Source of the DNA: an uncultured bacterium
GTDB taxonomy: Bacteria; Chlamydiota; Chlamydiia; Chlamydiales; JAJFMA01
Direction: 5' to 3'
DNA length: 64,000 nucleotides
NCBI GenBank assembly: GCA_964436955.1
Contig: CAYTFC010000002.1
Location: forward strand, 583 to 64,582
In this document: positions 1 to 64,000 of the stretch, piece by piece
Position numbering within the stretch: position 1 is the first letter of the stretch
Layout: each line of letters begins with the position of its first letter
Translations under genes and position numbers: made by a program
Notes under the pieces: model-generated
What the model saw: only the letters and a program-made list of their open reading frames with translations
Told to the model about the DNA's origin: nothing
The model's database searches: none

Positions 1-393
1 ATTTTTGAAGCTTGTGGACGAAAATTATCGAGCGATAATTATATCCCCTGCAAAAGTGAGTTTAATGGTTTCACTGGCTATATTGATGGAGTACGTCCAG
101 CTGATTTACCTCAATCTCTTGGATGGTCCATAGATCAATGGAATCGCCCATTTTTAGCCTTCAAATATCTTTGTAACAACACATTTGAAGGAGCCGCCGC
201 TCTATTTCAGCGCTATGAAACAAATGAATACACGATGGCATTGGGAGGTCATCATCAGGCCTCTCAGCCGCTTTGTAATTTTTTACCATTCCAATTGGAG
301 TCAACCTTAGAAGCTGTGCGCACTATGTGTACAAGAGGTTACCATATTATCCCGTATTTTCGAGGTAATTGGAACGTCACCTTGTCTGATTGA
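1..393 (+). CDS. C-terminal fragment of an unidentified protein (5' end lies outside the window)
   Basis: Frame 1 is open from the window edge to TGA at 391-393 (...GYHIIPYFRGNWNVTLSD*). It is absent from the ORF track because it has no start. No family recognised. Confidence 0.4.
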   Translation: MFEACGRKLSSDNYIPCKSEFNGFTGYIDGVRPADLPQSLGWSIDQWNRPFLAFKYLCNNTFEGAAALFQRYETNEYTMALGGHHQASQPLCNFLPFQLESTLEAVRTMCTRGYHIIPYFRGNWNVTLSD

Positions 394-400
394 TTTAATG

Positions 401-430
401 CCCAACTTGTCCCTTTAATGGCAAGTTGGG
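401..430 (+). terminator. Stem-loop just after the truncated ORF
   Basis: cccaacttg (401-409) is the reverse complement of caagttggg (422-430), with a 12-nt loop. No clear U-tract follows. Confidence 0.3.
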
Positions 431-569
431 GTTGAATGAAACAGCTAGCGCGACACTACATGGTATAGATAACCTGTAAAGCGGCTTTACATCCATATAT
501 CCCTGTAAAAAATCCGCTTGGTTTGATAGAGTCATTTTTTTTGTTGCCCCTTTTGCATGAGGAGTACTT

Positions 570-2402
570 GTGTCAGAGGAACTAGATGATGCCTATCGCT
601 CTTTGTATGACGTAACGATTCCAGACTTGGATTACTATTTACGTCAGATTGATTGTCGCGATGGATGTCCTGTCAATACCGACGGTCGTGGCTACATGTT
701 GGCTATCCATGCTGGCAATCTTTTGGAAGGATACAAGATTGCGCGTGGACCCAATCCGTTTGCATCCGTCTGTGGGATGATTTGCGGAGCTCCTTGCGAA
801 ATCACATGTCGTCGCGATCGCGTTGACAAAACGCTTACTATTCGAGCACAGAAGCGTTACTTGGATGAGTGGTTTGGGCATGATCAAAACGCACTCAATC
901 GTTCCTTAGAATTTAGTTACGCACGCGGATCGATTAATTCTACACCTAATGGCTTAAAAGTGGCGTGTGTGGGAGCTGGCGTAGCTTCATTGACATGTGC
1001 TCATGATCTTCTTCGTTTGGGTTATGCAGTTGACGTTTTTGAATCAATGGCCCTGCCAGGCGGCATGTTAACGTACGGTGTTCCTAGCTACCGACTGAAG
1101 AATAGACTCGCTGTAGCAGAATGCCGAGCTATCGAGCATTTAGGCGCCAATGTCTATTACAATACTAAGATCGGTCGTGACATCACGATGAACCAGCTGG
1201 AAGAAAAGTATGATGCCATCTTCATTGGCATAGGCTTATGGAAATCTCGGGACTTGCCAATCCCAGGAGCTGAAGGTCCTGATGTCATTCGCGGGGTGGA
1301 GTATCTGCGGGTTTTGTGTGCGGACGATCGATGGCCTATCGGGAAGCGGATTGTTGTTGTGGGCGGAGGTAACGTTGCGTTTGACGTAGCACGTTCCTCT
1401 GTGCGTAATGGTGCGGACAGTGTGACAATGGTATGCTTAGAATCGCGTGATGAACAGACAGCCGATGAATTTGAGATCGAAGATGGCATGGAAGAAGGTA
1501 TTACGATTGTCAATCGAGTAGGGCCGATATCAGTAGAACGTGACACGGAAGGAAGAGTCAGCGGCCTGCGCGTTCAACCTATTTATAGCCTATTTGATAG
1601 TCAAGGCCGCTTTGCACCGAAATTTATTTCAGATTCACAGTATGTCATTCCATGCGATACTTTGGCCCTGGCTATTGGACAAGCCATGGATCCCGCATTT
1701 TTAGATGGCTGGGATAAGCGTAATCAACTGGCACTAGACAGAGGCCTTATTAAAACAGAGCGAGGCACAGGACGCACTAGCGTACCTAAAGTGTATTCTG
1801 GTGGTGATGTGGGATTTGGCCCTGCTCTTTTTATTACGGCCATTCGCCATGGGCAAGAAGCGGCTAGAAGCATTGATAGCGACTTGCGTGGCACGACCCC
1901 CTACCGCGAGTATACCGCTGAATTTACAGAGATTGTACCGATGCGTGACAAGTCCTACTTACGTACTCGTTGGGCCCTACCAACTAGCCAACCTGTGCAT
2001 AGCCGCACAACGAATTTAGAATATGTTGAGAACAACTATACCGATGCTGCAGTCCATCAGCAGGCTAACCGTTGTTTGCAATGTCATGTTAGCCCTGTTT
2101 TCGATGGCAGCCTGTGCATTAAGTGCAATGGATGCGTCGATGTTTGCCCGACCAACTGTCTAAAGCAAGTGCATGTAAGCCAGCTTAACCTCGATGTCGG
2201 TGATGGCAGTTTGCGTCGTGCCGTCGATAACTTTTTTGGTGTCGATACGATGGAAATGACTCAGGAAGAACTCCATTTAATGGGCTCCGCCATGTTAAAA
2301 GATGAAGACTTGTGCATCCGCTGTGGATTGTGTGCAGAAAAGTGTCCCACCCAGGCAGTGACAATGGATGCTATGAACTATTCCTTTAGATGGATAGGAT
2401 AG
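570..2402 (+). CDS. NAD(P)H-dependent FAD oxidoreductase, glutamate synthase small-subunit (GltD)-like, with a C-terminal 2x[4Fe-4S] ferredoxin domain
   Basis: N-terminal Cys cluster region (CPVNTDGRGY...CGMICGAPCEITC). Two dinucleotide-binding motifs (VACVGAGVASL; VVVGGGNVAFD). Two CxxCxxCxxxCP motifs (CIKCNGCVDVCP, CIRCGLCAEKCP). GTG start at 570 preceded by GAGGAG. Confidence 0.8.
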   Translation: MSEELDDAYRSLYDVTIPDLDYYLRQIDCRDGCPVNTDGRGYMLAIHAGNLLEGYKIARGPNPFASVCGMICGAPCEITCRRDRVDKTLTIRAQKRYLDEWFGHDQNALNRSLEFSYARGSINSTPNGLKVACVGAGVASLTCAHDLLRLGYAVDVFESMALPGGMLTYGVPSYRLKNRLAVAECRAIEHLGANVYYNTKIGRDITMNQLEEKYDAIFIGIGLWKSRDLPIPGAEGPDVIRGVEYLRVLCADDRWPIGKRIVVVGGGNVAFDVARSSVRNGADSVTMVCLESRDEQTADEFEIEDGMEEGITIVNRVGPISVERDTEGRVSGLRVQPIYSLFDSQGRFAPKFISDSQYVIPCDTLALAIGQAMDPAFLDGWDKRNQLALDRGLIKTERGTGRTSVPKVYSGGDVGFGPALFITAIRHGQEAARSIDSDLRGTTPYREYTAEFTEIVPMRDKSYLRTRWALPTSQPVHSRTTNLEYVENNYTDAAVHQQANRCLQCHVSPVFDGSLCIKCNGCVDVCPTNCLKQVHVSQLNLDVGDGSLRRAVDNFFGVDTMEMTQEELHLMGSAMLKDEDLCIRCGLCAEKCPTQAVTMDAMNYSFRWIG

Positions 2403-2403
2403 C

Positions 2404-2544
2404 ATGTTGATAGACCTGTTTTTGACCCTTGCAGCCGGTTGTGCAGCCTTACTCGTGTTTTTGTTTTATTGGCGCAAGGGACAGTTTGACGACGCCGAGG
2501 ACATCAAATACCAGATGTTTCGTGATGAAAATGAAGAACCTTAG
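2404..2544 (+). CDS. ccoS: CcoS/FixS-like cbb3 oxidase maturation peptide (46 aa, not in the ORF track)
   Basis: My translation is MLIDLFLTLAAGCAALLVFLFYWRKGQFDDAEDIKYQMFRDENEEP*. It has one TM helix followed by W-R-K-G-Q-F-D-D and an acidic tail, as I recall for CcoS/FixS. The ATG lies 1 nt after the upstream stop, with AGGA 4 nt upstream. Confidence 0.6.
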   Translation: MLIDLFLTLAAGCAALLVFLFYWRKGQFDDAEDIKYQMFRDENEEP

Positions 2545-2607
2545 CAAGAGACAGCATTTGTCAATAAAACCGTTTATGCATATATCATTCAGAAAAAAAC
2601 GGAACTT

Positions 2608-3120
2608 GTGATGCCTAAGCTACGCAACTCATTAAATGTGGATCCAGACGATAAGGATCCCCGTATCTCCCGTCGATCCTTCCTTGCCCTGCTAGGGGTG
2701 GGAGTAGGAATTGGCGCGCTAAACCTAATTGGAGCGTCAGTATTGGGCTTTTTATATCCTAATGCCATGAAGATTCCCCCATCGGTGTTTTCGTTAGGAC
2801 GACCCGATGACGTGCTTGCGACTCAAGGAAAGGTGTTCGTTCCCAAACAAAAGGTATTTATCGATTCTGAAAATGGAAAAGTAAGAGTGCAAACCGCTGT
2901 TTGCACACATTTAGGCTGCACCGTTCACATGGTAGAAACAGGATATCAGTGTCCTTGCCATGGATCCACTTATGACCAGCTTGGCCACAATACGGGTGGT
3001 CCGGCGCCGAGCCCATTAGTGTTTTATAAATGCTTTTTGGGTGCCTCAGGAGAAATTATGTGCGACAAATCTCAGACAACCTTGGATGACAAGGAAGCCT
3101 GGTTTTCGCCTAAAGTATAA
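2608..3120 (+). CDS. Rieske [2Fe-2S] subunit with a twin-arginine signal
   Basis: Tat motif SRRSFLALLG. Rieske boxes CTHLGC and CPCHGS. The start is GTG 2608 or ATG 2611. Confidence 0.9.
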   Translation: MMPKLRNSLNVDPDDKDPRISRRSFLALLGVGVGIGALNLIGASVLGFLYPNAMKIPPSVFSLGRPDDVLATQGKVFVPKQKVFIDSENGKVRVQTAVCTHLGCTVHMVETGYQCPCHGSTYDQLGHNTGGPAPSPLVFYKCFLGASGEIMCDKSQTTLDDKEAWFSPKV

Positions 3121-3132
3121 GAGCTTGTAACT

Positions 3133-4458
3133 ATGGCAGTTTTCCAGGGATCACCGCGTGAATCATGGCTGGAGTACCTCGCTAACCTCCCGCGCATGTT
3201 CATACGCTCGATCTTTCGACATAACTATCCTAATAATGATGTCGATCGCTCTGAAATCGTATTTAAGAACTTCTTTCTGCACTTCCATCCAGTCAAGTGT
3301 CACAAAAATAGTACCGATCCCTTTTACACATTAGGTCTTGGGGCTATCTCAACCAGCCTATTTTTGATACTGACTTGGACCGGTGTTGTTCTGATGTTCT
3401 TCTACATACCCACTGTGGACCGTGCTTATGACATCATGAAGGATTGGCAGGATACGACACCATTTGCGCAGATGTACCGCAACATGCATCGTTGGGCAGC
3501 GCATTTGATGGTGATGTTTGTGATGCTGCACATGTCGCGGGTCTTTTATACCGGCTCCTATAAAGGAGAACGCCGCTTTAATTGGGTGATCGGCGTCATT
3601 CTGATGGTACTGACGCTCCTGCTATCATTCACTGGATATCTTCTACCTTGGGACCAGTTAGCCTTTTGGGCTATTACGGTAGGATCCGAAATTGCAGGGT
3701 ATGCCCCCAATCTGCCTGGCTTTCAGTATAATGTGAACCGTGTCATGCTACTAGCCTCCACTAGCGTAGGTCAGGATGCTCTCATTCGCTTTTATGTGCT
3801 GCATGTGGTGGTACTGCCATTGGTGGCCGGCACCTTGATTGGTGTACACTTTTGGCGCATTCGCAAGGATGGAGGACTATCGCGCCCTCCCGACCGTGTC
3901 AGACCCGATCCATTAAGAGTCGTCCAACGATCCGATAGCAAAGAGGTATTTGCTCCGGGAGTGAAACGAACCTATGGTTTGATGGAGCTTGTACGAGGCA
4001 CCTGTCCCACCGTAGATAAGGGGCCATACAACTTTGTCTTTAGCTGGCCGAACCTTCTGCGTGCGGAGATGGTGGCCTTCTTACTTACTTTGGTGCTAAC
4101 GTTGGCGCTTTCTTTCATTGACGCGCCATTGGAGGAACCTGCTAACCCCGCCGCTCCTCCGAACCCTTCCAAAGCTCCCTGGTACTTTCTTGGGCTGCAG
4201 GAAATGGTAGCTTACAGCGCCTTCTGGGGCGGCGTTGGTATTCCTACGCTCATGGTGCTGGGTTTGATGGCAGTACCCTATCTCGACCGTAATCCTCATG
4301 GGACGGGCTATTGGTTCCATCGCAGCCGCTATTTGGCGATCTTTTTGTGGACACTCTTTATGACCAGTCAAGCTCTACTCATCGTCATTGGAACGTTTTT
4401 TAGAGGAGCTAACTGGGGATGGATTTGGCCGTGGACAGAAACTTTCTCGCGGCATTAA
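3133..4458 (+). CDS. Cytochrome b (b6 and subunit-IV-like parts in one 441-aa polypeptide)
   Basis: Polytopic membrane protein with cytochrome b signatures (RNMHRWAAHLMVMFVMLHMSRVF; LPWDQLAFWAITVG; FYVLHVVVLP). Lies directly after the Rieske gene. Confidence 0.9.
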   Translation: MAVFQGSPRESWLEYLANLPRMFIRSIFRHNYPNNDVDRSEIVFKNFFLHFHPVKCHKNSTDPFYTLGLGAISTSLFLILTWTGVVLMFFYIPTVDRAYDIMKDWQDTTPFAQMYRNMHRWAAHLMVMFVMLHMSRVFYTGSYKGERRFNWVIGVILMVLTLLLSFTGYLLPWDQLAFWAITVGSEIAGYAPNLPGFQYNVNRVMLLASTSVGQDALIRFYVLHVVVLPLVAGTLIGVHFWRIRKDGGLSRPPDRVRPDPLRVVQRSDSKEVFAPGVKRTYGLMELVRGTCPTVDKGPYNFVFSWPNLLRAEMVAFLLTLVLTLALSFIDAPLEEPANPAAPPNPSKAPWYFLGLQEMVAYSAFWGGVGIPTLMVLGLMAVPYLDRNPHGTGYWFHRSRYLAIFLWTLFMTSQALLIVIGTFFRGANWGWIWPWTETFSRH

Positions 4459-4481
4459 AGCGGTATTAAAAGGGAGAAATC

Positions 4482-7400
4482 GTGCGATCGGAACTCTATC
4501 AAATATCCTTGATCCTACTCCTAGTGGTATCCGCCGCACTCTTTGGCGTGTTCTTGGCGCGCGAACTCTTTCCGCAATACAGAGTTTTTCAGCAGGATTA
4601 TATTGCGTTAGAGGAATTTCGCTCATCATTAACGCATGAGCCAATGGCGCCTTTTGACATTGGAATTAGACAGATAGTTCTCACACAAAGTAATAACGGC
4701 CCTGAAATTGTTGATCGCTGCACAAGTTGCCACGTGGCGCTTCAACTTAGCCACTTTTCCCCCACTAAACCTGCGCAGGATGTCAATGGCGAAGCCTTGC
4801 TTGATGAACAGGGATATCCCGTTTCAGTTCCGAACGAATCCTATGTGTGGAAGCAGTTAGATGAACGTATAGCTGAACTCAAATCGCAGGATAAGCTATC
4901 TGAAGCCGAGCAGTTGGAGTCCCTGAAGAAGGCATACATCGGCGGGGCCGAGGTGGATATGACCAAAGCCTTGGCTATGCATCCCCTCATAGGTAAGGAA
5001 ACCCGCCCCTTTCAGTTTCATCCCATTGAAGAATATGGCTGCACCGTATGTCATAATGGCAACGGTAGAGCCCTTACCATTGAAAAGGCTCATGGGCCTG
5101 TATTTGATGGCCAATACCCGACTTCGTTTGAAGGGCCAGTACCGCAATTTTTAGAGATTGACGAACAGAACGATCCCTCCTTTTCAAGAGTGTTTAATCA
5201 TAAGCCAGGTCACGAACTTTTGTTCCAGACAACACCCATCTTCGTGGGAGAGCTAATCCAAGCTAACTGTGTACAATGTCATTTATCATCCACTTCTCAG
5301 CTTAATAGCGTGGTGACGACCGTATCTGAGCTTAAGGGACAGTCCGCACAGCAAACAAAGGACGTTCAAAAAGCCTATGAAGACGAAAAGAAGGCGTTGG
5401 CAACCCTGCTTATCCTTCGTTCCGATATTCTAAAAAATGGATTTGGGAATACGCTAAAAAGACTAATAGATAACGAGACGAACTATCACCTCACACAGTT
5501 AGAGCGCAATGCAGCGGCCGCGCAAGTGATCTATCTGACCCAGGCAGTTGCAAATCTATCCGAAAGTGACCCCACAGGACAACAGCAAGCCGCTGTAGCC
5601 AGAATTCAAAGGGATATCGTTATTTCGTTAGGCACAGAAGATCTTGCTTCGGCCTTAGAAAAAGAACTACAGGGCAAAGATAGCAACTCATCCGCGCTAT
5701 TCGATACATTTGTTAAAACACATAGTCAATCGAAAGGACAACTCTTTATCAAAGCAGCAGCAGTCGATAGACAGCAGATATCTCTAAAGCATATCGACAA
5801 AGCGGAAAGCTCTTTGAGCAATTCTCTCGGTCAAGAGCAAGTTAAGAAAGCGGCGGCCACGGATATTGATCGCATGATCAAATGCTACTTACAAGGTGAG
5901 CAGCTCTATATTTCTCAAGCATGCTACGCATGCCATCGAATCGCTGGTTTCGCTCGTGGAGGTGTTGGCCCAGAACTTACCAATGAAGGTTTCAAGTATC
6001 CGTGGTTCATTAAGCAGTCAGTCGTATGGCCTCAGGCAGATCTACCCAGCTCTACAATGCCAAACTATCGTTTGGATCACCAAGAACTGGAAGCTCTAAC
6101 CTGCTATATGTTGGCTCAAAAAGGCCGTCCCAACGCGGTTTCTCAGGTGGACTACAATACAACCATCAAACAATGGGAAGAAGGTAAGAAGAAGCCTTGG
6201 GAAGCTCCGGTTCCACCATCCAAGATACATGATTTACATTACGGAATGACAGTATTTGCAACTGAAGGATGCGCAGCTTGTCACCGCTTAAAGGGATTTC
6301 AATCCAATGTTGGCTTCGCGGTAGAGAAAGACAAGGTACCTACTTTTGATGAGATGTATCGTGAACGCAACTGGTTTACAAGTTTGTTCCCAGAAGACCT
6401 AATGGGAAGCCAAATAGTGAAAGTGATCGAAGAAAATGCAGCGGAACTGGACAAGCGTATTGTAGATCATGTGCGACATGATTCCATTATTGAAGAAATT
6501 CAAAGGGACCACCCACAAATAATCGAAGCTCTCTATTCAGGCTTTAGATACGCCTCACGCGCTAAGCCAGACAGCCAATGGAAGGAACGTGTTGAGCGAG
6601 TCTTAAAGACCTATATTCAGGAATATGGTCTAGGACGGCTTGTAGGACCCAGGCCCAATTGGTCGGGCATCTATCGCTCTGATGAATGGCTGATTGCGCA
6701 TTTTTACAATCCCGGCGCCCATGTGGCACGCTCCATTATGCCGGTGTTTCCGTTTGATGAGACCAAGTTCTATGCTCTTACTTATATGCTAGACATTCTG
6801 GCCCCATTAAACGCTGCTAATGTACGTGAAATTTGGGATAACCGCGGGTTTAACCCTGAACTAGCGTTTCATATATATTGTGCTCAATGTCATGGGGACT
6901 TCAGGCAAGGCGATGGACCGGTGGCCCAATGGCTATACCCTATCCCTAAGAACCTACGTAACGGCTCATTCCTAAACAACCTAACCAGAGAGCGAGTTGC
7001 GGAGTCTATTATACATGGCGTTAAGGGAACTCCAATGCCGCCTTGGGGAGAAATAGCCAGAGACAAGCCATTCCCCATAAAAATTCCAGTATTAACCGAA
7101 GAGGAAGCGCATCAACTCACCAATTGGCTGTTTCTGAGTCTCCCAGGTGGTGATGTAGATGAACCCGATAACATGAAGTGGAAGTATCAACCTGAAGACG
7201 TGATCAGGGAACTCCACGGTGAAGGCGATCAACTTCATAGCAATCTATCGTCGGTGTCTCACTTATTGGCATCTAACAAGCCAATAGCAATAACATCACC
7301 TTCTCAGCAGGAAGTCGATGACATTTTTGACGAACGTAATTATCCCATACCTGGAGTTAAGCGTAAGGCTTACTACATAAAAGAGAAGTACTACACACCG

Positions 7401-8438
7401 TTGAATATAGCCCAAGGCGAGAGTGTTTTCATCGAAAACTGTGCTATCTGTCATGGTAAAGAAGGAGCCGGTAATGGCTTAAGAGCCGGTAGTATGACGG
7501 AATCAAAGCCTCGTATGCTTACAAATCTGGATTGGATAGCAACTCGTGATGACCTGCGCTTGCTTCAATCCATCAAATTTGGCGTTCTTGGTACCTCCAT
7601 GACTCCCTGGGGCGATTTTACAAGCACGCTGCAAAGATTGCAATTGGTCATGTACATTCGCAGCCTGAGCCGAGAGCATGCACTGCGTGAACATCTTTCG
7701 GACATCATCTATCAATCCTTCGATCGCGCCTTGGAAACTGTGCGGCAGTCTCAAATAGAAGAGGACGTTAAGTTTCAAGAACTGGATAAAGCGTACAATA
7801 CAGCAAAGTCTTTTAAGATAGATCAGGAAGCCAATCTAGCGATAAACAAAACGGCCGTACCAGCACTTGTCGATGCCTATCAAAAAGAACTGTCGCTTGG
7901 GGAACAACTTAAGAAACAAGAAACTATTGATAATGCAATCTCTGACTTAATTGCTGAAATAAAGAAGCAACGCGATATTTTTACTTCACTGGGAAGTACA
8001 GCTCTAGCATCTTTAGGTGAAAGTGATGTTTCAGACGGGATTTTAGACTTAATAGGTCTAAATGCTGTCCATTATGAGTACCATGATGGAAAGCTCACCT
8101 TGGATAATTATTCCGCTGATCCAGCCGTCATTGTTAACACCGGTAAGCAAGTACTTGCTTTGCTGGAAAAAGACATCCCCTCACTAGAAAAAGAACTGAA
8201 AGGCATGGACGCACAAGCGGCTTCCACCGAAGCACGTGAGAGAATTGCTGAACTAAACCAACGTGTGAAGGGGCTTAATCAAATTAAGGTCCTAGTACTA
8301 ACAACACTAGAGGACTCCGCACGCTCAAAACAGAGACAGGAAAGCCTTGTGGAACGCATTCATGGTCTCAAAGAAGCCTTAAGGCAAAGCGAACCGGCTA
8401 CTCAAGAAAAAGCGAAACAAAGAAATACCAATGAATGA
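4482..8438 (+). CDS. Membrane-anchored heptahaem c-type cytochrome (1318 aa) with a CcoP-like di-haem module and a coiled-coil tail
   Basis: N-terminal TM helix. Seven CxxCH motifs: CTSCH, CTVCH, CVQCH, CYACH, CAACH, CAQCH, CAICH. The last two sit in class-I cytochrome c contexts (CAQCHGDFRQGDGP...MPPWG; CAICHGKEGAGNG...MTPWG). GTG start preceded by AAAGGGAG. Confidence 0.85.
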   Translation: MRSELYQISLILLLVVSAALFGVFLARELFPQYRVFQQDYIALEEFRSSLTHEPMAPFDIGIRQIVLTQSNNGPEIVDRCTSCHVALQLSHFSPTKPAQDVNGEALLDEQGYPVSVPNESYVWKQLDERIAELKSQDKLSEAEQLESLKKAYIGGAEVDMTKALAMHPLIGKETRPFQFHPIEEYGCTVCHNGNGRALTIEKAHGPVFDGQYPTSFEGPVPQFLEIDEQNDPSFSRVFNHKPGHELLFQTTPIFVGELIQANCVQCHLSSTSQLNSVVTTVSELKGQSAQQTKDVQKAYEDEKKALATLLILRSDILKNGFGNTLKRLIDNETNYHLTQLERNAAAAQVIYLTQAVANLSESDPTGQQQAAVARIQRDIVISLGTEDLASALEKELQGKDSNSSALFDTFVKTHSQSKGQLFIKAAAVDRQQISLKHIDKAESSLSNSLGQEQVKKAAATDIDRMIKCYLQGEQLYISQACYACHRIAGFARGGVGPELTNEGFKYPWFIKQSVVWPQADLPSSTMPNYRLDHQELEALTCYMLAQKGRPNAVSQVDYNTTIKQWEEGKKKPWEAPVPPSKIHDLHYGMTVFATEGCAACHRLKGFQSNVGFAVEKDKVPTFDEMYRERNWFTSLFPEDLMGSQIVKVIEENAAELDKRIVDHVRHDSIIEEIQRDHPQIIEALYSGFRYASRAKPDSQWKERVERVLKTYIQEYGLGRLVGPRPNWSGIYRSDEWLIAHFYNPGAHVARSIMPVFPFDETKFYALTYMLDILAPLNAANVREIWDNRGFNPELAFHIYCAQCHGDFRQGDGPVAQWLYPIPKNLRNGSFLNNLTRERVAESIIHGVKGTPMPPWGEIARDKPFPIKIPVLTEEEAHQLTNWLFLSLPGGDVDEPDNMKWKYQPEDVIRELHGEGDQLHSNLSSVSHLLASNKPIAITSPSQQEVDDIFDERNYPIPGVKRKAYYIKEKYYTPLNIAQGESVFIENCAICHGKEGAGNGLRAGSMTESKPRMLTNLDWIATRDDLRLLQSIKFGVLGTSMTPWGDFTSTLQRLQLVMYIRSLSREHALREHLSDIIYQSFDRALETVRQSQIEEDVKFQELDKAYNTAKSFKIDQEANLAINKTAVPALVDAYQKELSLGEQLKKQETIDNAISDLIAEIKKQRDIFTSLGSTALASLGESDVSDGILDLIGLNAVHYEYHDGKLTLDNYSADPAVIVNTGKQVLALLEKDIPSLEKELKGMDAQAASTEARERIAELNQRVKGLNQIKVLVLTTLEDSARSKQRQESLVERIHGLKEALRQSEPATQEKAKQRNTNE

Positions 8439-9897
8439 TACAGCTACAGTCCCCTCAACGCCACAATTTGAAGATCTACCCGTCAAGCTGTTTGTGTATC
8501 CCGCCATTGTTTTTATGGTCATAGGGATGTTTTTTGGCGTCTTTATTTCCTTTAATGGAATGGTGATGCCTGATTATTGGGCTGGTGAATACATTCACTT
8601 TGGGCGCATGCGTCCGGTACATGTTGGCCATGTTCTATTCTTATGGTTGTTGCCTGCTAATTTTGGATTGATTTTCTATATTACTCAAAGATTGTGCGGT
8701 GTGACGCTATGGAGTCGCTCGCTGGGAATATGGTCTGCAGCGCTTTACTGGCTTGCGCTTGTTCCAGGAACCTATTCATTTCCTTGGGGAACCAACTTTG
8801 GGTGGGAATATGCCGAGTTTCCCATGTGGTTGGGTTGGCTTCCGGTAAAATTCATGCTCTTATTTGCTTGGATACTGATCACCATTAACATTTACATGAC
8901 CATAGCCAACCGCAAGTATGATAAGCTCTATGTTTCCCTCTGGTATATCCTAGCCACGTTACTGTGGGGAGGGATTAGCTACTTCGCAGGAAACTGGGTA
9001 ATCAACATGGTACCCCAGGGGATCTCTCGAGTGAATATGAGTTTTTTCTATGTTCATAATTTGGTGGGGTTAATTTTTACACCCATGGGCTTAGCCATTG
9101 CTTATTATTTCTTACCCAAAATGGCAAAGACGCCTATCTATAGCCATAAACTATCCCTCATTGGTTTTTGGTCCATTGCATTTGTGTATGCATGGGTAGG
9201 ATCACACCATATTATTCACGGACCCATGTCACAGTGGATTCAAACAGTAGCGATCATTTTTTCCGTTTGGCTGTTTATTCCCGTATGGTCAGCGGTTACA
9301 AACCTATTCGGTACACTTAAAGGCAATTGGCATAAGTATAATGAGAATGCGGCCATCCGATTTATCATAATGGGAACGCTTTTTTACTTGATGGTGAGTA
9401 CGCAAGGAACATTCATGGCTGTGCGTAACGTCAATGAAATCACATCCAAGACAGATTGGATCATTGGACACGCTCATATGTCGCTCTATGGTACGTTCAC
9501 CTTTTTCGCAATAGCGGGCATTTATGGGGCCTTGCCGGCCCTTTCCGGAAACCCCCTCTATTCAAAGCGCATGGCTGATTGGCATTTTACGCTAAACATG
9601 CTAGGAGCTTCCCTCATGTTCATTGCACTGCACGTTGGTGGCTTTTTCCAAGGTCTTCAATGGGCTACATGGGCTGATGGCGATAGCTACCGTGTATTTC
9701 AAAATAACCTCAGTAAGCTCCAATTTTTGGACACTATTGCCAGCATGCATTACTTTTGGCTGACACGTACAATTTCCGGTCTGTTTATTTTTGCCGGAAA
9801 CTGCATCTTTGTCGTGAATGTCTTTAATACCATTTTACTCAAGCCACGGCCTCGTCCAGTCCAGGCCCAAACCGTAGTTGTAGGAACGCTAGCATAA
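8431..9897 (+). CDS. ccoN: cbb3-type (C-family) haem-copper oxidase subunit I
   Basis: A 488-aa polytopic protein with about 12 TM helices and conserved His patches (WVGSHHIIHGPM; IGHAHMSLYG). The next gene is FixO-like. Its start overlaps the upstream stop (ATGAATGA). Confidence 0.85.
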   Translation: MNDTATVPSTPQFEDLPVKLFVYPAIVFMVIGMFFGVFISFNGMVMPDYWAGEYIHFGRMRPVHVGHVLFLWLLPANFGLIFYITQRLCGVTLWSRSLGIWSAALYWLALVPGTYSFPWGTNFGWEYAEFPMWLGWLPVKFMLLFAWILITINIYMTIANRKYDKLYVSLWYILATLLWGGISYFAGNWVINMVPQGISRVNMSFFYVHNLVGLIFTPMGLAIAYYFLPKMAKTPIYSHKLSLIGFWSIAFVYAWVGSHHIIHGPMSQWIQTVAIIFSVWLFIPVWSAVTNLFGTLKGNWHKYNENAAIRFIIMGTLFYLMVSTQGTFMAVRNVNEITSKTDWIIGHAHMSLYGTFTFFAIAGIYGALPALSGNPLYSKRMADWHFTLNMLGASLMFIALHVGGFFQGLQWATWADGDSYRVFQNNLSKLQFLDTIASMHYFWLTRTISGLFIFAGNCIFVVNVFNTILLKPRPRPVQAQTVVVGTLA

Positions 9898-9899
9898 TT

Positions 9900-11162
9900 A
9901 TGACCGATCCTCATATCACTCCAAAAATCGAAAAATCCGCTATCTACACGATGATCGGAATTGCTTTGCTATTTCTATCATCCATTTTAGCTACCGTTTT
10001 GGCTCCAAATCTCATTGACCCCAGCTGGGTGGAACCATCCAGTCACTTTCAGGTACAAATGTATGAAGTGGCTGATGCTCATCTGTACGCAGCACGTGCT
10101 CTGCCGGGATCGCCTACACTCGATTATGTGCACCATTTAAAGCAGGGATATTCCCTGATGGCGTTTCAAGAAACGGAACAACTGCGCATCCTCGCAGATC
10201 CTACCTTAGATCGTTATGTAACTCGCTTTGGTGAAAAGGATCTTAAGCTGACTACAAAAGTAATGCTGCTACGTAAACCCACCGGAGACTCCTTTGATAA
10301 AGCCGAAAAGCTTCGTGTAGAGGCCCAAAAGCTGTGGGAAGCCAAGAATCCAAATTGGAAGGATCGGGGACTAATACGCATGGATTATGGTGTGCTGGAG
10401 CTCTATGACCCAAAAATAGACGAAGCCTTTGCGCAAGCACGCACGGAGGGAACTTCAGAACACTATGTCGATAAAAATTTTACCATCTTGGATGGCCCCA
10501 AGCAAAAATATCATAACGATACAGGCGTCATATATGTTCTCAATCCCGAGGAATATCGCTTCCGTCACGTAGGCATTGGAAGCATTCAAGGGTATCGCTA
10601 CGACCCCAACGGCCAGTCTGTCAAAGATATTGCGCAATTAACTGGACCTGAATTGGGTTTTATATCTCGTAAAGATCTCATAGCTATGGGTGAGCACATC
10701 TTTGCGATAGAAGGATGCTGGTATTGTCATACAGATCAAAGCCGCACACTGATTCAAGACTGTGTACTCAATGGTGGAGCAGCCTATGCCGCCCCACCCT
10801 CATCAGGTAACGAGTATATCTTTCAGAAAATCACTTTTCCAGGCACGCGCCGTATCGGCCCAGACCTGGCTAGAGTGGGAGTTAAGCGGCCCAGTCGAGA
10901 TTGGCATAAAGGGCACTTCTGGCAGCCTCGTACGCCAAGTCCGGGAAGCATTATGCCATCCTTTAGGCATTTCTTTGATGATGACCCTCGCGGACAATCC
11001 TCTAGCCAAATTGGAATCCCAAACTATCGCTTTGAGGCCATGTACCAGTATTTGATGACCAAGGGAACGCGCATTACCGCGCCAACGCAAGCCTGGTGGT
11101 TAGGTAAGGACCCCTTGCATACGACCGAGATTATTGAAGGACTGAGAACCGTAGAGCCTTAG
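9900..11162 (+). CDS. ccoO: cbb3 oxidase monohaem subunit II (CcoO/FixO-like) with a long insertion between the TM anchor and the haem domain
   Basis: TM anchor at aa 15-35. The haem motif CWYCH appears only near aa 273. A FixO-like block follows (GPDLARVGVKRPSRDWHKGHFWQPRTPSPGSIMPSF). Confidence 0.8.
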   Translation: MTDPHITPKIEKSAIYTMIGIALLFLSSILATVLAPNLIDPSWVEPSSHFQVQMYEVADAHLYAARALPGSPTLDYVHHLKQGYSLMAFQETEQLRILADPTLDRYVTRFGEKDLKLTTKVMLLRKPTGDSFDKAEKLRVEAQKLWEAKNPNWKDRGLIRMDYGVLELYDPKIDEAFAQARTEGTSEHYVDKNFTILDGPKQKYHNDTGVIYVLNPEEYRFRHVGIGSIQGYRYDPNGQSVKDIAQLTGPELGFISRKDLIAMGEHIFAIEGCWYCHTDQSRTLIQDCVLNGGAAYAAPPSSGNEYIFQKITFPGTRRIGPDLARVGVKRPSRDWHKGHFWQPRTPSPGSIMPSFRHFFDDDPRGQSSSQIGIPNYRFEAMYQYLMTKGTRITAPTQAWWLGKDPLHTTEIIEGLRTVEP

Positions 11163-11165
11163 TAT

Positions 11166-11360
11166 ATGCCTGAATACGATTCCATTGGAATTTACGGAAA
11201 TATCTTGCACCACAGCCTAGTCATGTGTTTTATGGGCAGTGCATTGTTAGTATTTATCTATTGCTGGCGCAAAGGGCGCTTAGATATGGATGACGACGCG
11301 GCCAATCAAATGATGCAGATGAGCGACGATAACCCCCTTGAGGAGAGAAAAGATGGTTGA
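11166..11360 (+). CDS. Small single-TM peptide of the oxidase operon (CcoQ/CcoS-like)
   Basis: 64 aa with one TM helix (LVMCFMGSALLVFIYCW) followed by RKGRLDMDDD and an acidic tail. This resembles the tail of the 2404-2544 peptide. Starts 3 nt after the ccoO stop. Confidence 0.5.
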   Translation: MPEYDSIGIYGNILHHSLVMCFMGSALLVFIYCWRKGRLDMDDDAANQMMQMSDDNPLEERKDG

Positions 11361-11643
11361 TAAGCCCCCAAAAAATAGAGAGACTTCGGACATTCGCGAT
11401 TTCGAAGACTTTGTGGGAGCTCCCGGCGAGGCACATGCGCCAACACCCCTCTTTCTTAATCTCATGTATGTCATCGTTATAGTCATCGGAATATTGATGT
11501 TTGTTTTCTTTTGGAATGGCAGTGATGGCTTGGATGAGGCTTTTGACCGCGGTGCATGGACACAGCTTCAGCGAGCCGCTAGAACTACATATCCTTGGCA
11601 TGATAACGTTGTAACTCATCCAGTCGAGCATAATAGCAAATAG
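11353..11643 (+). CDS. Small single-TM protein, last gene of the oxidase operon (no haem motif)
   Basis: ATG 11353 overlaps the upstream stop (ATGGTTGA), with AGGAGAG 5-6 nt upstream. One TM helix (LFLNLMYVIVIVIGILMFVFFW). The ORF-track TTG start at 11338 is less likely. Confidence 0.5.
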   Translation: MVDKPPKNRETSDIRDFEDFVGAPGEAHAPTPLFLNLMYVIVIVIGILMFVFFWNGSDGLDEAFDRGAWTQLQRAARTTYPWHDNVVTHPVEHNSK

Positions 11644-11653
11644 AGGCCGCCAT

Positions 11654-11709
11654 AAGCCTGGTGACACGTTGCTATGGCGGTGCCTGTCTATAGGCATCGA
11701 ATTTGAAAG
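11654..11709. repeat. Intergenic hairpin repeat, copy A (family also at 22105-22163, partially at 59691-59710 and 33411-33430)
   Basis: Shares these blocks with copy B: aagcct, tatgg, cggtgcctgtc, aggca, cgaatttgaa. Lies just downstream of the operon's last stop. Confidence 0.6.
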
Positions 11710-12230
11710 ACATTACACAATCCCACTCCTACGCAAAGGATCATCCATAAAGATCAGCGCACCGTCCAGTATGTGCGCACACTCAAAACTGTATATTATT
11801 AATCTATTTTCATAAAAAAACTCGCTTTCAGTGTAGCCTAGAAGAGACTTTCTAGATTGTAGCTTACGGAAATTTGCACTAAAATAAGCGGTGATGTATA
11901 ACTCAAAATCAGCATTACATAAAAACGTAATGCATTGTCAAATCTTAGACTTTAATGTTTTTGCTTGAGTCAAAAATTTAAAAAGGAGAAGGGAAGTGAC
12001 AATACATCTCTACAAGCTCAGAACAAGCTATCACGTTATCCGTCAAGCCATCCATAATTTAGTCCCTATCTGACTCAAAACAGTTTTTGAGCCAAAGCTA
12101 AGGTGTTTAATTGCCAAAGCTGAGAAGATACGTTAATGGGAAAAATGGCCCTACTTTCTAAAAAAAAAACAATTTTTGAATTAAATTGATCTGAAAACTT
12201 GATTATGCCTTGCGAACCAAATGAGGACCT

Positions 12231-12668
12231 ATGACGATTACTGAATTATGTTTAATTATTATCGCTGCGACATTAGTTGTTTTCGCTCTGTTTGTGATTA
12301 TACTGGCTTTTCAATTAAAGAAAATGCTCAAGACGGTGCAATTTGATATTAATAGATTTACTAACGATGGGTGCCACGTACTTGCTAAAATGGAGAATTT
12401 TCTTCAAAACGACGCCCATACAGTCTCTCAAAACACAACGGAACTACTCAGCAATTTAAACTCCTTATCAGCTGGGGTGAATGATAAAGTGAATTCCTTA
12501 AATTTCCTTTTTCATCCCCTGGATTTTTTAAATTCCCAGTTCAGCCCGAGTTCCTCTTCTTCCCAGGAACAGCAAAATTCAGCGTCCGTGGCCTTTCCAA
12601 AAATTTTGAAATGGATAGTGTCTAGCGTTCTTCTATTTAGGACTACAAAGGAGTTCATCAAAAAATGA
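12231..12668 (+). CDS. DUF948-like membrane-anchored protein
   Basis: N-terminal TM helix, then a helical region and a Ser-rich tail. Architecture and neighbourhood (followed by YtxH-like genes) resemble DUF948/YtxH stress-protein clusters. Confidence 0.5.
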   Translation: MTITELCLIIIAATLVVFALFVIILAFQLKKMLKTVQFDINRFTNDGCHVLAKMENFLQNDAHTVSQNTTELLSNLNSLSAGVNDKVNSLNFLFHPLDFLNSQFSPSSSSSQEQQNSASVAFPKILKWIVSSVLLFRTTKEFIKK

Positions 12669-12952
12669 AACACGACAACACAGAAACAAAAAAAGTAATA
12701 TTGAGTTTACTACTAGGCGGGGTTATCGGGTTAGGTATTGCCTACTCCATGCGTAGCCATAAGCCACCTGTCATGAAAAAAATTGGTAGAACGGTTTCTG
12801 AACTAGGCGATATGTTGCAACATTATGACACTCCTAGCCAAGTGATGGAGTCTATCGAACATAAACTGCCAAATAGTGCAGCTGTTTTTAATAGTTTATC
12901 CGACTGGATAAATACTGGATTCGAACTTTGGAAAACACTAAAAAAAGGATAA
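12665..12952 (+). CDS. Small membrane-anchored protein, YtxH-like N-terminus
   Basis: ATGA overlap with the upstream stop. Gly-rich TM segment LLLGGVIGLGIAYSM. Confidence 0.5.
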   Translation: MKHDNTETKKVILSLLLGGVIGLGIAYSMRSHKPPVMKKIGRTVSELGDMLQHYDTPSQVMESIEHKLPNSAAVFNSLSDWINTGFELWKTLKKG

Positions 12953-12956
12953 AATT

Positions 12957-13271
12957 ATGAACGACCATTGCAGACGATCAGATTTTTTCTGGGGAGCGTT
13001 AACTGGTGGAACAATTGCCCTTTTGACGGTGCTGCTATGCACCACTAAAAAAGGAAAGCAGTTACAGAATCAAGTTAAAGAGATTTATCATGATGTTGAA
13101 GACACGGTAAAAGACGCCTTTGGTGAGTTAGAGGAAGGAGTTCAAAATGCTGCCTCTGAAGCTAAAGAGTTCGGTGAAAAAGTAGGGAAAAAGGTGAAAA
13201 AAGGTGCTTCGGACGCAGTAGACGCAGCTGAGCATCTCGCAGACAAAGCATCCAATGCCACTAAGTATTAA
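12957..13271 (+). CDS. YtxH-like protein
   Basis: FFWGALTGGTIALLTVLL...KKGKQLQNQVKE, followed by a Lys/Glu/Ala-rich helical tail typical of the YtxH family. Confidence 0.6.
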   Translation: MNDHCRRSDFFWGALTGGTIALLTVLLCTTKKGKQLQNQVKEIYHDVEDTVKDAFGELEEGVQNAASEAKEFGEKVGKKVKKGASDAVDAAEHLADKASNATKY

Positions 13272-13302
13272 TTCTGATTAAATATTATCGCGCCTGAAAA
13301 GG

Positions 13303-13323
13303 ACCCAGGGCAACGCCCTGGGT
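13303..13323 (+). terminator. Hairpin after the YtxH-like gene
   Basis: acccagggc / gccctgggt forms a 9-bp stem with a 3-nt loop. No U-tract follows. Confidence 0.4.
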
Positions 13324-13347
13324 AATGTCGAGCTGTCGCGTTTATAT

Positions 13348-13377
13348 GTTGTAGCGCCGCTTCGCCAAAGCGGGCAT
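13348..13377. repeat. Short hairpin repeat, copy D1 (inverted copy at 59731-59759)
   Basis: gttgtagcgccgcttcgccaaagcgggcat here versus the reverse complement of 59731-59759, gttgtagcgccgcttcgtcgaagcggcat. There is a 17-nt exact block plus an extension, and it contains a ccgcttcg/cgaagcgg-type hairpin. Confidence 0.55.
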
Positions 13378-13414
13378 AAGCAAAAGTCCTAGGACCCTGA
13401 TTGCTACCAAAACT

Positions 13415-13529
13415 TCATCTAGCGCTCATAGCGATATATCAGATGCAGCAGTGTGCCTCGACGGCAAGAGTGATCTCTTGCCGAGAGGTACAATGTTGCA
13501 GATGATGCATCGCTATGAGCGCTAGATGA
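13415..13529. repeat. 115-nt palindromic element (21-bp perfect terminal inverted repeats plus an apical 9-bp hairpin)
   Basis: tcatctagcgctcatagcgat (13415-13435) is the exact reverse complement of 13509-13529. At the centre, cggcaagag-tgat-ctcttgccg forms the apical hairpin. Confidence 0.7.
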
Positions 13530-13686
13530 GTAAGCCCCTCCATAAAAAAGAAGCACTGTAAGCGACAATAAGGCAAAGGACCTTCACCATAAAACCGCTC
13601 TCAGTTCGGCTCTTGATGTGGTAGTGTAACATTCTTTCTGTAAATTCGATCTCAGGGGAAAATGGTTCGTTAAGACTCTCGCGTTT

Positions 13687-13872
13687 TTGCCTTTCCATTT
13701 TGTAATAGAATACGACCCGCAAGTGGGGTTTTATCTATACTTGTTTACAGGCTATGAGTGTGTAGCTGACCACCTTCAAGAGAGCTTGGAGATTGCCAAG
13801 GATTGGGCTTTGGAAGGTTTTGGCGTTCCTAAAAAGGATATTTCTGCGGCAGTATGTAATGTGCATTTTTAG
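13687..13872 (+). CDS. Possible small protein or gene remnant (61 aa, TTG start)
   Basis: The ORF is open from 13630 with no ATG. The product MPFHFVIEYDPQVGFYLYLFTGYECVADHLQESLEIAKDWALEGFGVP looks globular, but no SD is visible and no family is recognised. Confidence 0.25.
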   Translation: MPFHFVIEYDPQVGFYLYLFTGYECVADHLQESLEIAKDWALEGFGVPKKDISAAVCNVHF

Positions 13873-13945
13873 TCCCTTATGTCCTTTATCCAAAGTCTCT
13901 TAGATCCCTTTCGTCCTTTTGGTCTTTTGTCCCTTATGTCCTTTT
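13871..13945. repeat. Three degenerate tandem pyrimidine-rich repeats (gtcccttatgtccttt type)
   Basis: agtcccttatgtccttta at 13871, agatccctttcgtcctttt at 13902, tgtcccttatgtcctttt at 13928. An inverted gaaaggacaaaa motif occurs near 14140. Confidence 0.5.
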
Positions 13946-14200
13946 CTAGGTTTGTGCAAGGGAGCCCTTAACCCTTACGTTGCTTCCGCAGCTAAGAATC
14001 AATTAATGCCATCTTCCCCACATTCATCGCTGCCGCGATGGTGGACATTGCTTTTCACGTCTCTGCGCCTCTTGCGGCTCTGCGTTTAAAATTGACAGCG
14101 GATTATCGTCTCGTACCTAGTAAGAACGATAATGGACGTAGAAAGGACAAAACGGTACGGTGCGTCCGGTTCGTCCTTCCTGTTAAGCTGATGCCTCTAG

Positions 14201-14533
14201 CTACTTCTGACAGAGCTCGCTATATGCATCTATGATGTTAGAGCAAGCTTCTAAAATAGAGGGTCGGGCTCCCATGAGGAATTCCGCCATCTCTGCATCC
14301 ATTTGCTGTAATTCCTTCTCGCTGAATTTAGAACGGGCGTCGCCTACGGGATAGAGAATTGTTTCGGCATTAACGGCACGCAAAGAATGAATGAGTTCTT
14401 TGGGTGAATTTTTGCCTGGCCACTTCAGAGCACAAATGGCTCTTATGCCAACGATGAGATTGATTTCGGCTTTTCGCATGGCTCTAGCTAGTCTAACGAG
14501 TTCTTTATGGGGGTCCAGTGTTGTCATTTCCAA
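14201..14533 (-). CDS. Hypothetical protein (110 aa)
   Basis: Clean ORF with a GAGGAT-like SD upstream. No family recognised. Confidence 0.5.
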   Translation of the reverse strand: MEMTTLDPHKELVRLARAMRKAEINLIVGIRAICALKWPGKNSPKELIHSLRAVNAETILYPVGDARSKFSEKELQQMDAEMAEFLMGARPSILEACSNIIDAYSELCQK

Positions 14534-14655
14534 GATCCTCTACAGCATTTGTGTTACAAAACTCCATTTTTGGAATAATTCACCCAAGGCTAAGCGCGGG
14601 AGATTCCTAACACTAACGCGTTTAATTAAATGTTTACCAGAGGTAAGTAACAGAA

Positions 14656-15801
14656 TTAGTAGACATCGCGAAGGTAGCGGCCTTGTTCTCGCAAGGCTTT
14701 AATGTAGGCTTTGGCGCCATCAGTACCGTGGTAGGGTTCTATAATAGCTTGTAGAGTGCTCTCTACGTCTTTTGCCATATGTTCTGCATCTCCACAGACA
14801 TAGAAGTATGCTCCTTCTTCTAGCCACGCATAGATATCGGCTGCTTGCTCAGCTAGTCTGTGCTGCACATAGATTTTTTCGGTTTGGTCGCGTGAAAATG
14901 CTAGGTCTAAACGCAAGTGACCGTTGTTGACCAAGGACATCCAGAAGTCTTCATAAAAGAAATCATGTTCACGATTGCATTCGCCAAAGAATAGCCAATT
15001 TTTGCCTTTGGATTGCTTAGCCATGCGCTCTTGCATAAACCCACGGAACGGTGCGACACCGGTTCCAGGACCAACCATGATGATAGGAGCATCTGTGTTG
15101 GCAGGTAGGGTAAAGTCTTTAGAGGGTTGCAAGTATGTGGGAACTGCAGGTAGGTGTAAAGGCACCAGGTCACACAGAAAATGAGAACACACTCCTGTTC
15201 TAAGATGCCCATTGGTGGCATATTGTGTGACGGCTACGGTGAGATGCACGATCTCGCCTTCTGCTTCCATCGCAGATGCTATGGAATAGAAACGCGGGAG
15301 TAACGGTCCTTGCAAGTCAGCGATCTCTTGTGGTGTGATGGGCGCTTCAGGGTGTTCGTGGAGAAGGTCCCACAACTCTCTACTTTCGAGATGTTGCTTC
15401 ACAAAAGATGCATCAGCCGCTAAAACGCTTTCTAGGAGGCTCTTTTTTGAGCTATCGATTTGTCGTTCCGTCAGCAAGGTTAGCAGTTTTTTACTGCACC
15501 GATTGAGGTTGGCGCGGGAGGAAAGAAATTCACTAAAGGCTACTGTTTCGCCCTTTTTTGTAATGATATTTTCATCCCCAGAAACGCCCAGACGATCCAA
15601 AATCTTAAGCACGATAGCAGGGTCGTTTAATGGATAGATGGCGATGCTATCGCCCACTTTGTAGTGCATTCCACTTCCCCGCAAATCCAACACTAAATGA
15701 TAGGTTGATTTGCTGGATCCTGGGGTTGTAAGCGGATAACGCTCAGTCACCGAGGCCATAAAAGGGTTCGTTCTGGAGTATTCTATAGGGTTGTCCGACA
15801 T
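14656..15801 (-). CDS. FAD/NADPH-binding reductase, CysJ / cytochrome P450 reductase C-terminal type, without an FMN (flavodoxin) domain
   Basis: Motifs RFYSIAS (FAD), GPGTGVAPFRGF (NADPH), FYVCGD, and the C-terminal YLRDVY. Confidence 0.85.
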   Translation of the reverse strand: MSDNPIEYSRTNPFMASVTERYPLTTPGSSKSTYHLVLDLRGSGMHYKVGDSIAIYPLNDPAIVLKILDRLGVSGDENIITKKGETVAFSEFLSSRANLNRCSKKLLTLLTERQIDSSKKSLLESVLAADASFVKQHLESRELWDLLHEHPEAPITPQEIADLQGPLLPRFYSIASAMEAEGEIVHLTVAVTQYATNGHLRTGVCSHFLCDLVPLHLPAVPTYLQPSKDFTLPANTDAPIIMVGPGTGVAPFRGFMQERMAKQSKGKNWLFFGECNREHDFFYEDFWMSLVNNGHLRLDLAFSRDQTEKIYVQHRLAEQAADIYAWLEEGAYFYVCGDAEHMAKDVESTLQAIIEPYHGTDGAKAYIKALREQGRYLRDVY

Positions 15802-15948
15802 AAGACGAAAATCATACCCGACTGCCTTAAAAATGGGGAGAATAAAGAGTTGTTCGGTCCTAACTCACTGCAAATCTAGCTTTTGGCTATTACTGGTCTT
15901 TTTTTGAAGATAGGGGGTATTCTGAAGGAATATAGAAGGGGGCAACTC

Positions 15949-18720
15949 ATGGATGTTAGCGCACATACACGCACTTCAACAGTCTATGTTTTTCCGTTTG
16001 GGGCGGGCTTTCGGCTTCCACCGCAGGATAGGCTTCTGCTTGGAGGAAAGGGCCAACATCTGGCAGAGATGGCAAGCATAGGTTTGCCTGTCCCTCCTGG
16101 ATTTATCATCACAACTTTTGCATGCGTACAGTTCCTGCACAATCAAAAGCGACTGCCTGAGGGATTAGAACACCAAATTGAAGCAGCTGTTCAGATACTA
16201 GAGAGTCAAATGAGCGCTAAGTTAGGCGATGAGCGTAATCCCTTATTGGTATCTGTGCGTTCAGGAGCTGCTATTTCTATGCCAGGGATGATGGATACTA
16301 TCCTTGACTTGGGTTTGAATGATCGTACTGTGGTCGGGTTTGCAGAGCGCATGAAAAACGAACGCTTGGCGTATGACTGCTATCGACGCTTTATTGCTCT
16401 CTATGGGTCCATTGTGCATGGCTTAGATCGCGAAATTTTCTCTATAGTTTTGGATGAAGTTAAAACTAGGTATCAAAGCCAGCAAGACATCGATCTGAAT
16501 GTAGAAGCCCTCAAAGATCTATGCAGTAAGTTTAAGGGTCTGTATGAACAGCATTTGGGTAAACCATTTCCGCAAGATACTCATTTACAACTCTTGGAGG
16601 CCATTGGTGCGGTGTTTTCCAGCTGGGAAAGCAAAAGAGCAGAGCTCTATCGAAAGGTTAACCACATTGCCAATGATCTTGGAACAGCTGTGATATTGCA
16701 ATCGATGGTATTTGGGAATCGAAATGAGCGTTCTGCTACCGGCGTAGGTTTCACGAGGGATCCTTCCACTGGCGAAAATATATTTTACGGGGAGTTTCTA
16801 TTAAATGCTCAAGGAGAAGACGTGGTAGCGGGTATTCGCACACCTCAACCCATTAATTGCTATCAAAAGAAAATGACTGGATCGAATCTAGAAAGCCTCG
16901 AGGAAGCTATGCCAGAGGTTTATGCTCAGCTAAAGACTGCTGTAGGAACGCTAGAACGATATTATTGTGACATGCAGGACATTGAGTTTACTATTGATGA
17001 TGGACGTCTTTTCATGCTCCAAACTCGCAGTGGTAAGCGTAGCGGCTTTGCGGCGGTACGGATGGCGGTGGATATGCTGAACGAGGGCCTTATTGATGAG
17101 GTGACAGCTTTAAGACGTGTCGATCCCGAACAAATCGAGCAGCTTTTGGTTCCGGTCTTTCATGCAAGGGATAAAGAGGTTGCTCAAAAGAAAATGGTGG
17201 CAAAGGGTCTTAATGCCGGTCCAGGAGCGGCTTCTGGCGTTTGTGCGCTTACATCTATTCGCGCGATGGCCTATCAGCAGCAGGGAATCCCCTGTATTTT
17301 GGTACGCACGGAAACCAACCCCGACGATTTCCCAGGAATGGTGATAGCGGAGGGTATTTTAACAGCTCGTGGGGGTAGTTCGAGCCACGCCGCGGTGGTT
17401 GCTAGAGGAATGGGCAAGCCATGCGTCTGCGGATGTAGTGCACTTGATATTGACCTGAATAAAGGCTCAGTTTCTGCCTCTGGGCAGACGATCAAGGAAG
17501 GTGATGCCATATCAATTGATGGTAGCACTGGAGAGGTTTTCTTCTGTCGGCTAAACAGCAGCCCTTCAGAAATTGTGCAGGTCTTGCTTACAAAAGATCT
17601 TCAGCCTGATGAAAGCCGGGTTTACCAGTATTACCACAAAATCATGGCTTTAGCTGACAAGTATCGTAAGTTGGAAGTGCGTGCGAATGCAGATTCGTGT
17701 CATGAAAGTGTGGTTGCGCGAGCGTTTGGTGGAGAGGGTATTGGGTTGTGCCGTACGGAACATATGTTTCTTGAAGACAAGCGACTTTTAGACGTGCGCA
17801 AAATGCTTTTTAGTACGAGTGTACATGAACGCGAAGAAGCGATTCGTCAGTTGTTGCCTGACCAAAAGGAAGATTTCAAATACTTGTTTAGGGGGATGCA
17901 TGGACTACCGGTGACGATACGTTTGCTTGACCCACCGCTGCACGAATTTCTGCCGCAAGAGGACGCGGGGTTAACTGTACTAGCACAACGTTTGAATGTT
18001 GATAGGCAGCGTCTCGTGGAGATTGCACGCTCGTTGGATGAACATAATCCTATGCTAGGATTTCGTGGCTGCCGTTTAGGCATATTGAACCCAGGATTAA
18101 CTCGCATTCAGGCGCAGGCTATTTTTGAAGCGGCCGTAGAAGTGACCTTGGAAGGTTGTTTGGTCTATCTTGAAATTATGGTGCCTCTAGTGTGTACAGA
18201 GGAGGAATTTCTACATCAAAAAGCGCTAATTGATGTGACTGCGGAAGAAGTTTTTGGAGAGCGCGGTTTGTGTATCACTTATCATGTAGGAGCGATGATT
18301 GAGTTACCGCGTGCTTGTTTAATGGCTGGTAAGTTGGCTAATAGTGCGCAATTTTTTAGTTTTGGGACTAATGATCTTACCCAAACCACATTTGGAATGA
18401 GTCGCGACGATGCCAATCGATTTTTGCCTATGTATATTGACGGAGTTACAAAGCCTGGTCATCAGGATGAGAAGAGTCATCTTTTAATTGAAGATCCCTT
18501 TCAATCGATAGACCAGGAAGGTGTGGGTGAGCTGATGCGCATGGCAGTTGAGCGCGGTCGTAAGACGCGTCCGCAGCTAAAGTGTGGTATTTGTGGAGAG
18601 CACGGAGGGGATCCACGTTCGGTTGTTTTCTGCCATCAGATTGGATTGGATTATGTTTCGTGCAGCCCCTACCGTATACCTGTGGCACGGTTAGCGGCGG
18701 CTCGCGCCGCTATAGGATAA
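15949..18720 (+). CDS. ppdK: Pyruvate, phosphate dikinase
   Basis: ATP-grasp N-terminus, phosphohistidine motif GGSSSHAAVVARGMGKPCVCG, and a PEP-utilising C-terminus (FFSFGTNDLTQ). ATG 15949 with an AGAAGGGGG SD is preferred over the TTG at 15883. Confidence 0.95.
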   Translation: MDVSAHTRTSTVYVFPFGAGFRLPPQDRLLLGGKGQHLAEMASIGLPVPPGFIITTFACVQFLHNQKRLPEGLEHQIEAAVQILESQMSAKLGDERNPLLVSVRSGAAISMPGMMDTILDLGLNDRTVVGFAERMKNERLAYDCYRRFIALYGSIVHGLDREIFSIVLDEVKTRYQSQQDIDLNVEALKDLCSKFKGLYEQHLGKPFPQDTHLQLLEAIGAVFSSWESKRAELYRKVNHIANDLGTAVILQSMVFGNRNERSATGVGFTRDPSTGENIFYGEFLLNAQGEDVVAGIRTPQPINCYQKKMTGSNLESLEEAMPEVYAQLKTAVGTLERYYCDMQDIEFTIDDGRLFMLQTRSGKRSGFAAVRMAVDMLNEGLIDEVTALRRVDPEQIEQLLVPVFHARDKEVAQKKMVAKGLNAGPGAASGVCALTSIRAMAYQQQGIPCILVRTETNPDDFPGMVIAEGILTARGGSSSHAAVVARGMGKPCVCGCSALDIDLNKGSVSASGQTIKEGDAISIDGSTGEVFFCRLNSSPSEIVQVLLTKDLQPDESRVYQYYHKIMALADKYRKLEVRANADSCHESVVARAFGGEGIGLCRTEHMFLEDKRLLDVRKMLFSTSVHEREEAIRQLLPDQKEDFKYLFRGMHGLPVTIRLLDPPLHEFLPQEDAGLTVLAQRLNVDRQRLVEIARSLDEHNPMLGFRGCRLGILNPGLTRIQAQAIFEAAVEVTLEGCLVYLEIMVPLVCTEEEFLHQKALIDVTAEEVFGERGLCITYHVGAMIELPRACLMAGKLANSAQFFSFGTNDLTQTTFGMSRDDANRFLPMYIDGVTKPGHQDEKSHLLIEDPFQSIDQEGVGELMRMAVERGRKTRPQLKCGICGEHGGDPRSVVFCHQIGLDYVSCSPYRIPVARLAAARAAIG

Positions 18721-18732
18721 CCAAGGAAAATA

Positions 18733-20529
18733 TTAGAGCTGCCACTTCGGCGAAGTGGCCTCTTGTTCGATGGCTAGGCGCAGCTCATGCAGTTGTGCAT
18801 CGGCTACGACTGTTGGACTATCCATCATCAAATCCGCAGCTTTCTGCGTTTTAGGGAACGCTACAACGTCACGAATGTTCTCTGTATTGGCAAGAATCAT
18901 GTTCAGACGGTCAAGTCCCAAGGCTATGCCGAGGTGCGGAGGTGTGCCAAAGCTAAGTGCTCGTACGAAAAAGCCGAACTTGCTCTCAATTTGTGCTGGA
19001 GTAAGCCGTAGCGCTTCGAAAATTTTCTGCTGAAGTTCACTATCATGAATTCTCTGTGAGCCTGAAGCAATCTCGTAACCATTGAGAACCATATCATAGC
19101 TGAGAGAGCGTACTTTAAGAGGTTCCGTTTCCACTAAATGAAAGTCATCAAAGTTTGGTGAGGTAAAGGGATGGTGCTCCGATACGATGCGGCCTTCCTC
19201 AGCATCCCAAGCGAATAAGGGGAATTCGGTCACCCACAGGAATTCATATTTTCCTGTTGGAATGAGATTGCGGTCTCTTGCAATTTTGCGGCGAAGATGG
19301 TCCAACGATTGGTTGGTGCGTTCCTTTGTATCGGCAATAACAAAGATCAAATCCCCAGGTTCCACATTCATACGTGAAGTGATTTCTTTGAGCTGCTCTT
19401 CATTAAAGAATTTAGCGATTCCGCCTGACAACTGACCTTCGCTATGTTTCATGAAGGATAGACCTTTCACGCCTAGGTGTCCCACAAATGTTGTATACTC
19501 ATCGATTTGCTTGCGGGAGATATCGGATCCGCCTTTCACGCAGAAACCTTTGACGCTGTTACCGACTTTTACCTGCTCTTGGAAGATGCCAAAGGTGGAT
19601 TGAGCTGCGAGATCATCAAGTCGTACCAACTCCATTCCGAAACGTAGGTCTGGTTTGTCTGTACCAAAGCGCTCAATACATTCATGGTAAGGGACTCGGC
19701 GGAATGGGGTAGGAATATCGACGCCGATAGTTTCTTTAAAAATGTGCTTGCACATTCCTTCAACGATGGTAAACAGATCCTCAGTTGTGCCAAAGCTCAT
19801 TTCGATATCGATCTGATGGAACTCGGGCTGACGCTCTGCACGTAGGTCTTCATCGCGGAAGCAAGGTGCGATCTGGAAATAGCGGTCCATACCACCCACC
19901 ATTAAGAGCTGCTTAAATAGCTGTGGGGATTGTGGCAACGCATAGAAGCTGCCAGGATAGACGCGTGAGGGCACCAAATAGTCGCGAGCGCCTTCTGGAG
20001 TGGATTTACCTAAGATGGGTGTCGAAATTTCGAGAAAGCCATGCTTGTCGAGGTAGTTTCGAGTGGCAATCATTGCTTTATGACGTACCACAAGCTTCTT
20101 CGCTATGTCGCCACGACGCAGGTCCAGATAGCGGTAACGCAGGCGCAGCTCGTCATTAACTTCAATATTATCATCGCAAATGGAGAAGGGAGGCGTTTTA
20201 GCTCTAGACAGAACATCTAATTGAAAGACTTCTACTTCAATTTCGCCTGTGGGTAAATTGGTGTTAGACATGCCTGTATGTCTAGGGATGACTTTTCCTT
20301 CAACAGTGATCACCCATTCGGAGCGTAGTGTAGCCGCAACGGCATGCACGTCAGGATTTTTGACGGGGTCGAATACAAGCTGTGTAATTCCAAACCGATC
20401 GCGTAGATCAATGAAAATGAGGCCGCCATGATCTCGAAAGCGATTGACCCAACCTGATAGTCTGACGGTATTGCCAACGTTGGTATTTCGGAGGGATCCA
20501 CAATCGTGAGTGCGTCTAAATTCTACCAT
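18733..20529 (-). CDS. aspS: Aspartyl-tRNA synthetase
   Basis: OB-fold N-terminus and class II motifs (FRDEDLRAERQPEFHQIDIEMSF; GLDRL). Confidence 0.97.
   Translation of the reverse strand: MVEFRRTHDCGSLRNTNVGNTVRLSGWVNRFRDHGGLIFIDLRDRFGITQLVFDPVKNPDVHAVAATLRSEWVITVEGKVIPRHTGMSNTNLPTGEIEVEVFQLDVLSRAKTPPFSICDDNIEVNDELRLRYRYLDLRRGDIAKKLVVRHKAMIATRNYLDKHGFLEISTPILGKSTPEGARDYLVPSRVYPGSFYALPQSPQLFKQLLMVGGMDRYFQIAPCFRDEDLRAERQPEFHQIDIEMSFGTTEDLFTIVEGMCKHIFKETIGVDIPTPFRRVPYHECIERFGTDKPDLRFGMELVRLDDLAAQSTFGIFQEQVKVGNSVKGFCVKGGSDISRKQIDEYTTFVGHLGVKGLSFMKHSEGQLSGGIAKFFNEEQLKEITSRMNVEPGDLIFVIADTKERTNQSLDHLRRKIARDRNLIPTGKYEFLWVTEFPLFAWDAEEGRIVSEHHPFTSPNFDDFHLVETEPLKVRSLSYDMVLNGYEIASGSQRIHDSELQQKIFEALRLTPAQIESKFGFFVRALSFGTPPHLGIALGLDRLNMILANTENIRDVVAFPKTQKAADLMMDSPTVVADAQLHELRLAIEQEATSPKWQL
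18741..18759. terminator. Palindrome in the last codons of aspS, 21 nt past the ppdK stop
   Basis: gccacttcg-g-cgaagtggc. ppdK and aspS converge with only a 12-nt gap. Confidence 0.35.
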
Positions 20530-20567
20530 GATAGTCTCAGCTTAAGTGCGTTAGGAAAACTATGATA

Positions 20568-20596
20568 ATTGTAAATCAGGTTAGAGTATAGGTAAA
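20568..20596 (-). promoter_or_regulatory. Candidate sigma-70-type promoter of aspS (TTTACC-N17-TACAAT on the minus strand)
   Basis: Same architecture and a 16/17-identical upstream block (tataggtaaagtcaaaa, 20587-20603) as upstream of hisS. Confidence 0.35.
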
Positions 20597-20612
20597 GTCA
20601 AAATGAAGTGCG

Positions 20613-21899
20613 CTAGCACCCATATTTTTCTAAGAGACGCGCGGTTAGTTCGGCAATCGGAACCAATTCCTTGTTTCCGGTGGACATTTCTTTGAGTTCT
20701 ACCTCTCCCGTAGCCAACTCGTTATCACCGATAACAACAACATATTTGGCTTGAATGTCACTTGCGTAGGACATGACCTTACCGACTTTTTTGCCGGTAA
20801 AATCCATTTGAGCGGAAATGAGGTCGCGGCGCAGTTTTCCTAGCAATTCAAAGCAGGGGGCGCGGGCAGATTCGCCTAAAGGAATAATGAAAAGTTGAGG
20901 CCCGGCGAGTTTAGGCAAAGGAACTTCTTGGCGTAACATCGTTTGGATAACGCGTTCAATGCCGGTACCAAAGCCGACGCTGGGAAGATCGGGACCGCCC
21001 ATTGTCTTGATTAGGCCGTCGTATCGACCGCCGCCGCCAATGCTATTTTGAGCGCCGAGATCCTGCGATACCACTTCAAAAACTGTTTGGTTATAGTAGT
21101 CTAAGCCGCGTACAAGTGAGCTATTGACTTCGTAAGGAATATTAACCTTTTCTAAACAGTGTTTGACGTCGGCGAAATACTGCTGACTTTCTGTGCTAAG
21201 ATAATCCAAAATTGAAGGCGCATTAAGACACAGTTCTTGGTCTTTGGGGTCTTTAGAATCCAAAATGCGCAGAGGGTTGGCTTCAAAGCGGTTTTTGCTG
21301 TCTTCAGACAGTTCTGTCAAATGCGGTCGGAGAAAGTCACGCAAGGCAGTGCGGTAGTTATCGCGCGACGCGTTGTCCCCGATGGAGTTGAGGTATACCT
21401 TCAGATTGCTTAGGCCTAGACGTGAGTAGACTGTATAGAGAAGGTCTATGAGCTCGGCATCTTGCTCTGGTGCGGCCACGCCGATGGCTTCTGCACCGAA
21501 CTGATGGTGTTGGCGGTAGCGCCCTGCTTGAGGACGGTCGTAGCGGAACATTGGGCAAATATAGAAAAGCTTATGAATGGGTGCGGTGGTGTGCATTTGG
21601 CTATTGAGGAAAGCTCTAATCACCGGAGCAGTTCCTTCGGGACGTAGTGACAGAGAGCGGCCTCCGCGGTCATCGAATGTATACATTTCCTTGGAAACGA
21701 TGTCGGATGTTTCACCAACACTGCGCTGGAAGAGTTCGGTACGTTCGATGACGGGGGTACGAATTTCTTGATAGCCGTACTGACGCGCGGTGCCACGCAT
21801 GAATTCTTCAACGTATTGCCAGAGAAGCGAATCGCGCCAGGGCTCACGTTGTTCGTTGGGGATAATGTCAAAAACGCCCGGAGGCAATTGGTACTTCAT
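20613..21899 (-). CDS. hisS: Histidyl-tRNA synthetase
   Basis: Class II motifs (FRYDRPQAGRYRQHHQFGAE; GGGRYDGL). An in-frame ATG three codons upstream (21908) is also possible. Confidence 0.97.
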   Translation of the reverse strand: MKYQLPPGVFDIIPNEQREPWRDSLLWQYVEEFMRGTARQYGYQEIRTPVIERTELFQRSVGETSDIVSKEMYTFDDRGGRSLSLRPEGTAPVIRAFLNSQMHTTAPIHKLFYICPMFRYDRPQAGRYRQHHQFGAEAIGVAAPEQDAELIDLLYTVYSRLGLSNLKVYLNSIGDNASRDNYRTALRDFLRPHLTELSEDSKNRFEANPLRILDSKDPKDQELCLNAPSILDYLSTESQQYFADVKHCLEKVNIPYEVNSSLVRGLDYYNQTVFEVVSQDLGAQNSIGGGGRYDGLIKTMGGPDLPSVGFGTGIERVIQTMLRQEVPLPKLAGPQLFIIPLGESARAPCFELLGKLRRDLISAQMDFTGKKVGKVMSYASDIQAKYVVVIGDNELATGEVELKEMSTGNKELVPIAELTARLLEKYGC

Positions 21900-21911
21900 A
21901 TTACCATGAAA

Positions 21912-21940
21912 TTGTAGTTAAGTAGGGACTATAGGTAAAG
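21912..21940 (-). promoter_or_regulatory. Candidate promoter of hisS (TTTACC-N17-TACAAT on the minus strand)
   Basis: See the aspS promoter feature. The conserved block tataggtaaagccaaaa lies at 21931-21947. The -10 element sits only 12 nt from the annotated ATG. Confidence 0.35.
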
Positions 21941-22104
21941 CCAAAAGCTATCTTCTGATCCCCCATGCACCATTTCAATAGCGTCCTAAATCGTGCCCGC
22001 GCCCGTGCCCATACGCGTTAAGCTAATTCTGACAGAAGATTAGGGGGCTTATAGGTATGTTCTTTTTTGAAGTCTGTTGGGCTAACTTTTCCCAGTCTGG
22101 GGAC

Positions 22105-22163
22105 AAGCCTAACGACGCTGTGGTTATGGTGGCGGTGCCTGTCCTCAGGCACCGAATTTGAAG
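22105..22163. repeat. Intergenic hairpin repeat, copy B
   Basis: aagcctaacgacgctgtggttatggtggcggtgcctgtcctcaggcaccgaatttgaag. Contains a perfect ggtgcctg/caggcacc stem. Lies 3' of the FHA gene. Confidence 0.6.
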
Positions 22164-22254
22164 TCCAGTGGACAAACTTTTGTAAAATAATTTTTAGATT
22201 TCGCGGTCTGGCACTATTAGGATGTTATTGGGGTGGTTGATGAGCCTTGTCTAT

Positions 22255-24663
22255 TTAATCTTCTTCGGAGGATGAGTGGCGCTGTTCCAAGAGATTATCG
22301 AATTCAGCAAGATAGTAGTCCCGCTGCTCTGGGTCATCAACCCCAGCGGCCAACAAAATCTTCTGAAGGCGTGCACGGTTATGATGGTTAAAATACTGTA
22401 TGGTAAGGGGGCTAGAAGGCCCCAAAAGAAGATCATCTAATCGATGCAAGATTTGAATTTGTAGTTTGTTTCGCAATGTCGGCAAGCGACTATCGTTGAC
22501 GTAAGAGTCGTCTGCCAATTCTTTGTTAGCATCGGTCAATGCTTGCTCTAATTCTTGAAGATCTTGCGCTTGCTGCACTTCCTCAAGTCTTTCGGCAAAG
22601 TTATTGTTGTACTCAGCAACAATGGAGGGGTGTTCTTCTGCCACAACATTTTCGTCTTCGTTTGGCTGGGTGAACTCTTGCGGTAAGAAGTTATCCAAAT
22701 GCGCTGCTTGGACTTCCGCTACAAATTGCTCGTGAGACAGCTCTTCACTTTCGAGTACATAAATGCGGTAGGAGTCTACAATTGCTTGGCGAATATTTAC
22801 TTGCTGGCCAAGCTCGATATCTTCAAAATCCCGTATAATGCGGTCTATCTGAACGGCAAAGGTGGGATTATGCCTGGTAACATGCTCCTGCAACAGCTGG
22901 ATTAAATGATTTTTGTATGGAGCGAGTGCTTCACGGCGTCTCTGTGCAGCGGTTTGAAGGGCGTCTTGAAGGGCTCGATGTGTTCCAGCTATCGTTGAAG
23001 AGGCTGCGGGTGGTGATTGCTCGACTATGCTGACTAGTTCTTCTCCCAGTTCTGCTTGCACTGCAGGTGAAGGATCGTGTACTTGGTTTTGAGTTTGCAT
23101 AGGCTCATTTTCCAGCACCCGACTGTACAGAATGCGGCCGCTTGTTTCCAATTTAAGCTGGGCGACAATAGCAGCTTCTGGCGGGACCCAAGAACTGAGA
23201 GTGTTCAGTATGCGATGGCTTGTGGCGTCATCTTGAGTAGAGTAGAATACAAATTGAGGCATTTTAGTCAGCATGAGAGCGTTCTTTTGAAGTTCTAACT
23301 CCGTTTCTTCATTCGGCTGTACAGTTTGTTGAGCAATGCTCGCGGTCAAAGGTGTGCTAAATAGGTAATAGCGAGGGGCATTATACACGTGCGTTTCGGC
23401 GCCGGGTCGCAGTTTATTTAGACCTTTTGGGGGGATGTATTCACTATGACCGGTTTCGGTGGCCAGGGTTGTTAGGCGTATTGAATCGGTTTGACCTACA
23501 AGGTGCGATATTTCCAACGCATTGGCACCTTCCAAGGGCCTAGGATCTGCTAATAAGCGGTTAAGGGCTCGTAGATCGTTGGTTTTGTGTAGTTCCATCG
23601 TTCGGGAGTCTAGCAGGATAGTCTCTCTTGATATTAGCCACTGCAAGAGATTTGGCTCGGGTTGTGCTATCAACAAAAACTGAGAAAGGTCGCTGCTGGT
23701 GTATACACGCAACATATAGGGGCAGTTTTCAAATGTCCCTTGTTTATCCAACTGCACTAAGGAAGGGTAATCGGTGGGTAAGACTCTTGTAAGAATGTCT
23801 TTGAGAAAGTCAGGATCCCCCCAATTTTGATTGGGAGGCTTGATTTGATGCATTTGCGCATAGATGATGGCCATGGACATGTCCGCTAGGCCTTGCGCAG
23901 CAATAAATTCACGCTCGTCATTTTGTTCGTTAAACGTAAAATAGATTCCAGACCCCACAGCTGCTAAAATAGCTACTATCACAATCATGACTGCCAGAAA
24001 TGGGCGCCAGTAGCGTGCACGGCGGGACGATCCTTCGATGGGATCAATCTCATCTTCAAAGGCATCGCGTCGGGAGCGTCCGACCGGGCGATCGCGTAGT
24101 GAGCGGGGAGTCCAATGGCGCACTGTGCCTTGCCGAGCAATTGTTTCCCGGCCGACACGTGCTTGCATATCGGTTAAGGCATCTTGCAGAGGATGAGCTT
24201 TGAAACTAGGTTGGGATTGTGGAGGAAGTTCGGGTTCGGGATTCCTAGAGGCTTCCGGGAAATTTTCGATTTCGCGAATCAAGTCATCAATATTTAGATC
24301 ATCATCGGTGGGCTTCTGCATGACATGATCGAGGGTATCGGACAACCGATCCAATTTTGTCGCGCTAGACTGGCCTTCAATTATTATTTCAGTTCCACCC
24401 AAAGTGAGGCGATCACCGGGTGTTAGGCGTTTCTTTCCAAAGGGCCGTCCATTTAAGGTGACAAATGGGTCATTTGCGAGATTCTGAGCGAAGAAAAGGC
24501 CATCCTTTTCAAAGATTTTGACGTGTTCAGGACGCAATGCCGAACTATCCAAAGGAAGTCCTTCGATATCTGCAGAACCTGCTCCAAGAATGATACTTTC
24601 TTGGTCGAAAACCTTCACAGCTTGGTCGAGGCCAAAAGTAAGTTTGATCATTGATTGCGCCAC
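22255..24663 (-). CDS. FHA-domain membrane protein (802 aa)
   Basis: N-terminal FHA signature (ILGAGSADI...PEHVKIFEKDGLFFAQNLANDPFVTLNGRPFGKKRLTPGDRLTLGGTEI). One TM helix (FLAVMIVIVAILAAVGSGIYFTF). GTG start at 24663, or ATG at 24651. Confidence 0.8.
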   Translation of the reverse strand: MAQSMIKLTFGLDQAVKVFDQESIILGAGSADIEGLPLDSSALRPEHVKIFEKDGLFFAQNLANDPFVTLNGRPFGKKRLTPGDRLTLGGTEIIIEGQSSATKLDRLSDTLDHVMQKPTDDDLNIDDLIREIENFPEASRNPEPELPPQSQPSFKAHPLQDALTDMQARVGRETIARQGTVRHWTPRSLRDRPVGRSRRDAFEDEIDPIEGSSRRARYWRPFLAVMIVIVAILAAVGSGIYFTFNEQNDEREFIAAQGLADMSMAIIYAQMHQIKPPNQNWGDPDFLKDILTRVLPTDYPSLVQLDKQGTFENCPYMLRVYTSSDLSQFLLIAQPEPNLLQWLISRETILLDSRTMELHKTNDLRALNRLLADPRPLEGANALEISHLVGQTDSIRLTTLATETGHSEYIPPKGLNKLRPGAETHVYNAPRYYLFSTPLTASIAQQTVQPNEETELELQKNALMLTKMPQFVFYSTQDDATSHRILNTLSSWVPPEAAIVAQLKLETSGRILYSRVLENEPMQTQNQVHDPSPAVQAELGEELVSIVEQSPPAASSTIAGTHRALQDALQTAAQRRREALAPYKNHLIQLLQEHVTRHNPTFAVQIDRIIRDFEDIELGQQVNIRQAIVDSYRIYVLESEELSHEQFVAEVQAAHLDNFLPQEFTQPNEDENVVAEEHPSIVAEYNNNFAERLEEVQQAQDLQELEQALTDANKELADDSYVNDSRLPTLRNKLQIQILHRLDDLLLGPSSPLTIQYFNHHNRARLQKILLAAGVDDPEQRDYYLAEFDNLLEQRHSSSEED

Positions 24664-24715
24664 AATATAGCTCTTGACTTTCGTTTTTTAAGCGATTAGT
24701 ATACCACGCCAGCCT

Positions 24716-26470
24716 TTAGTCTTCCAGTAACCGATAGAGTTTTTCGTAGATGCCTTTGAGTTGCACCAATTGACTGTGGGTTCCTTGCTCAGCGACTTTC
24801 CCCTGCGAAATGACTAAAATACGATGCGCATGTTGAATTGTAGAGAGGCGATGGGCTATGACGATAGCTGTTTTTTCGGAAAGAATTCTTAGCATGGCTT
24901 TCTGAATTTGGCGTTCGCTAGCACTATCAATATTGGCCGTTGCTTCATCCAAAATGTAAACGCTGCCATTATGCGCTGCGGCACGAGCAAAGGTGATGAG
25001 TTGTTGCTCTCCTGCAGAAAGACCGTTACCATTCCCCGATATTTTTTGTTTTTCATCCAGATTAGCTAGGTTCAGGTATTCCATAGCCTGCTTGGTGCTT
25101 TTGGATGCGTGCATAGAAATGTTTTGTTCTATCGTTCCGCTAAAGAGAGTGGGATCTTGCGGAATCACGCTAAATTGCTGACGAAGCGATGAACGTTGAT
25201 AGGTACGAATATCTCGTCCATTAATCCGAATTGCACCTTTTTGGATATCGTAGAAACGAAGTAAGAGATTTAAAATGGTGGTCTTGCCTGCTCCTGTAGT
25301 GCCTACAATGGCTAAGGACTCTCCCTTTTTTACAAAAAATGTGAGTCCGCGCAAAATCCAGTGATCGTTTTGATAGGCAAACCACACATCATCAAATTCG
25401 ATGGTATAGATAGCGTCGAGCGGTTCTCCTTGTTGGTAATCTTCACGCTCGCGATCGAGAATGTCAAAAATGCGTTCTCCCGCAGCCATTGCGGCTTGCA
25501 GCACATTATAGCGTTCGGCTAGATCGGCAATAGGACGAAAGACCATCAGTGCATAAAGGCTAAAGGTGAAAAACAGGCCTGCATCAAAGACTCCAGGAAT
25601 TACTGTAAAGGCCACTAAGATGGCAAAAATCATGATTAGCACGAAATTGTGCACAAACTGAATGCCGGAGGTAAATACGGCTAAATGGTGAATGCTCTCT
25701 AGGTTAACTGAGCAGTGATCATCATTGATTTCCTCAAACTCGGCTCTTTCACGTTTTTGTGAGCCAAAAACACGAATGGTTGAGACTCCTAGCAGGCGTT
25801 CTTGTACGAATGAATTAAGGCCGGAAACAATGGCTCGAAGAAGTTCAAAACAACGTCTCTGATTTTTCCTAAATTGGTGTGTTTGCCACCACAAGATGGG
25901 AATGACAAAAAGGCAAATTAGCGCGACTTGCCAACTTAAAAAGCCTACTGCAATAACGATACCAGATAAAAGAAGAAAATTTCCCATTATGGGGACAATG
26001 CTTTCGCTATAGAGCTGGTTAATCTGGTCTACATCAGAAATGGTTCGGCTCATCAGACGTCCGACGGACTGATGATCGAAAAAGGAAACTGGCATCTTTT
26101 GAACGGCGTCATACATTTCTGTGCGCATCGATAACAAGGCGCGCTGACCTACCCAGTTTTTGATTAGGACGTTGGCCGCCTCCAGCATATAGCCTATGAT
26201 CAGCATGGCACCTAGTCCAAGAACCCAATTAAAGAGATGCGAAGGGGTTACATCGCTTGAGGATACTAATATTTCGGAAGTGAGTTTTCCCACGAAGACA
26301 GGAACCGCAATTTCAACACTCTTTGCCAGAACCATGAGGACGACGGATAGGATGACATAGCCTTTATAGGGCTGTAAATAGCTAAAGAGGCGCTTCAGAA
26401 GTTCATAATCAATAGTGTTTGAGTGCACTTTTTCACGTTCATAGGTACGATGATAGGGAGGTATTTTCAT
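24716..26470 (-). CDS. ABC exporter, fused permease/ATPase (MsbA/MdlB type)
   Basis: Six-TM domain plus Walker A GTTGAGKTT, signature LSAGEQQ and Walker B YILDEAT. Confidence 0.9.
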   Translation of the reverse strand: MKIPPYHRTYEREKVHSNTIDYELLKRLFSYLQPYKGYVILSVVLMVLAKSVEIAVPVFVGKLTSEILVSSSDVTPSHLFNWVLGLGAMLIIGYMLEAANVLIKNWVGQRALLSMRTEMYDAVQKMPVSFFDHQSVGRLMSRTISDVDQINQLYSESIVPIMGNFLLLSGIVIAVGFLSWQVALICLFVIPILWWQTHQFRKNQRRCFELLRAIVSGLNSFVQERLLGVSTIRVFGSQKRERAEFEEINDDHCSVNLESIHHLAVFTSGIQFVHNFVLIMIFAILVAFTVIPGVFDAGLFFTFSLYALMVFRPIADLAERYNVLQAAMAAGERIFDILDREREDYQQGEPLDAIYTIEFDDVWFAYQNDHWILRGLTFFVKKGESLAIVGTTGAGKTTILNLLLRFYDIQKGAIRINGRDIRTYQRSSLRQQFSVIPQDPTLFSGTIEQNISMHASKSTKQAMEYLNLANLDEKQKISGNGNGLSAGEQQLITFARAAAHNGSVYILDEATANIDSASERQIQKAMLRILSEKTAIVIAHRLSTIQHAHRILVISQGKVAEQGTHSQLVQLKGIYEKLYRLLED

Positions 26471-28281
26471 ATTTCCTCCGCTTTTTCTAATGACTGTAGT
26501 TCTACTAATGCCGCGTAACGTCCTTCAAGAGCCATCAGCTCATCATGTGTGCCATCTTCAACAACTGATCCTTGGTTCATGTACAAAATGCGATCCATCT
26601 GACGCAATATTGGCGCTCTGTGAGTGACTAACAGCACTGTTTTGTCAGCGAATTGCTCACGCATGTTGGCGAAAATACGTCTCTCTGTAGCTGTATCTAC
26701 GGCGCTAAAGATATCGTCTAAGAGTAATATTGACCGCCCTGATAGAAAAGCTCTGGCTATAGCTACGCGTTGCTTTTGGCCTCCCGAAAGACGAACGCCA
26801 CGTTCTCCTACTACTGTGTCATATTGACTTGGAAAGAGGATGACGCTCTCATGGAGGTCGGCAAGACGTGCCACCGCCTCAATATCTTCCAGAGTAGCGG
26901 TTTCCAGAGACATTCCCACATTTTCGGCAACGCTTTTAGAAAACAGGAATGGAGACTGTTCTACAACTCCCATTCCTCGATGCAGCTCGGTGAGGGAATA
27001 ATCGTGGATATCTCTTCCGCCTAGAATGATAGTGCCTGCAGGAATCTCATATTCCCGATTGAGCAAGCGTAAAAGAGTAGTTTTTCCTGAAGCGATTGGG
27101 CCAGTGATACCGACAAAGGAGCCTCCACGTATTGTGAGGGAGATATCCTTGAGGACCATACGGTTGGTGGATGCATAGGCAAAAGAAAGATTATGAAAGG
27201 CGATATCTGCTTGAGGTGGTAGAACAGGACTATGTTTGGGGCCTTCTTGCACTTCCATGGGCGCTTCATAGATTTTCACGATGCGATCGTAAGCAGCACT
27301 ACCGCGTTGGTAGATTGGTAGTACCCATCCTAGCATGAGAACAGGGCCATAAATGGAGGCCTGAATCCACATAAATGAGACAAAATCTGCACCGGAGAGA
27401 TGCACCCAACCATACCAGGTGCTATAGCCTGTAAAAAGCACCAGGCAAATGGTAACCGCACGTGTGAGGAAGGTCAAAAAGGGGAAAAATAAACCGCGCA
27501 AAGCAGATAGCCAGAGATTGGCGTTAAAAAAACGAATGCCCAAGTTGTCAAAGCCTTGGAGGGAGGTCGGTTCGTTAGCCATAGCTTTGATTAGGCGACT
27601 GGCGGAGAAGTGTTCTTGTGCGAAGGTGCTCATGTCACCAAGGATTTCTTGGACCTCTCTGGAACGTTGATAGACCTTGCGTTGAGTTAAAAGAATGGAA
27701 ATGGGGATCACAAGGATTGGCAGAATAGATACTGCCGTCATGACAAGTGAAATGCTCGCCAAAGCAATCAATGCAGGAATAACTAATGTGATGAAGTAGA
27801 GTGGATACATGATGCCAGGCCCAAGGACTTCGCGATAAGCCGCGATGTCATTAGTGAGGATACTCATCAGATCGCCAATGTGGTGGCTATCATAAAAGGC
27901 GCGTGATTGCATTTGAAGTCGGTCGAATAGTTGAGAACGTACATGTCGTTCGACGTCACGGCTAACGGCCACAAACTCGACGCGCATGCGATATTGAAAT
28001 AGAGCAGAGGCGAGGGCCACAGAAATCAGAAGAATAACCCAAACAGTAAGACTTTGAGCATACGGGCCAAGAAAATTGGAGATCATGAGGGCAAGGCCAT
28101 GGCCGCTTTCGTCGGCCTGCATGTGCATGGAGAGGATGGCTTGGCGAAATAGAAGGGGATTAAAGACGAGCAGGCAGTTGGCCGCTAGAACCATTAAGAA
28201 GGCGAAGCTAAGGCGCTTTAGGTAGCGCCTTGTGATGCCCATCAAATTATGGTAGAGACCCTTCTCCATTGCTATTCCCAA
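26467..28281 (-). CDS. ABC exporter, fused permease/ATPase (partner half-transporter)
   Basis: Walker A GPIASGKTT, signature LSGGQKQR, Walker B LLLDDIFS. Has a 4-nt overlap with the downstream gene. Confidence 0.9.
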   Translation of the reverse strand: MGIAMEKGLYHNLMGITRRYLKRLSFAFLMVLAANCLLVFNPLLFRQAILSMHMQADESGHGLALMISNFLGPYAQSLTVWVILLISVALASALFQYRMRVEFVAVSRDVERHVRSQLFDRLQMQSRAFYDSHHIGDLMSILTNDIAAYREVLGPGIMYPLYFITLVIPALIALASISLVMTAVSILPILVIPISILLTQRKVYQRSREVQEILGDMSTFAQEHFSASRLIKAMANEPTSLQGFDNLGIRFFNANLWLSALRGLFFPFLTFLTRAVTICLVLFTGYSTWYGWVHLSGADFVSFMWIQASIYGPVLMLGWVLPIYQRGSAAYDRIVKIYEAPMEVQEGPKHSPVLPPQADIAFHNLSFAYASTNRMVLKDISLTIRGGSFVGITGPIASGKTTLLRLLNREYEIPAGTIILGGRDIHDYSLTELHRGMGVVEQSPFLFSKSVAENVGMSLETATLEDIEAVARLADLHESVILFPSQYDTVVGERGVRLSGGQKQRVAIARAFLSGRSILLLDDIFSAVDTATERRIFANMREQFADKTVLLVTHRAPILRQMDRILYMNQGSVVEDGTHDELMALEGRYAALVELQSLEKAEEI

Positions 28282-28300
28282 GTCTCAGTTTTATTTTTTG

Positions 28301-28520
28301 GGATTTTTACCACAGAGGCACAGAGACACTGAGAAGGACCTGCGGTTAAGAGACCGGTTTTAGGAAGTCCTCAGGCCTTGAGAGGCCTGGAGACCCAGCT
28401 CATTTAACTGTTAAACTGAGGCTATTTTTTCTGGCCTCTCAAGGCCAGAAAAAGTCCCCAAAGCCGCTCTCTCTACCGCAGGTCCTTCTCAGTGTCTCTG
28501 TGCCTCTGTGGTAAAAATCC
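28301..28520. repeat. 220-nt near-palindromic, MITE-like element with perfect 46-bp terminal inverted repeats
   Basis: 28301-28346 (ggatttttaccacagaggcacagagacactgagaaggacctgcggt) is the exact reverse complement of 28475-28520. Inner arms are also complementary (ggccttgagaggcc / ggcctctcaaggcc). Confidence 0.8.
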
Positions 28521-28541
28521 TAAAAAAGCAAAATACGTTTT

Positions 28542-30191
28542 CTATAAAAGCTGTTTCACAATGTCATCCGGGATGATTTGCCTAAACAGGACCTGCTGAA
28601 TTTTAGCTACATCTGGGTTATCCTGGGAAGGGGTTGCTTCCACAGCACGATACCAAATGCCTATATACGGCTTGTTTAGAGCCTTTGCAGCTTTTGCCAT
28701 TCCCTCAACGTTCTTTTTCTTATCATCAATGAAAATAATTCTATCGAATTCCACAGGATGCTGTGCTAAAAATTGTACAAGAACATCCGCTTTATCGTTC
28801 TGTAATCCAGCGAAAACCACACCATCGATGTACTTAGCTGGAGAAACTGTAAATAACGTAAAGTCTTCAGTAGCCACATCACTGCGGCTAAAATCAATAA
28901 AAATATCTCGCAGTGCTTTAAGGGTTGTATGGGCCATTTCGATGTAGCGCGCTGTCAGACCCATGGTCTTGACACCCCGCTGCTGCAGTGTTTGCAAAAC
29001 GTTAGCGGTATTTGGCTCTACAGGCCTCACAGGTGTGCGAATCAGCACTTGATGCCAGAAGGGAACCAAACGATCGAGAACTTGCTCTTTTGATAGGCCT
29101 GCAGCCATGGCGTCTTTGGTGACCTTGTCTGCCCATACGTCGCCACCTAATGCACTATCCGTCCGCATGAGGGTGTCGTTGAGGTCGAACACTACGAGCG
29201 TCTTTTCATCCGCTAGAGATAACAGGTCCGTGATCTGCGTGCTTTCTCTAATTTCGATTGGGACATCATGACTAGTTAGTTGTGGAGGTTTAGAATGACT
29301 TCCGCCGGTTAAAGTACTGTCGATTCTAGAAGGATGTAAAATAGGATCTTTGTACTTTGCCAGCAAGCTTACGGCTTGTGGCATTGTAAGGATGCGGGCT
29401 GCTATAGCATCAGGAATCACCTTGTCCATATACTTTAGCTGATAGTCCGCAATCTCCATACGGAAATGGCTAAAGGCGGAGTCCTCTCCACTAAAGCGTA
29501 GGCCTATATACTCCAGACCGCGCTCTAAAGCAAAGTCGTGCACATGGGTGACGTTGTAGCCTCGATCGTCTGCAAATACGATTTTCGTAATCTTATTGTC
29601 GATCTGATCCAAAAACTGGGCAAGAACGATATCTTTCTTATTGCAATCGTGAGCGAAGATAACGCCTTGATAGAATGCGACTGGATATTTCGTAGTGAAA
29701 GTGAAGGTGTTGTCTGACCAAGGGTTCTGGCCGAAATCGATATTGATGCTATTCAAACTGTCAATAGTTGCTGGGGCCAAAATAGCCTGGCGTGCTGTCA
29801 ATGCGATCACACCACATGCTTTGGCTTTCCATTCGTTAATCAGTTCTGGTAAGCAAGCTTGGCACGGTTCTACAGTAGTAAATCGCTGTGTGGGAACAAA
29901 GTCATGATAGCCTTCATTGACACTCGTGTACTTATCTTTGCCTTGTTTAACTCCATTTTCTACGAGATGCCAAAACCATTGGCAGCTACCTAGTGAAGTT
30001 GTGGCGCGAAAGGTTGTGCTGTCAAGGTCCAATACCACGAGGGTATTTGCGTCGATATGTGTGTTAAGTACACGGAAATCATCGCCGTCGATGACTATCG
30101 TTTTAGGTGCTGAAGCTTCGGAAGTAGCTGGAACCAGAAGGAGTAGTCCGCAAAGGACTAAACCAAGAATTCGTCTAATATGAGTTTGCAT
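28542..30191 (-). CDS. Secreted protein with two tandem HAD-superfamily-like domains
   Basis: Signal peptide (LLLLVPATSEASA). Domain 1 has motif I VVLDLDSTTF (DxDxT) and FADDRGYN. Domain 2 has VVFDLNDTLM (DxNxT) and FIDDKKKN. Both have a conserved LTAR block. Confidence 0.6.
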   Translation of the reverse strand: MQTHIRRILGLVLCGLLLLVPATSEASAPKTIVIDGDDFRVLNTHIDANTLVVLDLDSTTFRATTSLGSCQWFWHLVENGVKQGKDKYTSVNEGYHDFVPTQRFTTVEPCQACLPELINEWKAKACGVIALTARQAILAPATIDSLNSINIDFGQNPWSDNTFTFTTKYPVAFYQGVIFAHDCNKKDIVLAQFLDQIDNKITKIVFADDRGYNVTHVHDFALERGLEYIGLRFSGEDSAFSHFRMEIADYQLKYMDKVIPDAIAARILTMPQAVSLLAKYKDPILHPSRIDSTLTGGSHSKPPQLTSHDVPIEIRESTQITDLLSLADEKTLVVFDLNDTLMRTDSALGGDVWADKVTKDAMAAGLSKEQVLDRLVPFWHQVLIRTPVRPVEPNTANVLQTLQQRGVKTMGLTARYIEMAHTTLKALRDIFIDFSRSDVATEDFTLFTVSPAKYIDGVVFAGLQNDKADVLVQFLAQHPVEFDRIIFIDDKKKNVEGMAKAAKALNKPYIGIWYRAVEATPSQDNPDVAKIQQVLFRQIIPDDIVKQLL

Positions 30192-30200
30192 GGCGTATCG

Positions 30201-32168
30201 TTATCCAAATAGTGTTGTGATAAGACGGGACACATCATTAAAGGTTAGGAATAGGAAAAAGATCACGAGCAAAAACGCAAATGGAATTACCACTTTTTCC
30301 AACGTTTTGATTTTCACTCGACGGCGCGTGATCAGTTCAAAGAGTGAGAACACAATAGATCCGCCATCCAGTACAGGAATGGGGAGTAAGTTCAGGAACC
30401 CAAGGTTTAAGCTAACAGCTCCCAACCAATAGATGCCTTCTTTCACGCTATGAGCCCAATTGGATTGAATGACGGCTACTAAACCGATGGGTCCTGCGAT
30501 CCACTTGGGACTTAGGGTGCCGGTTGCAAAGGCTTTTAAGGTGCGCCAGATTTCGTCAACAACATCGCCAAAGAGGGCAACAGGTCCTGGATTATAGAGG
30601 ACTTGAGCATCAGCAAAAGCGGGGGGGCCTAAATAGAGTTGCTGCTCCGTTTTTGACAAGAGTTCAAGCATGTGCGAACGCTTTTCAGGGTCTTCAATTG
30701 CTTCATACTGCTTCCATTCCTCGCGCTTCTGAGTGTTATAAGCGGCTTGGATTTCAGAGCTAGTAGCAAATTCAGCATGTGTTTTCGGTGTGACGGTGTG
30801 CAGACGGTTTAGCTTGCCAATCGTCATCTTTGGAGTCGCACTGCCAATATCAGCGATGAGTTGCTCCAGTTCCTTGAAATTGACATCCTTGAAGTAGTCT
30901 TGATTAGCGACTTCCCAGTTCTGAGGTGTGTCCACATCTGTGCCACGCAAAACGATTAATATAGCTTTTGGCTCCTGCAAGCGGCTAATAATCTGATGAG
31001 AGTATTGGACGGGCTCTCCGTTCACAGCGACAATTTTGTCTCCAGCCTTTAGAGGTTCTTCCATTTCTGAATAGGGATACTCAGGAAAGGCAATTTTGTG
31101 TGCTTCGGGGTCGATAAAGGCGATCAGATTTTCGACGCCGCCGCCATGATTGAGGTTGTAGGGAATGACGAATAACTTGGAAGTTTTTAGCTTTTGTAGA
31201 CCCGCCTCATATTGCCAATCGACAATTTCTTCTCGGAAAGCGGGGTCTACGCGTAATTCTTGTATAGGAATGCGTGGAATGCGGCGTAACAACTTGGTAC
31301 CACCACGTTCAACCGTTACCAATGTACGTGGTTCATTGATCAAATAGGAAAGCTCGGGTGTAGAAAAAATCAGCTCACCATTTGCCCATATCAAGCGATC
31401 ATTGGGTTGAATACCGCTTTCGATAAGGGGCGAGCCTTTGGCTAATTTTTCATCAAGAGTCTCTTCCTCGCCTTCTTTAGGTGTTGTTGGTTTGTAGATG
31501 ATATAGGTGGAGGAGTCAAGAATTCCGGCGGTCTTAAAGCTCTTATCGAAGACGCGTGGGTGAGGATACACCTTAACGGTATATTCAAAGGGGACGTGGG
31601 ACCCTTCGAAATAGTTAAAGTGCTCTCCACGAATGCGCAATACTTGGTCAGCTGTAAGGGCTGCATACACGTGGTCTTTATTGTTGTTGAAGGGGCGATC
31701 TGTATAAGCTGTGACTTCGTCGCCTGGGCGTATGCCAGCCTTATATAGGTCTGAATCACGATCGATCCAGCCGATCTTGTTAGAGAACTCGCCGAAGGAT
31801 TTATCGCGTCCTCCCACTAACCACAGCAAGCCAAATACCAGGAAGGCGAGGATAAGGTTGGCAAAGGGGCCTGCTAATGAAACTTTAATGCGATCGATGG
31901 GCGGTCTGCCAAAGAAACCGTCTTTGACGAGATACGGATCCATATTTTCGTCTTCAGTATCCTGGCCTTTAATCCTGACGTAGCCGCCAAAAGGGATCCA
32001 GTTAAGGCGCCATTCGACGCCATCGCGCTCCCATTTGTAGATGGCGCGTCCGAAGCCAATGCCAAATGCTTCAACACGCATACCAACTCGACGAGCCATC
32101 CAGTAATGCCCAAGCTCGTGAATAAAGATTAGAAAACCCAAAACCAGGATCGCAATGATTAAATACAT
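30201..32168 (-). CDS. rseP: RseP-type site-2 zinc metalloprotease with PDZ domains
   Basis: HELGHYWMA near the N-terminus and NLLPIPVLDGG near the C-terminus, with a long PDZ-containing periplasmic region. Confidence 0.9.
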   Translation of the reverse strand: MYLIIAILVLGFLIFIHELGHYWMARRVGMRVEAFGIGFGRAIYKWERDGVEWRLNWIPFGGYVRIKGQDTEDENMDPYLVKDGFFGRPPIDRIKVSLAGPFANLILAFLVFGLLWLVGGRDKSFGEFSNKIGWIDRDSDLYKAGIRPGDEVTAYTDRPFNNNKDHVYAALTADQVLRIRGEHFNYFEGSHVPFEYTVKVYPHPRVFDKSFKTAGILDSSTYIIYKPTTPKEGEEETLDEKLAKGSPLIESGIQPNDRLIWANGELIFSTPELSYLINEPRTLVTVERGGTKLLRRIPRIPIQELRVDPAFREEIVDWQYEAGLQKLKTSKLFVIPYNLNHGGGVENLIAFIDPEAHKIAFPEYPYSEMEEPLKAGDKIVAVNGEPVQYSHQIISRLQEPKAILIVLRGTDVDTPQNWEVANQDYFKDVNFKELEQLIADIGSATPKMTIGKLNRLHTVTPKTHAEFATSSEIQAAYNTQKREEWKQYEAIEDPEKRSHMLELLSKTEQQLYLGPPAFADAQVLYNPGPVALFGDVVDEIWRTLKAFATGTLSPKWIAGPIGLVAVIQSNWAHSVKEGIYWLGAVSLNLGFLNLLPIPVLDGGSIVFSLFELITRRRVKIKTLEKVVIPFAFLLVIFFLFLTFNDVSRLITTLFG

Positions 32169-32197
32169 GAGACTACCTAAATGTGCCTTGATTACCT

Positions 32198-33334
32198 TTA
32201 TGCATAGCTTGCCTCATGGCGAGCCTGTCTGTCTACTGCCAAAATAGACTGTAGGGAAGCGTTTGGTTGAACGGAATGCTGTGACATAAGGTTGGCTAGC
32301 TTGTGCCCAATACCACTCCAACTAACCTCTCCTTTTACAAATCGCTCTACAAGTACTTCGTTGGCGGCGTTCATAAAAGTGGGAAGTGTCCCCCCCACTT
32401 GACCAGCTTTATACGCAAGGCCTAAGCAACGAAATCGCTCATAGTCGGGCACACCAAACTCGAGTTTGTTGTGTTTGGTGAAATCGAATGGTTGCAGCAT
32501 GCTTGGTTGACGGTGAGGATATGTCATCGCATATTGAACAGCGGTGACCATATCGGGTACTCCCATTTGCGCCATGATGGAGCCATCCACAAATTCCACC
32601 ATGCTATGAATGATGCTTTGGGGATGTATGACGACTTCAATTTGGTCGAGGGGAATGCCATACAGCCAATGCGCTTCCAAGACTTCAAGGCCCTTATTCA
32701 TGAGTGTGGAGCAGTCGATCGTAATTTTTGGGCCCATATTCCAGTTGGGATGCTGCAGCGCCATATCAACGGTGATGGTACTTAGCTGGTCGAGAGTCCA
32801 GGAACGGAATGGGCCTCCGGAAGCTGTTAAAATAAGGCGTCGCACTTTTGCACGATCCTCACCCTGTAAGCATTGAAATAGGGCGCTATGTTCGCTGTCA
32901 ACTGGTAAAATGGTGGCGTGGTGCTGTGCTGCTTTGGAGATGACCAAACTTCCAGCTGATACCAAGGCTTCTTTATTGGCCAAAGCGATGGTCTTTCCAG
33001 CTTCGACGGCCGCTAAGGTTGGGGCGATTCCAGCGGTTCCCACCATTGCCGCAATCACCATATCAGCTTCATCTAGCGTGGAAATTTCACATATTCCCTC
33101 GATCCCAGAAAGAATTTTGGTATGAGGAAGTCTTTGCTGCAAGATTTCGGCTTTCTCTGGGTCGTCCAAGGCAATGACTTGTGGTTTGAACTCCAGGGCC
33201 TGTTGATAAAGCTTGTCGATGTTAGATTTTGCTGCTAAAGCGGTGATCTGAAAGGACCCGGCAAGATGCCGTACTACCTTAAGGGCGCTTTCTCCAATAG
33301 ATCCGGTACTGCCTAAGATGGCAAGTCGCTTCAT
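32198..33334 (-). CDS. dxr: 1-deoxy-D-xylulose 5-phosphate reductoisomerase
   Basis: LGSTGSIG NADPH motif, LANKEAL, and DSEHSA metal/substrate motifs. Confidence 0.95.
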   Translation of the reverse strand: MKRLAILGSTGSIGESALKVVRHLAGSFQITALAAKSNIDKLYQQALEFKPQVIALDDPEKAEILQQRLPHTKILSGIEGICEISTLDEADMVIAAMVGTAGIAPTLAAVEAGKTIALANKEALVSAGSLVISKAAQHHATILPVDSEHSALFQCLQGEDRAKVRRLILTASGGPFRSWTLDQLSTITVDMALQHPNWNMGPKITIDCSTLMNKGLEVLEAHWLYGIPLDQIEVVIHPQSIIHSMVEFVDGSIMAQMGVPDMVTAVQYAMTYPHRQPSMLQPFDFTKHNKLEFGVPDYERFRCLGLAYKAGQVGGTLPTFMNAANEVLVERFVKGEVSWSGIGHKLANLMSQHSVQPNASLQSILAVDRQARHEASYA

Positions 33335-33410
33335 AGAAATAGTAATTCTTTAAAAGTGGATAAATCAACTTTGTGTAGGAAATCATTATAACAACCCCTG
33401 GACGAAAGTC

Positions 33411-33437
33411 AATGCCTACGTATAGGCATTTTTTCGG
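33411..33437. terminator. Hairpin with a T-tract between the hydrolase gene and dxr
   Basis: aatgccta-cgta-taggcatt followed by ttttcgg on the plus strand. The stem core tgcct...tataggca resembles the hairpin of repeat A (13/16). Confidence 0.4.
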
Positions 33438-33445
33438 AATAATGA

Positions 33446-34681
33446 TTATTCGTTGTTGCGGAGCCAATTGTCTAGTTTTTCGCGGCTAAAATCATGGTCA
33501 TTGGACGAGCCATACCATAGATCATCGATGGTTTCGGGATTTTCTATCTGCCCCCTTACCGGTTCAGTCATGGCGGCTAAAATACTTTTTCCTATTGGAT
33601 GGTGTTCATGTCTGCCGATGACTGTGGCAATGGTGAATTTCTCAGCCTCGGCTTTTTTAGAGTTAATAAGACCTACAATCCGCTCGGAAAAAGTCCTATG
33701 CATATCTTTAGGCATCATATCATCCTCTGTTGCTCGCACAATATAGCATCGACCGTTTAAGTGTTCTAATCGATCTAACGTATTAAAGGCTGTCACTTTC
33801 GTATATCTGTCTACGGCCATCTTTTTAGCTTTATTGGGTATGCTGGCATCTTCTAACTGATCCCCCACGATCCTAGCCATATTCGTGAATGTACGTTCAA
33901 GTACCACGTCGACATTTCTAACCGTCCCTACATACGCTGCCGCCGCGCCGCCGAGCGAATATCCAATTACTTTTACATTGTTAATATTTGTACTGTGCCC
34001 TTTTTCCTGAGCTTTTTGACACATTTTATCAAAGGCAGCCTCGGAGTCTTCGTAAATGTGCTTTTCTGTGCGGCTACCCTTGCTTTTTCCGAAGCCCGAA
34101 TAGTTGAAAATCATGACGTCGTGGCCCATTTTAGTGAGAGATTGGACCATAGGAAGGACGTAGTTTTCGCAGGAAAGGTGGCTTCCACTGCAAATTAAAA
34201 TAGTTTGATTAGTTGCTGGATTAATATCTTTATTAGGAGATGTGCTATTAAAAAACATTCCCTCCAATTCTCTCTTATGTCTGCCTTTTCCGGACTCCAT
34301 TTTGAAGGTGTCACAAGTCCAGGGGAAAACTTCACTATTGCTAACACCTTTCTTAAGTGTGACGGTTTCTGGGTGTTGCAATGTTTGGCGAAGTTCCTCT
34401 TTAATCTTTTTTGCCCCACGATCGCCAATAGCACTACGCTCGGTAAGCCACTTGGTTATTTTGGATACATCACCTTTAGAGGGAAGTTGCACAGCTGTTT
34501 GCTGAATTTGGTTTTGTGCTGCATGGGTTTGATCCCCTATAATACTGTGTGCAACATTTTGCACATCCATTTTTATTTCTGGTGACACATCTTCTGAATG
34601 AACTTTCTGGGAATTGTCTAATGGTTGATCAAAGTGAGGGAGGGATGACTGAGAGTCGTAATTTTTATTATCAAAATTCAT
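33446..34681 (-). CDS. Alpha/beta hydrolase, paralogue 1 (candidate secreted effector)
   Basis: GYSLGGAAAA nucleophile elbow plus downstream Asp (ATEDDMMP) and His (GRHEHHP) candidates. ATG 34681 has a GAGGTG SD. About 80% identical to its neighbour across the catalytic core, judged by eye. Confidence 0.75.
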   Translation of the reverse strand: MNFDNKNYDSQSSLPHFDQPLDNSQKVHSEDVSPEIKMDVQNVAHSIIGDQTHAAQNQIQQTAVQLPSKGDVSKITKWLTERSAIGDRGAKKIKEELRQTLQHPETVTLKKGVSNSEVFPWTCDTFKMESGKGRHKRELEGMFFNSTSPNKDINPATNQTILICSGSHLSCENYVLPMVQSLTKMGHDVMIFNYSGFGKSKGSRTEKHIYEDSEAAFDKMCQKAQEKGHSTNINNVKVIGYSLGGAAAAYVGTVRNVDVVLERTFTNMARIVGDQLEDASIPNKAKKMAVDRYTKVTAFNTLDRLEHLNGRCYIVRATEDDMMPKDMHRTFSERIVGLINSKKAEAEKFTIATVIGRHEHHPIGKSILAAMTEPVRGQIENPETIDDLWYGSSNDHDFSREKLDNWLRNNE

Positions 34682-34832
34682 AAAACACCTCAAATTAACC
34701 TGACTTTAACTATATTATATATTAATATTAAAAATTTAGTTAATAAATAAGGTTAAGCAAGATTGTTTTTTATTTATTATGAATTGTGCGATCTAAATCA
34801 GTTGCAAAATTAAATCAACCAGATTAGACTTC

Positions 34833-36074
34833 TTATGCTGCTTGATCTTCTAGTGGCTTGTTGCGAAGCCAGTTATCTAGCTTTTCTCGAGATTCGGTAT
34901 GTGCATCGGAGAGTCCAAACCAGAGATCCTCGTCATCCTTTGGTCTCTCGGTTTTTCCGATAAGCGCCTCAGGTAAGGAGTCAAAAATAGATTGACCCAT
35001 TGGGTCGTGTGCATGTTTCGATTCGACTTCGAGCATATGGAATTGATCATCAGCACCAATATTGTGGATGCGTTGCTTAAATTCCTTGTCCGTTCCTTTG
35101 GGCATATTCGTGTCTTTAGTTCCATTAACAATCAAGCATCTGCCTGTCAGGTGTTCGAGCCGATCTATAGTGTTAAAAATATTCGATTTTTCATATTTTT
35201 TCCTAGAGACCTTCCTGAGCGCTTTTGGTAGATGGGTTCTATCCTTCATAAAAGTATTCACAACACTAGACATCTTTGTGAAGGTGCGTTCAAGCACTAC
35301 ATCCACATTTCTAGCTGTTCCCAACTGAGCTGCGGCTGCGCCTCCTAGAGAATACCCCATCACTTTTACGCGAGATTCAATATTCGGGTCAGAACTTCTT
35401 TCTCTAACTTTTTCACACATCTTATCAAATGCCGCTTGGGTATCCTCATAGATATGTTTTTCCGTGCGTGTTCCTTTACTTTTTCCGAATCCAGCGTAGT
35501 TAAAAATCATGACATCATGACCCATTTCGGTAAGAGATTGGACCATAGGGAGGACATAATTTTCACAGCTGATGTGACTTCCGCTACACAGTAGGATGGT
35601 TTGGTTCGTGGCGGGGTCGTTGAACAATTTGTCGGACGTACTGCTAAAAAACATAGCTTCCAATTCACGTTTACTTTCGCCACTGCCGGATTCTACTACC
35701 ATCGTTCTGCAAGTCCAGGGGAAGACTTTTTCGTTACTCAACCCTTCTTTGACGGGTATGTTTTCTGGGTGTTGTAAGGAAGCTCGCAAGTCCTTGTTAA
35801 TTTTTTTGGCGTTGTAATCCCCAATGGACGCAGTCTGCATAAGCCATTTGGCGGCTTTCGAGGCTCCTCCATGGTCATTATGTATTTGTAAAGTCGTATG
35901 AGGGGGGTGGTTCGGTAATTCTATTGTGCTTTTGCCTACATTCATTTGGGCGATGTGCTGAATGTGATTGTCAATTTGTTGGGGAGTGACCTGCGCAACT
36001 GGGGTGCTTTCCGGCGCTTCCTTACTATTAGATTGGTCAATAGAATGTTGCTGCAATGGAAGATTACTTTCCAT
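34833..36074 (-). CDS. Alpha/beta hydrolase, paralogue 2
   Basis: Same motifs (GYSLGGAAAA; GTKDTNMP; SKHAHDP). The N-terminal ~70 aa diverge from paralogue 1. Confidence 0.75.
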   Translation of the reverse strand: MESNLPLQQHSIDQSNSKEAPESTPVAQVTPQQIDNHIQHIAQMNVGKSTIELPNHPPHTTLQIHNDHGGASKAAKWLMQTASIGDYNAKKINKDLRASLQHPENIPVKEGLSNEKVFPWTCRTMVVESGSGESKRELEAMFFSSTSDKLFNDPATNQTILLCSGSHISCENYVLPMVQSLTEMGHDVMIFNYAGFGKSKGTRTEKHIYEDTQAAFDKMCEKVRERSSDPNIESRVKVMGYSLGGAAAAQLGTARNVDVVLERTFTKMSSVVNTFMKDRTHLPKALRKVSRKKYEKSNIFNTIDRLEHLTGRCLIVNGTKDTNMPKGTDKEFKQRIHNIGADDQFHMLEVESKHAHDPMGQSIFDSLPEALIGKTERPKDDEDLWFGLSDAHTESREKLDNWLRNKPLEDQAA

Positions 36075-36228
36075 AAATAGCCTATTTGTTGGATTTACTA
36101 TTATCTTATTATATTATAATTTTTATTTATTAATAAATATGACTTGATGAGTTACTAGCGATTGGAGTGGAAAAGAAAAAGTAAGATCGGCATTCTGAGT
36201 GCAAAAAATCTAGATAGGAGCGAAATCA

Positions 36229-38328
36229 GTGAAGCACGATTGGACCCTTGAGGAAATTCGCGAAATTCATGATTCTCCTCTTATGGAATTGGTGTTGCGA
36301 GCGAGTGATGTACACCGAAAGTACCATAAGGCGGGAGAAGTCCAATGCAGTCAGCTGATTAACGTAAAATTTGGAGGGTGCGAGGAAGATTGTTCCTATT
36401 GTGCCCAGGCAGCGCGTTACCACACAGGAGTAACCGCTCAGCCTTTTTTGACTGTTGACGAAGTGCGGAAGCAGGCGGAAGCCTGCAAAGCTCAAGGAGT
36501 TACACGCATTTGCCTGAGCGTTGCTTGGCGCCAGGTGCGTAACGGCAAGGCTTTTGACCAAATTCTTGAAATGGTCAAGGTTGTCAAAGAACTGGGGTTA
36601 GAACCTTGCTGCACTTTGGGAATGTTGCAAGAAGAGCATGTGGCGCGTCTAAAAGATGCTGGGATTTATGCCATTAATCATAATCTCGACTCTTCCTCAA
36701 ATTTTTACGACAAGATCATTAGCACACGCACCTATTCCGATCGCTTGGACACCCTTAAGCGTGTAATGGATGCCAAAGTTTCTGTGTGCTGTGGCGGAAT
36801 TATTGGCTTGGGTGAAGAGCTTGAAGATCGTTTAATGCTGCTTCAAACACTTTCTTCTTTTGACCCTCATCCTGGCTCTGTCCCGATCAACTTGCTATCG
36901 CGGGTGAAAGGAACTCCCTTAGAGGAAGGCCCAAAGGTTACGGGTTGGGAATTGCTGCGGATGGTAGCTACAGCGCGCATTTTAATGCCTAAGTCTATGG
37001 TGCGATTATCCTCGGGGCGTCTAGAACTATCCGTTGCACAACAAGCGCTTTGCTTTCTGGCGGGAGCTAATTCCGTGCATGTGGGCGATAGATTATTAGC
37101 GACACCTAATCCAGAGCATCATGTTGACTGGGATATGTTTAGAATGTTGGGACTAACCAAACAGGCAGCTTATCAAAGGGTTGAGAACACGAAACTTCAA
37201 GCTGTGCCGGTTGAAATAATGATGAAAGAGGCTCTTACGAAACGCGCTAATGAAGGAATTTTGCGTAAACTGACTTTAGCCGAAAATTGCGTAGATCTCG
37301 CTTCAAATGACTATCTTGGCTTTGCTCAATCTACCGATTTGCTAGAACGTATTGCGCAGGAAGAAGGTAGAGTGGGCGCTACAGGTTCTCGTCTGCTTAC
37401 AGGAAATACTGCTTATGCCATACAGCTTGAAGAGCAGATAGCTTCCTCTCAGCAGGCGGAAGCGGCACTTCTCTATAATTCCGGATACACAGCCAATCTC
37501 GGGTTGCTTTCTTGTATTATGGGGAAAGAGGATACGGTCATTTTAGATACTCAATCCCATGCCTCCACATGGGATGGCGCAAAGACCTCCGGAGCGCGAC
37601 TCCTAGTCTTTCGCCATAACGATCTTGAAAGCCTTGAAACTCAGTTGAAGAAGGCTCAAGGGCGTATTTTTGTTTGCGTCGAATCTCTATATTCTATGAG
37701 CGGCGATATTGCACCATTAGATAGTTTGTGCGATTTGTGTGAACGCTATAGCGCCAATCTTATTGTAGACGAAGCGCATGCCACTGGTCTTTTCGGTATG
37801 GGTGGACGCGGCATTGTCAATGCGCATCGTCTAGAAAAACGTGTCTTTGCGCGAGTGCACACCTTTAGCAAAGCGCTTGGGGCTCATGGAGCTGTTGTTT
37901 TAGGTAGCGCCGCGTTGAAAGAATACCTGCTTAATTTCTCTAGACCTCTAATTTACGCGACTGCTTTACCACCTCACGCTCTTGTCACCATTCGCTGTGC
38001 TTATGAGCGCATGCTGACTTCTGATGATGCGCGCCATCGTCTTCATAGGCTGATCGTTACCTTTAAAGAACGCGCGCAACAATCTGAATTGTCCATTCGT
38101 GTCACAGATACGCCTATTCAAACGATACAAGTTGGTGGTCAACAGGCACGGGAGCTCTCTGCAGTGTTGGCACAGGCAAAAATTGACGTGCGAGCTATCC
38201 TGCCACCAACAGTAAGAAAGGGAGAAGAGTGTTTAAGAGTATGTTTGCATGCCTTTAATACTCAACTAGACATAGATTTGCTATTTGATGCACTTGAGAA
38301 TGTTCGGATTGAGAGAGATTGCATATGA
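36229..38328 (+). CDS. bioB-bioF: Fusion protein: biotin synthase (BioB) N-terminal half plus 8-amino-7-oxononanoate synthase (BioF) C-terminal half
   Basis: Radical-SAM CEEDCSYCAQ and BioB core in aa 1-~320. Then SNDYLGF, DEAHATG and the PLP lysine HTFSKALG of BioF. No stop codon between the two halves. GTG start with an AGGAG SD. Confidence 0.9.
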   Translation: MKHDWTLEEIREIHDSPLMELVLRASDVHRKYHKAGEVQCSQLINVKFGGCEEDCSYCAQAARYHTGVTAQPFLTVDEVRKQAEACKAQGVTRICLSVAWRQVRNGKAFDQILEMVKVVKELGLEPCCTLGMLQEEHVARLKDAGIYAINHNLDSSSNFYDKIISTRTYSDRLDTLKRVMDAKVSVCCGGIIGLGEELEDRLMLLQTLSSFDPHPGSVPINLLSRVKGTPLEEGPKVTGWELLRMVATARILMPKSMVRLSSGRLELSVAQQALCFLAGANSVHVGDRLLATPNPEHHVDWDMFRMLGLTKQAAYQRVENTKLQAVPVEIMMKEALTKRANEGILRKLTLAENCVDLASNDYLGFAQSTDLLERIAQEEGRVGATGSRLLTGNTAYAIQLEEQIASSQQAEAALLYNSGYTANLGLLSCIMGKEDTVILDTQSHASTWDGAKTSGARLLVFRHNDLESLETQLKKAQGRIFVCVESLYSMSGDIAPLDSLCDLCERYSANLIVDEAHATGLFGMGGRGIVNAHRLEKRVFARVHTFSKALGAHGAVVLGSAALKEYLLNFSRPLIYATALPPHALVTIRCAYERMLTSDDARHRLHRLIVTFKERAQQSELSIRVTDTPIQTIQVGGQQARELSAVLAQAKIDVRAILPPTVRKGEECLRVCLHAFNTQLDIDLLFDALENVRIERDCI

Positions 38329-38960
38329 GCATTATAACGGTCACAGGCATCGACACAGAGGTAGGGAAGACAGTGACTTCGGCAATCCTCATGCAAGCGC
38401 TCGATGCGGACTATTGGAAGCCTGTGCAAACAGGTGCTGAGGAAGGAAGAGACACGGAAACCGTGCAAAATTTGGTCGATAGTCCACACTCACAATATTA
38501 TCCCGAGGCCTATTGCCTAAATATTCCCGCGTCTCCGCATTACTGTGCGCATGTTCAGGGCATCGATCTTTCGCATCACATTAGTCCACCCGAAACTACT
38601 AGACCATTAGTGATCGAAGGAGCCGGGGGAGCCCTTTGCCCCTTCAATCACACACATCTTATGGTGGATGTGCTGTCCCAATGGCCATCCTTATGGGTTA
38701 TTGTCTGTAAACATCGACTGGGCAGCATTAATCACTCCCTTATGACCGTTGAGGCTCTACGTAAACGCAATCTTCCTATTTTAGGCTTTGTGTTTAATGG
38801 CGAGGACAAATCCAATTCTGAACAGTACATCACAGCATACACAAAACTACCGGTTATTGGACGTATTAGCACGGAAACAACAATTGACCGCAGTATAATC
38901 ACAGGATATGCGAACTCATGGAAAGAAGCACTTGTGGCCCGATTGTCAGCGCGAATCTAG
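38325..38960 (+). CDS. bioD: Dethiobiotin synthetase
   Basis: P-loop GIDTEVGKT. ATG 38325 overlaps the bioBF stop (ATGA). The ORF-track TTG at 38319 is less likely. Confidence 0.9.
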   Translation: MSIITVTGIDTEVGKTVTSAILMQALDADYWKPVQTGAEEGRDTETVQNLVDSPHSQYYPEAYCLNIPASPHYCAHVQGIDLSHHISPPETTRPLVIEGAGGALCPFNHTHLMVDVLSQWPSLWVIVCKHRLGSINHSLMTVEALRKRNLPILGFVFNGEDKSNSEQYITAYTKLPVIGRISTETTIDRSIITGYANSWKEALVARLSARI

Positions 38961-40216
38961 CTATTGATCAACAGCATATATGGCATCCCTTCACGCAACA
39001 TGCGACGTCAGCACCGTCTTTGTGTATTGAGAGAGGAGAAGGCGTTTATCTCTATACAGACCAAGGTGAGCGCTACCTTGATGCCATAAGTTCTTGGTAT
39101 ACAAGTCTTCACGGCCATTGCCATCCTCAGATTGTAAAGAGTATCCAAGAGCAAACCGCAACGCTTGATCACATTATGTTTGCAGGCTTAACTCACCAAC
39201 CCGCGTGTGAATTGGCAAAAAAACTTCTAGATATCCTTCCAGATAATCTCAATAGAGTTTTTTATGCCGATAACGGCTCAACAGCTATCGAAGCAGCCGT
39301 AAAAATAGCTATTCAGTATTGGTATAATCAGGAGGAATCACGTCTTCAAATTGTTACCTTCCGAAATGGTTATCATGGAGATACTCTTGGATCTATGTCA
39401 GTAGCGGATCGAGGTCCTTTTTCCACGCCTTTTCAGTCGCATCTATTTGATATCACGCTAATTGATCCACCTGAAGTAGGCAAAGAGAAAGATGCCTACG
39501 TTCAATTGCAAAAAGCTATTAGAGATAAACCGACCGCCTGCTTTATTTTTGAGCCATTGCTGCAGGGAATTGCGGGCTTTCGCACCTATTCTCTTACGGG
39601 TTTGGATAAGCTTATAGGTCTTTGCCGCGAACAGGGCGTGATCACTATTGCTGACGAGGTGTTGACTGGACTTGGACGCACAGGGCCGCTTTTCTGCAGC
39701 TCTACATTGGAAAACAAGCCCGACATGATCTGTCTTGCCAAGGGGTTAACAGGAGGCTCTCTTACTCTCGCAGCCGTAGCTTGTACTGAGCACATTTTTG
39801 CAGGTTTTCTGTCGTCTGAAAGACGTAAAGCATTTCTGCACGGACACTCTTACACAGCCAATCCAATAGCCTGCGCAGCCGCCTTAGCCAACTTGCGCAT
39901 TCTTGATACTAAAGAGTGTGAAGATCAGCGTCAGTTTATTCAGAAGCAACATGAAGCCTTTCGCCTTCAATGGGGCAATCATCCTAGATTGAAAAGGTGT
40001 GAAGTGATAGGCACCATACTTGCTCTGGACTATGTCGACGATCAACATAGCTACTACAGTACTTTTCGAGATCGTCTCTTGAACTTTTTCATGGAACGTC
40101 GCATTCTTTTACGGCCCTTTGGTAACAACGTTCATGTTATTCCTCCCTACTGTATAACCAGGGAGGAGCTCAATACCATTTACCAAGCGCTTTCAGATAG
40201 TCTAGAGGAACTTTAA
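38918..40216 (+). CDS. bioA: Adenosylmethionine-8-amino-7-oxononanoate aminotransferase
   Basis: HIWHPFTQ N-terminus, ADEVLTGLGRTG, and the PLP lysine in LAKGLTGG. Overlaps bioD by 43 nt. Confidence 0.9.
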   Translation: MERSTCGPIVSANLAIDQQHIWHPFTQHATSAPSLCIERGEGVYLYTDQGERYLDAISSWYTSLHGHCHPQIVKSIQEQTATLDHIMFAGLTHQPACELAKKLLDILPDNLNRVFYADNGSTAIEAAVKIAIQYWYNQEESRLQIVTFRNGYHGDTLGSMSVADRGPFSTPFQSHLFDITLIDPPEVGKEKDAYVQLQKAIRDKPTACFIFEPLLQGIAGFRTYSLTGLDKLIGLCREQGVITIADEVLTGLGRTGPLFCSSTLENKPDMICLAKGLTGGSLTLAAVACTEHIFAGFLSSERRKAFLHGHSYTANPIACAAALANLRILDTKECEDQRQFIQKQHEAFRLQWGNHPRLKRCEVIGTILALDYVDDQHSYYSTFRDRLLNFFMERRILLRPFGNNVHVIPPYCITREELNTIYQALSDSLEEL

Positions 40217-40803
40217 TGCAAAAAACGCTCGTATCATTGCTTGCTGATCCCTTTATGCATGCGAAATGGCTCAATACCCTTTCCTATATGGAAAATGAGG
40301 GGGCCAAGCTCATGGCAGGTTGTGAGCATCCCACGCTAGTGCCTGAGCAAATGCTGAAACACGCAGCGGAAGAGTTTCGCCATGCTTACTATTTGAAGAG
40401 TCAAATCAGTAAGGTTTGGCCTGATGGAATCGCTGACTATAGCGTTTCCACGCTATTGGGAGGCTATCAGTCCTATCATTATATGCGTCGTTTAAATGCT
40501 CGTGTCAGTCGAATGATCAAACAACTTGGATATGCTGGTCTTACCCTTAGAGGGACTGCTTATGCACTAGTTTCCTATGCCATTGAAGTACGCGCCCATG
40601 TTCTTTATCCCGCATATCAAGACCTTCTGCTCGCTGAAAAATCGCGCGTGAGCGTTCGGAGCATCATTTTGGAGGAAGCAGAACATTTAGAGGAAATGAC
40701 CGCAGCAATTGAAGAACTCACTGATGGAAAGAGCTTAGCGCAGAAGGCGTGTCAAATAGAAGACGAATTGTGGCATTCCCTACAACGTGCACTGGAGGCA
40801 TAA
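40216..40803 (+). CDS. Ferritin-like di-iron carboxylate protein (function unknown), co-transcribed with bio genes
   Basis: A duplicated E...ExxH pattern: YMENEGA ... AAEEFRHAYY, and YAIEVRA ... LEEAEHLEEM. The TAATG junction overlaps the bioA stop. Confidence 0.6.
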   Translation: MQKTLVSLLADPFMHAKWLNTLSYMENEGAKLMAGCEHPTLVPEQMLKHAAEEFRHAYYLKSQISKVWPDGIADYSVSTLLGGYQSYHYMRRLNARVSRMIKQLGYAGLTLRGTAYALVSYAIEVRAHVLYPAYQDLLLAEKSRVSVRSIILEEAEHLEEMTAAIEELTDGKSLAQKACQIEDELWHSLQRALEA

Positions 40804-41229
40804 ATGGAAAGTCTCTTATCTAGTTGGTCCGTAATGGCAGAGAGCAAGCTACCAGTACCTGGCGGCTCTAAGATCTGGGCGCGAGTTGAAGAATTTGCTT
40901 CTGTCATCTTAACCGTGGCCGTGTCCATACTTGCGTTCACCATTGCTCCCATTCCCTTTTTAATAGGAACCACGGGATCTTTAGCCTGTCGCTTGATAGT
41001 GCCTCTGATTATGAGAGTATTAAAAAGATCATCGATGATTGTAAATAGCTCGGCATATTCTTTAGCTGGAAACCTTCTGGAAGCCACGTTTATTGCCGGT
41101 TCATTGGTGTGTGCACATCAATTGACGGCTTCAAAAGTAGTGCTAATGCCAATAATTATCTGCACATTATGCGGCTACTATCTACCATTGTCCGCTTATT
41201 ATGAAATTAAAGGGTTACTTTTAAAATAG
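40804..41229 (+). CDS. Small membrane protein with a bilobed hydrophobic segment (Inc-like)
   Basis: The ATG immediately follows the upstream TAA. Has a ~40-aa hydrophobic hairpin (FASVILTVAVSILAFTIAPIPFLIGTTGSLACRLIVPLIM) and a second hydrophobic region. Confidence 0.5.
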   Translation: MESLLSSWSVMAESKLPVPGGSKIWARVEEFASVILTVAVSILAFTIAPIPFLIGTTGSLACRLIVPLIMRVLKRSSMIVNSSAYSLAGNLLEATFIAGSLVCAHQLTASKVVLMPIIICTLCGYYLPLSAYYEIKGLLLK

Positions 41230-41414
41230 CATTACGTCAATTTTTGCAATAAATTGTTACGTGGCGTTTGTAAATTTAATACACAACGATCGTCTCATCA
41301 AAGAAGCTGATAAGAGTTTTGTGGTGGCCGCGACGGGTATTGAAACTGTTCTAGTTGAACAGGAACGTCTTAGGATTTACCTATGATTGTCTCTAACAAA
41401 AAATTGGATTTTGC

Positions 41415-42212
41415 ATGAAATCGCATTTTAAACTGCCTGAAAAGGCGATTATTGGCATGGTTCACATGCCAGCGTTACCCGGAACACCTTACTCTACCTT
41501 GGGTATTCGTGAGATCGTACGAGCTGCGGTTGAAGAAGCTGTAGTGCTGCAAGAATTAGGTTGTGATGCCGTGATGATTGAAAATATGCATGATCGCCCT
41601 CATCTTCTAGGTACAGCTGGTTCAGAAATCATCTCAGCCATGACTGCTGTCGGCGTGGCTGTACGTCAGAAGGTTTCTATTCCAATCGGCGTGCAAGTGT
41701 TAGTAGGAGCTAATGAGCAGTCGTTAGCAGTTGCACAGGCTTGTGAAGCTCAATTCATTCGTGCCGACGTTTTTGTGTTTGCGCATGTATCTAATACGGG
41801 TTTGACCCTTAAGGCGACTGCAGGAACGCTTTTGCGCTATCGCAAAGCTATTGGAGCAACTGATATTGCCATCTATGCGGACGTCAAAAAGAAGCATAGT
41901 AGCCACGCAATTACAGGGGATATTACTATTGCTGATGTTGCCCGTGAAGCTGAATATTGCGGAGCAGATGGAATCATCGTTACTGGCTTAGCGACAGGCT
42001 ATCCCACAAGTCCCGATGATGTAAAAAGTGTTAAAGCAGTCGTTAGCTGCCCTGTATTAGTTGGCAGTGGCGTTACGCCTGATGATATTGGAAGCCTATG
42101 GCCATTGGCCGATGGCTTTATTGTGGGTTCTTATCTCAAGAAAGATGGTAAGTGGCACCAGCCTGTGGACCCATTAAGAGTCAAAATTTTTATGTCCGCC
42201 ATACGCAATTAA
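41415..42212 (+). CDS. BtpA/SgcQ-family TIM-barrel protein
   Basis: N-terminal IGMVHMPALPGTP and overall length/pattern typical of the BtpA family. Confidence 0.75.
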   Translation: MKSHFKLPEKAIIGMVHMPALPGTPYSTLGIREIVRAAVEEAVVLQELGCDAVMIENMHDRPHLLGTAGSEIISAMTAVGVAVRQKVSIPIGVQVLVGANEQSLAVAQACEAQFIRADVFVFAHVSNTGLTLKATAGTLLRYRKAIGATDIAIYADVKKKHSSHAITGDITIADVAREAEYCGADGIIVTGLATGYPTSPDDVKSVKAVVSCPVLVGSGVTPDDIGSLWPLADGFIVGSYLKKDGKWHQPVDPLRVKIFMSAIRN

Positions 42213-44446
42213 TATGGTCGAATACCCAGGGCATCTAGCACGATGACACTGGAGCCAGTTCGATTAAATAGGAAGCGAACGCGAGTGAGGTCGTCAGGAA
42301 CGAACTTAGGATTGACCTTCATAAAATCGCGCATGCGAAAAACGAAACTTTGAAATACTATCTCTGATGCTTCTTCGTCTTCCAAGAAGTCAGCCTTCCA
42401 AATACGGCTCCCCAAAGAGGGTTGAAGACCACTATAATGGCTTAACGGAAGGCTAGCAACATTTCCAGACACATCACTAACCTCTATAGTCATATCGATT
42501 GGTTCTGCACTAGCCTGAAAGGTGGAATCCTTCTCTGGTAGCGGAGACTCCTCTCCGTCTGCCATGCAAAATACCAACGAACTGCTTTCGTCTACATCAA
42601 TACTACCGTCCACTAATTGCACTGTAAAGTTAGGAGTGCCTTCTTGAGAAGCGATGCTCCAACCTAAAAATACAGCACGTGTATCTAGACAACCATATCT
42701 TAAACAGACTTCGTGAACACGCCAAAGACTCAAATACTCACCAAATTGATGGGATCCTTTAATATCGGTACGGGTGACGTCAAGCCCACTTTCAAACGTA
42801 CTAATGTAGCGGTAGGAAGGGTCAGAGTATTGTGTGAGGTAAATGGTGGGAGGAAGCCATGGACCTCCCGATCGATGATCGCGAAACAGCTCTCGATATC
42901 CCTTGTCGCCCCTGAGGGCACTTTCCATAAATGCACTCAGATAGACTTTGGCTACTTGCCGTTGTGCCTCTGGAGCTAGTAAAGGTTTAACATTTAAGAG
43001 ATATGCTTCCAAGGGCCACTGGTCGTAACGTCCCCATTTGGTATTGAATTGGCCGTGATTAGCTCCATAAATATACACAGAGGCTTTAAAAAGATCTTGG
43101 TCCTTTTCAAATAGCACGCGTTCATAAGTAGAAGAACCTTGAAAGGCACGTACATCACTATCATAGGATCCCTGCATGACTAGATAGCTGATATTATGCA
43201 GTTGCGCATGCATCCCAGTGGGAAGGTATTGCCCATCTACTGGCGCTATGGCTGCGACCGCGCGAATGCCAAAGTTGAAGTCGAATGCGATTGTGCAGTC
43301 ATCGGGATAGTAGGGAAGGTCATTAAAAGCTGCCGCTAACGCCACTGCTTCTCCACCACGCGAATGTCCAATCAGGCCTATGCTATCCATATCTACCTTT
43401 TGGTAGAACGGATTGTTAGTTTCATTGTTCCATGCACGCCACAGATTAAGATGCTGCAGAAGCATCCAGGCGCGTGCATTATTACGCCCTATACCCTTCC
43501 AGAGAGTGTGCCAAGAGCTATTTAGGAAGTTTTCGTCTATCGACGCTACAACATATCCTCGGCTCGCAAGCAGCTCTGCCAAATAGGCGTAGCCATCCTC
43601 TGAAGGAAGCTCCATGAGGGTGTTTCCATGAACAATTAGGACGAGGGGGAATGGACCTTTTCCCTCCGGCAACCAAACACGAGCATTTAAAGGAAACTCA
43701 TCTGGTCCAAATCCCCAGTAATAGGAGCGGAAGGAACCTGCCCATCCAGTCCAATCTTTGACAAAAGGACTCGCATCTACGGTAGGAGTGATCAGGGTCA
43801 CTTGAGAGCCATAATGCACTCGGTGAAGGTCTTTCCCACTTCCATATGTAAGAGTTTTAACCTCATACGCACCGCGCAAACTGGGATTGGGCAACTCTAA
43901 GGGGACAATGGTAGCCGTAGATGCCGCGTTTACCGGCATGGCAATGTTTTGGCCATCGCTTAAAGCCCACCATCCAATGTATCCAAACCCGGCGAGACCA
44001 GCCACCAAAGCAATAGTACCTAGGAGTTGACTGAAGAGTCCACGAGGTCTCCTGGAGAGTAGACCTAGCGATGAGCCGACCAACAGCGCGGGCACCAAGA
44101 GGAAAGCAGCCAGAATGAAGGCCATTTTCGTGGTGAGACCATTAAAGGCATAGACAACGAGCAAAAGGGCGGTAACCAATGACCAGGAAAATGTAATAGG
44201 GAGAGCATAGGTTATCCCAACTATTAATAGTCCGGTGAAGGCTAGGATTGTGGCTATTACAACTCCGCCAACGGTAGCGATTGTTGCCGATAGCCATTGG
44301 GGAGCAGTAAGCACATATCCGATGCTAAATAGAATCCATATAGTCAGTGCTGTAATGAAAATGACGAAACCCGCCCATTTCCAAGCGAAGTCTATTTGAT
44401 TGCAGCGCCGCCTAACCCATTCTAGACTGTCCCGATACCATCCCAT
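42209..44446 (-). CDS. Polytopic membrane-anchored alpha/beta hydrolase (lipase / PAF-acetylhydrolase-like)
   Basis: About 6-7 N-terminal TM helices, then VLIVHGN ... GLIGHSRGGEAVALAA (GxSxG). Converges on btpA with a 4-nt TTAA stop overlap. Confidence 0.7.
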   Translation of the reverse strand: MGWYRDSLEWVRRRCNQIDFAWKWAGFVIFITALTIWILFSIGYVLTAPQWLSATIATVGGVVIATILAFTGLLIVGITYALPITFSWSLVTALLLVVYAFNGLTTKMAFILAAFLLVPALLVGSSLGLLSRRPRGLFSQLLGTIALVAGLAGFGYIGWWALSDGQNIAMPVNAASTATIVPLELPNPSLRGAYEVKTLTYGSGKDLHRVHYGSQVTLITPTVDASPFVKDWTGWAGSFRSYYWGFGPDEFPLNARVWLPEGKGPFPLVLIVHGNTLMELPSEDGYAYLAELLASRGYVVASIDENFLNSSWHTLWKGIGRNNARAWMLLQHLNLWRAWNNETNNPFYQKVDMDSIGLIGHSRGGEAVALAAAFNDLPYYPDDCTIAFDFNFGIRAVAAIAPVDGQYLPTGMHAQLHNISYLVMQGSYDSDVRAFQGSSTYERVLFEKDQDLFKASVYIYGANHGQFNTKWGRYDQWPLEAYLLNVKPLLAPEAQRQVAKVYLSAFMESALRGDKGYRELFRDHRSGGPWLPPTIYLTQYSDPSYRYISTFESGLDVTRTDIKGSHQFGEYLSLWRVHEVCLRYGCLDTRAVFLGWSIASQEGTPNFTVQLVDGSIDVDESSSLVFCMADGEESPLPEKDSTFQASAEPIDMTIEVSDVSGNVASLPLSHYSGLQPSLGSRIWKADFLEDEEASEIVFQSFVFRMRDFMKVNPKFVPDDLTRVRFLFNRTGSSVIVLDALGIRPY

Positions 44447-44593
44447 TGAAGATTACCCTCCCTTGGTCTTCATAGAGGAAAAGTACTAAATAGACGAGTC
44501 GTTTCTAAAGAGGGGCTTGATCTGTCCGCTTAGTCTTTATTCTTTACAAAATATAGTAGAATATATTAATATACCGTTCTACTTAAGGAATCT

Positions 44594-44653
44594 ATGATGA
44601 CCAAGATCTTAATCACCTACTCGCCTTTCATGTCGTATTCTATGCGCGGCTAG
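44594..44653 (+). CDS. Candidate 19-aa leader peptide (MMTKILITYSPFMSYSMRG)
   Basis: AAGGAA SD 3-6 nt before the tandem ATGs. The stop TAG lies inside the loop/stem of the following terminator. Confidence 0.25.
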   Translation: MMTKILITYSPFMSYSMRG

Positions 44654-44674
44654 CGCATATTTCTTTTTTTTTTC
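44641..44674 (+). terminator. Intrinsic terminator in the 5' region of the NSS transporter gene
   Basis: tatgcgc-ggcta-gcgcata followed by tttctttttttttt. Lies 59 nt upstream of the transporter ATG. Confidence 0.55.
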
Positions 44675-44732
44675 CACATTTCCTCCATTAGGCTATAGAA
44701 TACACATCGTTATATAAGTTAAGGAGAATCAC

Positions 44733-46085
44733 ATGAAAAGAGAATCTTGGCGCGATCGAGCAGGTTTTGCTCTCGCTGCGATGGGTTCCGCTATTGGTTT
44801 AGCCAGCATCGTACGCTTTCCCTATCTTGTCGCCGATCACGGCGGTGCAGCATTTATTGCGGTCTATTTACTAAGCTTATTGGTGATCGGGATCCCAATC
44901 ATGCTTGGCGAAGTAACCCTGGGCCGCGCCACGCATCGTAACCCTTACGGCGCTTTTTCCAAGCTGGGCAAAGGAACTCTTTGGAAAGCCAGTGGTGCCT
45001 GGATCCTCATGACTGCCCTAGTGGTCAGCGCTTTTTATAGTGCTTTATCTGGCTGGATCTGTGGCTATCTAGTCGAAGCGTGCTTTAATGAGCTCGAGCC
45101 CTTAAAAACTTCAGTATTAGCATCTACGCATTTCAAAGAACTACTTGGAACTGCCTGGTGGACTCTTGGTTACCATTTTGTATTCCTACTTTTAGCTGTT
45201 TCCGTTGTTTATGCAGGGTTACGTGACGGCATCGAGCGCGGCTGCAAGGTTATGATGCCCTTACTGCTTATCACGTTGCTTCTTCTGGTTATAAAAGGTT
45301 TAACGCTTGATCATGCATCAGAAGCTCTCCACTATCTGTTCACCCCTGATTGGAGTCAGATCACTCCTGGAGTAGTGTTATTAGCTCTTGGACAGTCCTT
45401 CTTTAGCCTCAGCTTAGGACAAGGCACCATGATTACCTACGGCAGCTATTTGCCCAAAGGTGCTCCCTTTGCTTACAACTGCACCTTTGTAGCCATTTCA
45501 GTCGCCATTGTTTCGATGTTTGCTGCTATTGCAGTCTTTACTATCGTCTTTTCGGCCGGAATTGAACCCGAAGGCGGACTCGGACTCATGTTCCAAACGC
45601 TCCCCGTAGTATTTGCTAATATGACTGGTGGCTATTTGCTTGGCGTTGTTTTCTTTGTGTTAGTTGCGTTGGCGGCTTTGACATCAGAAATTTCGGCCCT
45701 AGAGCCCTTGATTGCTTTCCTTGTGGATGAAAAAGGCTGGGCCCGTAAGAATGCAGCAATGGCTACTGGCGCTATGGCCTTCTTTATAGGTGTCCCATGT
45801 GCCCTTTCAACTAACGTGCTAGCTAACTGGACCCTTTGGGATAACAACTTGCTGGAGCTTTTTGACCTTGCTGCCACCACTGTATTGGTACCTATAGGTG
45901 GATTGCTTGGGGTTCTCCTTGTGGCTTGGAGATGGGGCTTTAAACACGCCTTTGACGAGCTCACTTATGGATCGAATAGTAAATACGCCTTTGGACGTTT
46001 TTACTGGAAGGCTTGCCTAAAATATCTCGCCCCTGCTCTCATTTTGGTTATTTTTCTAAGTAACTTGGGTCTTCTGCATAGCTAA
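44733..46085 (+). CDS. Neurotransmitter:sodium symporter (NSS/SNF) family amino-acid transporter
   Basis: N-terminal WRDRAGFALAAMGSAIGLASIVRFPYLVADHGGAAF signature and about 11-12 TM helices. AAGGAG SD. Confidence 0.9.
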   Translation: MKRESWRDRAGFALAAMGSAIGLASIVRFPYLVADHGGAAFIAVYLLSLLVIGIPIMLGEVTLGRATHRNPYGAFSKLGKGTLWKASGAWILMTALVVSAFYSALSGWICGYLVEACFNELEPLKTSVLASTHFKELLGTAWWTLGYHFVFLLLAVSVVYAGLRDGIERGCKVMMPLLLITLLLLVIKGLTLDHASEALHYLFTPDWSQITPGVVLLALGQSFFSLSLGQGTMITYGSYLPKGAPFAYNCTFVAISVAIVSMFAAIAVFTIVFSAGIEPEGGLGLMFQTLPVVFANMTGGYLLGVVFFVLVALAALTSEISALEPLIAFLVDEKGWARKNAAMATGAMAFFIGVPCALSTNVLANWTLWDNNLLELFDLAATTVLVPIGGLLGVLLVAWRWGFKHAFDELTYGSNSKYAFGRFYWKACLKYLAPALILVIFLSNLGLLHS

Positions 46086-46090
46086 CTTAT

Positions 46091-46136
46091 TAACCTCGAG
46101 AGTTTGCTTGAGAGCTCTTGAGGTTATCTTTTTTTT
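46091..46136 (+). terminator. Rho-independent terminator of the NSS gene
   Basis: taacctcgaga / tcttgaggtta forms an 11-bp stem (one G-U) followed by tctttttttt. Confidence 0.6.
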
Positions 46137-46137
46137 C

Positions 46138-46166
46138 TTGACGTAAGTAACTTACCTACTCATAAT
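46138..46166 (+). promoter_or_regulatory. Sigma-70-type promoter of the OMP gene
   Basis: TTGACG (46138-46143), a 17-nt spacer, then CATAAT (46161-46166). Confidence 0.55.
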
Positions 46167-46221
46167 GCGCAATTTAAAACTTGCTTTACGCCCGTCAAAC
46201 TCAACACTTCGTGGAGAAATT

Positions 46222-47043
46222 ATGAAAAAACTTTTGACCATGCTCGTGGCGCTGGCAACTTCCAGTTCCCTGTTTGCTAGCTACAGCGGAAACCCCATTC
46301 AGTCCACCTTAACCCCAGAATCCCTATATGGCGGTTCTTTCGATTGTGGGTGTTTTCCCGCTAGACTGCGTCTCTCGTATCAGCGCGATACAGTTGCCGA
46401 TCGTAAACTGCGCTGCAAAGATCAAAATTTTCGCATCGATGATGCTGCGATGACATCTGATATGGGTATAGTAGCCCTCACCATCTATGATAAGTTCGAA
46501 ATTTATGGCGGTGCTGGCGGAGCTCAATTCTTGTTCGGATGCCGTCCTAACGCAGCGGCACCCACTCCTAATCATGTGCGTATTGAATTCGAAACCTACG
46601 ATAAACTCTGCTACACCGTCGGTGGAAGAGTTGCTCTGTATGAAAACGAATGCGGAACAGCCATCGGACTAACTGGTAACTGGTTTCATGCAGAGCCCCT
46701 GATGGAATGGGATGACCTGCATCAAGGCGCAACTCCAACTCAAGCGAACTTGCGCTGGAATGAATGGCAGCTTGCTCTTGGTGTTGCCCAGAGAATCAGC
46801 TTCTTTACTCCTTATGCAGCCGTAAAATACAGTGCTGTAAGAGGTAGAATTCAAGACACCCTGATCGCACAAGGTGGCGGCCCAACGACTATTACTTTTG
46901 ATCAATTTAACATTCGTAGCCGCCACCATATTGGCGCTGTATTTGGTGTGACGCTCTCTAATTACGAAGCTTTTTTCCTTAACTTCGAAGCTCGAGTATT
47001 CGATGAGCGCGCATTCACAATCGAAGGTGGCTTAACCTTCTAG
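46222..47043 (+). CDS. Outer-membrane beta-barrel protein, chlamydial MOMP/OmpA-like, Cys-containing
   Basis: Signal peptide MKKLLTMLVALATSSSLFA. Alternating beta-strand pattern and a C-terminal ...TIEGGLTF. GGAGAA SD. The ORF-track start 46165 lies inside the -10 box. Confidence 0.7.
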   Translation: MKKLLTMLVALATSSSLFASYSGNPIQSTLTPESLYGGSFDCGCFPARLRLSYQRDTVADRKLRCKDQNFRIDDAAMTSDMGIVALTIYDKFEIYGGAGGAQFLFGCRPNAAAPTPNHVRIEFETYDKLCYTVGGRVALYENECGTAIGLTGNWFHAEPLMEWDDLHQGATPTQANLRWNEWQLALGVAQRISFFTPYAAVKYSAVRGRIQDTLIAQGGGPTTITFDQFNIRSRHHIGAVFGVTLSNYEAFFLNFEARVFDERAFTIEGGLTF

Positions 47044-47061
47044 TCCTTACTGCACTCTCCC

Positions 47062-47100
47062 CGCCCTATCCCTTTGCCCTAGGGGGTAGGGCGATTTCTT
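47062..47100 (+). terminator. Hairpin after the OMP gene
   Basis: cgccctatccct / aggggtagggcg forms a stem of about 12 bp with G-U pairs. The T-tract (atttctt) is weak. Confidence 0.4.
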
Positions 47101-47221
47101 ATCAGATTTTAACCTTCCCTCTTTTAATTTAATTCTCTGTCATGCTACAAAAAAAATAGGACGCCAAAAAGACAGGAGTCCCAAAGCTTCTCTGGTAATG
47201 TTTATCCAAAAGGAGCTGTCT

Positions 47222-47809
47222 ATGAGCATTTTAAAAACCCTGATTATCAGCTCTCTAGTGTTCGGATCGGCATATGCCGATGGCTTTGGATTTCGCTCAG
47301 GACAATTTGATCTTCAGTTTACTCCAGGAGAAGGCATGCAAATCGCGCAAAACATTCGAGCAGAAATGCTCGATAACGTGATTTGTTCCGCCATTACTAG
47401 CCAAAAGAAACTCGTGATGACCGTTCAAGGGAAGGACATCACAAGCACCAAGGAAATGCAAATGGTGACCAAAGAAATCACCATTGAGCCGTACGCCTTC
47501 GGTGTTTCAAAAGACGGTAAACCCGTGTTGCGCGGAAACGTAACTGAGGAAAAAGAAGTCAAAGAAGTCACGGTGAAATTTAACGAAGATAAGTTCACCA
47601 AAGAACAGGAAGAAGCCTCTAGCGCCGAATTTCCTAAGAAAAAAGGCTTTTTCTCTGGGTTATTTAGCTCGAGCGGTCAAAACGTAGATATCAGCCAGGT
47701 CGTTCAAGTACGAGTCGTTGAGGACTCAAAATTTGACGCACCTAGCGATTTTAAAGGATTTGATGATGCATCAATCCAAGTTATCTGCGAATTGCCCGTG
47801 AAAAAATAA
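47222..47809 (+). CDS. Secreted hypothetical protein (195 aa)
   Basis: AAAGGAG SD 7 nt upstream. Signal peptide MSILKTLIISSLVFGSAYA. Lys/Glu-rich centre. No family recognised. Confidence 0.6.
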   Translation: MSILKTLIISSLVFGSAYADGFGFRSGQFDLQFTPGEGMQIAQNIRAEMLDNVICSAITSQKKLVMTVQGKDITSTKEMQMVTKEITIEPYAFGVSKDGKPVLRGNVTEEKEVKEVTVKFNEDKFTKEQEEASSAEFPKKKGFFSGLFSSSGQNVDISQVVQVRVVEDSKFDAPSDFKGFDDASIQVICELPVKK

Positions 47810-47839
47810 CAAGCTTTGACATTTCTTTTTCATAGCCGT

Positions 47840-47880
47840 CGACTTCTCCTCGCTTGCGAGGGGGAGTCGTTTTGTTTTCT
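47840..47880 (+). terminator. Rho-independent terminator between convergent genes
   Basis: cgacttctcctcg / cgagggggagtcg forms a 13-bp stem followed by ttttgttttct. Confidence 0.6.
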
Positions 47881-47941
47881 CAAGAGATTCAAAAAAGAAC
47901 CGAAGAGATCTAAGCTAAGGACCTAAGACCCTGATTGCTAC

Positions 47942-49600
47942 CTAAATTGACCCTTCTTCCTTAATCGTACGATAAACCATCTCTAGATAATGTTTACTAT
48001 TTTCCGGTTTAAATTGAGCGCTCGATATGCCAGCAGCAGCTAGGTAGAAACCTAGGAAAATAACATCAGCTTGTTCTTTGCCAATAAGATTTAGAGCCCA
48101 CTGCTTAGTGGCGTCGATGCATGGTTGGGCTCCGGGAGACTTAATGATGCAATCTTCCAAATTTTTAAATATTTGACAAAAGGTTAGAGCATATGAGTAG
48201 CTTTTTGGATAGTTTTGCATTAAATCTATTACTATTTGATTTGCATCTAAAATAGATTGTGTATGTAATTTTAATGCATCTAGCCATATCTGCGGCCTTA
48301 CCACGTTATGACACGTCAGATAAATTAGCGCTGATGGATATATCAGAGGAAATGCAATTTTGTGTTGATGGGCGCAAAAATTTAAGTGACGATGAACTTT
48401 CTCTAGCGTACCATCACTTATGCCAAATTGGTGATTGCTATTTGATAATAAAGATTGTTCTTCTTTACCATTTGCTACAATTTTGGAGAAAAAGGCCTTC
48501 ATCTCTTCACCTCGCAAAATGACTTGTGCCTCGTGCACTAATGTTTCATAGCACGGCCCATAGGAAATGCATATTTCTTGACCTTTCTCGATGCAATCAA
48601 TGGCCAAAAGAAAGATTCGTATTGAACCCTGATAGACTGTTTCCATTAGGAAAGCGTTTGGAAAGCCACAATTCGCACGAGTACTTACACCTCCCATTGA
48701 TTCGCCATCGAAATTGCGATAGACATAATCACTATCGAGTGAAGAGCGCCCTCCACACACCCCACCATATTCATCGATAATCCTCCCTCTTTCGATATCC
48801 TGACCCGCGAATAACCCAAGAGCATTCGGCAAGCTGGATAGCAACAGTGATTTTTTAAGAACTAGTTTTGGCGGATTCGCAAAATATGCCTCTAGTATAG
48901 GCGCATAGACATTTGCGTAGGCGGTTTCGCGAGTCAGTTTTTTATTGGATTGCGATTGCCATAATTCTCTGGCACCTTTATCTCCAACGTAAAGAGGAAG
49001 AGAGCGAAATTGCTGTAAGCCATTTGTCATTAACCTTAAACGGTCTAGGCTTAAATGACTAATAGCGGTTAGTTTGCCGAGTTCCGAATCTAGAACTTTG
49101 ACATTCATTTTCGAGGCCGGACCCGGAGTGTGTCCCCCGTAAACCTTAATAGATTCATAGGTCGCTAGCAGAGGAGTTTTTTTTGCTGGATCAGCACCTT
49201 TGCTAATTAACTCATTTGTAAAATCAGGTTGACATAATGCTGCATGATGAAGAGCACTAAAACCATATTCATCTGTGACATTGATCTGTGCTTTACCCAG
49301 GAGCGATGCAATACCAGATGCCACTACGCGTCGTCCCATCAATATTGCTAACATGAGAGGCGTAAGATGGAAAAAGTCTTGGTCAGCTGCATTTAGTTTA
49401 AGCGATGACTTAGCTGCAAGATTGTTAGCCATGTTAAGGCATGTATTATCCTTTTGTCCCATAGCGATTTGGTAATGCAGTAAATAAGCATTTACACGTC
49501 CTGATGGTTGAGGTTTCTTTGTCTGTTGGCGATATTCATCCTTACTGTATGCGGTGGAAATTTCTATTTTGGTGATTGGACTGGAAGCCGTTAGCTGCAT
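47942..49600 (-). CDS. Ankyrin-repeat plus SET-domain protein (candidate eukaryote-like lysine methyltransferase effector)
   Basis: Ankyrin repeats (LTPLMLAILMGR...; GFSALHHAALCQPDFTNELISKGADP). SET motifs (RANCGFPNAFL, similar to NHSCxPN; GQEICISYG, similar to ELxxxY). An extra ~200-aa C-terminal region of unknown type. Confidence 0.8.
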   Translation of the reverse strand: MQLTASSPITKIEISTAYSKDEYRQQTKKPQPSGRVNAYLLHYQIAMGQKDNTCLNMANNLAAKSSLKLNAADQDFFHLTPLMLAILMGRRVVASGIASLLGKAQINVTDEYGFSALHHAALCQPDFTNELISKGADPAKKTPLLATYESIKVYGGHTPGPASKMNVKVLDSELGKLTAISHLSLDRLRLMTNGLQQFRSLPLYVGDKGARELWQSQSNKKLTRETAYANVYAPILEAYFANPPKLVLKKSLLLSSLPNALGLFAGQDIERGRIIDEYGGVCGGRSSLDSDYVYRNFDGESMGGVSTRANCGFPNAFLMETVYQGSIRIFLLAIDCIEKGQEICISYGPCYETLVHEAQVILRGEEMKAFFSKIVANGKEEQSLLSNSNHQFGISDGTLEKVHRHLNFCAHQHKIAFPLIYPSALIYLTCHNVVRPQIWLDALKLHTQSILDANQIVIDLMQNYPKSYSYALTFCQIFKNLEDCIIKSPGAQPCIDATKQWALNLIGKEQADVIFLGFYLAAAGISSAQFKPENSKHYLEMVYRTIKEEGSI

Positions 49601-49654
49601 AGCAAACCTTTAGTGATAGTTGCGCCAGCACGATAGCAATAGATCAAAATAAAG

Positions 49655-49724
49655 GCAAAAAAATTAAAACCCGATTTGCCATCTACATCCTAGCTACGAC
49701 TAGTATGTAGGCGGCAAGTCGGGG
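49655..49724 (-). terminator. Candidate terminator of the tex-to-ugpQ gene string
   Basis: On the minus strand, cccgacttgccgcctacat pairs with atgtagatggcaaatcggg (19 bp, 2 mismatches) and is followed by ttttaattttttt. Confidence 0.45.
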
Positions 49725-49849
49725 TTAAAGTCGGAAGTTTTTATGGTCGGTGGACAGGACTCCGCATTGTTTTTCAATCTTTCATCCTCATAGAAAATTT
49801 AAAAACTAAGTCGTCGACTATGCAATTGCCTCCTTACGTCCCTTGTCGT

Positions 49850-50527
49850 TTATGATCCTTTTCCGGTTTTGGTAGATAGGGCGAGGGGGTTGTTGGTGAT
49901 AATGCCGGAGGCGCCTTGCTGTAGCAGCTGTACTGCTCTTGCTGTATCATCAACGGTCCATACCCAGATGGGTTGGTGGGCTTCCGCAAGACGCTTTGGT
50001 GTTGCAAGTTTGTTTTCTAATCCTAAAACACCGATTCCAACTTCATGGAGAGGGTCTAATTCTGATTCGTATTCGGCCAGTCCAATAATGTGGTCTTGAG
50101 GCCATCGAGCGGCAATTTCCCTCAATATCCATATGGAAAAACTACCGAGAAATGGGCGAGAATGCCCAAATCCTTCGAAGTGATGTACTAAATCGACGAC
50201 TGCCTCCACAAGGCGTTTCGGAGAGCGACAACCTAAACCCTTTAGTTCAATAAAGAGTTGCACATCACGTCTGTCTAGGTTAAGCACTTGCTCGAGCGTG
50301 GGCACAACGTTCATACCTGGGAGCGCTTTGATTTCTTTAACAGAGAGGTCTGCTAATAGGGTACAGTTTGGTCCGACAAGCGCATCATGGCGACAGATGG
50401 GGATTCCGTCTCGTGAGAGGTGCACATCGAGTTCCAAGCAATGCGCACCGACTTCAATGGCCCGTTGAAAGGCTGCCAAAGTATTTTCTGGTTGCTCTGC
50501 GGAGGCTCCTCGATGTGCAATAATCAT
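49850..50527 (-). CDS. ugpQ: Glycerophosphodiester phosphodiesterase (cytoplasmic type)
   Basis: IIAHRGAS..PENT and ELDVHLSRDG motifs. No signal peptide. Confidence 0.9.
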   Translation of the reverse strand: MIIAHRGASAEQPENTLAAFQRAIEVGAHCLELDVHLSRDGIPICRHDALVGPNCTLLADLSVKEIKALPGMNVVPTLEQVLNLDRRDVQLFIELKGLGCRSPKRLVEAVVDLVHHFEGFGHSRPFLGSFSIWILREIAARWPQDHIIGLAEYESELDPLHEVGIGVLGLENKLATPKRLAEAHQPIWVWTVDDTARAVQLLQQGASGIITNNPLALSTKTGKGS

Positions 50528-51831
50528 ATCTGCTTACTCAACATCACGAGTGTTTCGACGTGTGTGGTTTGTGGGAACATATCGTATCCCTTACATTCTT
50601 GCACTTGGTAGCCTTTTTGACACAATACGGTTAAGTCGCGAGCCAGGGTTGCTGGCATACATGAAACATAAATAATGTGCTTTGGGGCTGCGTCAACGAT
50701 GGCTTTCAGCGTGACTGGGTCGGAGCCTATACGCGGTGGATTAAGAACCACTAGGTCAAAATTGTGTTCTTTCAAAGTTTGGCGAATGACTTTCGCTACT
50801 TCTCCACGTACAAAAACGGCTTTAGGACACTTGTTAGCATCAGCATTTTTCTTAGCAAGCGTGATCGCTTCGGCATTAGCTTCTATTCCAATTGTTTGCA
50901 CTCCTTGCTTAGCTAACAGAAGGCTGGTGACTCCAATGCCGCAATAGAGATCTAACACTTTCTTGGCAGAATGCTCCTTTACCAACATTTCGATTTGGTG
51001 GTAGATATGTGCGCTTTGTTCGGGATGGCTTTGCACAAAGGCTTTCGGAGAGTAAGTGATGGTTAAACCACCAATCGTCAGTTGACAATCGGTTTTCCCA
51101 TAAGTGGATCCTCGATCGCTTCCACGCCAAACGGCGCCGATGATGGAACTGTCATTATTGACGGCGAGTTTAAGTACGTTATCAATGTTGTCTGGAATGT
51201 GTCCCGGGAAATCAAAAAACAATACAAAACTGCCTTTTCCATCTTTAATGATGCTTACATGTGCGCGTAGGCCTTCCTCATAGGTTAGCTCTGTGACTAA
51301 TTGAGACACGAGATCTACTATAGGATGGTCGGGTTTAACGAAAATGGGGCACTGATTAACGGAAACGAGTTCTTTGTCATCGATTCCTACGTATCCGACG
51401 CGATAGGTATTGTCCTGGGTAAACAGGGTGAGTCGAATATGTCTGCGATAGGCCCACGGCTTGTCTGTAGGAACGATCTTTGCAGGTTTTGTAAGCTGAA
51501 TCTTTCCAATCCGTGTGAGGGCGTCCTCAACAAAATGGAGCTTTTGGTCGACCTGCATTTCGTACTTTAGATGCTGCAGTTGGCAGCCACCGCAACGTCC
51601 AAAATAGGGACAGAGGGGTTGTGTACGTGATTCACTTGGGTGAGTGACTTCTACGAGTTCTGCTTCGGCGAACTTCTTCTTAAATTTGCGGATCTTTACC
51701 TTTACATGGTCTCCAGGAGCGGTAAATGGCACGAATACCACTAGCCCTTCATGTCGCATGATTCCCATTCCACCAAAGGCCAGGCGAATGATTTCCCCTT
51801 GCAGTTCTATACCTGTTAAATTCTCAGTCAC
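50524..51831 (-). CDS. rlmD: 23S rRNA (uracil-C5)-methyltransferase, RlmD/RumA family
   Basis: TRAM-like N-terminus, Fe-S cysteines CPYFGRCGGCQLQH, SAM motif DLYCGIG, and NPPR. Confidence 0.9.
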   Translation of the reverse strand: MTENLTGIELQGEIIRLAFGGMGIMRHEGLVVFVPFTAPGDHVKVKIRKFKKKFAEAELVEVTHPSESRTQPLCPYFGRCGGCQLQHLKYEMQVDQKLHFVEDALTRIGKIQLTKPAKIVPTDKPWAYRRHIRLTLFTQDNTYRVGYVGIDDKELVSVNQCPIFVKPDHPIVDLVSQLVTELTYEEGLRAHVSIIKDGKGSFVLFFDFPGHIPDNIDNVLKLAVNNDSSIIGAVWRGSDRGSTYGKTDCQLTIGGLTITYSPKAFVQSHPEQSAHIYHQIEMLVKEHSAKKVLDLYCGIGVTSLLLAKQGVQTIGIEANAEAITLAKKNADANKCPKAVFVRGEVAKVIRQTLKEHNFDLVVLNPPRIGSDPVTLKAIVDAAPKHIIYVSCMPATLARDLTVLCQKGYQVQECKGYDMFPQTTHVETLVMLSKQI

Positions 51832-51832
51832 T

Positions 51833-53326
51833 TTATACTTGCCCTACTGTTTCACGCTCGAGAAGCTCAGGAGCGTTTAGTTTATCATAAAAGTCCGCAA
51901 ACCGTTCATTGGCTCCCAGGCGATCGCGTAGAGCTTGATAGCGATCATGAGAATACACTTGCCAAAACTGTTCTGGCGAATAGAAATTAAAGCTGTATAG
52001 AACTTTGCGTCCGCCTAGTTCGTTGGCGCGTAGTTCTAGATTGTGCACAAGTGCAGGCACGCTCTCTGTTGCATTTGGAATTCCGTATAATCCCACATTG
52101 ACGAAATCGGGTTGAGGAAAGCTGGAGGAGGCTTGCATGTAATGCGGGGTAAGGAATTGGTCTGTAGATGTTCCGCGCACTGGACATAGCCAAATGGGCG
52201 TGATTTTTACATGTTTGTAGACATAATCGAGGAACGTGGCCACCTGGTGGAATGGGATATAGAAGTCCTGTACGAGATAGAGTTGAGCGCGGGTGGATTC
52301 TGGCAGGTGATGGAACACTTTGTATAGGCTGCGAGTGGACAGTTTCCAACCTAAAAGGCCGCGCCAAAGCATTCCAGGATTTAGCTTGGGTGGTGTTGCT
52401 TGATATTCGCGATGCAAGCTTTCCGCAAGATTCGGTTGTGTGAGGTGCCATTCGCTGATATGCCTCCACAAAGCTCCTGGGCTAGTGACAAACTGTCCCA
52501 TCCAAAATCCGCCGCGGTCGTATCGGAAGAGGTAATCATAAACAGTGAGGTAGTCTGGTTGGAGTATCGCACTTGATGCTTTTTCTATGACGTGTTGAGC
52601 AAACCACTTAGCCCACCATTGGTCTTGGCGTAACATAGTAAGCTTGCTGGGTGCTTCGCGTTTGGAGATACGCGTACCCTTCATGATCACGATGCGTTTA
52701 TCGGGCAACACCATTCCGTCGAGGTAGTCTGGGCCTTGGGTGCTTAATGCACTGAGTTTTTTACAGAAGTCTGTGGGGGAATCGCATAGAATGTAGTCTA
52801 ACTGAACATAATCTTTAGCGGGAACCAGAGCGATTTTCACGCAGGTCAGATTGACCAGTGTGCCGTAGGATCCCGCGAGACCATAAAATAGCTCGCTGTC
52901 AACCTGTGGCGACACACGCTTAGGTGTGCCATCGGCTAGCAATAGTTCATATTCAAGCGCGGTATCATTGAACTGGCCGTATGTGTAGGAGGCACTTTCC
53001 AAGGCGGCTCCCATGATGGCACCGCCCACGGTGATTTCCTTACATTCTGGGAGAACCGTCGGTATTAACCCGACATATAAACATGCTTTGGCGAGTTCGT
53101 TCATGGTAACGCCCGGTTCGACCCACACGTAGCGCTCAGAGGTATTGATTTCCAGGACGTTGTTTAAGGAGCGGAATGAGGTATTCGATTGCCCTGGCAT
53201 CTTGCCTCTTGTCACGTGCGAGACGTTTGAGGCATTTCTTGCTCTTATCACGGGTCCATTGGTCTGCCGTAGCTGGAGAGATAGTGCCTCCACGGCGATG
53301 TGGTGTTGTTGCCATTGGTCAGACAT
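51833..53326 (-). CDS. FAD-linked oxidoreductase resembling eukaryotic Delta24-sterol reductase (DHCR24/DIMINUTO), paralogue B
   Basis: FAD-binding block ITVGGAIMGAALESASYTYGQFND. DHCR24-like blocks YDYLFRYDRGGFWMG, LVQDFYIPFH, PIWLCP, VNVGLYG, LYSFNFYSPEQFW. ATG 53326 aligns with the paralogue A N-terminus and overlaps its stop (ATGTCTGA). Confidence 0.8.
   Translation of the reverse strand: MSDQWQQHHIAVEALSLQLRQTNGPVIRARNASNVSHVTRGKMPGQSNTSFRSLNNVLEINTSERYVWVEPGVTMNELAKACLYVGLIPTVLPECKEITVGGAIMGAALESASYTYGQFNDTALEYELLLADGTPKRVSPQVDSELFYGLAGSYGTLVNLTCVKIALVPAKDYVQLDYILCDSPTDFCKKLSALSTQGPDYLDGMVLPDKRIVIMKGTRISKREAPSKLTMLRQDQWWAKWFAQHVIEKASSAILQPDYLTVYDYLFRYDRGGFWMGQFVTSPGALWRHISEWHLTQPNLAESLHREYQATPPKLNPGMLWRGLLGWKLSTRSLYKVFHHLPESTRAQLYLVQDFYIPFHQVATFLDYVYKHVKITPIWLCPVRGTSTDQFLTPHYMQASSSFPQPDFVNVGLYGIPNATESVPALVHNLELRANELGGRKVLYSFNFYSPEQFWQVYSHDRYQALRDRLGANERFADFYDKLNAPELLERETVGQV

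Positions 53327-64000: not shown

Follow-up and report, generated by a model that had tools for sequence, protein, structure and literature searches.

A chlamydial operon that may wire quinol oxidation to a cbb3-type oxidase through a heptahaem cytochrome c

An operon-like cluster in an environmental chlamydia is, on balance, likely to encode a wired quinol-to-O2 line that runs through a heptahaem cytochrome c and has an NfnB-like flavoprotein as a genuine component. The DNA analyzed, referred to as the window, is 64 kb long. The cluster comprises nine co-directional ORFs, all on the + strand, from 570 to 11643, and is followed by a hairpin region:

570..2402, +, NfnB/GltD-type flavoprotein (Pfam Fer4_20, Pyr_redox_2, 2x Fer4)
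2404..2544, +, FixS/CcoS-like single-TM peptide, 46 aa (Pfam FixS)
2608..3120, +, Rieske [2Fe-2S] protein (Pfam Rieske)
3133..4458, +, cytochrome b (Pfam Cytochrome_B, NCBIfam)
4482..8438, +, heptahaem cytochrome c, 1318 aa (seven CXXCH, Pfam)
8431..9897, +, CcoN (COX1, TIGR00780)
9900..11162, +, CcoO (FixO)
11166..11360, +, tentative second FixS/FixQ-like single-TM peptide, 64 aa, in ccoQ position (family scan)
11338/11353..11643, +, predicted haem-less homologue of the CcoP N-terminal anchor, 96 aa, in ccoP position (FixP_N in family scan)
11646..11695, +, two adjacent hairpins directly past the last stop (RNA fold)

A reading made earlier from the sequence only had described the same nine head-to-tail ORFs and junctions, which were recovered at identical coordinates, and its gene identities (flavoprotein, CcoS-like peptide, Rieske protein, cytochrome b, heptahaem protein, CcoN, CcoO and two TM peptides) were confirmed by Pfam and NCBIfam. 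Stops and starts are closely spaced at 2402/2404, 3120/3133, 4458/4482, 9897/9900 and 11162/11166. The heptahaem gene and ccoN overlap at 8431-8438 (ATGAATGA) and the last two small ORFs at 11353-11360 (ATGGTTGA), and the single larger spacer measures 63 nt (2544 to 2608). For the last ORF the ATG at 11353, which has an SD-like GAGGAG upstream, was taken as the start; 11338 is an alternative. The hairpins (-23.2 kcal/mol, z = -1.6 against shuffles, no clear U-tract) are a weak candidate for the transcript's 3' end. Gene order and tight junctions recur across 80 species-level chlamydial loci, 60-75 of them informative per junction, with median gaps of -16 to 15 nt. This recurrence indicates that the arrangement is more than chance. 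The flavoprotein gene lies upstream in all 68 loci with enough upstream DNA, ccoN follows the heptahaem gene, and the nine-gene order is kept, in 70 of the 76 assessable loci, and the operon of the cultured Waddlia chondrophila is identical to that of the window. The gene neighbourhoods thus show co-inheritance of all operon components as a block in Chlamydiota.

How common the arrangement is among PVC genomes had been left to a neighbourhood comparison, which located it in Chlamydiota and beyond PVC bacteria. A compact block with a heptahaem protein of 560-610 aa, a normal CcoO of ~180 aa, the same flavoprotein and no CcoP was found on Bryobacteraceae (Acidobacteriota), Verrucomicrobiae-labelled and 'Deltaproteobacteria'-type contigs. 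Across phyla the block occurs at L084/L085, L086, L088, L090 and L091. A Planctomycetota contig harbors heptahaem-ccoN-ccoO only. The partial cluster at L089 contains heptahaem-ccoNO with no Rieske/cytochrome b genes nearby, and at L083 the flavoprotein and a bc module are accompanied by an octahaem protein and by a small cytochrome c, with no oxidase. Judged by gene content, the design is not specific to chlamydiae and is widespread beyond PVC bacteria, in several other phyla.

The Rieske protein has an N-terminal TM/Tat-like RRSF motif and the boxes CTHLGC and CPCHGSTY. The box residues do not vary among 70 homologues, and every flavoprotein-linked member has CPCHGSxY. The Ser and Tyr of this box are a predicted high-potential signature, as these residues have been related to redox potential (PMC3509893, PMC12954380). 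Kuste4569, which shares the pair, titrates at +303 mV (PMC12954380). Cytochrome b joins a b6-like part of four helices to a C-terminal subunit-IV-like part and possesses the haem-b ligands H119, H133, H224 and H239 as well as the Qo motif APWY. Its best PDB matches are cytochrome b6 (E 2.5e-36), but Thr66 occupies the place of the haem-c_n Cys. No cytochrome c1 or f gene accompanies this Rieske/cytochrome b core.

The heptahaem protein carries CXXCH motifs at residues 80, 187, 263, 481, 597, 800 and 987 and an N-terminal TM helix, by which it is predicted to be membrane-anchored. All seven motifs are present in 76 of 80 homologues. Three extra invariant His accompany haems 1-3 (C80, C187, C263) and invariant Met-Pro motifs accompany haems 4-7 (C481, C597, C800, C987); these three His and four Met-Pro motifs are common to the chlamydial and compact families. 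Three haems are thus probably bis-His and four His/Met coordinated. In the 1318-aa protein, extra helical segments are inserted (at about 285-460 and elsewhere), and the C-terminus forms a helical tail (about 1070-1318). The protein aligns with the compact family at an hhalign probability of 100 (E 1.5e-83) with haems mapping 1:1, and by this profile comparison is a compact heptahaem protein enlarged by insertions. The haem-5 domain includes a FixO (CcoO-like) Pfam stretch. The haem domains had been described as CcoP-like, which holds for the generic PF13442 class-I fold; a specific relationship to CcoP was rejected. In sequence profiles the last two domains match the Kuenenia dihaem cytochrome Kustc0457 best (6h5l_B, E 2.3e-12) and CcoP around CXXCH only (E 4e-6 to 4e-4), and a Foldseek comparison had no CcoP among its top 50. 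In structural terms, too, a Kuenenia dihaem cytochrome ranks first.

CcoO, the monohaem subunit II, scores 71.5 bits against Pfam FixO and aligns with PDB CcoO chains; against the NCBIfam equivalog it stays below the cut-off. It possesses an N-terminal TM anchor, a single CXXCH (CWYCH at 273), GPDLARVG and SIMP. A periplasmic insertion of ~210 aa (aa ~46-260) precedes the canonical haem domain; it is conserved in chlamydial homologues, absent from the compact systems, modelled by AF2 with a pLDDT of 85-96, and gave no fold match in the PDB. The sequence-only reading had found no stand-alone CcoP. The window encodes no dihaem CcoP, because its 64 kb contain no further credible haem-c ORF, and none was detected in any related locus examined, although a canonical ccoP could lie outside these 64 kb. 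However, CcoP appears truncated to its anchor rather than absent. The 96-aa peptide gave no match by itself, but a scan of its family identified PF14715 FixP_N in 15 of 34 members (best 1.8e-5) as the sole recurrent family, and with the family profile as query, CcoP chains took the first five places in the PDB and aligned at their anchor (E 0.003-0.13). With 45-52% identity to its closest family members and 21-52% across the alignment, the product of the last ORF is, on these family-level matches, a haem-less homologue of the CcoP membrane anchor.

In the favored reading, quinol would be oxidised at the Qo site of Rieske/cytochrome b, and the high-potential electron would pass from the Rieske cluster through haems 1 to 7 of the heptahaem protein to the CcoO haem, haem b, haem b3-CuB and O2. 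On this path the heptahaem protein would therefore take over the jobs of cytochrome c1/f, soluble cytochrome c and the CcoP haem domains. The nine genes may be co-transcribed, and their products may form a stable supercomplex.

Alternatively, two independent complexes might merely be co-transcribed without forming a stable supercomplex, an explanation that we regard as rather unlikely. The heptahaem protein would then be the c subunit of Rieske/cytochrome b and a membrane-tethered carrier like cytochrome c_y, colliding with a separate CcoNO and other acceptors. Known bc1-cbb3 supercomplexes show partial association via tethered cytochromes, which counts for this explanation; the structure matches include PDB 6xkw and 8smr, which we take to be such supercomplexes. 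The two halves also occur apart: six chlamydial loci (L010, L026, L031, L064, L076, L078) retain flavoprotein-Rieske-cytochrome b-heptahaem with no ccoNO downstream, and since L083 likewise lacks the oxidase, the bc and oxidase halves are separable modules. The reverse case, heptahaem-ccoNO on its own, is seen in L089. In addition, the heptahaem-ccoN junction is the most variable of all and the loosest in Chlamydiae, exceeding 300 nt in 9 of 64 loci. Against two complexes, the window, Waddlia and the Bryobacteraceae, Verrucomicrobiae-labelled, Planctomycetota and 'Deltaproteobacteria'-type contigs all have a heptahaem stop that abuts or overlaps the start of ccoN, an arrangement to be expected for a heptahaem protein that passes electrons to CcoO. 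Moreover, the CcoP haem domains are missing at every locus examined, so that some fixed donor to CcoO is needed, and the chlamydia-specific expansions of the heptahaem protein and CcoO co-occur.

[quoted passage not shown] In this protein an Fe-S domain at the N-terminus is followed by a domain with conserved FAD- and NAD(P)-binding motifs and, at the C-terminus, by a ferredoxin domain (2x[4Fe-4S]) and a CxxC pair, together a chain of four probable Fe-S sites; 16 Cys are kept in chlamydial and non-chlamydial members. It has neither TM helix nor signal peptide and is predicted to be cytoplasmic. The earlier label 'GltD-like' was broadly correct but missed the closest relatives: the best PDB matches are NfnABC/Stn/NfnB (9bov/9bp5, E 2.3e-79; 8oh5, 9n5u, 4ylf_B), with GltD behind. 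The NAD(P) oxidoreductase Kuste4570, which accompanies Rieske/cytochrome b in Kuenenia and has been described as belonging to these anammox complexes, likewise has NfnABC (9bov/9bp5) as its closest structure (PMC12954380), and chlamydial cytochrome b clusters with the Kuenenia Rieske/cytochrome b complexes (PMC3509893). By these likenesses the chlamydial operon resembles in design the NAD(P)-linked anammox complexes, themselves puzzling.

For the anammox homologues, NAD(P)+ reduction by Qo bifurcation has been proposed (PMC12954380), and by analogy the chlamydial branch may, tentatively, work in the same direction. Alternatively, electrons could flow forward, with the flavoprotein serving as an NAD(P)H dehydrogenase that sits on the n-side of cytochrome b and feeds the b-haem/Qn side by reducing quinone at Qn or the b haems directly. 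The operon would then be a complete NAD(P)H-to-O2 chain. This possibility, which has perhaps the lesser chance, concerns direction only and is compatible with the wired line. Menaquinone reduction by NAD(P)H is energetically favorable, and the hosts, among them heterotrophs and an intracellular parasite, do not obviously require electrons to flow in reverse. The conserved nucleotide-binding motifs and probable Fe-S sites also suit it, and a precedent is the FNR-b6f association cited in PMC5600118. However, the Ser/Tyr signature speaks against it, as a high-potential Rieske protein in a menaquinone organism implies a very low-potential b_P haem, the argument by which the Kuenenia homologues have been taken to reduce NAD(P)+ (PMC12954380). 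Likewise, the nearest homologues of known structure are NfnB-type subunits that bifurcate electrons, and Chlamydiae already own Nqr and Nuo for NADH oxidation (PMC9816063).

It is improbable that the flavoprotein is a co-transcribed passenger, acting as a soluble redox enzyme or as an assembly or protection factor instead of an electron-transfer subunit of the membrane complex. Such a role would agree with the lack of a TM segment, with an NF009410 score (398 bits) below the subfamily cut-off, and with a position that differs between loci: the gene heads the operon in Chlamydiae, L084 and L091, but follows the small peptides, beside DsbD_2 and ccoG, in L088 and L090. Nevertheless, it remains inside the cluster in L083, L084, L086, L088, L090 and L091, and is kept there despite rearrangement both in Chlamydiota and on contigs assigned to Acidobacteriota, Verrucomicrobiae and 'Deltaproteobacteria'. 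In the window its gene is also packed closely against the FixS-like gene, and its homologue belongs to the Kuenenia complexes as described above.

CcoN matches COX1 (262 bits) and, as best model, TIGR00780. The six His that bind the metals and the Tyr of helix VII are all present and invariant, and by these features CcoN is the catalytic subunit of a cbb3-type (C-family) haem-copper oxidase. It had been asked earlier whether the 8431-9897 ORF might be of NorB type; the PDB search matched CcoN chains only (3mk7_A, E 6.5e-60), with no NorB at E<=1e-3, which together with TIGR00780 assigns it to CcoN. That the enzyme is an NO reductase or another divergent C-family/NOR-type protein is very improbable, as the 273 bits for TIGR00780 (cut-off 583) and Gln325 near the haem b3 proximal His, in place of Glu323 of P. 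stutzeri, are outweighed by these matches, by the invariant three CuB His, cross-link Tyr position and both haem ligand sets, and by ccoG and the Cu-ATPase gene ccoI (CuB assembly) after the cluster in non-chlamydial loci.

Two small peptides accompany these subunits. The 46-aa peptide reaches 27.2 bits against Pfam FixS (cut-off 23.1) and falls below the cut-off of TIGR00847; it shows the motif W-R-K-G-Q-F-D-D-x-E-D-x-K-Y-Q-M-F-R-D-E, and its gene is located directly upstream of the Rieske gene in Chlamydiae and non-chlamydial loci. The 64-aa peptide of the window has no Pfam match by itself. It is conserved in 60 loci, and its family scan retrieved FixS in 3 of 28 members (best 5e-5) and FixQ in 2 of 28. 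Together with a blastp match to the L084 FixS (4e-4), this tentatively suggests a second FixS/FixQ-like peptide.

All nine open reading frames (ORFs) that the sequence-only reading had joined into one operon at 570-11643 were found at exactly the coordinates claimed, and its list of junctions was reproduced in an ORF check of the window. The identities of the genes were examined with Pfam and NCBIfam models, which support every assignment. The order is flavoprotein (570-2402), FixS-like peptide (2404-2544), Rieske protein (2608-3120), cytochrome b (3133-4458), heptahaem cytochrome c (4482-8438), CcoN (8431-9897), CcoO (9900-11162) and two small peptides with a single membrane helix each, one FixS/FixQ-like (Q-like; 11166-11360) and one resembling the anchor of CcoP (11353-11643).

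Junctions of the operon
2402 to 2404, + strand: flavoprotein/FixS-like peptide, 1 nt
3120 to 3133, + strand: Rieske/cytochrome b, 12 nt
4458 to 4482, + strand: cytochrome b/heptahaem cytochrome, 23 nt
8431-8438, + strand: heptahaem cytochrome/ccoN, overlap ATGAATGA
9897 to 9900, + strand: ccoN/ccoO, 2 nt
11162 to 11166, + strand: ccoO/Q-like peptide, 3 nt
11353-11360, + strand: Q-like peptide/CcoP-anchor peptide, overlap ATGGTTGA, with GAGGAG upstream of the ATG at 11353

The sole larger spacing within the operon are the 63 nt upstream of the Rieske gene. When positions 1-13500 were scanned for promoter and terminator consensus sites, their number did not exceed that in shuffled sequence and was in part lower, and a terminator signal inside the operon was not seen; the hairpin 3' of the operon is weak (z = -1.6). 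The operon is followed by a non-coding stretch of about 590 nt (11644-12230), which has no tRNA or Rfam match, and then by three small genes of the membrane/YtxH/DUF948 kind (12231-13271). Scanning the whole window for tRNA and Rfam families gave zero matches.

The oxidase genes were analyzed for their type, as the ORF at 8431-9897 might have encoded a NorB instead of a CcoN, and the outcome was CcoN. All PDB matches of the protein are CcoN chains, and the equivalog model TIGR00780 is still the best model, although its cut-off of 583 bits is not reached (273 bits). Alignment to 3mk7_A shows six histidine ligands (two for haem b, one for haem b3 and three for CuB) at conserved positions, which are invariant in 64-65 of 65 homologues. 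A NorB/NOR identity was rejected on the basis of the CcoN-only PDB matches, the best model and the conserved ligands. Residue Y253 occupies the position of the helix-VII cross-link tyrosine (Y251 in Pseudomonas stutzeri) and is present in all 65 homologues and in five non-chlamydial members. At the position of P. stutzeri Glu323, which we take to be the hydrogen bond partner of the proximal histidine of haem b3, the window protein has a glutamine (Q325, 9403-9405), as do 65 chlamydial and five non-chlamydial members. CcoO comprises 420 amino acids with an N-terminal transmembrane (TM) anchor and a CXXCH motif at residue 273, and scores 71.5 bits with FixO (gathering score 29.6). Its haem domain is canonical, since CXXCH, GPDLARVG and MP are covered in the alignment to 3mk7_B and 8smr_F. 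Between anchor and haem domain an insertion of approximately 210 residues (residues ~46-260; window 10035-10679) occurs, which is found only in Chlamydiae and is absent from the compact non-chlamydial systems, i.e. those with a short heptahaem protein and a CcoO of normal size. Because of this insertion and of sequence divergence, CcoO remains below the cut-off of TIGR00781 (62.5 versus 200.65). AlphaFold2 confidently predicts this periplasmic insertion as a beta-rich domain (pLDDT 85-96) for which neither a similar PDB fold (best Foldseek E 1.9) nor a Pfam match was obtained; the haem domain in the same model is poorly predicted (pLDDT about 27-45).

The claim that a dihaem CcoP is missing from the window was borne out, as the 64 kb contain no further credible haem c ORF. 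The only other ORFs with CXXCH encode the flavoprotein, where the motif sits among cytoplasmic Fe-S cysteines, and a 111-aa protein on the opposite strand, and thus no dihaem CcoP is present in the window. A remnant of CcoP was detected in the last gene of the operon. Pfam searches with the window's own small peptides gave no significant matches, and the signal came from family-wide scans: PF14715 (FixP_N) matches 15 of the 34 family members of ORF 11353-11643 (best 1.8e-5) and is the sole recurrent Pfam family. The top five PDB matches of the profile of this family are CcoP chains, aligned at GIEEYDNPLPRWW and the TM helix, and CXXCH is absent from the ORF and its homologues. The peptide encoded at 11166-11360 is weakly FixS/FixQ-like, and the FixS peptide at 2404-2544 reaches 27.2 bits with Pfam (cut-off 23.1). 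The order ccoN-ccoO-(Q-like)-(P anchor) mirrors ccoNOQP, which indicates that CcoP is truncated rather than absent.

The heptahaem protein of the window comprises 1318 amino acids with a single N-terminal TM helix and seven CXXCH motifs. Profile-profile comparison aligned the chlamydial with the compact heptahaem family (probability 100, E 1.5e-83, 553 columns), and the CXXCH motifs correspond 1:1 (window/compact: 80/78, 187/113, 263/150, 481/177, 597/286, 800/368 and 987/481). Thus the chlamydial protein is the compact cytochrome enlarged by long, helix-rich insertions and by a C-terminal tail of about 250 residues, for which a Pfam search gave no significant match. Three additional invariant histidines and four invariant Met-Pro motifs are shared by both families and are candidates for the distal ligands of haems 1-3 and the ligands of haems 4-7, respectively. 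The model of the compact protein (pLDDT 81, pTM 0.74) is good over the class-I domains. Its closest structure in Foldseek is the Kuenenia dihaem cytochrome Kustc0457 (6h5l_B, TM 0.70, 32% identity), followed further below by ActE and actinobacterial QcrC, with CcoO at rank 38. The proposal that the protein contains CcoP-like haem domains, here domains 6-7, did not hold in a specific sense. CcoP was outside the Foldseek top 50, the PDB profile search gave E 2.3e-12 for 6h5l_B versus 4e-6 to 4e-4 for CcoP, the CcoP profile matches span only ~25 residues around CXXCH, and TIGR00782 scores 46.7 bits (cut-off 180). With 6h5l_B as the best match and CcoP as a poor one, the term is valid only as a generic PF13442 fold. 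A FixO (CcoO-like) Pfam stretch lies in the haem-5 domain, and a GP...MP pattern resembling it follows haem 4 in the alignments of the family.

The Rieske protein possesses the boxes CxHxGC and CxCHGS, the latter as CPCHGS-x-Y. This Ser/Tyr pair has been associated with potentials of 300-350 mV (PMC3509893); the Rieske protein Kuste4569 carries it and was measured at +303 mV (PMC12954380). Cytochrome b contains all four histidines for haems b_P and b_N, and the Qo motif is APWY throughout, versus PEWY. It is b6-like by its best PDB matches only, and its C-terminal half is subunit-IV-like. The two parts are fused in the window but split in two comparison loci with relatives of the heptahaem gene (L091 and L081). 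The position of the cysteine for haem c_n in b6 is occupied by T66 (3328-3330), and a threonine is found here in every flavoprotein-linked member, whereas cytochrome b of the Tectomicrobia locus L081, which lacks the flavoprotein, keeps the cysteine. Pfam detected no gene for cytochrome f or c1 in the operon. The properties that define a cytochrome b6f complex (split b6/subunit IV, haem c_n cysteine and cytochrome f) are thus lacking. The residues H50, H52 and H57, considered as n-side extra-haem ligands (compare the AF3 model from Kuenenia), are conserved, but cytochromes b in general have the HP motif. Baymann et al. grouped cytochromes b of Waddlia and Parachlamydia with two Kuenenia complexes as group A2 (PMC3509893).

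The flavoprotein consists of Fer4_20, Pyr_redox_2 and two Fer4 domains (Pfam). Its best solved relatives are bifurcating proteins of the NfnB type (9bov/9bp5 with E 2.3e-79, 8oh5, 9n5u, 4ylf_B and 5jca_L), with GltD behind them. For Kuste4570, the NAD(P) oxidoreductase of the anammox Rieske/cytochrome b complex, 9bp5 has likewise been reported as the nearest homologue in structure (PMC12954380). Sixteen cysteines are conserved clade-wide and could hold about four Fe-S clusters. Thus an NfnB-like flavoprotein is encoded together with a Rieske protein, a b6-like cytochrome b and a multihaem cytochrome c, the combination expected of an anammox-type complex. An NfnA-like partner ([2Fe-2S], FNR-like) is not encoded in the operon. 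ORF 14656-15801 (FAD_binding_1/NAD_binding_1) lies 3 kb off on the other strand and is not conserved with the cluster.

The named homologues of the heptahaem protein all belong to Chlamydiota (Waddlia, Protochlamydia and Parachlamydia), with a best match of 64% identity. A scan of GTDB species representatives revealed relatives in 294 species, of which the best 80 represent chlamydial-type loci. Among these best 80 of 294, 76 loci extend far enough downstream, and 70 of them have ccoN after the heptahaem gene; 68 extend far enough upstream, and in all of these the flavoprotein precedes the cluster. Seven CXXCH motifs are retained in 76 of the 80 homologues. Median gaps at the junctions of chlamydial-type loci range from -16 to 15 nt, the heptahaem-to-ccoN spacing being the loosest. 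The cultured Waddlia chondrophila (CP001928.1) harbors the identical nine-gene operon with overlapping junctions. Six chlamydial loci (L010, L026, L031, L064, L076 and L078) contain flavoprotein-FixS-Rieske-cytochrome b-heptahaem without ccoNO in at least 3 kb downstream; L064 appears degraded. On a chlamydia-like contig (L087, 6345-10381) the heptahaem protein is encoded by two genes (1024 and 321 aa) directly before ccoN.

Outside the Chlamydiota, an exhaustive search of cluster representatives detected compact relatives, 545-790 aa long and with 5-8 matching stretches. A second homology search, started from one compact relative, extended to Planctomycetota, Acidobacteriota (Bryobacteraceae, Solibacter, Holophaga), Myxococcaceae/'Deltaproteobacteria' and Verrucomicrobiae.

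Gene order in comparison loci with non-chlamydial relatives of the heptahaem gene (SUIV, subunit IV)
L084/L085 and L091: flavoprotein-FixS-Rieske-cytochrome b(-SUIV)-heptahaem (569-572 aa)-CcoN-CcoO (181 aa)-small peptides-CcoG-DsbD_2-CcoI
L086: as L084/L085 up to CcoO (179 aa) at the contig end; heptahaem 611 aa
L088 (Bryobacteraceae) and L090: FixS-like-Rieske-cytochrome b-heptahaem-CcoN-CcoO-two peptides-flavoprotein-DsbD_2-CcoG-CcoI
L089 (Planctomycetota), 5513-10704: heptahaem-CcoN-CcoO-CcoG-CcoI, adjoining a phage-type integrase
L083: flavoprotein-Rieske-cytochrome b-octahaem-small cytochrome c, without oxidase
L081 (Tectomicrobia): Rieske-b6-SUIV-octahaem-cytochrome c, without flavoprotein

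A dihaem CcoP is absent from all related clusters examined, i.e. from these non-chlamydial loci and from Waddlia. In the cbb3-linked non-chlamydial loci the heptahaem stop overlaps the start of ccoN, except for L091 with a gap of 2 nt. Upstream of the heptahaem-ccoNO cluster of the Planctomycetota locus, Pfam matches to Rieske and cytochrome b are absent, and its position beside an integrase may reflect rearrangement or mobility of the module. The non-chlamydial clusters continue with ccoG, a DsbD_2 gene and the Cu-ATPase gene ccoI (L084, 13889-18402; L088, 15238-19818; L090; L091), and neither the window nor Waddlia has assembly genes of the ccoG/DsbD_2/ccoI type close to the operon.

Among known systems, the anammox complexes Kuste4569-4574 and Kustd1480-1485 of Kuenenia stuttgartiensis share with the operon a b6-like cytochrome b plus a subunit-IV-like part, a multihaem cytochrome c in place of cytochrome f/c1, a Rieske protein with a Ser(/Tyr) high-potential signature and a cytoplasmic NfnB-like FAD/poly-Fe-S subunit closest to NfnABC 9bp5 (PMC12954380). 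The high-potential partner differs, as the operon encodes a cbb3 O2 reductase whereas the anammox complexes have an HAO-like octahaem protein. Unlike the anammox complexes, the operon has a fusion of cytochrome b with subunit IV and encodes FixS-like peptides as well as a CcoP anchor, and a threonine replaces the haem c_n cysteine, while the Kuenenia models include haem c_N. By comparison with the published description of the Kuenenia sequences, the architecture of the heptahaem c subunit is also unlike that of the anammox multihaem proteins. Canonical CcoNOQP (P. stutzeri, 3MK7/5DJQ) shares the CcoN ligands and tyrosine, the CcoO motifs, a FixS-type maturation peptide and the gene order N-O-small peptide-P(anchor). 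In contrast to it, CcoP of the operon is anchor-only with both haem domains missing, CcoN carries Gln at Glu323, chlamydial CcoO has the extra domain of ~210 aa, the NCBIfam equivalog cut-offs are not reached, and the electron donor is encoded directly upstream, fused into the bc operon.

Structures of bc1-cbb3 and bcc-aa3 supercomplexes are known. The operon would have the same overall chemistry as the former (Rhodobacter capsulatus CIII2CIV 6XKW/6XKX; Pseudomonas aeruginosa 8SMR/8SNH; 9G83), namely quinol oxidation by Rieske/cytochrome b and transfer of electrons to cbb3 in the same membrane, and would share with the actinobacterial bcc-aa3 (QcrCAB-CtaCDEF; 6ADQ, 6HWH, 7QHM) the concept of a hard-wired quinol-to-O2 path that needs no soluble cytochrome c because a multi-haem c subunit forms the bridge between Rieske and oxidase. 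In bc1-cbb3 systems bc1, with cytochrome c1, and CcoNOQP are separately encoded and the bridges are CcoP and tethered or soluble cytochromes, whereas here a single operon contains a b6-type core and an added flavoprotein without c1 or CcoP haems. Foldseek and HMM searches with the heptahaem protein include QcrC among their matches, but bcc-aa3 differs in its A-family aa3 oxidase with CuA, its dihaem cytochrome cc, another cytochrome b lineage and the lack of a flavoprotein. NfnAB, NfnABC and Stn share the NfnB-type Fe-S/FAD/NAD(P) architecture (4ylf_B, 9n5u, 8oh5, 9bov; E 1e-61 to 2e-79). Unlike these, the flavoprotein of the operon lacks an NfnA or HydB-type partner, has an extra C-terminal 2x[4Fe-4S] domain and has a membrane bc complex as its genomic partner.

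The arrangement is real, conserved and mechanistically suggestive, with recognisable parts, and the mechanism proposed for it is an inference from sequence. What the comparison establishes is the list of parts with their predicted topologies and cofactor motifs, and that the block is inherited together, both in Chlamydiota and on contigs assigned to other phyla. In the proposed mechanism quinol would be oxidised at the Qo site, and one electron would pass from the Rieske protein through haems 1-7 of the heptahaem protein to the haem of CcoO, haem b, haem b3-CuB and O2. The heptahaem protein would thereby stand in for cytochrome c1/f, soluble cytochrome c and the CcoP haems. The loci without ccoNO show that the bc core and the heptahaem protein are able to serve acceptors other than cbb3, and thus a stable supercomplex is plausible but unproven.

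Most probably the flavoprotein binds cytochrome b from the cytoplasmic side and links NAD(P)(H) to the chain of b haems, with arguments for either direction of electron flow. Reduction of NAD(P)+, as in the proposal for the anammox complexes, is favored by the high-potential Rieske signature in hosts expected to use menaquinone and by the NfnB kinship of the flavoprotein. Oxidation of NAD(P)H is favored by thermodynamic ease and by host physiology. That the complex is an O2-driven quinol-bifurcating NAD(P)+ reductase is a tentative and rather doubtful reading. It would require that the high-potential electron runs from Qo via the heptahaem wire directly to cbb3 and O2, and that the low-potential electron is not returned to Qn but passes from cytochrome b over the Fe-S chain of the flavoprotein to FAD, forming NAD(P)H on the cytoplasmic side. 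For the anammox complexes with a flavoprotein, the function has been unproven since their description, and NAD(P)+ reduction by the Kuenenia complexes is a proposal only (PMC12954380). As Waddlia chondrophila is cultured and carries the operon, and as cultured relatives of the MAGs with the compact form could be screened, bifurcation could be tested outside anammox bacteria. If true, it would represent an aerobic, widely distributed counterpart of a mechanism that was proposed, but never demonstrated, for the anammox complexes.

If the overall reading is right, a single operon specifies a whole quinol-to-O2 line, including the cytochrome c that wires it and a port for NAD(P). It would be a relative, linked to O2, of those anammox Rieske/cytochrome b complexes that contain an NAD(P) oxidoreductase. 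The block is inherited in Chlamydiota and occurs in its compact form on contigs assigned to Acidobacteriota, Verrucomicrobiae and 'Deltaproteobacteria' and partially on a Planctomycetota contig. It would show one route by which cbb3 can shed the CcoP haem domains yet retain the anchor, which bears on the evolution of cbb3 subunits. For chlamydial biology, the operon would specify what 'complex III plus cbb3' consists of in environmental chlamydiae. Cbb3 clusters without ccoP and multiple Rieske/cytochrome b complexes may be discussed by Ducluzeau et al. 2008 and ten Brink et al. 2013, which may include a prior mention of the arrangement. A literature search, covering subscription papers in part, returned component-level mentions only and no account of the flavoprotein-bc-heptahaem-cbb3 operon, the CcoP-anchor remnant or the CcoO insertion. 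Chlamydial pangenome papers list CcoN/O and PetBD as KO-level presences only (PMC9816063, PMC5826181, PMC8242063, PMC5451489).

Elsewhere in the window, one ORF of 699 aa (36229-38328) carries a BioB-like part (Radical_SAM and BATS) joined to a BioF-like class I/II aminotransferase domain, apparently a fusion of BioB and BioF, and is followed by BioD-like and BioA-like genes. A paralogous pair of adjacent ORFs of ~415 aa each (33446-36074, - strand) belongs to the Hydrolase_4/alpha-beta hydrolases, with a local G+C down to 0.41. Two large ORFs of 802 and 334 aa (22255-24663 and 59868-60872, both - strand) have no Pfam match, and a MOMP-like gene is also present.

Follow-up and report, generated by a model that had tools for sequence, protein, structure and literature searches.

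What does a GltD-like flavoprotein do at the head of an operon for a Rieske/cytochrome b complex, and in which direction would electrons pass through it? The question is raised by the window analysed here, a stretch of 64,000 nucleotides from an uncultured member of the Chlamydiales. To our knowledge, Rieske/cytochrome b complexes that include a flavoprotein linked to NAD(P) have been discussed so far almost only for anammox bacteria, which are hard to grow.

The flavoprotein gene is the first gene of a Rieske/cytochrome b operon

The flavoprotein gene (570–2402; plus strand, like all features described here) is open throughout, starts with GTG at position 570 and stops with TAG at 2400–2402. 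It encodes a protein of 610 amino acids with a GltD/NfnB fold, which contains neither a signal peptide nor a transmembrane helix. Since the protein is 69–87% identical to its counterparts in other chlamydial families, the reading frame is not a chance product. Direct reading of the sequence revealed a Shine-Dalgarno-like GAGGAG (559–564) 5 nt from the start codon. The gap upstream of the gene comprises 176 nt and contains a sigma-70-like promoter match (TTTACA, 16 nt, AAAAAT; 486–513). This is a consensus match only, and promoter-like matches were fewer in the real than in shuffled sequence. The upstream neighbour is an unrelated reading frame of 249 amino acids with hydrophobic stretches, which ends at 393. 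A perfect inverted repeat of 9 bp, also read directly (CCCAACTTG and CAAGTTGGG, loop of 12 nt; 401–430), begins 8 nt past this stop and is possibly the end of the upstream transcript. It was not called by the terminator scan because it lacks a T-run.

Only 1 nt separates the flavoprotein stop from the ATG (2404) of a CcoS/FixS-like peptide of 46 amino acids (2404–2544; Pfam FixS, 27.2 bits versus a cut-off of 23.1), which was found at the equivalent site in 13 of 14 relatives (tblastn, E ≤ 1e-3). The gene of the Rieske protein (2608–3120; reading frame and Pfam) starts 205 nt past the flavoprotein stop. These distances agree with the earlier note on this DNA, which had placed the flavoprotein first in the operon. 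It had also named an own terminator or promoter as evidence to the contrary; the scan detected no terminator-like site between 2402 and 2608, and the promoter-like pair noted above is at 486–513. The Rieske protein carries a Tat-type RRSFL signal, a box I of CTHLGC and a box II of CPCHGSTY with the Ser and Tyr residues that have been linked to high potential (PMC12954380).

The next gene encodes a cytochrome b of 441 amino acids (3133–4458; profile search), in which a b6-like and a subunit-IV-like part are fused. It exhibits the Qo motif APWY and a conserved His50 (nt 3280–3282) on the n-side. In the alignment it does not have the haem cn cysteine, FYTLGLG occupying the site, and its Cys56-His57 are specific to chlamydiae. 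A multihaem cytochrome c of 1318 amino acids (4482–8438), built from class-I/CcoP-like and FixO-like pieces, is likely to bridge electrons from the Rieske protein to the oxidase. CcoN, subunit I of a cbb3-type oxidase (8431–9897; profile search), starts in overlap with the cytochrome c stop and is followed by a CcoO-like protein of 420 amino acids (9900–11162) with a Pfam FixO domain at residues 262–365. The operon order is therefore flavoprotein, CcoS-like peptide, Rieske protein, cytochrome b, multihaem cytochrome c, CcoN and CcoO.

Domains, motifs and fold of the flavoprotein

The earlier note had read the protein as a GltD-like FAD/NAD(P) protein with a ferredoxin domain. Pfam confirmed this, assigning Fer4_20 to residues 28–103, Pyr_redox_2 to residues 130–428 and two Fer4 motifs to residues 509–600. 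The N-terminal Fe-S domain (651–878) is of the two-cluster type, and C29, C33, C68, C72, C76, C80 and E77 are invariant in the alignment. The Rossmann domains for FAD and NAD(P) (957–1853; Pfam and motif alignment) harbor a second dinucleotide site reading GGGNVAFDVAR...VTMVCLE, in which Glu291 (nt 1440–1442) is invariant. GltD, Nfn-type and anammox-type proteins display YRR at this position. The replacement of the YRR of NADPH enzymes by CLE points to NADH, the catabolic carrier, as the nucleotide used. The C-terminal Fe-S region (2073–2369; Pfam and invariant cysteines) forms a 2x[4Fe-4S] ferredoxin with RC502xxC505 and two CxxCxxCxxxCP motifs (C516–C526 and C582–C592). Judged by these motifs, the protein would hold a single FAD, a site for NAD(H) and roughly four Fe-S clusters.

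The AF2 model reached a pLDDT of 91.7 and a pTM of 0.89. In sequence and fold searches the best matches were NfnABC chain A, StnC and NfnA, then NfnB, GltD and DPD, the top fold match being 9bov_A. The NADP(H)-binding Fe-S flavoprotein module of the bifurcating enzymes NfnABC/StnABC (9bov, 9bp5, 8oh5, 9n5u) and NfnB of NfnAB (4ylf, 5jca) are closest in sequence and fold (sequence E = 2e-79, Foldseek E = 1e-47, query-normalised TM-score 0.69). However, these enzymes are soluble, work with NuoF/NuoE-like or NfnA partners and carry the YRR motif for NADPH, whereas the proposed partner of the window protein is a membrane cytochrome b. GltD has a homologous N-terminal Fe-S domain and FAD/NAD(P) core; the C-terminal ferredoxin is an addition of the window protein.

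The scores for every named family were far under the curated cut-offs, among them 168.8 versus 447.7 for TIGR01317 and 210 versus 482.95 for TIGR01318 (both GltD), and 243.7 versus 471.75 for TIGR01316 (NfnB-type 'gltA'). The genome, which is 98.75% complete, encodes one GltD-like gene, and its sole PF01645 match, the profile searched for GltB, is a partial one of 31.5 bits in a frame of 348 amino acids. Among the neighbours at the locus, no gene for an FNR-like NfnA or for NuoF/NuoE-like B/C subunits was found.

The flavoprotein gene strictly co-occurs with cytochrome b in chlamydiae

Of 14 relatives, which represent many families, 13 retain the gene order flavoprotein-CcoS-Rieske-cytochrome b. 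The flavoprotein gene is present in 63 of 250 genomes of the Chlamydiales; these 63 all encode the operon-type cytochrome b as well, and the gene is absent from none of the genomes with this complex. Cytochrome b lies downstream on the same contig and strand in 60 of the 63, at a distance of 0.6–1.6 kb and once of 4.6 kb; the three genomes without visible linkage have the two genes split across contigs. The earlier note would have taken a gene unlinked to Rieske/cytochrome b in related genomes as a refutation, which these counts do not provide. Across relatives the flavoprotein is conserved at the level of cytochrome b and above that of the Rieske protein. It is the constant first gene, unlike the canonical bc1/b6f operon, which consists of Rieske, cytochrome b and c/f-type cytochrome genes only. 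The literature searched yielded no chlamydia-specific description of this flavoprotein.

Linkage extends to about ten phyla

Loci in other phyla were searched with an alignment of nine sequences. Full-length homologues were followed by Rieske/cytochrome b genes in 31 of 34 informative loci, whereas none of about 44 shorter homologues was linked to them. The linked loci belong to Ignavibacteriota, Acidobacteriota, Verrucomicrobiota, Lentisphaerota, Nitrospirota, Hydrogenedentota, Planctomycetota, Calditrichota, Actinomycetota and Chlamydiota. In the tree, the linked proteins including the chlamydial ones form one clade (SH-aLRT 96), separate from unlinked homologues and from E. coli GltD, which takes the outgroup position. 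The test of phylogenetic placement that the earlier note had called for thus gave no clustering with GltD. Three Armatimonadota homologues within the linked clade do not adjoin Rieske/cytochrome b genes, and at one of these loci (L021) an Fe-S biosynthesis gene lies about 0.7 kb downstream. The nearest relatives outside chlamydiae are one Ignavibacteriota and one Holophagaceae homologue, both from clusters with CcoN and CcoO; the sister grouping is weak (85) and the stem of the chlamydial clade is long (1.13 substitutions per site).

Most linked clusters outside chlamydiae possess Rieske and cytochrome b genes and lack CcoN, CcoO and CcoS over a distance of 10 kb, which identifies cytochrome b and not the oxidase as the conserved partner. 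The APWY motif is common to all 46 loci in which the motif search found a Qo motif. The equivalent of His50 also occurs where a neighbouring flavoprotein gene is absent, namely in two further members of the cytochrome b subfamily (L124 and L126), and is therefore not a signature specific to flavoprotein linkage. We know of no member of the linked group beyond anammox bacteria that has been studied biochemically. The pairing itself was reportedly noted by Dibrova in 2013 for cytochrome b 'subfamily G' and by Kartal in 2011 and 2013 for anammox Rieske/cytochrome b clusters. Co-occurrence of flavoprotein and Rieske/cytochrome b in this subfamily has been described (Dibrova 2017, PMC5600118). The window cytochrome b appears to belong to subfamily G, and compared with its other clusters the chlamydial operon adds the CcoS-like peptide after the flavoprotein gene. 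The expectation that such a link would be surprising in a chlamydia-like genome was overstated, because it is conserved in numerous families of chlamydiae and in about ten phyla, and the co-occurrence was already published.

Relation to the anammox subunits

The mention in the earlier note of a GltD-like subunit in anammox Rieske/cytochrome b clusters, with a proposed bifurcation, matches published proteins. Studies on the Kuenenia complexes are said to include one by de Almeida from 2016. Kuste4570 and Kustd1483 of Kuenenia stuttgartiensis are putative NAD(P) oxidoreductase subunits of Rieske/cytochrome b complexes, for which formation of NAD(P)H by bifurcation was proposed (Hauser et al. 2025, PMC12954380). 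Kuste4570 was modelled on the structure that is also the best fold match of the window protein, and an additional haem b beside the flavoprotein was suggested to have His43/His62 of the anammox cytochromes b as its ligands (PMC12954380). According to a citation in PMC5600118, complexome analysis placed the flavoprotein in a Kuenenia membrane complex.

For comparison, anammox-type genomes were picked by paired matches of about 810–840 amino acids and confirmed by their gene order and by histidines at exactly the positions (His43/His62) given in PMC12954380. PF18582 (HZS_alpha) was dropped as a marker since it is not anammox-specific. Both kinds of flavoprotein share the Fe-S domain, the FAD/NAD(P) core, the C-terminal double-cluster ferredoxin and an estimated total of about four clusters. 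Their genes lie in Rieske/cytochrome b clusters that include a multihaem cytochrome c. The partner cytochromes b are of the same subfamily with the APWY motif, and in the alignment His50 of the window protein falls on His43 and His62 of the two anammox-type proteins. Furthermore, both systems combine a Rieske protein carrying the potential-raising Ser with menaquinone. In contrast, anammox-type proteins have YRR instead of CLE with the invariant Glu291, and their cytochromes b keep the haem cn cysteine (CxGG motif) and are split into b6 and subunit IV, unlike the fused window protein. The anammox-type flavoprotein gene is internal, between the genes for Rieske protein, cytochrome b and subunit IV, and the exergonic branch is nitrogen-oxide chemistry and not a cbb3 O2 reductase.

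The window flavoprotein is 30–34% identical to the two anammox-type subunits, which make up clades of their own, at a greater distance and beyond the main linked clade. An AU test of a single clade uniting linked and anammox proteins gave p = 0.09 (46-row set, LG+G4; full set 105 rows), a value at which one origin is not rejected. Together with the exchange of YRR for CLE, this placement does not bear out orthology with the anammox subunits. YRR and the haem cn cysteine set the anammox types apart from the main clade without defining the broader kind.

Proposed role and direction of electron flow

Strict co-occurrence, gene order and clade membership suggest that the flavoprotein is most likely a dedicated cytoplasmic partner, a subunit of the Rieske/cytochrome b complex encoded in its operon. 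It probably connects the NAD+/NADH pool to the inner, negative-side face of cytochrome b. FAD, the site for NAD(H) and the estimated four or so Fe-S clusters would constitute an electron wire between the two, and an additional haem, bound by His50, may lie between two cytochrome b monomers. Menaquinol would be oxidised at the Qo site. The first electron would pass via the high-potential Rieske protein and the multihaem cytochrome c to the cbb3 oxidase and O2, the second via the b haems, the Fe-S wire and FAD to NAD+. The resulting NADH could be oxidised again by Nqr and Nuo, NADH dehydrogenases that pump ions and are both reported for chlamydiae (PMC9816063), so that an 'NADH loop' would recycle the low-potential electron in place of the usual Qi site. 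Dedicated partnership, Fe-S wiring and flow from menaquinol to NAD+, taken jointly, come close to an even chance without quite reaching it.

The argument for this direction uses potentials deduced from motifs. Profile searches of the genome found MqnA/MqnD, while MenD and ubiquinone hydroxylases did not score above cut-off, which indicates that the organism uses menaquinone. By the symmetry argument of PMC12954380, menaquinone and a Ser/Tyr Rieske protein would make the b haems low enough in potential for NAD+ reduction. Loss of the haem cn cysteine and the presence in the operon of O2 reduction, which would exert a strong pull, were also counted in favour. As the flavoprotein is missing from no genome with the complex, an obligatory outlet would fit better than an optional input. 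On the other side, chlamydiae are heterotrophs with ample NADH, and an NADH-type site would equally suit catabolic NADH oxidation. On balance, flow to NAD+ appears slightly more likely than the opposite.

The reverse reading, which we consider a tentative but serious competitor, takes the flavoprotein as an NADH dehydrogenase module mounted on cytochrome b. Electrons from NADH would travel through the Fe-S clusters and negative-side haems to menaquinone at Qi, and the operon would encode a self-contained chain from NADH to O2. All linkage observations apply equally to this case, Glu291 in place of YRR likewise speaks for the catabolic carrier, and the organisms with the gene are mostly aerobic or microaerobic heterotrophs that need to oxidise rather than synthesise NADH. 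Input from ferredoxin/FNR into cytochrome b6f in cyclic flow offers a parallel, and Dibrova et al. regard small cytochromes b as proteins that anchor dehydrogenases in the membrane (PMC5600118). PMC5600118 cites FNR as a subunit of chloroplast b6f, hence as a flavoprotein that is linked to NAD(P) and located at the negative side of a b6-type complex; however, FNR is of an unrelated fold, lacks a wire of Fe-S clusters and is encoded apart from the complex. Against reverse flow, no energy would be conserved if NADH passed its electrons to menaquinone here. Moreover, as Nqr and Nuo, which pump ions, are already reported for chlamydiae (PMC9816063), an optional extra input should sometimes be lost, and the flavoprotein is kept in all 63 genomes with the complex. 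The Ser/Tyr Rieske protein with menaquinone would span a range of potentials unneeded by a plain Q cycle, and for anammox bacteria Hauser et al. rejected this direction on energetic grounds (PMC12954380).

A helper outside the complex, either a cbb3 assembly reductase for haem or copper handling or a co-regulated soluble NAD(P)H:acceptor reductase, is improbable. CcoG, an Fe-S protein, is a comparable helper in cbb3 assembly. The 1-nt gap would couple the flavoprotein translationally to the CcoS-like assembly peptide, and the unlinked Armatimonadota homologues, with the Fe-S biosynthesis gene near L021, also fit such a role. However, most non-chlamydial linked clusters lack the oxidase genes and CcoS nearby, the anammox-type gene sits right among those of the complex, and adjacency in about ten phyla would be unusual for co-regulation alone. 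An assembly reductase was rejected, cytochrome b and not the oxidase being the conserved neighbour. An ordinary GltD or NfnB/SudA-type soluble enzyme located here by chance, to which the homology of the core to GltD, NfnB and DPD would point, is highly improbable, and glutamate synthase and Nfn identities were rejected on the family scores, the missing GltB and adjacent Nfn or Bfu B/C-type partners, and the separate clade.

Implications for chlamydial respiration

Published reconstructions of chlamydial respiration contain PetBD and cbb3 only (PMC9816063). Such schemes omit the flavoprotein, a conserved and highly constrained component. As the partnership is obligatory in environmental chlamydiae, common in menaquinone-using aerobes and here tied to an O2 reductase, the question is widened beyond anammox bacteria and becomes accessible in easier experimental systems, namely chlamydiae grown in amoebae and the cultivable Acidobacteria, Planctomycetes and Verrucomicrobia. 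If NAD+ reduction were demonstrated, it would represent a new mode of energy conservation with low-potential quinones. A more general proposal, which we regard as rather unlikely, is that menaquinone-using aerobes of about ten phyla replace the Q cycle with an 'NADH loop', their Rieske/cytochrome b complexes splitting menaquinol such that one electron would reach O2 via a directly attached cbb3 oxidase and the other NAD+ via the extra haem and the four-cluster flavoprotein; the NADH would afterwards return to the chain by way of ion-pumping Nqr or Nuo. If this were true, quinone-based bifurcation with a soluble low-potential product would occur in ordinary aerobic heterotrophs and not only in anammox bacteria.

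Flavoprotein gene and operon structure

A GltD-like flavoprotein gene with a ferredoxin domain, opening a Rieske/cytochrome b operon, had been described at 570-2402 in the earlier note, and open frame, Pfam domains and neighbour positions showed this observation to be correct as written. The frame comprises 610 codons on the plus strand and begins with a GTG at position 570, five bases downstream of a GAGGAG sequence. Pfam assigned a DPD/GltD-type two-cluster domain (Fer4_20) to residues 28-103, a FAD/NAD(P) core of the pyridine-nucleotide-disulfide type to residues 130-428 and two 4Fe-4S ferredoxin motifs to residues 509-600. The top NCBIfam model, PRK12771 (398 bits; cut-off 516), carries the uninformative label 'NAD(P)-binding protein', and the protein remained far under the cut-offs of all named NCBIfam families (GltD, NfnB-type gltA, AegA and YgfK). 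An AF2 model calculated with 35 sequences was confident throughout, ferredoxin tail included (pLDDT 91.7, pTM 0.89). In sequence and fold, the best matches were the NAD(P)-binding Fe-S flavoprotein modules of NfnABC (9bov), StnABC (8oh5) and Thermococcus NfnABC, followed by NfnB, GltD and DPD.

An upstream ORF without assigned function ends at 393. It is followed by a perfect 9-bp hairpin (401-430), and a promoter-like pair precedes the flavoprotein gene (486-513). The ATG of a FixS/CcoS-like ORF of 46 amino acids (Pfam) lies one base after the flavoprotein stop codon TAG (2400-2402). ORF and Pfam analysis placed the starts of the Rieske and cytochrome b genes at 2608 and 3133, and a terminator scan revealed no terminator-like site between the flavoprotein and Rieske genes. 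On the same plus strand follow a multihaem cytochrome c of 1318 amino acids (4482-8438), CcoN, whose start at 8431 overlaps the multihaem cytochrome c stop, and a CcoO-like protein of 420 amino acids (9900-11162). The multihaem protein contains class-I/CcoP-like domains and a short FixO-like piece (residues 721-762). In the CcoO-like protein the FixO domain covers only residues 262-365, with about 230 residues ahead of the haem domain.

A function as glutamate synthase was ruled out, because the 98.75% complete genome of 3.05 Mb contains a single GltD-like gene and only one weak, partial match to the GltB catalytic domain (PF01645; 31.5 bits). This match, in a 348-aa frame at G000:C41:17315-17551 (locus L018 of the window's own genome), probably belongs to another FMN-dependent enzyme. 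Nfn was likewise rejected, as no NfnA-like or NuoF/NuoE-like gene was found among the genes adjacent to the flavoprotein gene.

Linkage to cytochrome b in chlamydiae

By their source names, the closest proteins come from environmental chlamydiae (Parachlamydiaceae, Chlamydiales), which assigns the window's genome to this group. Each full-length copy among 40 relatives shared its contig and strand with a cytochrome b gene. By tblastn, 13 of 14 relatives have the genes in the order flavoprotein, CcoS, Rieske, cytochrome b, the fourteenth showing a 4.6-kb gap. A wider sample comprised 250 genomes of the same order, each at least 85% complete. The flavoprotein was present in 63 and cytochrome b in 66 of these, and all 63 carried both genes. 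In 60 of the 63 genomes the cytochrome b gene lies downstream of the flavoprotein gene in the same orientation, its start being 0.6-1.6 kb away (4.6 kb in one case); in the remaining three, all of them fragmented assemblies, the two genes are on separate contigs. Of the three genomes with cytochrome b alone, one is cut at a contig start, one is an unresolved case and one has a distant type of cytochrome b. Flavoprotein identity across chlamydial families (69-87%) was similar to that of cytochrome b and above that of Rieske.

The chlamydial assembly G514 harbors a second cluster (G514:C155:292-3926), in which the flavoprotein is 40% and the adjoining cytochrome b, on the one contig, 50% identical to those of the window; the cluster represents either a second complex gained by horizontal transfer or a contig from a contaminant. 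Two relative genomes, G005 (94% complete) and G017 (84% complete), possess CcoN and lack both cytochrome b and flavoprotein; a genome can thus encode the cbb3 oxidase and lack this Rieske/cytochrome b module.

Homologues in other phyla

At 50% clustering the chlamydial family collapsed into one representative, whose next relatives are about 45% identical and share the full-length architecture. A cross-phylum survey with one genome per species covered 80 loci, whose 10-kb flanks were searched by tblastn. In 31 of 34 informative loci, Rieske and cytochrome b genes come directly after a full-length homologue (36-44% identity to the window protein). Linked full-length homologues occur in Ignavibacteriota, Acidobacteriota, Verrucomicrobiota, Lentisphaerota, Nitrospirota, Hydrogenedentota, Planctomycetota, Calditrichota, Actinomycetota and Chlamydiota. 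All three exceptions belong to Armatimonadota (L021:9869-13095, L023 and L048). At L021 (Capsulimonadaceae), the one Armatimonadota locus examined, an Fe-S cluster biosynthesis gene (HesB/IscA-like) lies about 0.7 kb downstream. About 44 shorter homologues without an aligned C-terminal ferredoxin (30-35% identical), chiefly from Bacillota, Thermodesulfobacteriota and Chloroflexota, showed no linkage within 10-kb flanks.

A maximum-likelihood tree of 106 rows rooted with E. coli GltD contained a main clade (SH-aLRT 96) made up of 47 linked proteins, the three Armatimonadota proteins and one locus truncated at the end of its contig. Within this clade, a long stem leads to a subclade of the chlamydial proteins that has full support. 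Its sister group, weakly supported (85), consists of the three Armatimonadota proteins, one Ignavibacteriota and one Holophagaceae protein. The Ignavibacteriota and Holophagaceae sister clusters also hold CcoN and CcoO.

Comparison with anammox complexes

The earlier note had pointed to a GltD-like NAD(P) subunit in anammox Rieske/cytochrome b complexes with proposed bifurcation, which matches Hauser et al. 2025 (PMC12954380). These authors regard Kuste4570 and Kustd1483 of Kuenenia stuttgartiensis, which have FAD and four Fe-S clusters, as putative NAD(P) oxidoreductase subunits and propose that they take the low-potential electron of quinol bifurcation via an extra haem b; in their AlphaFold3 models the ligand of this haem is His43 of Kuste4571 or His62 of Kustd1481 (PMC12954380). 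The anammox-type genomes located in the genome set each encode two full-length homologues, both within Rieske/cytochrome b clusters (orders: Rieske, flavoprotein, b6, subunit IV; and Rieske, b6, flavoprotein, subunit IV). The first histidine of LHLHP in their cytochromes b is residue 43 or 62 depending on cluster type, in agreement with the published numbering (PMC12954380), and aligns with His50 of the window cytochrome b. Of about 50 flavoprotein-linked cytochromes b, L103 alone lacks an equivalent of His50, and the unusual Qo motif APWY is common to the whole compared set. The conserved histidine also occurs, with LHLHP and APWY, at two Rieske/cytochrome b loci of this subfamily that have no adjacent flavoprotein gene, L124 (G042:C6) and L126/L131 (G040:C66). 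Here the sequence covered on the Rieske side, about 1 kb, contained no flavoprotein gene; both genomes carry other, linked flavoprotein copies.

The anammox-type flavoproteins are 30-34% identical to the window protein and fall outside the main clade. In an AU test, a single origin of both groups was neither supported nor rejected (p = 0.09). After the second Rossmann strand, the window protein and the main clade have CLE, whereas the anammox types have YRR, which is also found in E. coli GltD and most unlinked homologues. The cytochrome b of the window is a fused 441-aa protein in contrast to the split b6 and subunit IV of anammox types, and the haem cn cysteine (CxGG), kept in the latter, has been lost from the window cytochrome b and from most of its main-clade counterparts.

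Residues 1-49 of cytochrome b (3133-3280) form a cytoplasmic N-terminal extension with the motif (S/A)(I/V)FRHxxP...R, common to the compared anammox-type, planctomycete, Ignavibacteriota and Holophagaceae cytochromes b of the subfamily. The flavoprotein may dock on this extension. Chlamydial cytochromes b contain PVKCHK (Cys56-His57; 3298-3303) close to the conserved His50, in the n-side segment immediately preceding helix A, and the cysteine is replaced by V, S or T in other phyla. This chlamydia-specific pair might serve as cofactor ligand.

Electron flow and significance

MqnA and MqnD are encoded in the window's genome, and neither MenD nor a ubiquinone hydroxylase was found there above cut-off; menaquinone is therefore very probably made via the futalosine route. 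All chlamydial Rieske proteins contain CPCHGSTY, the serine being near-universal across the linked set. Rieske potentials are raised by Ser and by Tyr alike, and the anammox organism, whose two Rieske proteins were measured at +303 and +335 mV, uses menaquinone (PMC12954380). We favour an outward flow in which menaquinol would reduce NAD+ with the O2 branch as driving force. Menaquinone together with the high-potential Rieske pattern, the loss of haem cn, an oxidase in the same operon and a flavoprotein that is never lost point in this direction. Almost as likely is the reverse, NADH serving as input into cytochrome b, which would suit the heterotrophic lifestyle of the carriers and the NADH-type nucleotide site: Glu291 of CLE, invariant in 35 sequences, would by the usual Rossmann rule indicate NADH over NADPH. 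A role as helper or assembly factor is unlikely, because most non-chlamydial linked clusters comprise Rieske/cytochrome b without oxidase genes (tblastn, 10-kb flanks).

Dibrova et al. 2017 wrote that subfamily-G cytochromes b and large, cysteine-rich oxidoreductases that bind NAD(P) occur together, an association 'noted earlier' and seen 'in many other cases' (PMC5600118). The literature searched on chlamydial respiration covers PetBD and cbb3 only (PMC9816063). The pairing of flavoprotein and Rieske/cytochrome b is real, and in its general form already known and biochemically unsolved. In the best-supported reading, the flavoprotein is a cytoplasmic partner of the Rieske/cytochrome b complex that would connect cytochrome b, at its negative side, with NAD(H).

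What the first reader, a model, noticed from the sequence alone, without database searches (positions are those of the whole stretch)
4482..8438. 1318-aa heptahaem cytochrome c with long coiled-coil inserts, apparently merging cytochrome c1-equivalent and CcoP functions
There are seven CxxCH motifs spread over 1000 aa. A low-complexity, helical Gln/Glu/Lys-rich insert of about 200 aa lies between haems 3 and 4. A coiled-coil tail of about 230 aa follows haem 7. The last two haem sites have class-I contexts like the two domains of CcoP. Its stop codon overlaps the ccoN start. The size and coiled-coil content are unusual for an electron carrier.
Basis: partly seen in the sequence, partly recalled or inferred. 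Interest (0 to 1): 0.6.

Follow-up and report, generated by a model that had tools for sequence, protein, structure and literature searches.

The report
Inflated seven-haem cytochrome linking bc to cbb3
This 1318-residue, membrane-anchored, seven-haem protein of an environmental chlamydia is real and conserved; it most likely carries electrons directly from a quinol-oxidising Rieske/cytochrome b complex to the oxygen-reducing cbb3 oxidase encoded next to it, and it is a 2.3-fold enlarged version of a ~585-residue protein found in the same operon in other phyla.

Summary
ORF 4482-8438 encodes 1318 aa with one N-terminal TM helix and seven CxxCH motifs, and its stop overlaps the ccoN start.

It is not an artefact. 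More than 120 full-length orthologues (45-64% identity) keep all seven motifs. The gene order GltD-like/FixS/Rieske/cyt b/heptahaem/CcoN/CcoO is kept across Chlamydiota.

The genome has no cytochrome c1, no CcoP and no small soluble cytochrome c.

It is an expanded member of a wider, uncharacterised family. Compact ~565-620-aa heptahaems (Pontiella and others) sit in the same operon, and all seven haems and seven candidate axial ligands align. The chlamydial protein adds about 724 aa in six segments.

The "coiled coils" are confidently predicted helical bundles. They are not low-complexity sequence and are not homologous to each other.

New here: the ~190-aa bundle between haems 3 and 4 is facultative. 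It was cleanly deleted at least nine separate times among 75 chlamydial orthologues, so it is not part of the electron wire. The tail is never lost.

This scan has already found and followed up the same family in other chlamydial genomes.

The parts
570..2402 (+). GltD-like NAD(P)-binding Fe-S flavoprotein, first gene of the operon
   Evidence: Pfam Pyr_redox_2, Fer4_20 and Fer4. The same gene heads the operon in 66 of 80 chlamydial loci and in the compact operons L098, L099, L101 and L102.
2404..2544 (+). 46-aa FixS/CcoS-like cbb3 maturation peptide
   Evidence: Pfam PF03597 FixS, E 3.2e-6, 27.2 bits, over the cut-off. A FixS gene sits at the same position in L098, L101 and L102.
2608..3120 (+). 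Rieske iron-sulfur protein
   Evidence: PF00355. The best NCBIfam models are the b6f and bc1 Rieske subunits, all below cut-off.
3133..4458 (+). Cytochrome b (b6-like part fused to a subunit-IV-like part)
   Evidence: PF00033 and PF13631, with weak PF00032. NCBIfam ExtP matches aa 44-250 and ExtQ matches aa 302-434.
4482..8438 (+). Heptahaem cytochrome c, 1318 aa (the finding)
4494..4562 (+). N-terminal TM anchor (aa ~5-27). It is followed by a conserved juxtamembrane motif (E28, P31, Y33, Q37).
   Evidence: It is the only hydropathy peak. The motif residues are invariant in 121 orthologues. Related W/Y-Q motifs occur in the compact homologues.
4563..5312 (+). Trihaem module (aa 28-277). Haems are at C80, C187 and C263. 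Candidate distal histidines are H167, H180 and H204. It contains lineage-specific insertions at aa 94-158 and 206-244.
   Evidence: The motifs and the three extra histidines are invariant in chlamydial and compact homologues. Pfam c7/MtrC-type hits are weak. A profile of this module finds 427 proteins at E <= 1e-3. Insertions were mapped.
5313..5879 (+). Facultative helical-bundle insert between haems 3 and 4 (aa 278-466)
   Evidence: AF2 predicts helices with block-mean pLDDT mostly 82-98 over aa ~280-450. The segment is absent from compact homologues. It is reduced to 28-61 aa in 12 of 75 chlamydial orthologues, requiring at least 9 separate changes on the tree. Foldseek finds no specific match. 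It is not homologous to the tail.
5880..6161 (+). Class I / CcoO-like haem domain 4 (aa 467-560; haem at C481, candidate axial Met M526)
   Evidence: PF00034 matches aa 471-545. hhalign relates it to domain 5 at 93% probability. M526 and P527 are invariant.
6162..6851 (+). CcoO-like haem domain 5 (aa 561-790; haem at C597, candidate axial Met M753), with a 111-aa helical insertion at aa 610-720
   Evidence: PF02433 FixO matches aa 721-762 at 37.3 bits, over the cut-off. The domain profile hits PDB CcoO chains 9g83_u and 6xkw_o at E ~2e-4. The insertion was mapped and is predicted helical with pLDDT 85-97.
6852..7157 (+). Class I haem domain 6 (aa 791-892; haem at C800, candidate axial Met M852)
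   Evidence: PF13442. hhalign relates it to domain 7 at 98.6% probability. It aligns with the second domain of 6h5l_B.
7158..7373 (+). Lineage-specific linker (aa 893-964), partly low-confidence
7374..7691 (+). Class I, CcoP-like haem domain 7 (aa 965-1070; haem at C987, candidate axial Met M1040)
   Evidence: PF13442 matches aa 975-1051. TIGR00782 ccoP gives E 2.6e-12, below its cut-off. PDB matches are 6h5l_B (E 1.8e-9), 3mk7_C and 6f0k_E.
7692..8435 (+). Haem-free helical tail (aa 1071-1318)
   Evidence: AF2 predicts helices of 58, 56, 12, 30 and 55 residues, with block-mean pLDDT mostly 83-95. Sequence identity among orthologues is only 13-30%, but the length is kept. The tail is never lost: haem 7 to the C-terminus spans 194-343 aa in 55 orthologues, against 81 aa in Pontiella. 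Foldseek finds only generic helical-bundle matches.
8431..9897 (+). CcoN (cbb3 subunit I); its start overlaps the heptahaem stop by 8 nt
   Evidence: PF00115, 262 bits. TIGR00780 ccoN, 273 bits.
9900..11162 (+). CcoO-like monohaem subunit, 420 aa, with an extra region of about 230 aa before the haem domain
   Evidence: PF02433 matches aa 262-365. Motifs CWYCH and GSIMPSF are present. The median length in chlamydial loci is 422 aa, against 181-200 aa in compact operons.

Best explanation
**What it is.** The protein is the c-type cytochrome subunit of a hard-wired respiratory module. A single N-terminal TM helix with a conserved juxtamembrane motif holds it next to the Rieske/cytochrome b complex. 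The rest of the protein lies in the periplasm.

**Proposed electron path.**
1. Quinol is oxidised by the Rieske/cyt b complex, and the Rieske cluster passes electrons to the closely spaced N-terminal trihaem module. This module probably has bis-His ligation through H167, H180 and H204.
2. Electrons then pass through two CcoO-like His/Met domains (haems 4 and 5).
3. They continue through a CcoP-like pair of His/Met domains (haems 6 and 7).
4. They reach the haem of the CcoO-like subunit and then CcoN, where O2 is reduced.

The protein therefore replaces cytochrome c1, a diffusible cytochrome c and CcoP.

**Relation to other proteins.** The seven-haem core is inherited from a compact (~585 aa) family found in the same operon in other phyla. 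Chlamydiae added about 724 aa of mostly helical, folded insertions. I infer that these are structural accessories: clamps or struts around the periplasmic face of the supercomplex. The largest internal one, between haems 3 and 4, is dispensable.

**Shown:** the sequence anatomy, its conservation, the operon, the absence of alternative carriers, and the repeated loss of the insert.

**Inferred:** the direction and order of electron flow, the axial ligands, physical supercomplex formation, and the role of the insertions.
For: **Conservation.**
- The seven CxxCH motifs are invariant in 120 of the 121 proteins (window protein plus its orthologues). The single exception is a one-residue difference in one record.
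- The motifs are also collinear with 20 compact heptahaems.
- H167, H180, H204, M526, M753, M852 and M1040 are invariant in both the chlamydial and the compact groups.

**Operon.**
- The order GltD-like/Rieske/cyt b/heptahaem/CcoN/CcoO is kept in most of 80 chlamydial loci.
- The same order, with the FixS gene called, occurs in Pontiella desulfatans and in two other unrelated contigs. There CcoG, DsbD and CcoI follow downstream. The window itself carries the FixS-like ORF at the same position.
- Five chlamydial genomes lack an adjacent ccoN but carry a ccoN-like gene elsewhere.

**No alternative carriers in this genome (98.75% complete).**
- It has no c1.
- Its only c-type cytochromes are this protein, the CcoO-like subunit and a TsdA-like dihaem.
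- System II cytochrome c biogenesis genes are present.
- The other oxidases are an A-type enzyme and cytochrome bd. In chlamydiae these are described as quinol oxidases (PMC9816063).

**Domain identities.**
- Domain 5 resembles CcoO.
- Domains 6 and 7 resemble CcoP or dihaem cytochromes.

**Insertions.**
- AF2 predicts the inserts as confident helical domains, with pTM 0.80 and 0.70 for the two parts.
- The haem 3-4 insert was deleted in frame, with different borders, at least 9 times.

Against: - No biochemical data exist for any member of the family. I found no paper describing this protein.
- Bis-His multihaem modules usually have low potentials, which makes them an awkward acceptor for a Rieske cluster. 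The potentials here are unknown.
- A six-haem relative in Bryobacteraceae sits in a Rieske/cyt b operon with no cbb3 genes nearby. A five-haem relative is followed by a separate small cytochrome c. The wire can therefore serve other partners or be split.
- Some chlamydial genomes have ccoNO unlinked from the operon.
- The trihaem part of the AF2 model has low confidence.
Confidence: 0.75

Rival explanations
1. It is only the c subunit of the Rieske/cyt b complex. It hands electrons to several partners by collision and does not form a fixed complex with cbb3. The TsdA-like dihaem and cbb3 would be loosely coupled clients.
For: Relatives occur in Rieske/cyt b operons without cbb3. ccoNO is unlinked in five chlamydial genomes. 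A TsdA-like dihaem cytochrome exists in this genome.
Against: The stop/start overlap with ccoN and the near-universal adjacency across phyla argue for co-assembly. The CcoO-like and CcoP-like modules are built into the protein. No CcoP is available to act as a docking subunit.
Confidence: 0.13
2. It is essentially an oversized CcoP, that is, a cbb3 subunit, as the Pontiella genome paper's 'ccoNOP' label implies. The Rieske/cyt b complex would use some other acceptor.
For: Domains 6 and 7 match CcoP models. The Pontiella paper lists ccoNOP (PMC7356697).
Against: - The TIGR00782 score is far below its cut-off, 46.7 against 180.
- The gene lies upstream of ccoN, directly after cyt b.
- The N-terminal TM plus trihaem module is shared with Rieske/cyt b operons that lack cbb3.
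- No other c-type acceptor for the Rieske protein is encoded.
Confidence: 0.05
3. The helical insert and tail are functional modules in their own right. They might be periplasm-spanning struts, oligomerisation or regulatory elements tied to the chlamydial envelope or developmental cycle, rather than passive scaffolding.
For: - Helices of 55-58 residues are predicted with high confidence.
- The tail is never lost in 55 orthologues.
- CcoO is inflated in parallel, but only in Chlamydiota.
- In Protochlamydia, respiratory genes are expressed late in the developmental cycle (PMC5451489).
Against: - The inserts evolve fast, at 13-30% identity with very few invariant residues.
- The internal bundle was deleted at least 9 times without loss of the gene.
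- Foldseek finds no specific structural relatives.
Confidence: 0.15
4. It is an assembly artefact, a frameshifted fusion of several normal cytochromes, or a pseudogene.
For: None beyond the unusual size. One related locus from a long-read assembly (L011) does show the operon broken into pieces.
Against: More than 120 full-length orthologues from independent assemblies cover 97-100% of the query. Open frames of 901-1452 aa occur in 87 genomes. AF2 models both halves with confidence.
Confidence: 0.01

Closest known systems
Compact heptahaem cytochromes c (~565-620 aa) of the GltD-like/FixS/Rieske/cyt b/heptahaem/CcoN/CcoO operon. Examples are Pontiella desulfatans PDESU_00656 (584 aa) and relatives from metagenomes. 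They are annotated only as 'c-type cytochrome' or 'mono/diheme cytochrome c family protein'.
   Same: - One N-terminal TM helix.
- Seven collinear CxxCH motifs.
- The same seven candidate axial ligands.
- The same domain order: trihaem, two CcoO-like domains, two CcoP-like domains.
- The same operon position between cyt b and ccoN.
   Different: - The chlamydial protein carries about 724 extra residues in six segments.
- Sequence identity in the shared parts is only about 25-35%.
- The neighbouring CcoO is also inflated in Chlamydiota, 420 aa against 181-200 aa.
Multihaem cytochrome c subunits of the Kuenenia stuttgartiensis Rieske/cyt b complexes Kuste4569-4574 and Kustd1480-1485 (hexa- or octahaem, with an NAD(P) oxidoreductase subunit)
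   Same: - The complexes are b6f-like Rieske/cyt b complexes with a multihaem c in place of cytochrome f or c1.
- A GltD-like NAD(P) oxidoreductase gene is part of the cluster.
- Published trees group Parachlamydia and Waddlia cyt b with Kuenenia complexes 1 and 2 (PMC3509893).
- Kustd1485 is modelled with long helices wrapping the complex.
   Different: - The haem numbers differ.
- No cbb3 oxidase is attached in the anammox clusters.
- I did not test direct homology of the c subunits, because those sequences were not retrievable here.
CcoP (cbb3 oxidase subunit III; PDB 3mk7 chain C)
   Same: Domains 6 and 7 are a tandem of class I His/Met cytochrome c domains. They match CcoP models and sit in a cbb3 operon that has no CcoP of its own.
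   Different: - The score is far below the family cut-off.
- The TM anchor is about 960 residues away from these domains.
- The gene precedes ccoN instead of following ccoO and ccoQ.
- The protein carries five further haems.
Dihaem cytochrome cc (QcrC) of actinobacterial bcc-aa3 supercomplexes, and ActA/ActE of Alternative Complex III-aa3 supercomplexes
   Same: The principle is the same. A membrane-anchored multihaem c subunit hard-wires a quinol oxidase module to a haem-copper oxidase without a diffusible cytochrome c. Weak matches occur to QcrC (NF050122) and to ActE (6f0k_E).
   Different: The families, haem numbers, partner oxidase type (A-type rather than cbb3) and quinol-oxidising module (for ACIII) all differ.

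Membership tests
Cytochrome c1 (PF02167) | Sequence match to the c1 family model | tested here: not met
   No PF02167 match anywhere in the genome at E <= 0.1. The model does not appear in the Pfam scan of the protein.
Cytochrome c1 (PF02167) | Single haem and a C-terminal TM anchor | tested here: not met
   The protein has seven haem motifs, and its only hydrophobic segment is N-terminal.
CcoP (TIGR00782) | Score above the equivalog cut-off (179.95 bits) | tested here: not met
   46.7 bits, covering only aa 968-1063.
CcoP (TIGR00782) | Two tandem class I cytochrome c domains | tested here: met
   Domains 6 and 7 match PF13442. hhalign relates them at 98.6% probability. Foldseek matches the pair to the dihaem 6h5l_B with TM 0.64 normalised to the target.
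CcoP (TIGR00782) | Gene located downstream of ccoN and ccoO in the cco operon | tested here: not met
   The gene lies upstream of ccoN, directly after cyt b.
CcoO / FixO (PF02433) | Full-length match including the N-terminal TM anchor, as the sole monohaem subunit bound to CcoN | tested here: not met
   Only profile positions 102-143 match, in domain 5 (37.3 bits). A separate CcoO-like gene follows ccoN. This is domain-level relatedness only.
Compact heptahaem cytochromes of the GltD/FixS/Rieske/cyt b/.../CcoNO operon (unnamed family) | Seven collinear CxxCH motifs behind one N-terminal TM helix | tested here: met
   All seven motif columns align with 20 compact members.
Compact heptahaem cytochromes of the GltD/FixS/Rieske/cyt b/.../CcoNO operon (unnamed family) | Conserved candidate axial ligands (three His, four Met-Pro) | tested here: met
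   H167, H180, H204, M526, M753, M852 and M1040 are invariant in 20 compact and 8 chlamydial rows, and in 121 chlamydial rows.
Compact heptahaem cytochromes of the GltD/FixS/Rieske/cyt b/.../CcoNO operon (unnamed family) | Operon position between cyt b and ccoN | tested here: met
   Window; L098, L101 and L102.
Kuenenia-type ('group A2') Rieske/cyt b complexes with a multihaem c subunit | b6-like cyt b plus a subunit-IV-like part, and a GltD-like NAD(P) oxidoreductase gene in the cluster | tested here: met
   Pfam and NCBIfam results for 570-2402 and 3133-4458. The published grouping of Parachlamydia and Waddlia cyt b with Kuenenia complexes 1 and 2 (PMC3509893) was not recomputed for this genome.
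Kuenenia-type ('group A2') Rieske/cyt b complexes with a multihaem c subunit | Homology of the c subunit itself to Kuste4573 or Kustd1485 | not tested
   Those sequences could not be fetched with the tools available. Only the literature description was used.
Canonical (inter-chain) coiled coil | Long heptad-repeat helices that pair between chains | tested here: inconclusive
   AF2 monomer models give several 30-58-residue helices that fold back into bundles. Foldseek finds only generic 3- and 4-helix bundles and BAR-like folds at E > 0.01. Oligomeric state could not be modelled.

The most novel reading that the evidence does not exclude
The whole operon encodes one fixed machine. A Rieske/cyt b core passes the high-potential electron of quinol oxidation down the heptahaem wire straight into cbb3 and O2. 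It sends the low-potential electron through the b haems to the GltD-like subunit, which reduces NAD(P)+. This would be an O2-driven, quinol-dependent NAD(P)H generator of the kind proposed but never shown for anammox complexes. In chlamydiae, the added helical bundles and the inflated CcoO would be the clamps that keep this supercomplex together in an unusual envelope.
Probability: 0.15. Interest if true: 0.8.

Novelty: new variant of a known kind. Interest (0 to 1): 0.5.

Why it matters
- **A new route from quinol to O2.** If the reading is right, environmental chlamydiae, together with Kiritimatiellota, Acidobacteriota and other lineages that carry the compact form, run it through a single hard-wired seven-haem chain. 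They would need no cytochrome c1, no diffusible cytochrome c and no CcoP. That would be a third independent solution to the complex III-IV wiring problem, after actinobacterial bcc-aa3 and ACIII-aa3, and the first one built on cbb3.
- **Annotation.** Pangenome studies of chlamydiae list only 'PetBD' and 'CcoNO' (PMC9816063). The subunit that connects them is annotated merely as 'c-type cytochrome' or 'putative membrane protein'.
- **A natural experiment.** The chlamydial inflation of about 724 aa, with one 190-aa bundle repeatedly deleted, shows which parts of the protein are core and which are accessory. Insert-less natural variants are ready-made constructs for structural work.
- **The GltD-like subunit.** It links this module to the unresolved question of whether such complexes bifurcate electrons to NAD(P)+.

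Tried and rejected
- **Stand-alone relatives of the trihaem module.** A word-based search returned almost only truncated chlamydial fragments. The one divergent hit, P0146, lies in an operon broken into pieces in a long-read assembly. I treat it as a degraded or error-ridden copy, not an ancestor.
- **PDB searches for the trihaem module.** A sequence profile found nothing. Foldseek on the N-terminal model found only generic bundles at E > 0.1. The trihaem part of that model is low-confidence, so the fold search says little about it.
- **Insert and tail as duplicates.** Rejected: hhalign probability 0.2%.
- **Length of CcoO's extra region against each insertion.** Spearman correlations are weak, at most 0.49, and are confounded by relatedness and by a few truncated ORFs. 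I draw no conclusion from them.
- **Other apparent multi-CxxCH ORFs in the genome.** Judged from their sequences, they look like DnaJ-, MsrB- and NifU-type proteins and similar, not cytochromes.
- **Literature.** Searches for a description of this protein found none.

Full report
**1. The observation**

The window has an uninterrupted ORF at 4482-8438 (+) of 1318 codons. It starts with GTG, with AGGGAG 7 nt upstream.

The protein has seven CxxCH motifs, at residues 80, 187, 263, 481, 597, 800 and 987. These use 14 of its 16 cysteines. From the protein's own composition I expect about 0.005 such motifs by chance.

The only hydrophobic stretch is N-terminal, at aa ~5-27. Because c-type haem is attached on the outer side of the membrane, the remaining ~1290 residues must be periplasmic. 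This follows from established knowledge of cytochrome c biogenesis. The genome encodes the System II proteins ResB and CcsA.

The stop codon overlaps the ATG of the next gene as ATGAATGA.

**2. It is a real, conserved gene**

A search of 5.8 billion proteins returned more than 600 hits. The best 120 are almost all 1260-1430 aa long, 45-64% identical and cover 97-100% of the query. Where named, they come from Chlamydiales, Parachlamydiaceae, Waddlia and Protochlamydia.

In a 121-sequence alignment every CxxCH is invariant, with a single exception discussed in section 8.

In a sample of 401 Chlamydiota genomes, 87 (64 of 212 genera) carry the gene, with open frames of 901-1452 aa. It is absent from the small-genome (~1.1 Mb) family (0 of 30) and from several other families. 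A frameshift or mis-assembly is excluded.

**3. Context**

Pfam and NCBIfam identify the neighbours as follows:

| Window position | Gene |
|---|---|
| 570-2402 | GltD-like NAD(P)/FAD/Fe-S protein |
| 2404-2544 | 46-aa FixS-like peptide |
| 2608-3120 | Rieske protein |
| 3133-4458 | b6-like cytochrome b fused to a subunit-IV-like part |
| 4482-8438 | the heptahaem protein |
| 8431-9897 | CcoN |
| 9900-11162 | 420-aa CcoO-like monohaem protein |

- This order is kept in most of 80 chlamydial loci.
- Five genomes lack ccoN next to the gene, and all carry a ccoN-like gene elsewhere.
- The window's genome is 98.75% complete. It has no cytochrome c1.
- Its only c-type cytochromes are this protein, the CcoO-like subunit and a 295-aa TsdA/SoxA-like dihaem. 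Other ORFs with CxxCH look from their sequences like DnaJ, MsrB and similar proteins.
- The other oxidases are an A-type enzyme and cytochrome bd. These are described for chlamydiae as quinol oxidases (PMC9816063).
- The Rieske/cyt b-cbb3 branch is thus the only cytochrome-c-dependent route, and this protein is the only candidate to connect its two ends.

**4. Anatomy**

- **aa 28-277, trihaem module.** The haems are closely spaced. Three further invariant histidines (H167, H180, H204) are natural candidates for bis-His ligation. Pfam gives only weak c7/MtrC-type hits.
- **aa 467-560 and 561-790, domains 4 and 5.** They are related to each other (hhalign 93%) and to the haem domain of CcoO. 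They carry the GP(E/D)L and S-x-M-P-x-F signatures. PF02433 matches aa 721-762 over its cut-off. A profile of this region hits CcoO chains in the PDB at E 2e-4.
- **aa 791-892 and 965-1070, domains 6 and 7.** They are a duplicated pair (hhalign 98.6%) of class I domains. They match PF13442, CcoP below threshold, the dihaem Kustc0457 (6h5l_B) and ActE of ACIII.
- **Axial methionines.** Each of the four class I domains has an invariant Met-Pro: M526, M753, M852 and M1040.

**5. The 'coiled coils'**

AF2 with a 66-sequence alignment gave pTM 0.80 and mean pLDDT 79.8 for aa 468-1318. It gave pTM 0.70 and pLDDT 78.3 for aa 1-480.

- The haem 3-4 region is predicted as seven helices. Block-mean pLDDT is mostly 82-98 over aa ~280-450.
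- The tail is predicted as helices of 58, 56, 12, 30 and 55 residues, with block-mean pLDDT mostly 83-95.
- These are folded helical bundles, not low-complexity sequence.
- They are not homologous to each other.
- They resemble nothing specific in the PDB.
- Their sequences drift fast, at 13-30% identity, while their length is kept.

**6. The protein is an inflated member of a wider family**

A profile of the trihaem module, searched against 1.84 billion representatives, found 61 proteins at E <= 1e-30, which I take to be the chlamydial family. It found 427 at E <= 1e-3. The distant hits are 170-690-aa proteins with the same TM helix, juxtamembrane motif and trihaem module, followed by a variable number of class I domains. 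Named examples come from Nitrospirota, 'Deltaproteobacteria', Bryobacteraceae and Pontiella.

Thirty-one of 63 such relatives have exactly seven haems in 564-618 aa. Pontiella desulfatans PDESU_00656 (584 aa) lies in the operon GltD-like/FixS/Rieske/cyt b/heptahaem/CcoN(450)/CcoO(194)/.../CcoG-like/DsbD/CcoI. Two unrelated contigs show the same arrangement, and a third shows a rearranged version.

Aligned against 20 compact members, all seven haem motifs and all seven candidate ligands of the window protein line up. What is chlamydia-specific are six segments: aa 94-158, 206-244, 278-466, 610-720, 893-964 and 1071-1318, about 724 aa in total.

The membrane subunits have ordinary sizes, but the periplasmic CcoO is also inflated (420 aa against 181-200 aa). 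Inflation is confined to the periplasmic c-type subunits.

Smaller relatives show that the family is modular. A six-haem protein occurs in a Rieske/cyt b operon without cbb3. A five-haem protein is followed by a separate small cytochrome c, then CcoN and CcoO.

**7. New here: the internal bundle is facultative**

Haem-to-haem spacings in the chlamydial orthologues with seven motifs compare with Pontiella as follows:

| Segment | Chlamydial orthologues | Pontiella |
|---|---|---|
| haem 4-5 | 113-117 aa | 119 aa |
| haem 2-3 | 73-77 aa | 37 aa |
| haem 5-6 insertion | always kept | smaller spacing |
| haem 7 to C-terminus | 194-343 aa (tail always kept) | 81 aa |
| haem 3-4 | usually 165-250 aa, but 28-61 aa in 12 of 75 orthologues | 29 aa |

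On a maximum-likelihood tree of the shared columns (quick IQ-TREE, SH-aLRT support only, rooted on five compact homologues), the short forms are scattered. The well-supported branches force at least nine changes of state.

Sister pairs show clean in-frame deletions with different borders. Each deletion keeps the flanking 'DLLT-NY-RG' lead-in to haem 4.

The simplest reading is one gain early in Chlamydiota followed by many independent losses. The bundle is therefore looped out between two modules that must already touch, and it is not needed for electron transfer. The tail and the other insertions are constitutive.

**8. Mechanism**

The best-supported reading (confidence 0.75) is that the protein is the c subunit of the Rieske/cyt b complex and at the same time the entry subunit of the cbb3 oxidase.

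- The TM helix and its conserved juxtamembrane motif anchor it beside cyt b and the Rieske protein.
- The trihaem module receives electrons from the Rieske cluster.
- The two CcoO-like domains and the CcoP-like pair relay them to the CcoO haem and then to CcoN.

The order of flow, the ligand assignments and the physical supercomplex are inferences. I regard the helical additions as structural clamps. A published AlphaFold3 model of the related Kuenenia complex shows the large multihaem subunit Kustd1485 wrapping long helices around the complex (bioRxiv 10.1101/2025.06.25.661457).

Published cytochrome b trees already group Parachlamydia and Waddlia with the two Kuenenia complexes that carry an NAD(P) oxidoreductase subunit (PMC3509893). 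This fits the GltD-like first gene and leaves open an electron-bifurcating role for the whole module.

**9. Known or new**

Multihaem c subunits of Rieske/cyt b complexes, and hard-wired III-IV supercomplexes, are known kinds. I found no paper that describes this heptahaem family or its chlamydial form. Chlamydial pangenome work lists only PetBD and CcoNO, and the Pontiella paper labels the genes ccoNOP.

By membership the protein is neither c1 nor CcoP nor CcoO. It is a member of the unnamed compact-heptahaem family. I rate it a new variant of a known kind.

The scan has already noted and followed up the same family in several other chlamydial genomes, with the same main conclusions. I reached the Pontiella comparison independently, before seeing those notes. 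What this report adds is the repeated, independent deletion of the haem 3-4 bundle and the exact insertion map.

**10. Limits**

- The tree used a quick search without bootstraps.
- The short-spacing variants come from metagenome assemblies. However, they are continuous open frames from 12 independent assemblies.

Noticed in passing
G000 contig C18, locus L002:423-1310 (+) (outside the window): A 295-aa membrane-anchored or secreted dihaem cytochrome c (CTNCH, CAKCH) with a SoxA/TsdA-type first domain (PF21342, just under its cut-off) and a class I second domain. It is the only c-type cytochrome in the genome apart from the cbb3-operon proteins. It could feed electrons from thiosulfate or another donor into the heptahaem/cbb3 branch.
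   Followed up: partly
window 2404-2544 (+): A 46-codon ORF between the GltD-like and Rieske genes is a FixS/CcoS-type cbb3 maturation peptide (PF03597, over the cut-off). The same small gene sits at the same position in the Pontiella and other compact operons.
   Followed up: yes
window 9900-11162 (+): The CcoO-like subunit is 420 aa, with about 230 extra residues between the TM anchor and the haem domain. Chlamydial orthologues have a median of 422 aa, whereas compact operons have 181-200 aa. The extra region matches no Pfam family.
   Followed up: partly
window 570-2402 (+): A GltD-like NAD(P)/FAD protein with ferredoxin-type clusters heads the operon, both here and in compact operons of other phyla. 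The Kuenenia Rieske/cyt b complexes, proposed to reduce NAD(P)+, have the same feature.
   Followed up: partly
Protein P0099 (Waddlia chondrophila type-strain record) compared with P0368 and P0369: The type-strain record has CYACL instead of CYACH at haem 4. This is the only difference in 1291 residues from strain 2032/99, and another assembled copy also has CYACH at this site. It is either a sequencing error or a culture-acquired loss of the proximal histidine.
   Followed up: partly
Locus L011 (ENA long-read contig), 3346-10937: A divergent copy of the operon appears broken into pieces: two Rieske ORFs, a 237-aa cyt b fragment, a 324-aa trihaem ORF, and separate FixO-like and cytochrome c ORFs, with no ccoN. 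It is either a decaying operon or uncorrected long-read frameshifts.
   Followed up: no
Protein P0255 (1352 aa, Logan contig of 7 kb): This is a different giant relative. About 200 residues of predicted coiled coil lie between the TM helix and haem 1, there are about eight haem motifs, and the C-terminus is acidic (D/E/W-rich). Inflation of this cytochrome family by helical segments seems to have happened more than once.
   Followed up: no
G000 contigs C33:9129-10478 and C8:34841-36136 (outside the window): The genome also encodes an A-type haem-copper oxidase subunit I (674-aa frame) and cytochrome bd subunit I. It therefore has three terminal oxidases.
   Followed up: no

Follow-up and report, generated by a model that had tools for sequence, protein, structure and literature searches.

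The window, a stretch of 64,000 nt analysed as a whole, corresponds to positions 583-64582 of contig C2 in a genome (G000) of 3.05 Mb on 149 contigs. Between a gene for a DUF2608 (HAD-like) protein and the first of a pair of ABC exporter genes, it contains a palindrome of 244 nt (28289-28532; Table 1). The DUF2608 stop at 28542 is 9 nt from this element, and the probable exporter ATG at 28269 is 19 nt from its other end. A repeat search gave arms of 76 nt with 89% complementarity (28289-28364 and 28457-28532). Within these arms lie the two segments that a first-pass annotation of this DNA had described as an exact inverted repeat (28301-28346 and 28475-28520), and indeed 46 of the 46 bases were reverse-complementary. 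The self-complementarity that had been noticed in the inner sequence was recovered as inner inverted repeats in the same search, and the symmetry, said to be prolonged by T-rich and A-rich flanks, was found to include an outer T-run and A-run. The 29-nt core of the arm occurred at two places only in the window, namely in both arms, and at none in 100 shuffles.

Table 1. Features of the palindromic element and its flanking genes (positions in the window)
Feature	Position	Strand	Evidence or remark
Whole palindromic element, gene-less family member	28289..28532	.	76-nt arms at 89%; 100% self-hit; 93% identity to C3:36704-36942
Left perfect arm, 46 nt: outer module GGATTTTTACC, three heptamers, then AAGGACCTGCGG	28301..28346	+	exact reverse complement of 28475-28520
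Right perfect arm, 46 nt	28475..28520	-	exact reverse complement of 28301-28346
Left heptamer array CACAGAG-G-CACAGAG-A-CACTGAG, CNCNNAG at 8-nt period	28311..28333	+	
Right heptamer array, mirror of left array	28488..28510	-	
Inner hairpin B (GGAAGTCCTCAGGCC-TTGAGA-GGCCTGGAGACCC)	28363..28396	.	loop conserved, stem co-varies; helix 7, 14 pairs, 4 with compensatory change
AT-rich centre (AGCTCATTTAACTGTTAAACTGAGGCT)	28397..28423	.	gene-carrying copy has promoter region and nuclease gene at the homologous place
Inner hairpin A (TTTTTTCTGGCC-TCTCAA-GGCCAGAAAAA)	28425..28453	.	helix 6, 12 pairs, 5 with compensatory change; inverted repeat found
Upstream gene: secreted two-domain DUF2608 (HAD-like) protein, 549 aa	28542..30191	-	Pfam PF11019, E 8.5e-78
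Downstream gene: ABC exporter, first of a pair	26467..28269	-	Pfam ABC_membrane and ABC_tran

The RNA of the element was predicted to fold at -167 kcal/mol for the minus strand and -166 kcal/mol for the plus strand (z approximately -19), and the single-stranded DNA at -98 kcal/mol. A search of positions 27900-28900 against Rfam 15 in E-value mode returned chance microRNA-precursor matches only (27 bits vs the gathering score of 80 bits). An assembly artefact in the form of a fold-back chimera was considered, as the perfect 46-nt arms exceed common k-mer sizes and the contigs of an independent Logan assembly (run SRR5855237) break there. Two contigs of that assembly, however, each hold one flank-arm junction of the element and end inside the two arms, so the junctions, recovered independently, are not an artefact of the present assembly. 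Twelve other copies with the same architecture and diverged sequence are located on other contigs, and a chimera can practically be dismissed.

The first-pass annotation had placed the element between the HAD-like stop at 28542, which was confirmed, and an exporter start at 28281. The ATG at 28269 appears more likely to be the start than the TTG at 28281, since relatives begin with a homologous MEK... and a called gene with a 600-aa product has been recorded. With this start the two genes are 272 nt apart, and 244 nt of this spacer are taken up by the element. In a member of the same genus (G002), the DUF2608 TAG and the exporter ATG are 9 nt apart, and in a member of another genus of the family (G004) the spacer is approximately 21 nt. 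Empty sites, named earlier as a check on the nature of the palindrome, are thus present in both relatives. The difference between these spacers and the 272 nt found here identifies the element as an insertion, and the comparison showed that it entered a very short operon spacer after the species split from its sequenced congeners. Two other members of the genus (G003 and G001; loci L042 and L043) have no DUF2608 gene and carry RseP (M50 protease) directly upstream of the exporter, indicating that the DUF2608 gene itself is variable in this operon.

Further copies, also named as a check, were found when the whole genome was searched by BLAST. The element matched 40 merged places, 13 of which were full-length with paired heptamer arms 148-162 nt apart, and approximately 27 were short or broken relatives. 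The nearest copy, on C3 (Table 1), lies upstream of sctJ. Common to all copies is an outer module, T5-6-AGGATTTTTA(C/A)C, the pattern of which was present at 50 ends in the genome vs 0.3 expected. In the arms, the outer TTTTTTAGGATTTTTACC module flanks arrays of 2-4 heptamers at an 8-nt period; these are of the CACAGAG type or the CGCAAAG type depending on the copy, and the type is always identical on both arms of one copy. The window element has two inverted CNCNNAG arrays of three heptamers each at period 8. The core of the family runs in the order GGACCTGCGG, hairpin A, AT-rich centre, hairpin B, and CCGCAGGTCC, and a set of shorter hairpins (58-140 nt) has the same outer module with other interiors. 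The arm sequence was present in 13 of 39 relatives. The interior modules were found in none of these 39, which indicates that the interior is private to this species. Being short (244 nt), non-coding, multi-copy and bounded by terminal inverted repeats of 46-76 nt, the element has the form of a MITE.

At C33:26169-26589, two left ends of the family were observed 161 nt apart, both preceded by the same outside flank of approximately 26 nt (ctctgcaagacgtYgatattccatag); this doublet is a local tandem duplication that includes flanking DNA.

Orthologous sites of eleven other copies were sought with a pooled flank query, and four sites were comparable. The C24 site was empty in congener G001 (spacer of approximately 10 nt) and the C16 site was empty in congener G002; those of C3, C93, C25, and C49 were not comparable, the synteny being broken or the flank not found. 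MAFFT alignments of filled against empty sites (approximately 70% identity) were too noisy to place the breakpoints to the base. At the site of the C10 copy (C10:6660-6885), G002 holds a solo CACAGAG-type arm, CTCTGTGATCTCTGTGTACTCTGTGGTTAAATCCTAAT (G002:C1:1421053-1421959, L161). This solo arm and the full CGCAAAG-type C10 element both end in the odd TTAAATCCTA, which suggests either an old occupied site with heptamers changed in place or repeated use of the site.

The genome has only one match to PF13366 (GxxExxY, PDDEXK_3), located at C49:2602-2952 on the minus strand (E = 1.3e-36). This nuclease gene is enclosed by C49:2416-2540 and C49:3056-3215, which are family halves in inverted order and had come up as partial copies in the BLAST search, and the cassette as a whole (C49:2406-3215), situated between convergent genes, has the arms and approximately 100 nt of inner modules per side in common with the gene-less copies. 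Read in the direction of the gene, it starts with the outer module, CGCAAAG heptamers, GGACCTGCGG, hairpin A, and ...GGGTCTCCA, continues with an AT-rich leader containing a ribosome-binding site and the nuclease gene, and ends with ...hairpin A', CCGCAGGTCC, heptamers, and the outer module. Over approximately 145 nt, gene-less copies match the left half of the cassette at 84-86% identity and break off exactly at the gene borders; those on C88, C25, and C93 align at 85-86% to cassette positions 36-41 to 185 and resume at 691-725. From this jump in the alignment, the gene-less element equals the cassette minus the 500-540 nt or so holding the gene, and the relation of a gene-less copy to the C49 cassette is, by these alignments, that of a MITE to its parent. 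Family DNA makes up approximately 0.2% of the genome, and chance placement of the sole PF13366 gene between two inverted halves is very unlikely, on an estimate from coverage rather than a computed statistic.

The protein encoded in C49 keeps the G-x-x-E-x-x-Y motif, D67, and E77-x-K79, and its model (pLDDT 93.5) has a Cas4/RecB-like nuclease fold. Weak fold matches were Cas4 SSO0001, the AdnAB nuclease domains, and Hjc-type resolvases (E at least 0.007), and a sequence search of the PDB gave no match. The conserved C-terminal KRIVNAL-stop of the gene (C49:2488-2958, minus strand) is found in the +1 frame, preceded by an A-run around C49:2595-2600, and the frame in use adds 43 residues into the repeat. 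The only potential source of the enzyme in this genome is therefore damaged at its end.

For structural comparison, 12 full copies were aligned (793 cells in 68 pairs). A single RNA hairpin of about 100 bp had been predicted for the window element in the first-pass annotation; the consensus fold of the 12 copies consists instead of a 39-pair outer stem and two inner hairpins. Standard pairs accounted for 97.1% of the 793 cells, and 23 of the 68 pairs were changed on both sides. Double-changed cells numbered 69, vs 22.1 ± 4.6 in shuffles (0 of 500 reached 69) and 6-18 in controls with the partner slid by 1-3 columns. Variants private to one copy were mirrored on both arms in C16 (CACGGAG-G-CGCTGAG-GAGG), C22 (GAACAGAGAGG), and C33 (GGGGGAATAAGG); this is unlike terminal repeats that drift independently and points to selection for pairing or to arm-to-arm copying. 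Positions C1, C3, A6, and G7 of the two inner heptamers were invariant in the 12 copies (C.C..AG), as was the loop of hairpin B (CTCTCAA), while the complementary loop of hairpin A varied in a few. The alignment showed that pairing of the arms and of the two inner hairpins has evidently been kept through compensatory changes, with four of the seven heptamer positions and the loops fixed. Such fixed letters within a co-varying helix suggest a protein that would read both shape and sequence. Read in the sense orientation of the nuclease gene, the alignment had 51 cells of the G:U type and 14 of the A:C type (G:U above A:C in 10 of the 12 copies); as part of this excess is inherited, it amounts to no more than a hint at a strand-specific single-stranded form.

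All 12 gene-less full copies were intergenic and 0-20 nt from neighbouring stop codons, the neighbouring genes being convergent in 7 cases, co-directional in 4, and divergent in 1. A scan of 28270-28541 for promoters and terminators revealed no such site in the window element. On both strands a T-run precedes the stems and an A-run follows them, a polarity which is the reverse of that of a bidirectional terminator and which may explain the tolerance of copies inside operons. An intrinsic bidirectional terminator was rejected on both grounds, and the strong transcriptional insulator proposed in the first-pass annotation likewise found no support. Target-site duplications were sought around 14 elements at offsets of 0-23 nt and lengths of 2-8 nt; no direct repeat at any given offset and length was seen in more than one element, and none was seen in the empty and filled C24 pair.

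The genome has an RNase III gene (C71:11850-12239). In analogy to Correia elements (PMC2649163) and the intervening sequences of rRNA (PMC4990558), a read-through transcript from the HAD-like gene to the ABC exporter, with its stem of at least 39 bp, would be a likely substrate for this enzyme, and cleavage could uncouple the two messages. Together with the intergenic positions close to stop codons, the seven copies between convergent genes, the compensatory pairing, and the G:U excess in one orientation, this enzyme would fit a palindrome maintained by the host for a structural or regulatory function (REP/BIME-like or Correia-like), with the link to the nuclease being secondary; similar heptamer sites in Geobacter metallireducens have been read as binding sites of a global regulator (PMC2700814). 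We regard such a function as unlikely, however, because the operon does not need the element (the spacer is 9-21 nt in the two relatives without it), the co-directional copies are oriented 2:2 with respect to host transcription with no terminator or promoter pattern, and the interior is private to the species while the arms travel with the nuclease gene across phyla. For the window locus itself, we infer no dedicated function of the element.

The genome contains several other kinds of mobile elements. Y1 (HUH) transposase genes, three or four in number, were observed at C22:23216-23557, C54:8535-8873, C77:78-422, and C54:485-718, accompanied by REP-like hairpins such as CCACGGGTGTAAACCCGTGG and by a tandem array of TGCCTCGGCGAGGCA units. 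These chlamydial loci may be RAYT/REP systems, distinct from the heptamer family. A REPIN-type element that depends for its movement on such a transposase (RAYT, IS200/IS605-like) would share with the palindrome the hairpin-forming sequence, the extragenic location, and the lack of a target duplication. The hairpins beside each Y1 gene are short, GC-rich, REP-like, and particular to that gene, and the heptamer family, whose arms bracket the GxxExxY gene instead, flanks none of the Y1 genes; this origin is therefore considered very improbable.

An abundant insertion sequence with short derivatives (IS5-like) was also observed, with ends CCCTGATTGCTACCAAAAC (or ...CCCAATG) and flanks that are almost always CT[ACT]AGA (CTNAGA). 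Examples are C26:8258-8558, C3:20676, and C65:5150-5187, and positions around 13395 and 47929 of the window (C2:13977 and C2:48511); most of the 149 contigs end approximately 48 nt inside this element. With a genome full of insertion sequences, a small multi-copy element with terminal inverted repeats might have arisen as a classical MITE from a DDE insertion sequence such as this one. The ends of the IS5-like element (CCCTGATTGCTACC...) are unrelated to those of the palindrome, no target duplication was seen, and rather than sharing the heptamers the IS5-like element inserts into them, so that a derivation of this kind is hardly credible. Such insertions were observed in several family copies, probably because CTGAG/CTCAG fits the target of the IS5-like element, which by its position is a later invader and not the parent of the palindrome family. 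A second insertion-sequence end (ATAATGGACCCCTAAAACTGGACACCCCACTTTGCGCG) interrupts three family copies (C100:9655-9720, C49:1-62, and C38:27348-27416) and coincides with contig ends. A parent insertion sequence with a transposase between the same ends as the palindrome was rejected, as the only gene found there is that of the PD-(D/E)XK nuclease, and no IS110-type recombinase (PF01548; such elements target palindromes) was present in the genome.

The search for GxxExxY loci was extended to other genomes. PF13366 was detected in 65 genomes of a Chlamydiota sample of 200 and in none of the 28 genomes of family f36, and the chlamydial matches were often broken or at contig ends. For the arm test, 27 complete chlamydial loci were picked by protein alone. 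Inverted heptamer arms were detected at 11 of them in a strict array test, vs 3 of 1000 random places, and inspection of the longest flanking inverted repeats by eye raised the number to at least 15. A locus of the same genus (on G003:C17) has TTTTTTTTTACCACAGAGACACAGAGGCACAGAG arms around its nuclease gene (G003:C17:9762-10106). A cross-phylum set of 78 complete loci from approximately 15 phyla was found by protein profile; 45 of these were flanked by an inverted repeat 20 nt or longer, and 47 by one of at least 16 nt with two or more periodic heptamers (0 of 500 at random), leaving approximately 40% of the loci without arms in the same test. The heptamer words at these loci (CACAGAG, CGCAAAG, CGCAGAG, CACGGAG, and CACGAAG) have the same skeleton as in the window element. 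Thus, full-length relatives with the same arms on both sides of a PF13366 gene occur in C49 and among the chlamydial and cross-phylum loci. When mapped on the tree of the nuclease proteins, heptamer type required 29 changes, vs 31.8 in 300 shuffles (minimum 27); it did not track the tree, indicating that heptamer type changes quickly, and the test gave no evidence for lineage-specific heptamer recognition by the nucleases.

With a probability of roughly 0.7, the window palindrome belongs to a family of hairpin-armed GxxExxY nuclease cassettes, as a MITE-like, non-coding member with an internal deletion. The full-length cassette carries a gene for a PD-(D/E)XK nuclease of approximately 125 aa between inverted CNCNNAG arrays, and this gene would have been lost in the window element. 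Copies may have spread through a single-stranded or cruciform hairpin intermediate on which the nuclease acted in trans; the spread could alternatively be due to homing or to recombination between copies, with no target duplication. Instead of mobilising the copies, the nuclease could also be their cargo. Activity of the family in this genome has probably ceased, given a frameshift at the C-terminus of the sole nuclease gene and an identity of no more than 93% even between the two most similar copies; no act of transposition was seen.

Among the three readings offered in the first-pass annotation, the candidate MITE comes closest. The multiple copies, the empty sites in two relatives, and the longer gene-carrying relative in the genome agree with it; the lack of a target-site duplication, a nuclease that is not a known transposase, and the mirrored copy-private arm changes do not. 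The recombination hotspot found no support.

It is a tentative proposal, to which we give somewhat less than even odds, that these loci represent an undescribed class of mobile cassettes spanning phyla, with the window element as a non-autonomous member; the nuclease, the sole protein of the cassettes, would read the heptamer arrays on a strand-specific hairpin or cruciform and drive copying, by transposition or by homing into gene-less hairpins, without target duplication. If true, this would be a hairpin-repeat and enzyme system analogous to REPIN/RAYT with a different enzyme fold, and it would provide the first function for GxxExxY (PF13366), a large orphan family present in many phyla whose function is listed as unknown (PMC3424549). 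Heptamer-arm hairpins, too, have been noted in genomes without being explained, as in Geobacter, where they were taken for regulator sites. The present genome is a compact natural set, with one gene-carrying cassette, about a dozen gene-less derivatives, and empty sites in relatives, and the function of GxxExxY becomes a bench question with defined DNA substrates. For annotation purposes, the 272 nt that separate the DUF2608 gene from the exporter are debris of a mobile element and not a regulatory region of the operon. The window locus is ordinary debris of this kind, and the cassette class is barely described and experimentally approachable.

In the literature searched, the arm sequences were not found in any paper, and no paper joined heptamer arms to a GxxExxY nuclease gene. 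A related pattern has been reported in Geobacter metallireducens, which has 21 opposite-strand site pairs, each of three tandem TCTCCGTS[Y] repeats, named 'class 2 predicted global regulator binding sites' (Aklujkar et al. 2009, PMC2700814); TCTCCGTS[Y] is the complement of the CACGGAG-type heptamers. The heptamer-armed GxxExxY class at large is similar to the window family in its inverted arrays of three CNCNNAG heptamers at an 8-9 nt period around a variable interior, in a full form that brackets the PD-(D/E)XK gene of approximately 125 aa, and in gene-less copies located in intergenic spacers. The window family differs from it by the extra conserved outer module TTTTTTAGGATTTTTACC and by private inner modules of approximately 100 nt per side with two fixed-loop hairpins.

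The intervening sequences in 23S rRNA of Coxiella burnetii (PMC4990558), also known from Leptospira and others, likewise hold a small ORF within complementary termini. In C. burnetii, a stem of approximately 28 bp is cut by RNase III, and a mobile origin has been proposed but never shown (PMC4990558). They differ in being located in rRNA and in encoding an S23p four-helix bundle (PF05635), whereas the window copy lies between protein-coding genes and has no ORF; a search of the genome for PF05635 gave no match. Correia elements of Neisseria (CREE/NEMIS, PMC2649163) resemble the window family in size (100-250 nt), in their long inverted repeats, and in their location between co-transcribed genes; their transcripts form folded structures that RNase III can bind or cleave (PMC2649163). 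A parent transposase is known neither for them nor for the window family. Unlike Correia elements, which carry IHF sites and outward promoters and have TA target duplications, the window family showed none of these features. The REP/REPIN and RAYT systems of Proteobacteria are different in the enzyme, which is a Y1 HUH transposase there and a PD-(D/E)XK nuclease here, and in the arms, which consist of a GC-rich palindrome of 20-35 nt there and of periodic heptamer arrays here. Both are extragenic hairpin repeats without target duplication, and both have a single-copy enzyme gene flanked by the same repeats in inverted order. By analogy to the REPIN/RAYT case, the window family may work as non-autonomous hairpins together with one domesticated or selfish enzyme.

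Follow-up and report, generated by a model that had tools for sequence, protein, structure and literature searches.

The ferritin-like di-iron oxygenase BioE cuts C14-C18 acyl chains carried by ACP or CoA at the C7-C8 bond, yielding pimeloyl-ACP or pimeloyl-CoA (PMC12704756, PMC12915131). Both papers describing the enzyme date from December 2025, the second covering BioE of Chlamydia psittaci, and the activity has been demonstrated experimentally in Elizabethkingia, Chryseobacterium and C. psittaci (PMC12704756, PMC12915131). EmBioE, the enzyme of Elizabethkingia meningoseptica, converts C14, C16 and C18 acyl-CoA or acyl-ACP into pimeloyl-CoA or pimeloyl-ACP and the Cn-7 acid, in a reaction which requires O2 and a reductant, and it was shown to complement E. 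coli bioC and bioH mutants (PMC12704756). CpBioE, the C. psittaci enzyme, catalyzes the same reaction on acyl-ACP only, and its iron ligands are E41, E68, H71, E140, E170 and H173 (PMC12915131). Mutagenesis revealed that each of the six ligands is essential in EmBioE and in CpBioE, and both enzymes act without a partner, in E. coli cells as well as in vitro, where the reductant was the chemical couple PMS/NADH (PMC12704756, PMC12915131).

The locus considered here lies in a 64-kb stretch of DNA from an uncultured environmental chlamydia, which is analyzed as a whole and referred to below as the window. It contains a biotin operon, in which the gene following bioA encodes a 195-aa protein and is itself followed by an ORF for a 141-aa membrane protein (Table 1). 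We consider it very probable (roughly 0.88) that the 195-aa protein is encoded by bioE, that this gene closes the biosynthetic part of a bioBF-bioD-bioA-bioE operon, and that the 141-aa protein stands outside the BioE mechanism.

Table 1. Features of the biotin operon and of the ORF that follows it, with positions in the window.
Feature	Position	Strand	Description or basis
bioB-bioF fusion, single 699-aa ORF	36229..38328	+	Biotin synthase joined to 8-amino-7-oxononanoate synthase
bioD, dethiobiotin synthase	38319..38960	+	Pfam AAA_26 2.1e-53; NCBIfam TIGR00347 bioD 6.3e-31, over cutoff
bioA, adenosylmethionine-8-amino-7-oxononanoate transaminase	38918..40216	+	TIGR00508 bioA 2.6e-148, over cutoff
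bioA/bioE junction: GAGGA, 6 nt, TAATG	40205..40218	+	Sequence read directly
bioE homologue, 195 aa, predicted ferritin-like di-iron oxygenase	40216..40803	+	Homology, ligands, context
bioE/141-aa ORF junction: GGAGG, 5 nt including the TAA stop, ATG	40794..40806	+	Sequence read directly
ORF for 141-aa four-helix membrane protein	40804..41229	+	Without Pfam or NCBIfam match; AlphaFold2

Pfam and NCBIfam agree on the identities of bioB-bioF, bioD and bioA. The fused ORF carries the Pfam domains Radical_SAM, BATS and Aminotran_1_2, and both TIGR00433 (bioB, 3.9e-103) and TIGR00858 (bioF, 1.1e-98) match on this one ORF, a continuous frame that recurs in just 5 related loci. The pimeloyl thioester is consumed by BioF. 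The bioA stop codon TAA (40214-40216) and the bioE start codon ATG (40216-40218) have one A in common, and a Shine-Dalgarno-like GAGGA (40205-40209) lies 6 nt upstream of that start codon. At the next junction, the bioE stop codon TAA (40801-40803) abuts the ATG of the 141-aa ORF (40804-40806) without a gap, with a Shine-Dalgarno-like GGAGG (40794-40798) 5 nt upstream. The gapless order described in the first-pass annotation, with joints TAATG and then TAA-ATG, is thus as claimed, and the junctions suggest that bioA, bioE and the 141-aa ORF may be translationally coupled. A promoter and terminator scan of positions 35900-42300 performed no better than on shuffled sequence, and Rfam and tRNA searches returned nothing for the window. 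Two sequence elements were discarded: a perfect 16-bp palindrome lying upstream of bioBF, which the nearest relatives do not conserve, and a TAAACC-N-GGTTTA inverted repeat upstream of bioB in one related locus (L013), which is present in only 1 of the 64 loci.

The 195-aa protein has no match in Pfam or NCBIfam, and a homology search retrieved 2047 homologues. The duplicated E...ExxH pattern read from it at first is real: the two sets, E26...E53xxH56 and E124...E154xxH157, comprise six residues, none of which varies across 21 aligned homologues and which correspond one-to-one with the six ligands of CpBioE. In this comparison, peptides derived from primers and the Chlamydia crocodili orthologue (L075) stood in for full-length EmBioE and CpBioE. 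Each of the 24 residues named in CpBioE is present in the C. crocodili orthologue under the same number, and over 194 aa this orthologue is 45% identical to the window protein (E 1e-57). When the published cloning and mutagenesis primers for EmBioE and CpBioE are translated, the resulting peptides fall exactly on the ligand positions of the window protein, which matches the EmBioE peptides IHAKWLNT(L)S at 8 of 10 residues and YA(I)EVRADELYP at 9 of 12. Identity to the other chlamydial operon members is continuous, from 45 to 68%, and no separate paralogue group is apparent.

The acyl pocket is conserved as well. CpBioE residues W33, L37, L40, I48, L105, V135, I139, L146, Y147, Y150 and L205 have as counterparts W18, L22, M25, M33, M90, V119, I123, L130, Y131, Y134 and L189 in the window protein, i.e., 8 of 11 identical and the other three conservative. 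By contrast, a single one of the six residues to which the authors assign contact with the carrier head group (ACP or CoA) in CpBioE (F39, K46, K47, K102, Y103 and H/D106) is identical, K46 being K31 in the window protein, while Y24, L32, Y87, H88 and R91 occupy the remaining positions (F39Y, K47L, K102Y, Y103H and H106R). These contacts also differ between EmBioE and CpBioE, and the authors tie them to carrier preference (PMC12915131). Because only one of the six is identical, the carrier preference of the window protein, and even its substrate, could differ from those of CpBioE.

The AlphaFold2 model of the 195-aa protein is confident (pLDDT 93.5) and all-helical. Foldseek against the PDB gave no match at E <= 0.001; the best meaningful matches were proteins with aldehyde-deformylating oxygenase (ADO) activity, weak at TM 0.55-0.60, and haem-oxygenase-like proteins (TenA, AetD) scored about as well. 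A profile search of PDB sequences returned bacterioferritin alone, at a marginal E of 0.003.

The first-pass annotation had suggested looking for co-occurrence of the gene with bioFDAB in genomes lacking bioC/H/W/I/Z. At the level of gene neighbourhood, a bio gene lies directly beside the homologue in 72 of 80 related genome loci, and in 56 of the 80 the order is bioB-F-D-A-bioE. The homologues of Sphingobacterium and Chitinophaga are found in the published bioL(MocR)/bioE-bioF-bioD layout, with a MocR-type gene divergent from bioE (L058 and L072, respectively). No gene for a GntR/MocR regulator was detected by Pfam or NCBIfam within the 64-kb window, which agrees with the reported lack of BioL in Chlamydia (PMC12915131). 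Eight homologues from Aquirufa/Cytophagaceae lack any bio gene within 10 kb, and their downstream neighbour is a lactonase gene, hence some members of the family are without a visible tie to biotin.

Domain scans of the window were also compared with the earlier statement that it holds no bioC/bioH, bioW, bioI or bioZ-like gene, and they agree with it. The Pfam scan took in 42 ORFs, together covering those ORFs of the window that are non-overlapped and 110 aa or longer, and NCBIfam was run on 13 ORFs, candidates included; neither found BioW, a P450 (BioI), a KAS III (BioZ), a BioC-type methyltransferase or a BioH-type esterase in the 64 kb, the sole methyltransferase in the scan being RlmD. 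Three alpha/beta hydrolases near the operon were considered as esterases of the BioH, BioG, BioK, BioJ or BioV kind and rejected, as they match no BioH model and have no BioC partner in the window; the CPn0927/CPn0928 family and a lactonase model gave their only hits, which are weak. The upstream hydrolases were likewise not retained as members of the operon, since they lie near bioE elsewhere in one locus only (L003) and lack a BioH-model match, nor was the BtpA gene 185 nt downstream, which is near bioE in no other locus. Other pimelate genes may be present in the genome beyond the 64-kb window. The window also encodes a haem-copper oxidase cluster, which fits an aerobic way of life.

The 141-aa protein is hydrophobic, as first described, and four long helices are predicted by AlphaFold2 (residues 23-47, 49-74, 83-107 and 114-140, after a disordered N-terminus; pLDDT 73). 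It matches no Pfam or NCBIfam model, a word-indexed homology search returned nothing but the protein itself, and an exhaustive HMMER search of 1.84 billion representative proteins found 6 relatives. The model forms two hairpins of long helices, an arrangement compatible with chlamydial inclusion-membrane (Inc) proteins and not specific to them, the criteria for an Inc protein being paired (bilobed) hydrophobic helices, a type III secretion signal and a location in the inclusion membrane.

The reading that best survives beside ours takes the membrane protein as an accessory that serves BioE in this clade only, either a membrane tether near acyl chains or a supplier of electrons to the di-iron site. 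We regard it as unlikely, although the abutting stop and start codons and the GGAGG between the two genes speak for it, and the published assays, driven by PMS/NADH and not by a physiological donor, leave room for an electron supplier. A homologous gene also directly follows bioE in L002 (56-nt gap), L003 (71 nt) and the marine loci L084-86 (14 nt). Identity to the window counterparts in L002, L003 and L084 is only 27-33% for the membrane protein, compared with 53-68% for BioE; that the gene has kept this place in four lineages, the window's included, which are fairly diverged goes beyond what is usually seen for a random neighbour. However, no such gene follows bioE in the other loci, approximately 70 in number and including Chlamydiaceae and Bacteroidota, and CpBioE and EmBioE are active without a partner. 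In addition, relatives in L082/83 lie beside the gene of ribosomal protein S10 and those in L088-90 beside a gene for a 738-aa hydrolase, in both cases with no adjacent bio genes, and neither a redox motif nor a meaningful Foldseek match was found for the 141-aa protein. The first-pass annotation had treated the membrane protein and the di-iron enzyme as one unit, a view that does not hold given the gene's absence from these approximately 70 loci, its 6 relatives and the two lineages in which it stands apart from bio genes. The 141-aa protein, whose gene comes after bioE in a single small clade, is a lineage-specific neighbour from a very small chlamydial family and not a conserved partner of BioE; its gene is probably co-transcribed with the operon here, yet not needed for BioE.

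In a narrower form, the membrane protein would be a dedicated BioE helper within the clade of the window, L002, L003 and the marine L084, serving for docking or as an electron link to the respiratory chain, and the diverged carrier surface would reflect a different delivery of substrate or electrons; this seems quite improbable to us. That the 195-aa protein is a BioE relative with another reaction (e.g., desaturation or hydroxylation) or another carrier-bound lipid as substrate, pimelate then being supplied by other genes of the genome or by the host, is highly improbable: the carrier surface, the Aquirufa/Cytophagaceae loci and a view of the genome confined to 64 kb favour it, but all ligands and most pocket residues are identical to those of CpBioE, the gene comes last after bioBFDA just as it does in C. 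crocodili, whose protein has the CpBioE numbering, and no paralogue group breaks the continuous identity to chlamydial operon members.

If the 195-aa protein is BioE, its reaction, O2 dependence and chain-length range would be those of the published homologues. Fatty-acid synthesis would supply a C14-C18 fatty-acyl thioester, with either ACP or CoA as the carrier of the chain. By homology, the enzyme would bind two irons via E26, E53/H56, E124 and E154/H157, and would use O2 and a reductant to oxidize the chain and cleave its C7-C8 bond. Since BioE would itself supply the pimeloyl thioester, no bioC/H, bioW/I or bioZ gene would be needed. The 141-aa gene would probably share the transcript with bioE, its product taking no part in the BioE mechanism.

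It had been proposed at first that the di-iron enzyme oxidizes an acyl chain to supply the pimeloyl moiety, acting as a functional analogue of BioI, and that this represents a new route into biotin synthesis. The functional half is supported, because the 195-aa protein is homologous to proven BioE and passes the sequence and context tests; the claim of novelty falls, as BioE had been published in December 2025, Chlamydia included (PMC12704756, PMC12915131). Judged by its sequence, the window protein is a further member of the BioE family, from an uncultured environmental chlamydia, on a route that is already known, and it brings no new mechanistic insight. Its significance lies in distribution and annotation. 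The BioE route extends beyond Weeksellaceae and Chlamydiaceae, and BioE is the standard start of biotin synthesis in environmental chlamydiae (Parachlamydiaceae, Rhabdochlamydiaceae, Simkania-like and unnamed lineages). The gene is unnamed in Pfam and NCBIfam and is annotated in MAGs as 'hypothetical protein', 'bacterioferritin' or 'rubrerythrin'; correct annotation of bioE fills what appears as a gap when chlamydial biotin metabolism is reconstructed.

Among the known systems, the P450 BioI of Bacillus subtilis resembles BioE in the oxidative C7-C8 cleavage of long-chain acyl-ACP to a pimeloyl thioester, an analogy stated by the authors of the PNAS BioE paper. However, BioI is a haem-thiolate P450, unrelated to a non-haem di-iron four-helix bundle, and no P450 domain occurs in the window. 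Cyanobacterial aldehyde-deformylating oxygenase (cADO) was named by the BioE authors as the closest solved relative (PMC12704756), and cADO and other proteins with ADO activity (PDB 4kvq, 5ux1, 8fhc) share with BioE the ferritin-like helical bundle, a di-iron site built of 2 x (E, ExxH) and a pocket for a long acyl or alkyl chain. cADO nevertheless removes C1 from an aldehyde, whereas BioE cleaves in mid-chain at C7-C8; its sequence similarity to the window protein is undetectable in the PDB profile search, and the Foldseek E-values are all above 0.08. EmBioE (PMC12704756) has nearly the same ligand numbering (E26, E53, H56, E125, E155 and H158, against E26, E53, H56, E124, E154 and H157 in the window) and differs in its bioL (MocR) repressor and its bioEFD/bioBA layout, neither of which the window has; it is a dimer taking CoA and ACP thioesters. 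Compared with CpBioE (PMC12915131), the window protein is about 15 residues shorter at the N-terminus and is changed at 5 of the 6 residues assigned to contact with the ACP head group, and its operon has a fused BioB-BioF and a small membrane gene after bioE. It shares with CpBioE the same six iron ligands and the acyl-pocket residues, the position as last gene after bioB, bioF, bioD and bioA (judged from the C. crocodili locus), the absence of a BioL regulator alongside, and, through that close orthologue, 45% identity over the full length.

Judged by its sequence, ligands, pocket and genomic context, the 195-aa protein encoded directly after bioA is a predicted BioE. The BioE enzymes of Elizabethkingia and Chryseobacterium were described in December 2025 as ferritin-like non-haem di-iron oxygenases, which require O2 and a reductant and complement E. 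coli mutants unable to make pimelate (PMC12704756). In the same month, BioE was extended to Chlamydia psittaci, whose enzyme (CpBioE) is a monomer, takes acyl-ACP only and complements E. coli bioC and bioH deletions (PMC12915131). The published iron ligands are E26, E53, H56, E125, E155 and H158 (PMC12704756) and, in CpBioE, E41, E68, H71, E140, E170 and H173 (PMC12915131). The window protein carries E26...E53xxH56 and E124...E154xxH157, which bears out the duplicated E...ExxH pattern that the first-pass annotation had read in it, and all six ligands are invariant in a 21-sequence alignment of homologues.

Stretches of CpBioE and of the E. meningoseptica enzyme (EmBioE) were obtained by translating the cloning and mutagenesis primers in the supplement of PMC12915131. 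These peptides, which are short, fall exactly on the ligand sites of the window protein: for example, Em IHAKWLNT(L22A)S aligns to residues 14-23, Em YA(I124A)EVRADELYP to residues 121-132 and Cp EVLKHAAE(E68A)FR to residues 45-55. In the Chlamydia crocodili ORF (L075, one of the loci kept from the genome scan described below), read from MLTITIK, all 24 positions named for CpBioE hold the same residue under the same number, and over 194 aa its product shares 45% identity with the window protein (E 1e-57). Table S2 of PMC12915131 contains two primer sets labelled CpbioE, one AT-rich and one GC-rich, which encode different homologues; of the two, the GC-rich set is the one similar to the C. crocodili protein. 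Of the 11 published acyl-pocket residues, the window protein keeps eight unchanged and has conservative replacements (M for L or I) at the other three. AlphaFold2 predicts an all-helical fold with high confidence (pLDDT 93.5), and the closest meaningful structural matches to this model are proteins that have aldehyde-deformylating-oxygenase activity (TM 0.55-0.60, no match being statistically strong). Weak as these matches are, they agree with the naming of the cyanobacterial enzyme cADO as the closest solved relative of BioE (PMC12704756).

Inspection of the ORF map and of the sequence itself likewise confirms the gap-free run from bioBF through bioD and bioA to the 195-aa and 141-aa ORFs. 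The bioA stop is joined to the start of the 195-aa ORF in TAATG at 40214-40218, with GAGGA 6 nt before the start of the 195-aa ORF and GGAGG 5 nt before that of the 141-aa ORF. Since one ORF matches the equivalog models of both bioB and bioF, the two proteins are fused. A continuous BioB-BioF frame was found in just five related loci, i.e., 4 of 51 testable loci of the genome scan (L002, L003, L006 and L067) and the marine contig L084. A perfect 16-bp palindrome, TATTTATTAATAAATA, occupies window positions 36124-36139, within the AT-rich DNA that separates bioBF from the hydrolase gene upstream of it; none of this kind was found upstream of bioB in L002, L003 and L084.

Features of the biotin operon and its surroundings in the window
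Feature	Position	Strand	Remarks
Two tandem paralogous alpha/beta hydrolases, 413 and 415 aa	33446-34693, 34833-36074	-	Divergent from bioBF
bioB-bioF fusion, 699 aa	36229-38328	+	Radical_SAM, BATS and aminotransferase class I/II domains; matches both equivalog models, bioB and bioF
bioD	38319-38960	+	Overlaps the preceding bioB-bioF ORF
bioA	38918-40216	+	Overlaps the preceding bioD
BioE homologue gene, 195 aa	40216-40803	+	Stop is TAA
Membrane protein gene, 141 aa	40804-41229	+	ATG at 40804 directly after the TAA of the 195-aa ORF
BtpA/SgcQ-family TIM-barrel gene	41415-42212	+	185 nt after the membrane gene, same strand
745-aa protein	42209-44446	-	N-terminal membrane helices and chlorophyllase/PETase-like hydrolase domain

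When one genome per GTDB species was scanned, 539 loci encoding relatives were found, and 80 of them were kept. The full order bioB-bioF-bioD-bioA-homologue is present in 56 of these, and a bio gene is directly adjacent in a further 16, many on truncated contigs; the co-occurrence with bio genes for which the first-pass annotation had called is therefore found in 72 of 80 loci. The loci belong to Parachlamydiaceae, Rhabdochlamydiaceae, Neptunochlamydia, Protochlamydia and Chlamydiaceae as well as some Verrucomicrobia MAGs, Sphingobacterium and Chitinophaga. The Sphingobacterium order is homologue-bioF-bioD-bioB-bioA, with a divergent MocR-type gene (GntR and aminotransferase domains) immediately upstream of the homologue (L058 8467-9990, minus strand); in Chitinophaga, too, such a regulator gene is divergent from the homologue and immediately upstream of it (L072 8256-9797, minus strand). 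This is the published bioL/bioEFD layout, which indicates that the recovered family is the published BioE family. In the remaining eight loci, all Aquirufa/Cytophagaceae or unclassified Bacteroidota (L052, L053, L060, L066, L069, L071, L073 and L078), no bio gene occurs within 10 kb. Their BioE homologues are 49% identical. In seven loci (all but L071, which is too short to show it), bioE is followed after 0-6 nt by a gene for a ~355-aa protein, which in L066 is a seven-bladed beta-propeller lactonase. These homologues may form a subfamily with another role, or may just have a different operon layout.

The absence of other pimelate genes from the window, claimed earlier, held up in a Pfam scan of 42 ORFs, which between them cover all ORFs of 110 aa or more that no longer ORF overlaps, and an NCBIfam run on 13 of them, candidates included. 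Neither returned a BioW, P450, KAS III, BioC-type methyltransferase, BioH-type esterase or MocR regulator, and RlmD was the sole SAM methyltransferase. Three alpha/beta hydrolases, two of them divergent from bioBF, gave weak matches to the chlamydial CPn0927/CPn0928 family only. The tandem pair, each with a ~150-aa N-terminal extension before the hydrolase domain, does not match BioH, and a homologue also lies upstream of bioB in L003. The 195-aa and 141-aa ORFs matched no model in either collection.

The 141-aa ORF is a real gene, probably co-transcribed with bioE in the window. Searching 1.84 billion representative proteins exhaustively with HMMER recovered six relatives (135-149 aa, E 2.4e-13 to 4.6e-6), which share AP.AF..G.GG and a C-terminal region CTL.GY..P....E, and BLAST scores against the L002 and L003 copies are far above shuffled controls. 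The predicted model has a disordered N-terminus followed by four long helices, and no structural neighbour of it was found. The gene directly follows bioE in the window (0-nt gap), L002 (56 nt), L003 (71 nt) and marine contigs L084-86 (14 nt), largely the loci with the BioB-BioF fusion, which is itself mostly confined to this clade. Such a position could denote a clade-specific helper of BioE, which is very unlikely: in the remaining loci bioE is followed by unrelated genes or no gene, and no bio genes lie near the membrane gene in L082/83, where it adjoins the ribosomal protein S10 gene, or in L088-90, where it adjoins the gene for a 738-aa hydrolase 53% identical to the 745-aa window protein. 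Furthermore, CpBioE and EmBioE act on their own both in E. coli and in vitro (PMC12915131, PMC12704756). Given this variable position and the autonomy of both enzymes, we regard the membrane protein as a neighbour specific to the clade rather than as part of the BioE mechanism. The hydrolase homologue (L088 1050-3266, L089 3076-5292) is divergent from the membrane gene, and because this pairing recurs in contigs without adjacent bio genes, the two proteins may be linked. The BtpA/SgcQ-family gene was found near bioE in no other locus.

The chemistry proposed for the window protein is taken over from the published enzymes. Long-chain acyl-ACP from fatty-acid synthesis would enter the hydrophobic pocket, where the di-iron centre would activate O2 with donor electrons in a multistep oxidation cutting C7-C8, and the resulting pimeloyl-ACP (or pimeloyl-CoA) would pass to the BioF domain of the fused protein. 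An O2-dependent enzyme fits the respiratory genes of the window (Rieske/cytochrome b, cytochrome c and COX1/FixO-type oxidase). Their cluster, at 2608-11162, encodes a Rieske protein, cytochrome b, a 1318-aa multi-haem cytochrome c, COX1 and FixO-like subunits. In L084, these oxidase genes adjoin the bio operon.

The first-pass annotation, which had proposed that the di-iron enzyme supplies the pimeloyl moiety by oxidative chemistry on an acyl chain, appears to have deduced the function correctly from raw sequence, but the route is not new, having been published in December 2025 with Chlamydia included (PMC12704756, PMC12915131). The protein is best read as a further member of the known family in an uncultured groundwater chlamydia; a 1.3-kb contig identical to window sequence comes from a groundwater metagenome. 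The chief practical value lies in annotation, since neither Pfam nor NCBIfam offers a model for the family and public records list its members as hypothetical, bacterioferritin or rubrerythrin.

Regarding the BioL repressor, one paper places a bioL-like gene upstream of C. psittaci bioE (PMC12704756) whereas the other states that BioL is absent from Chlamydia (PMC12915131). The window agrees with the latter, as no BioL partner lies beside its bioE. The window protein differs from CpBioE in the carrier-contact residues, just one of the six carrier head-group residues assigned in CpBioE being kept.
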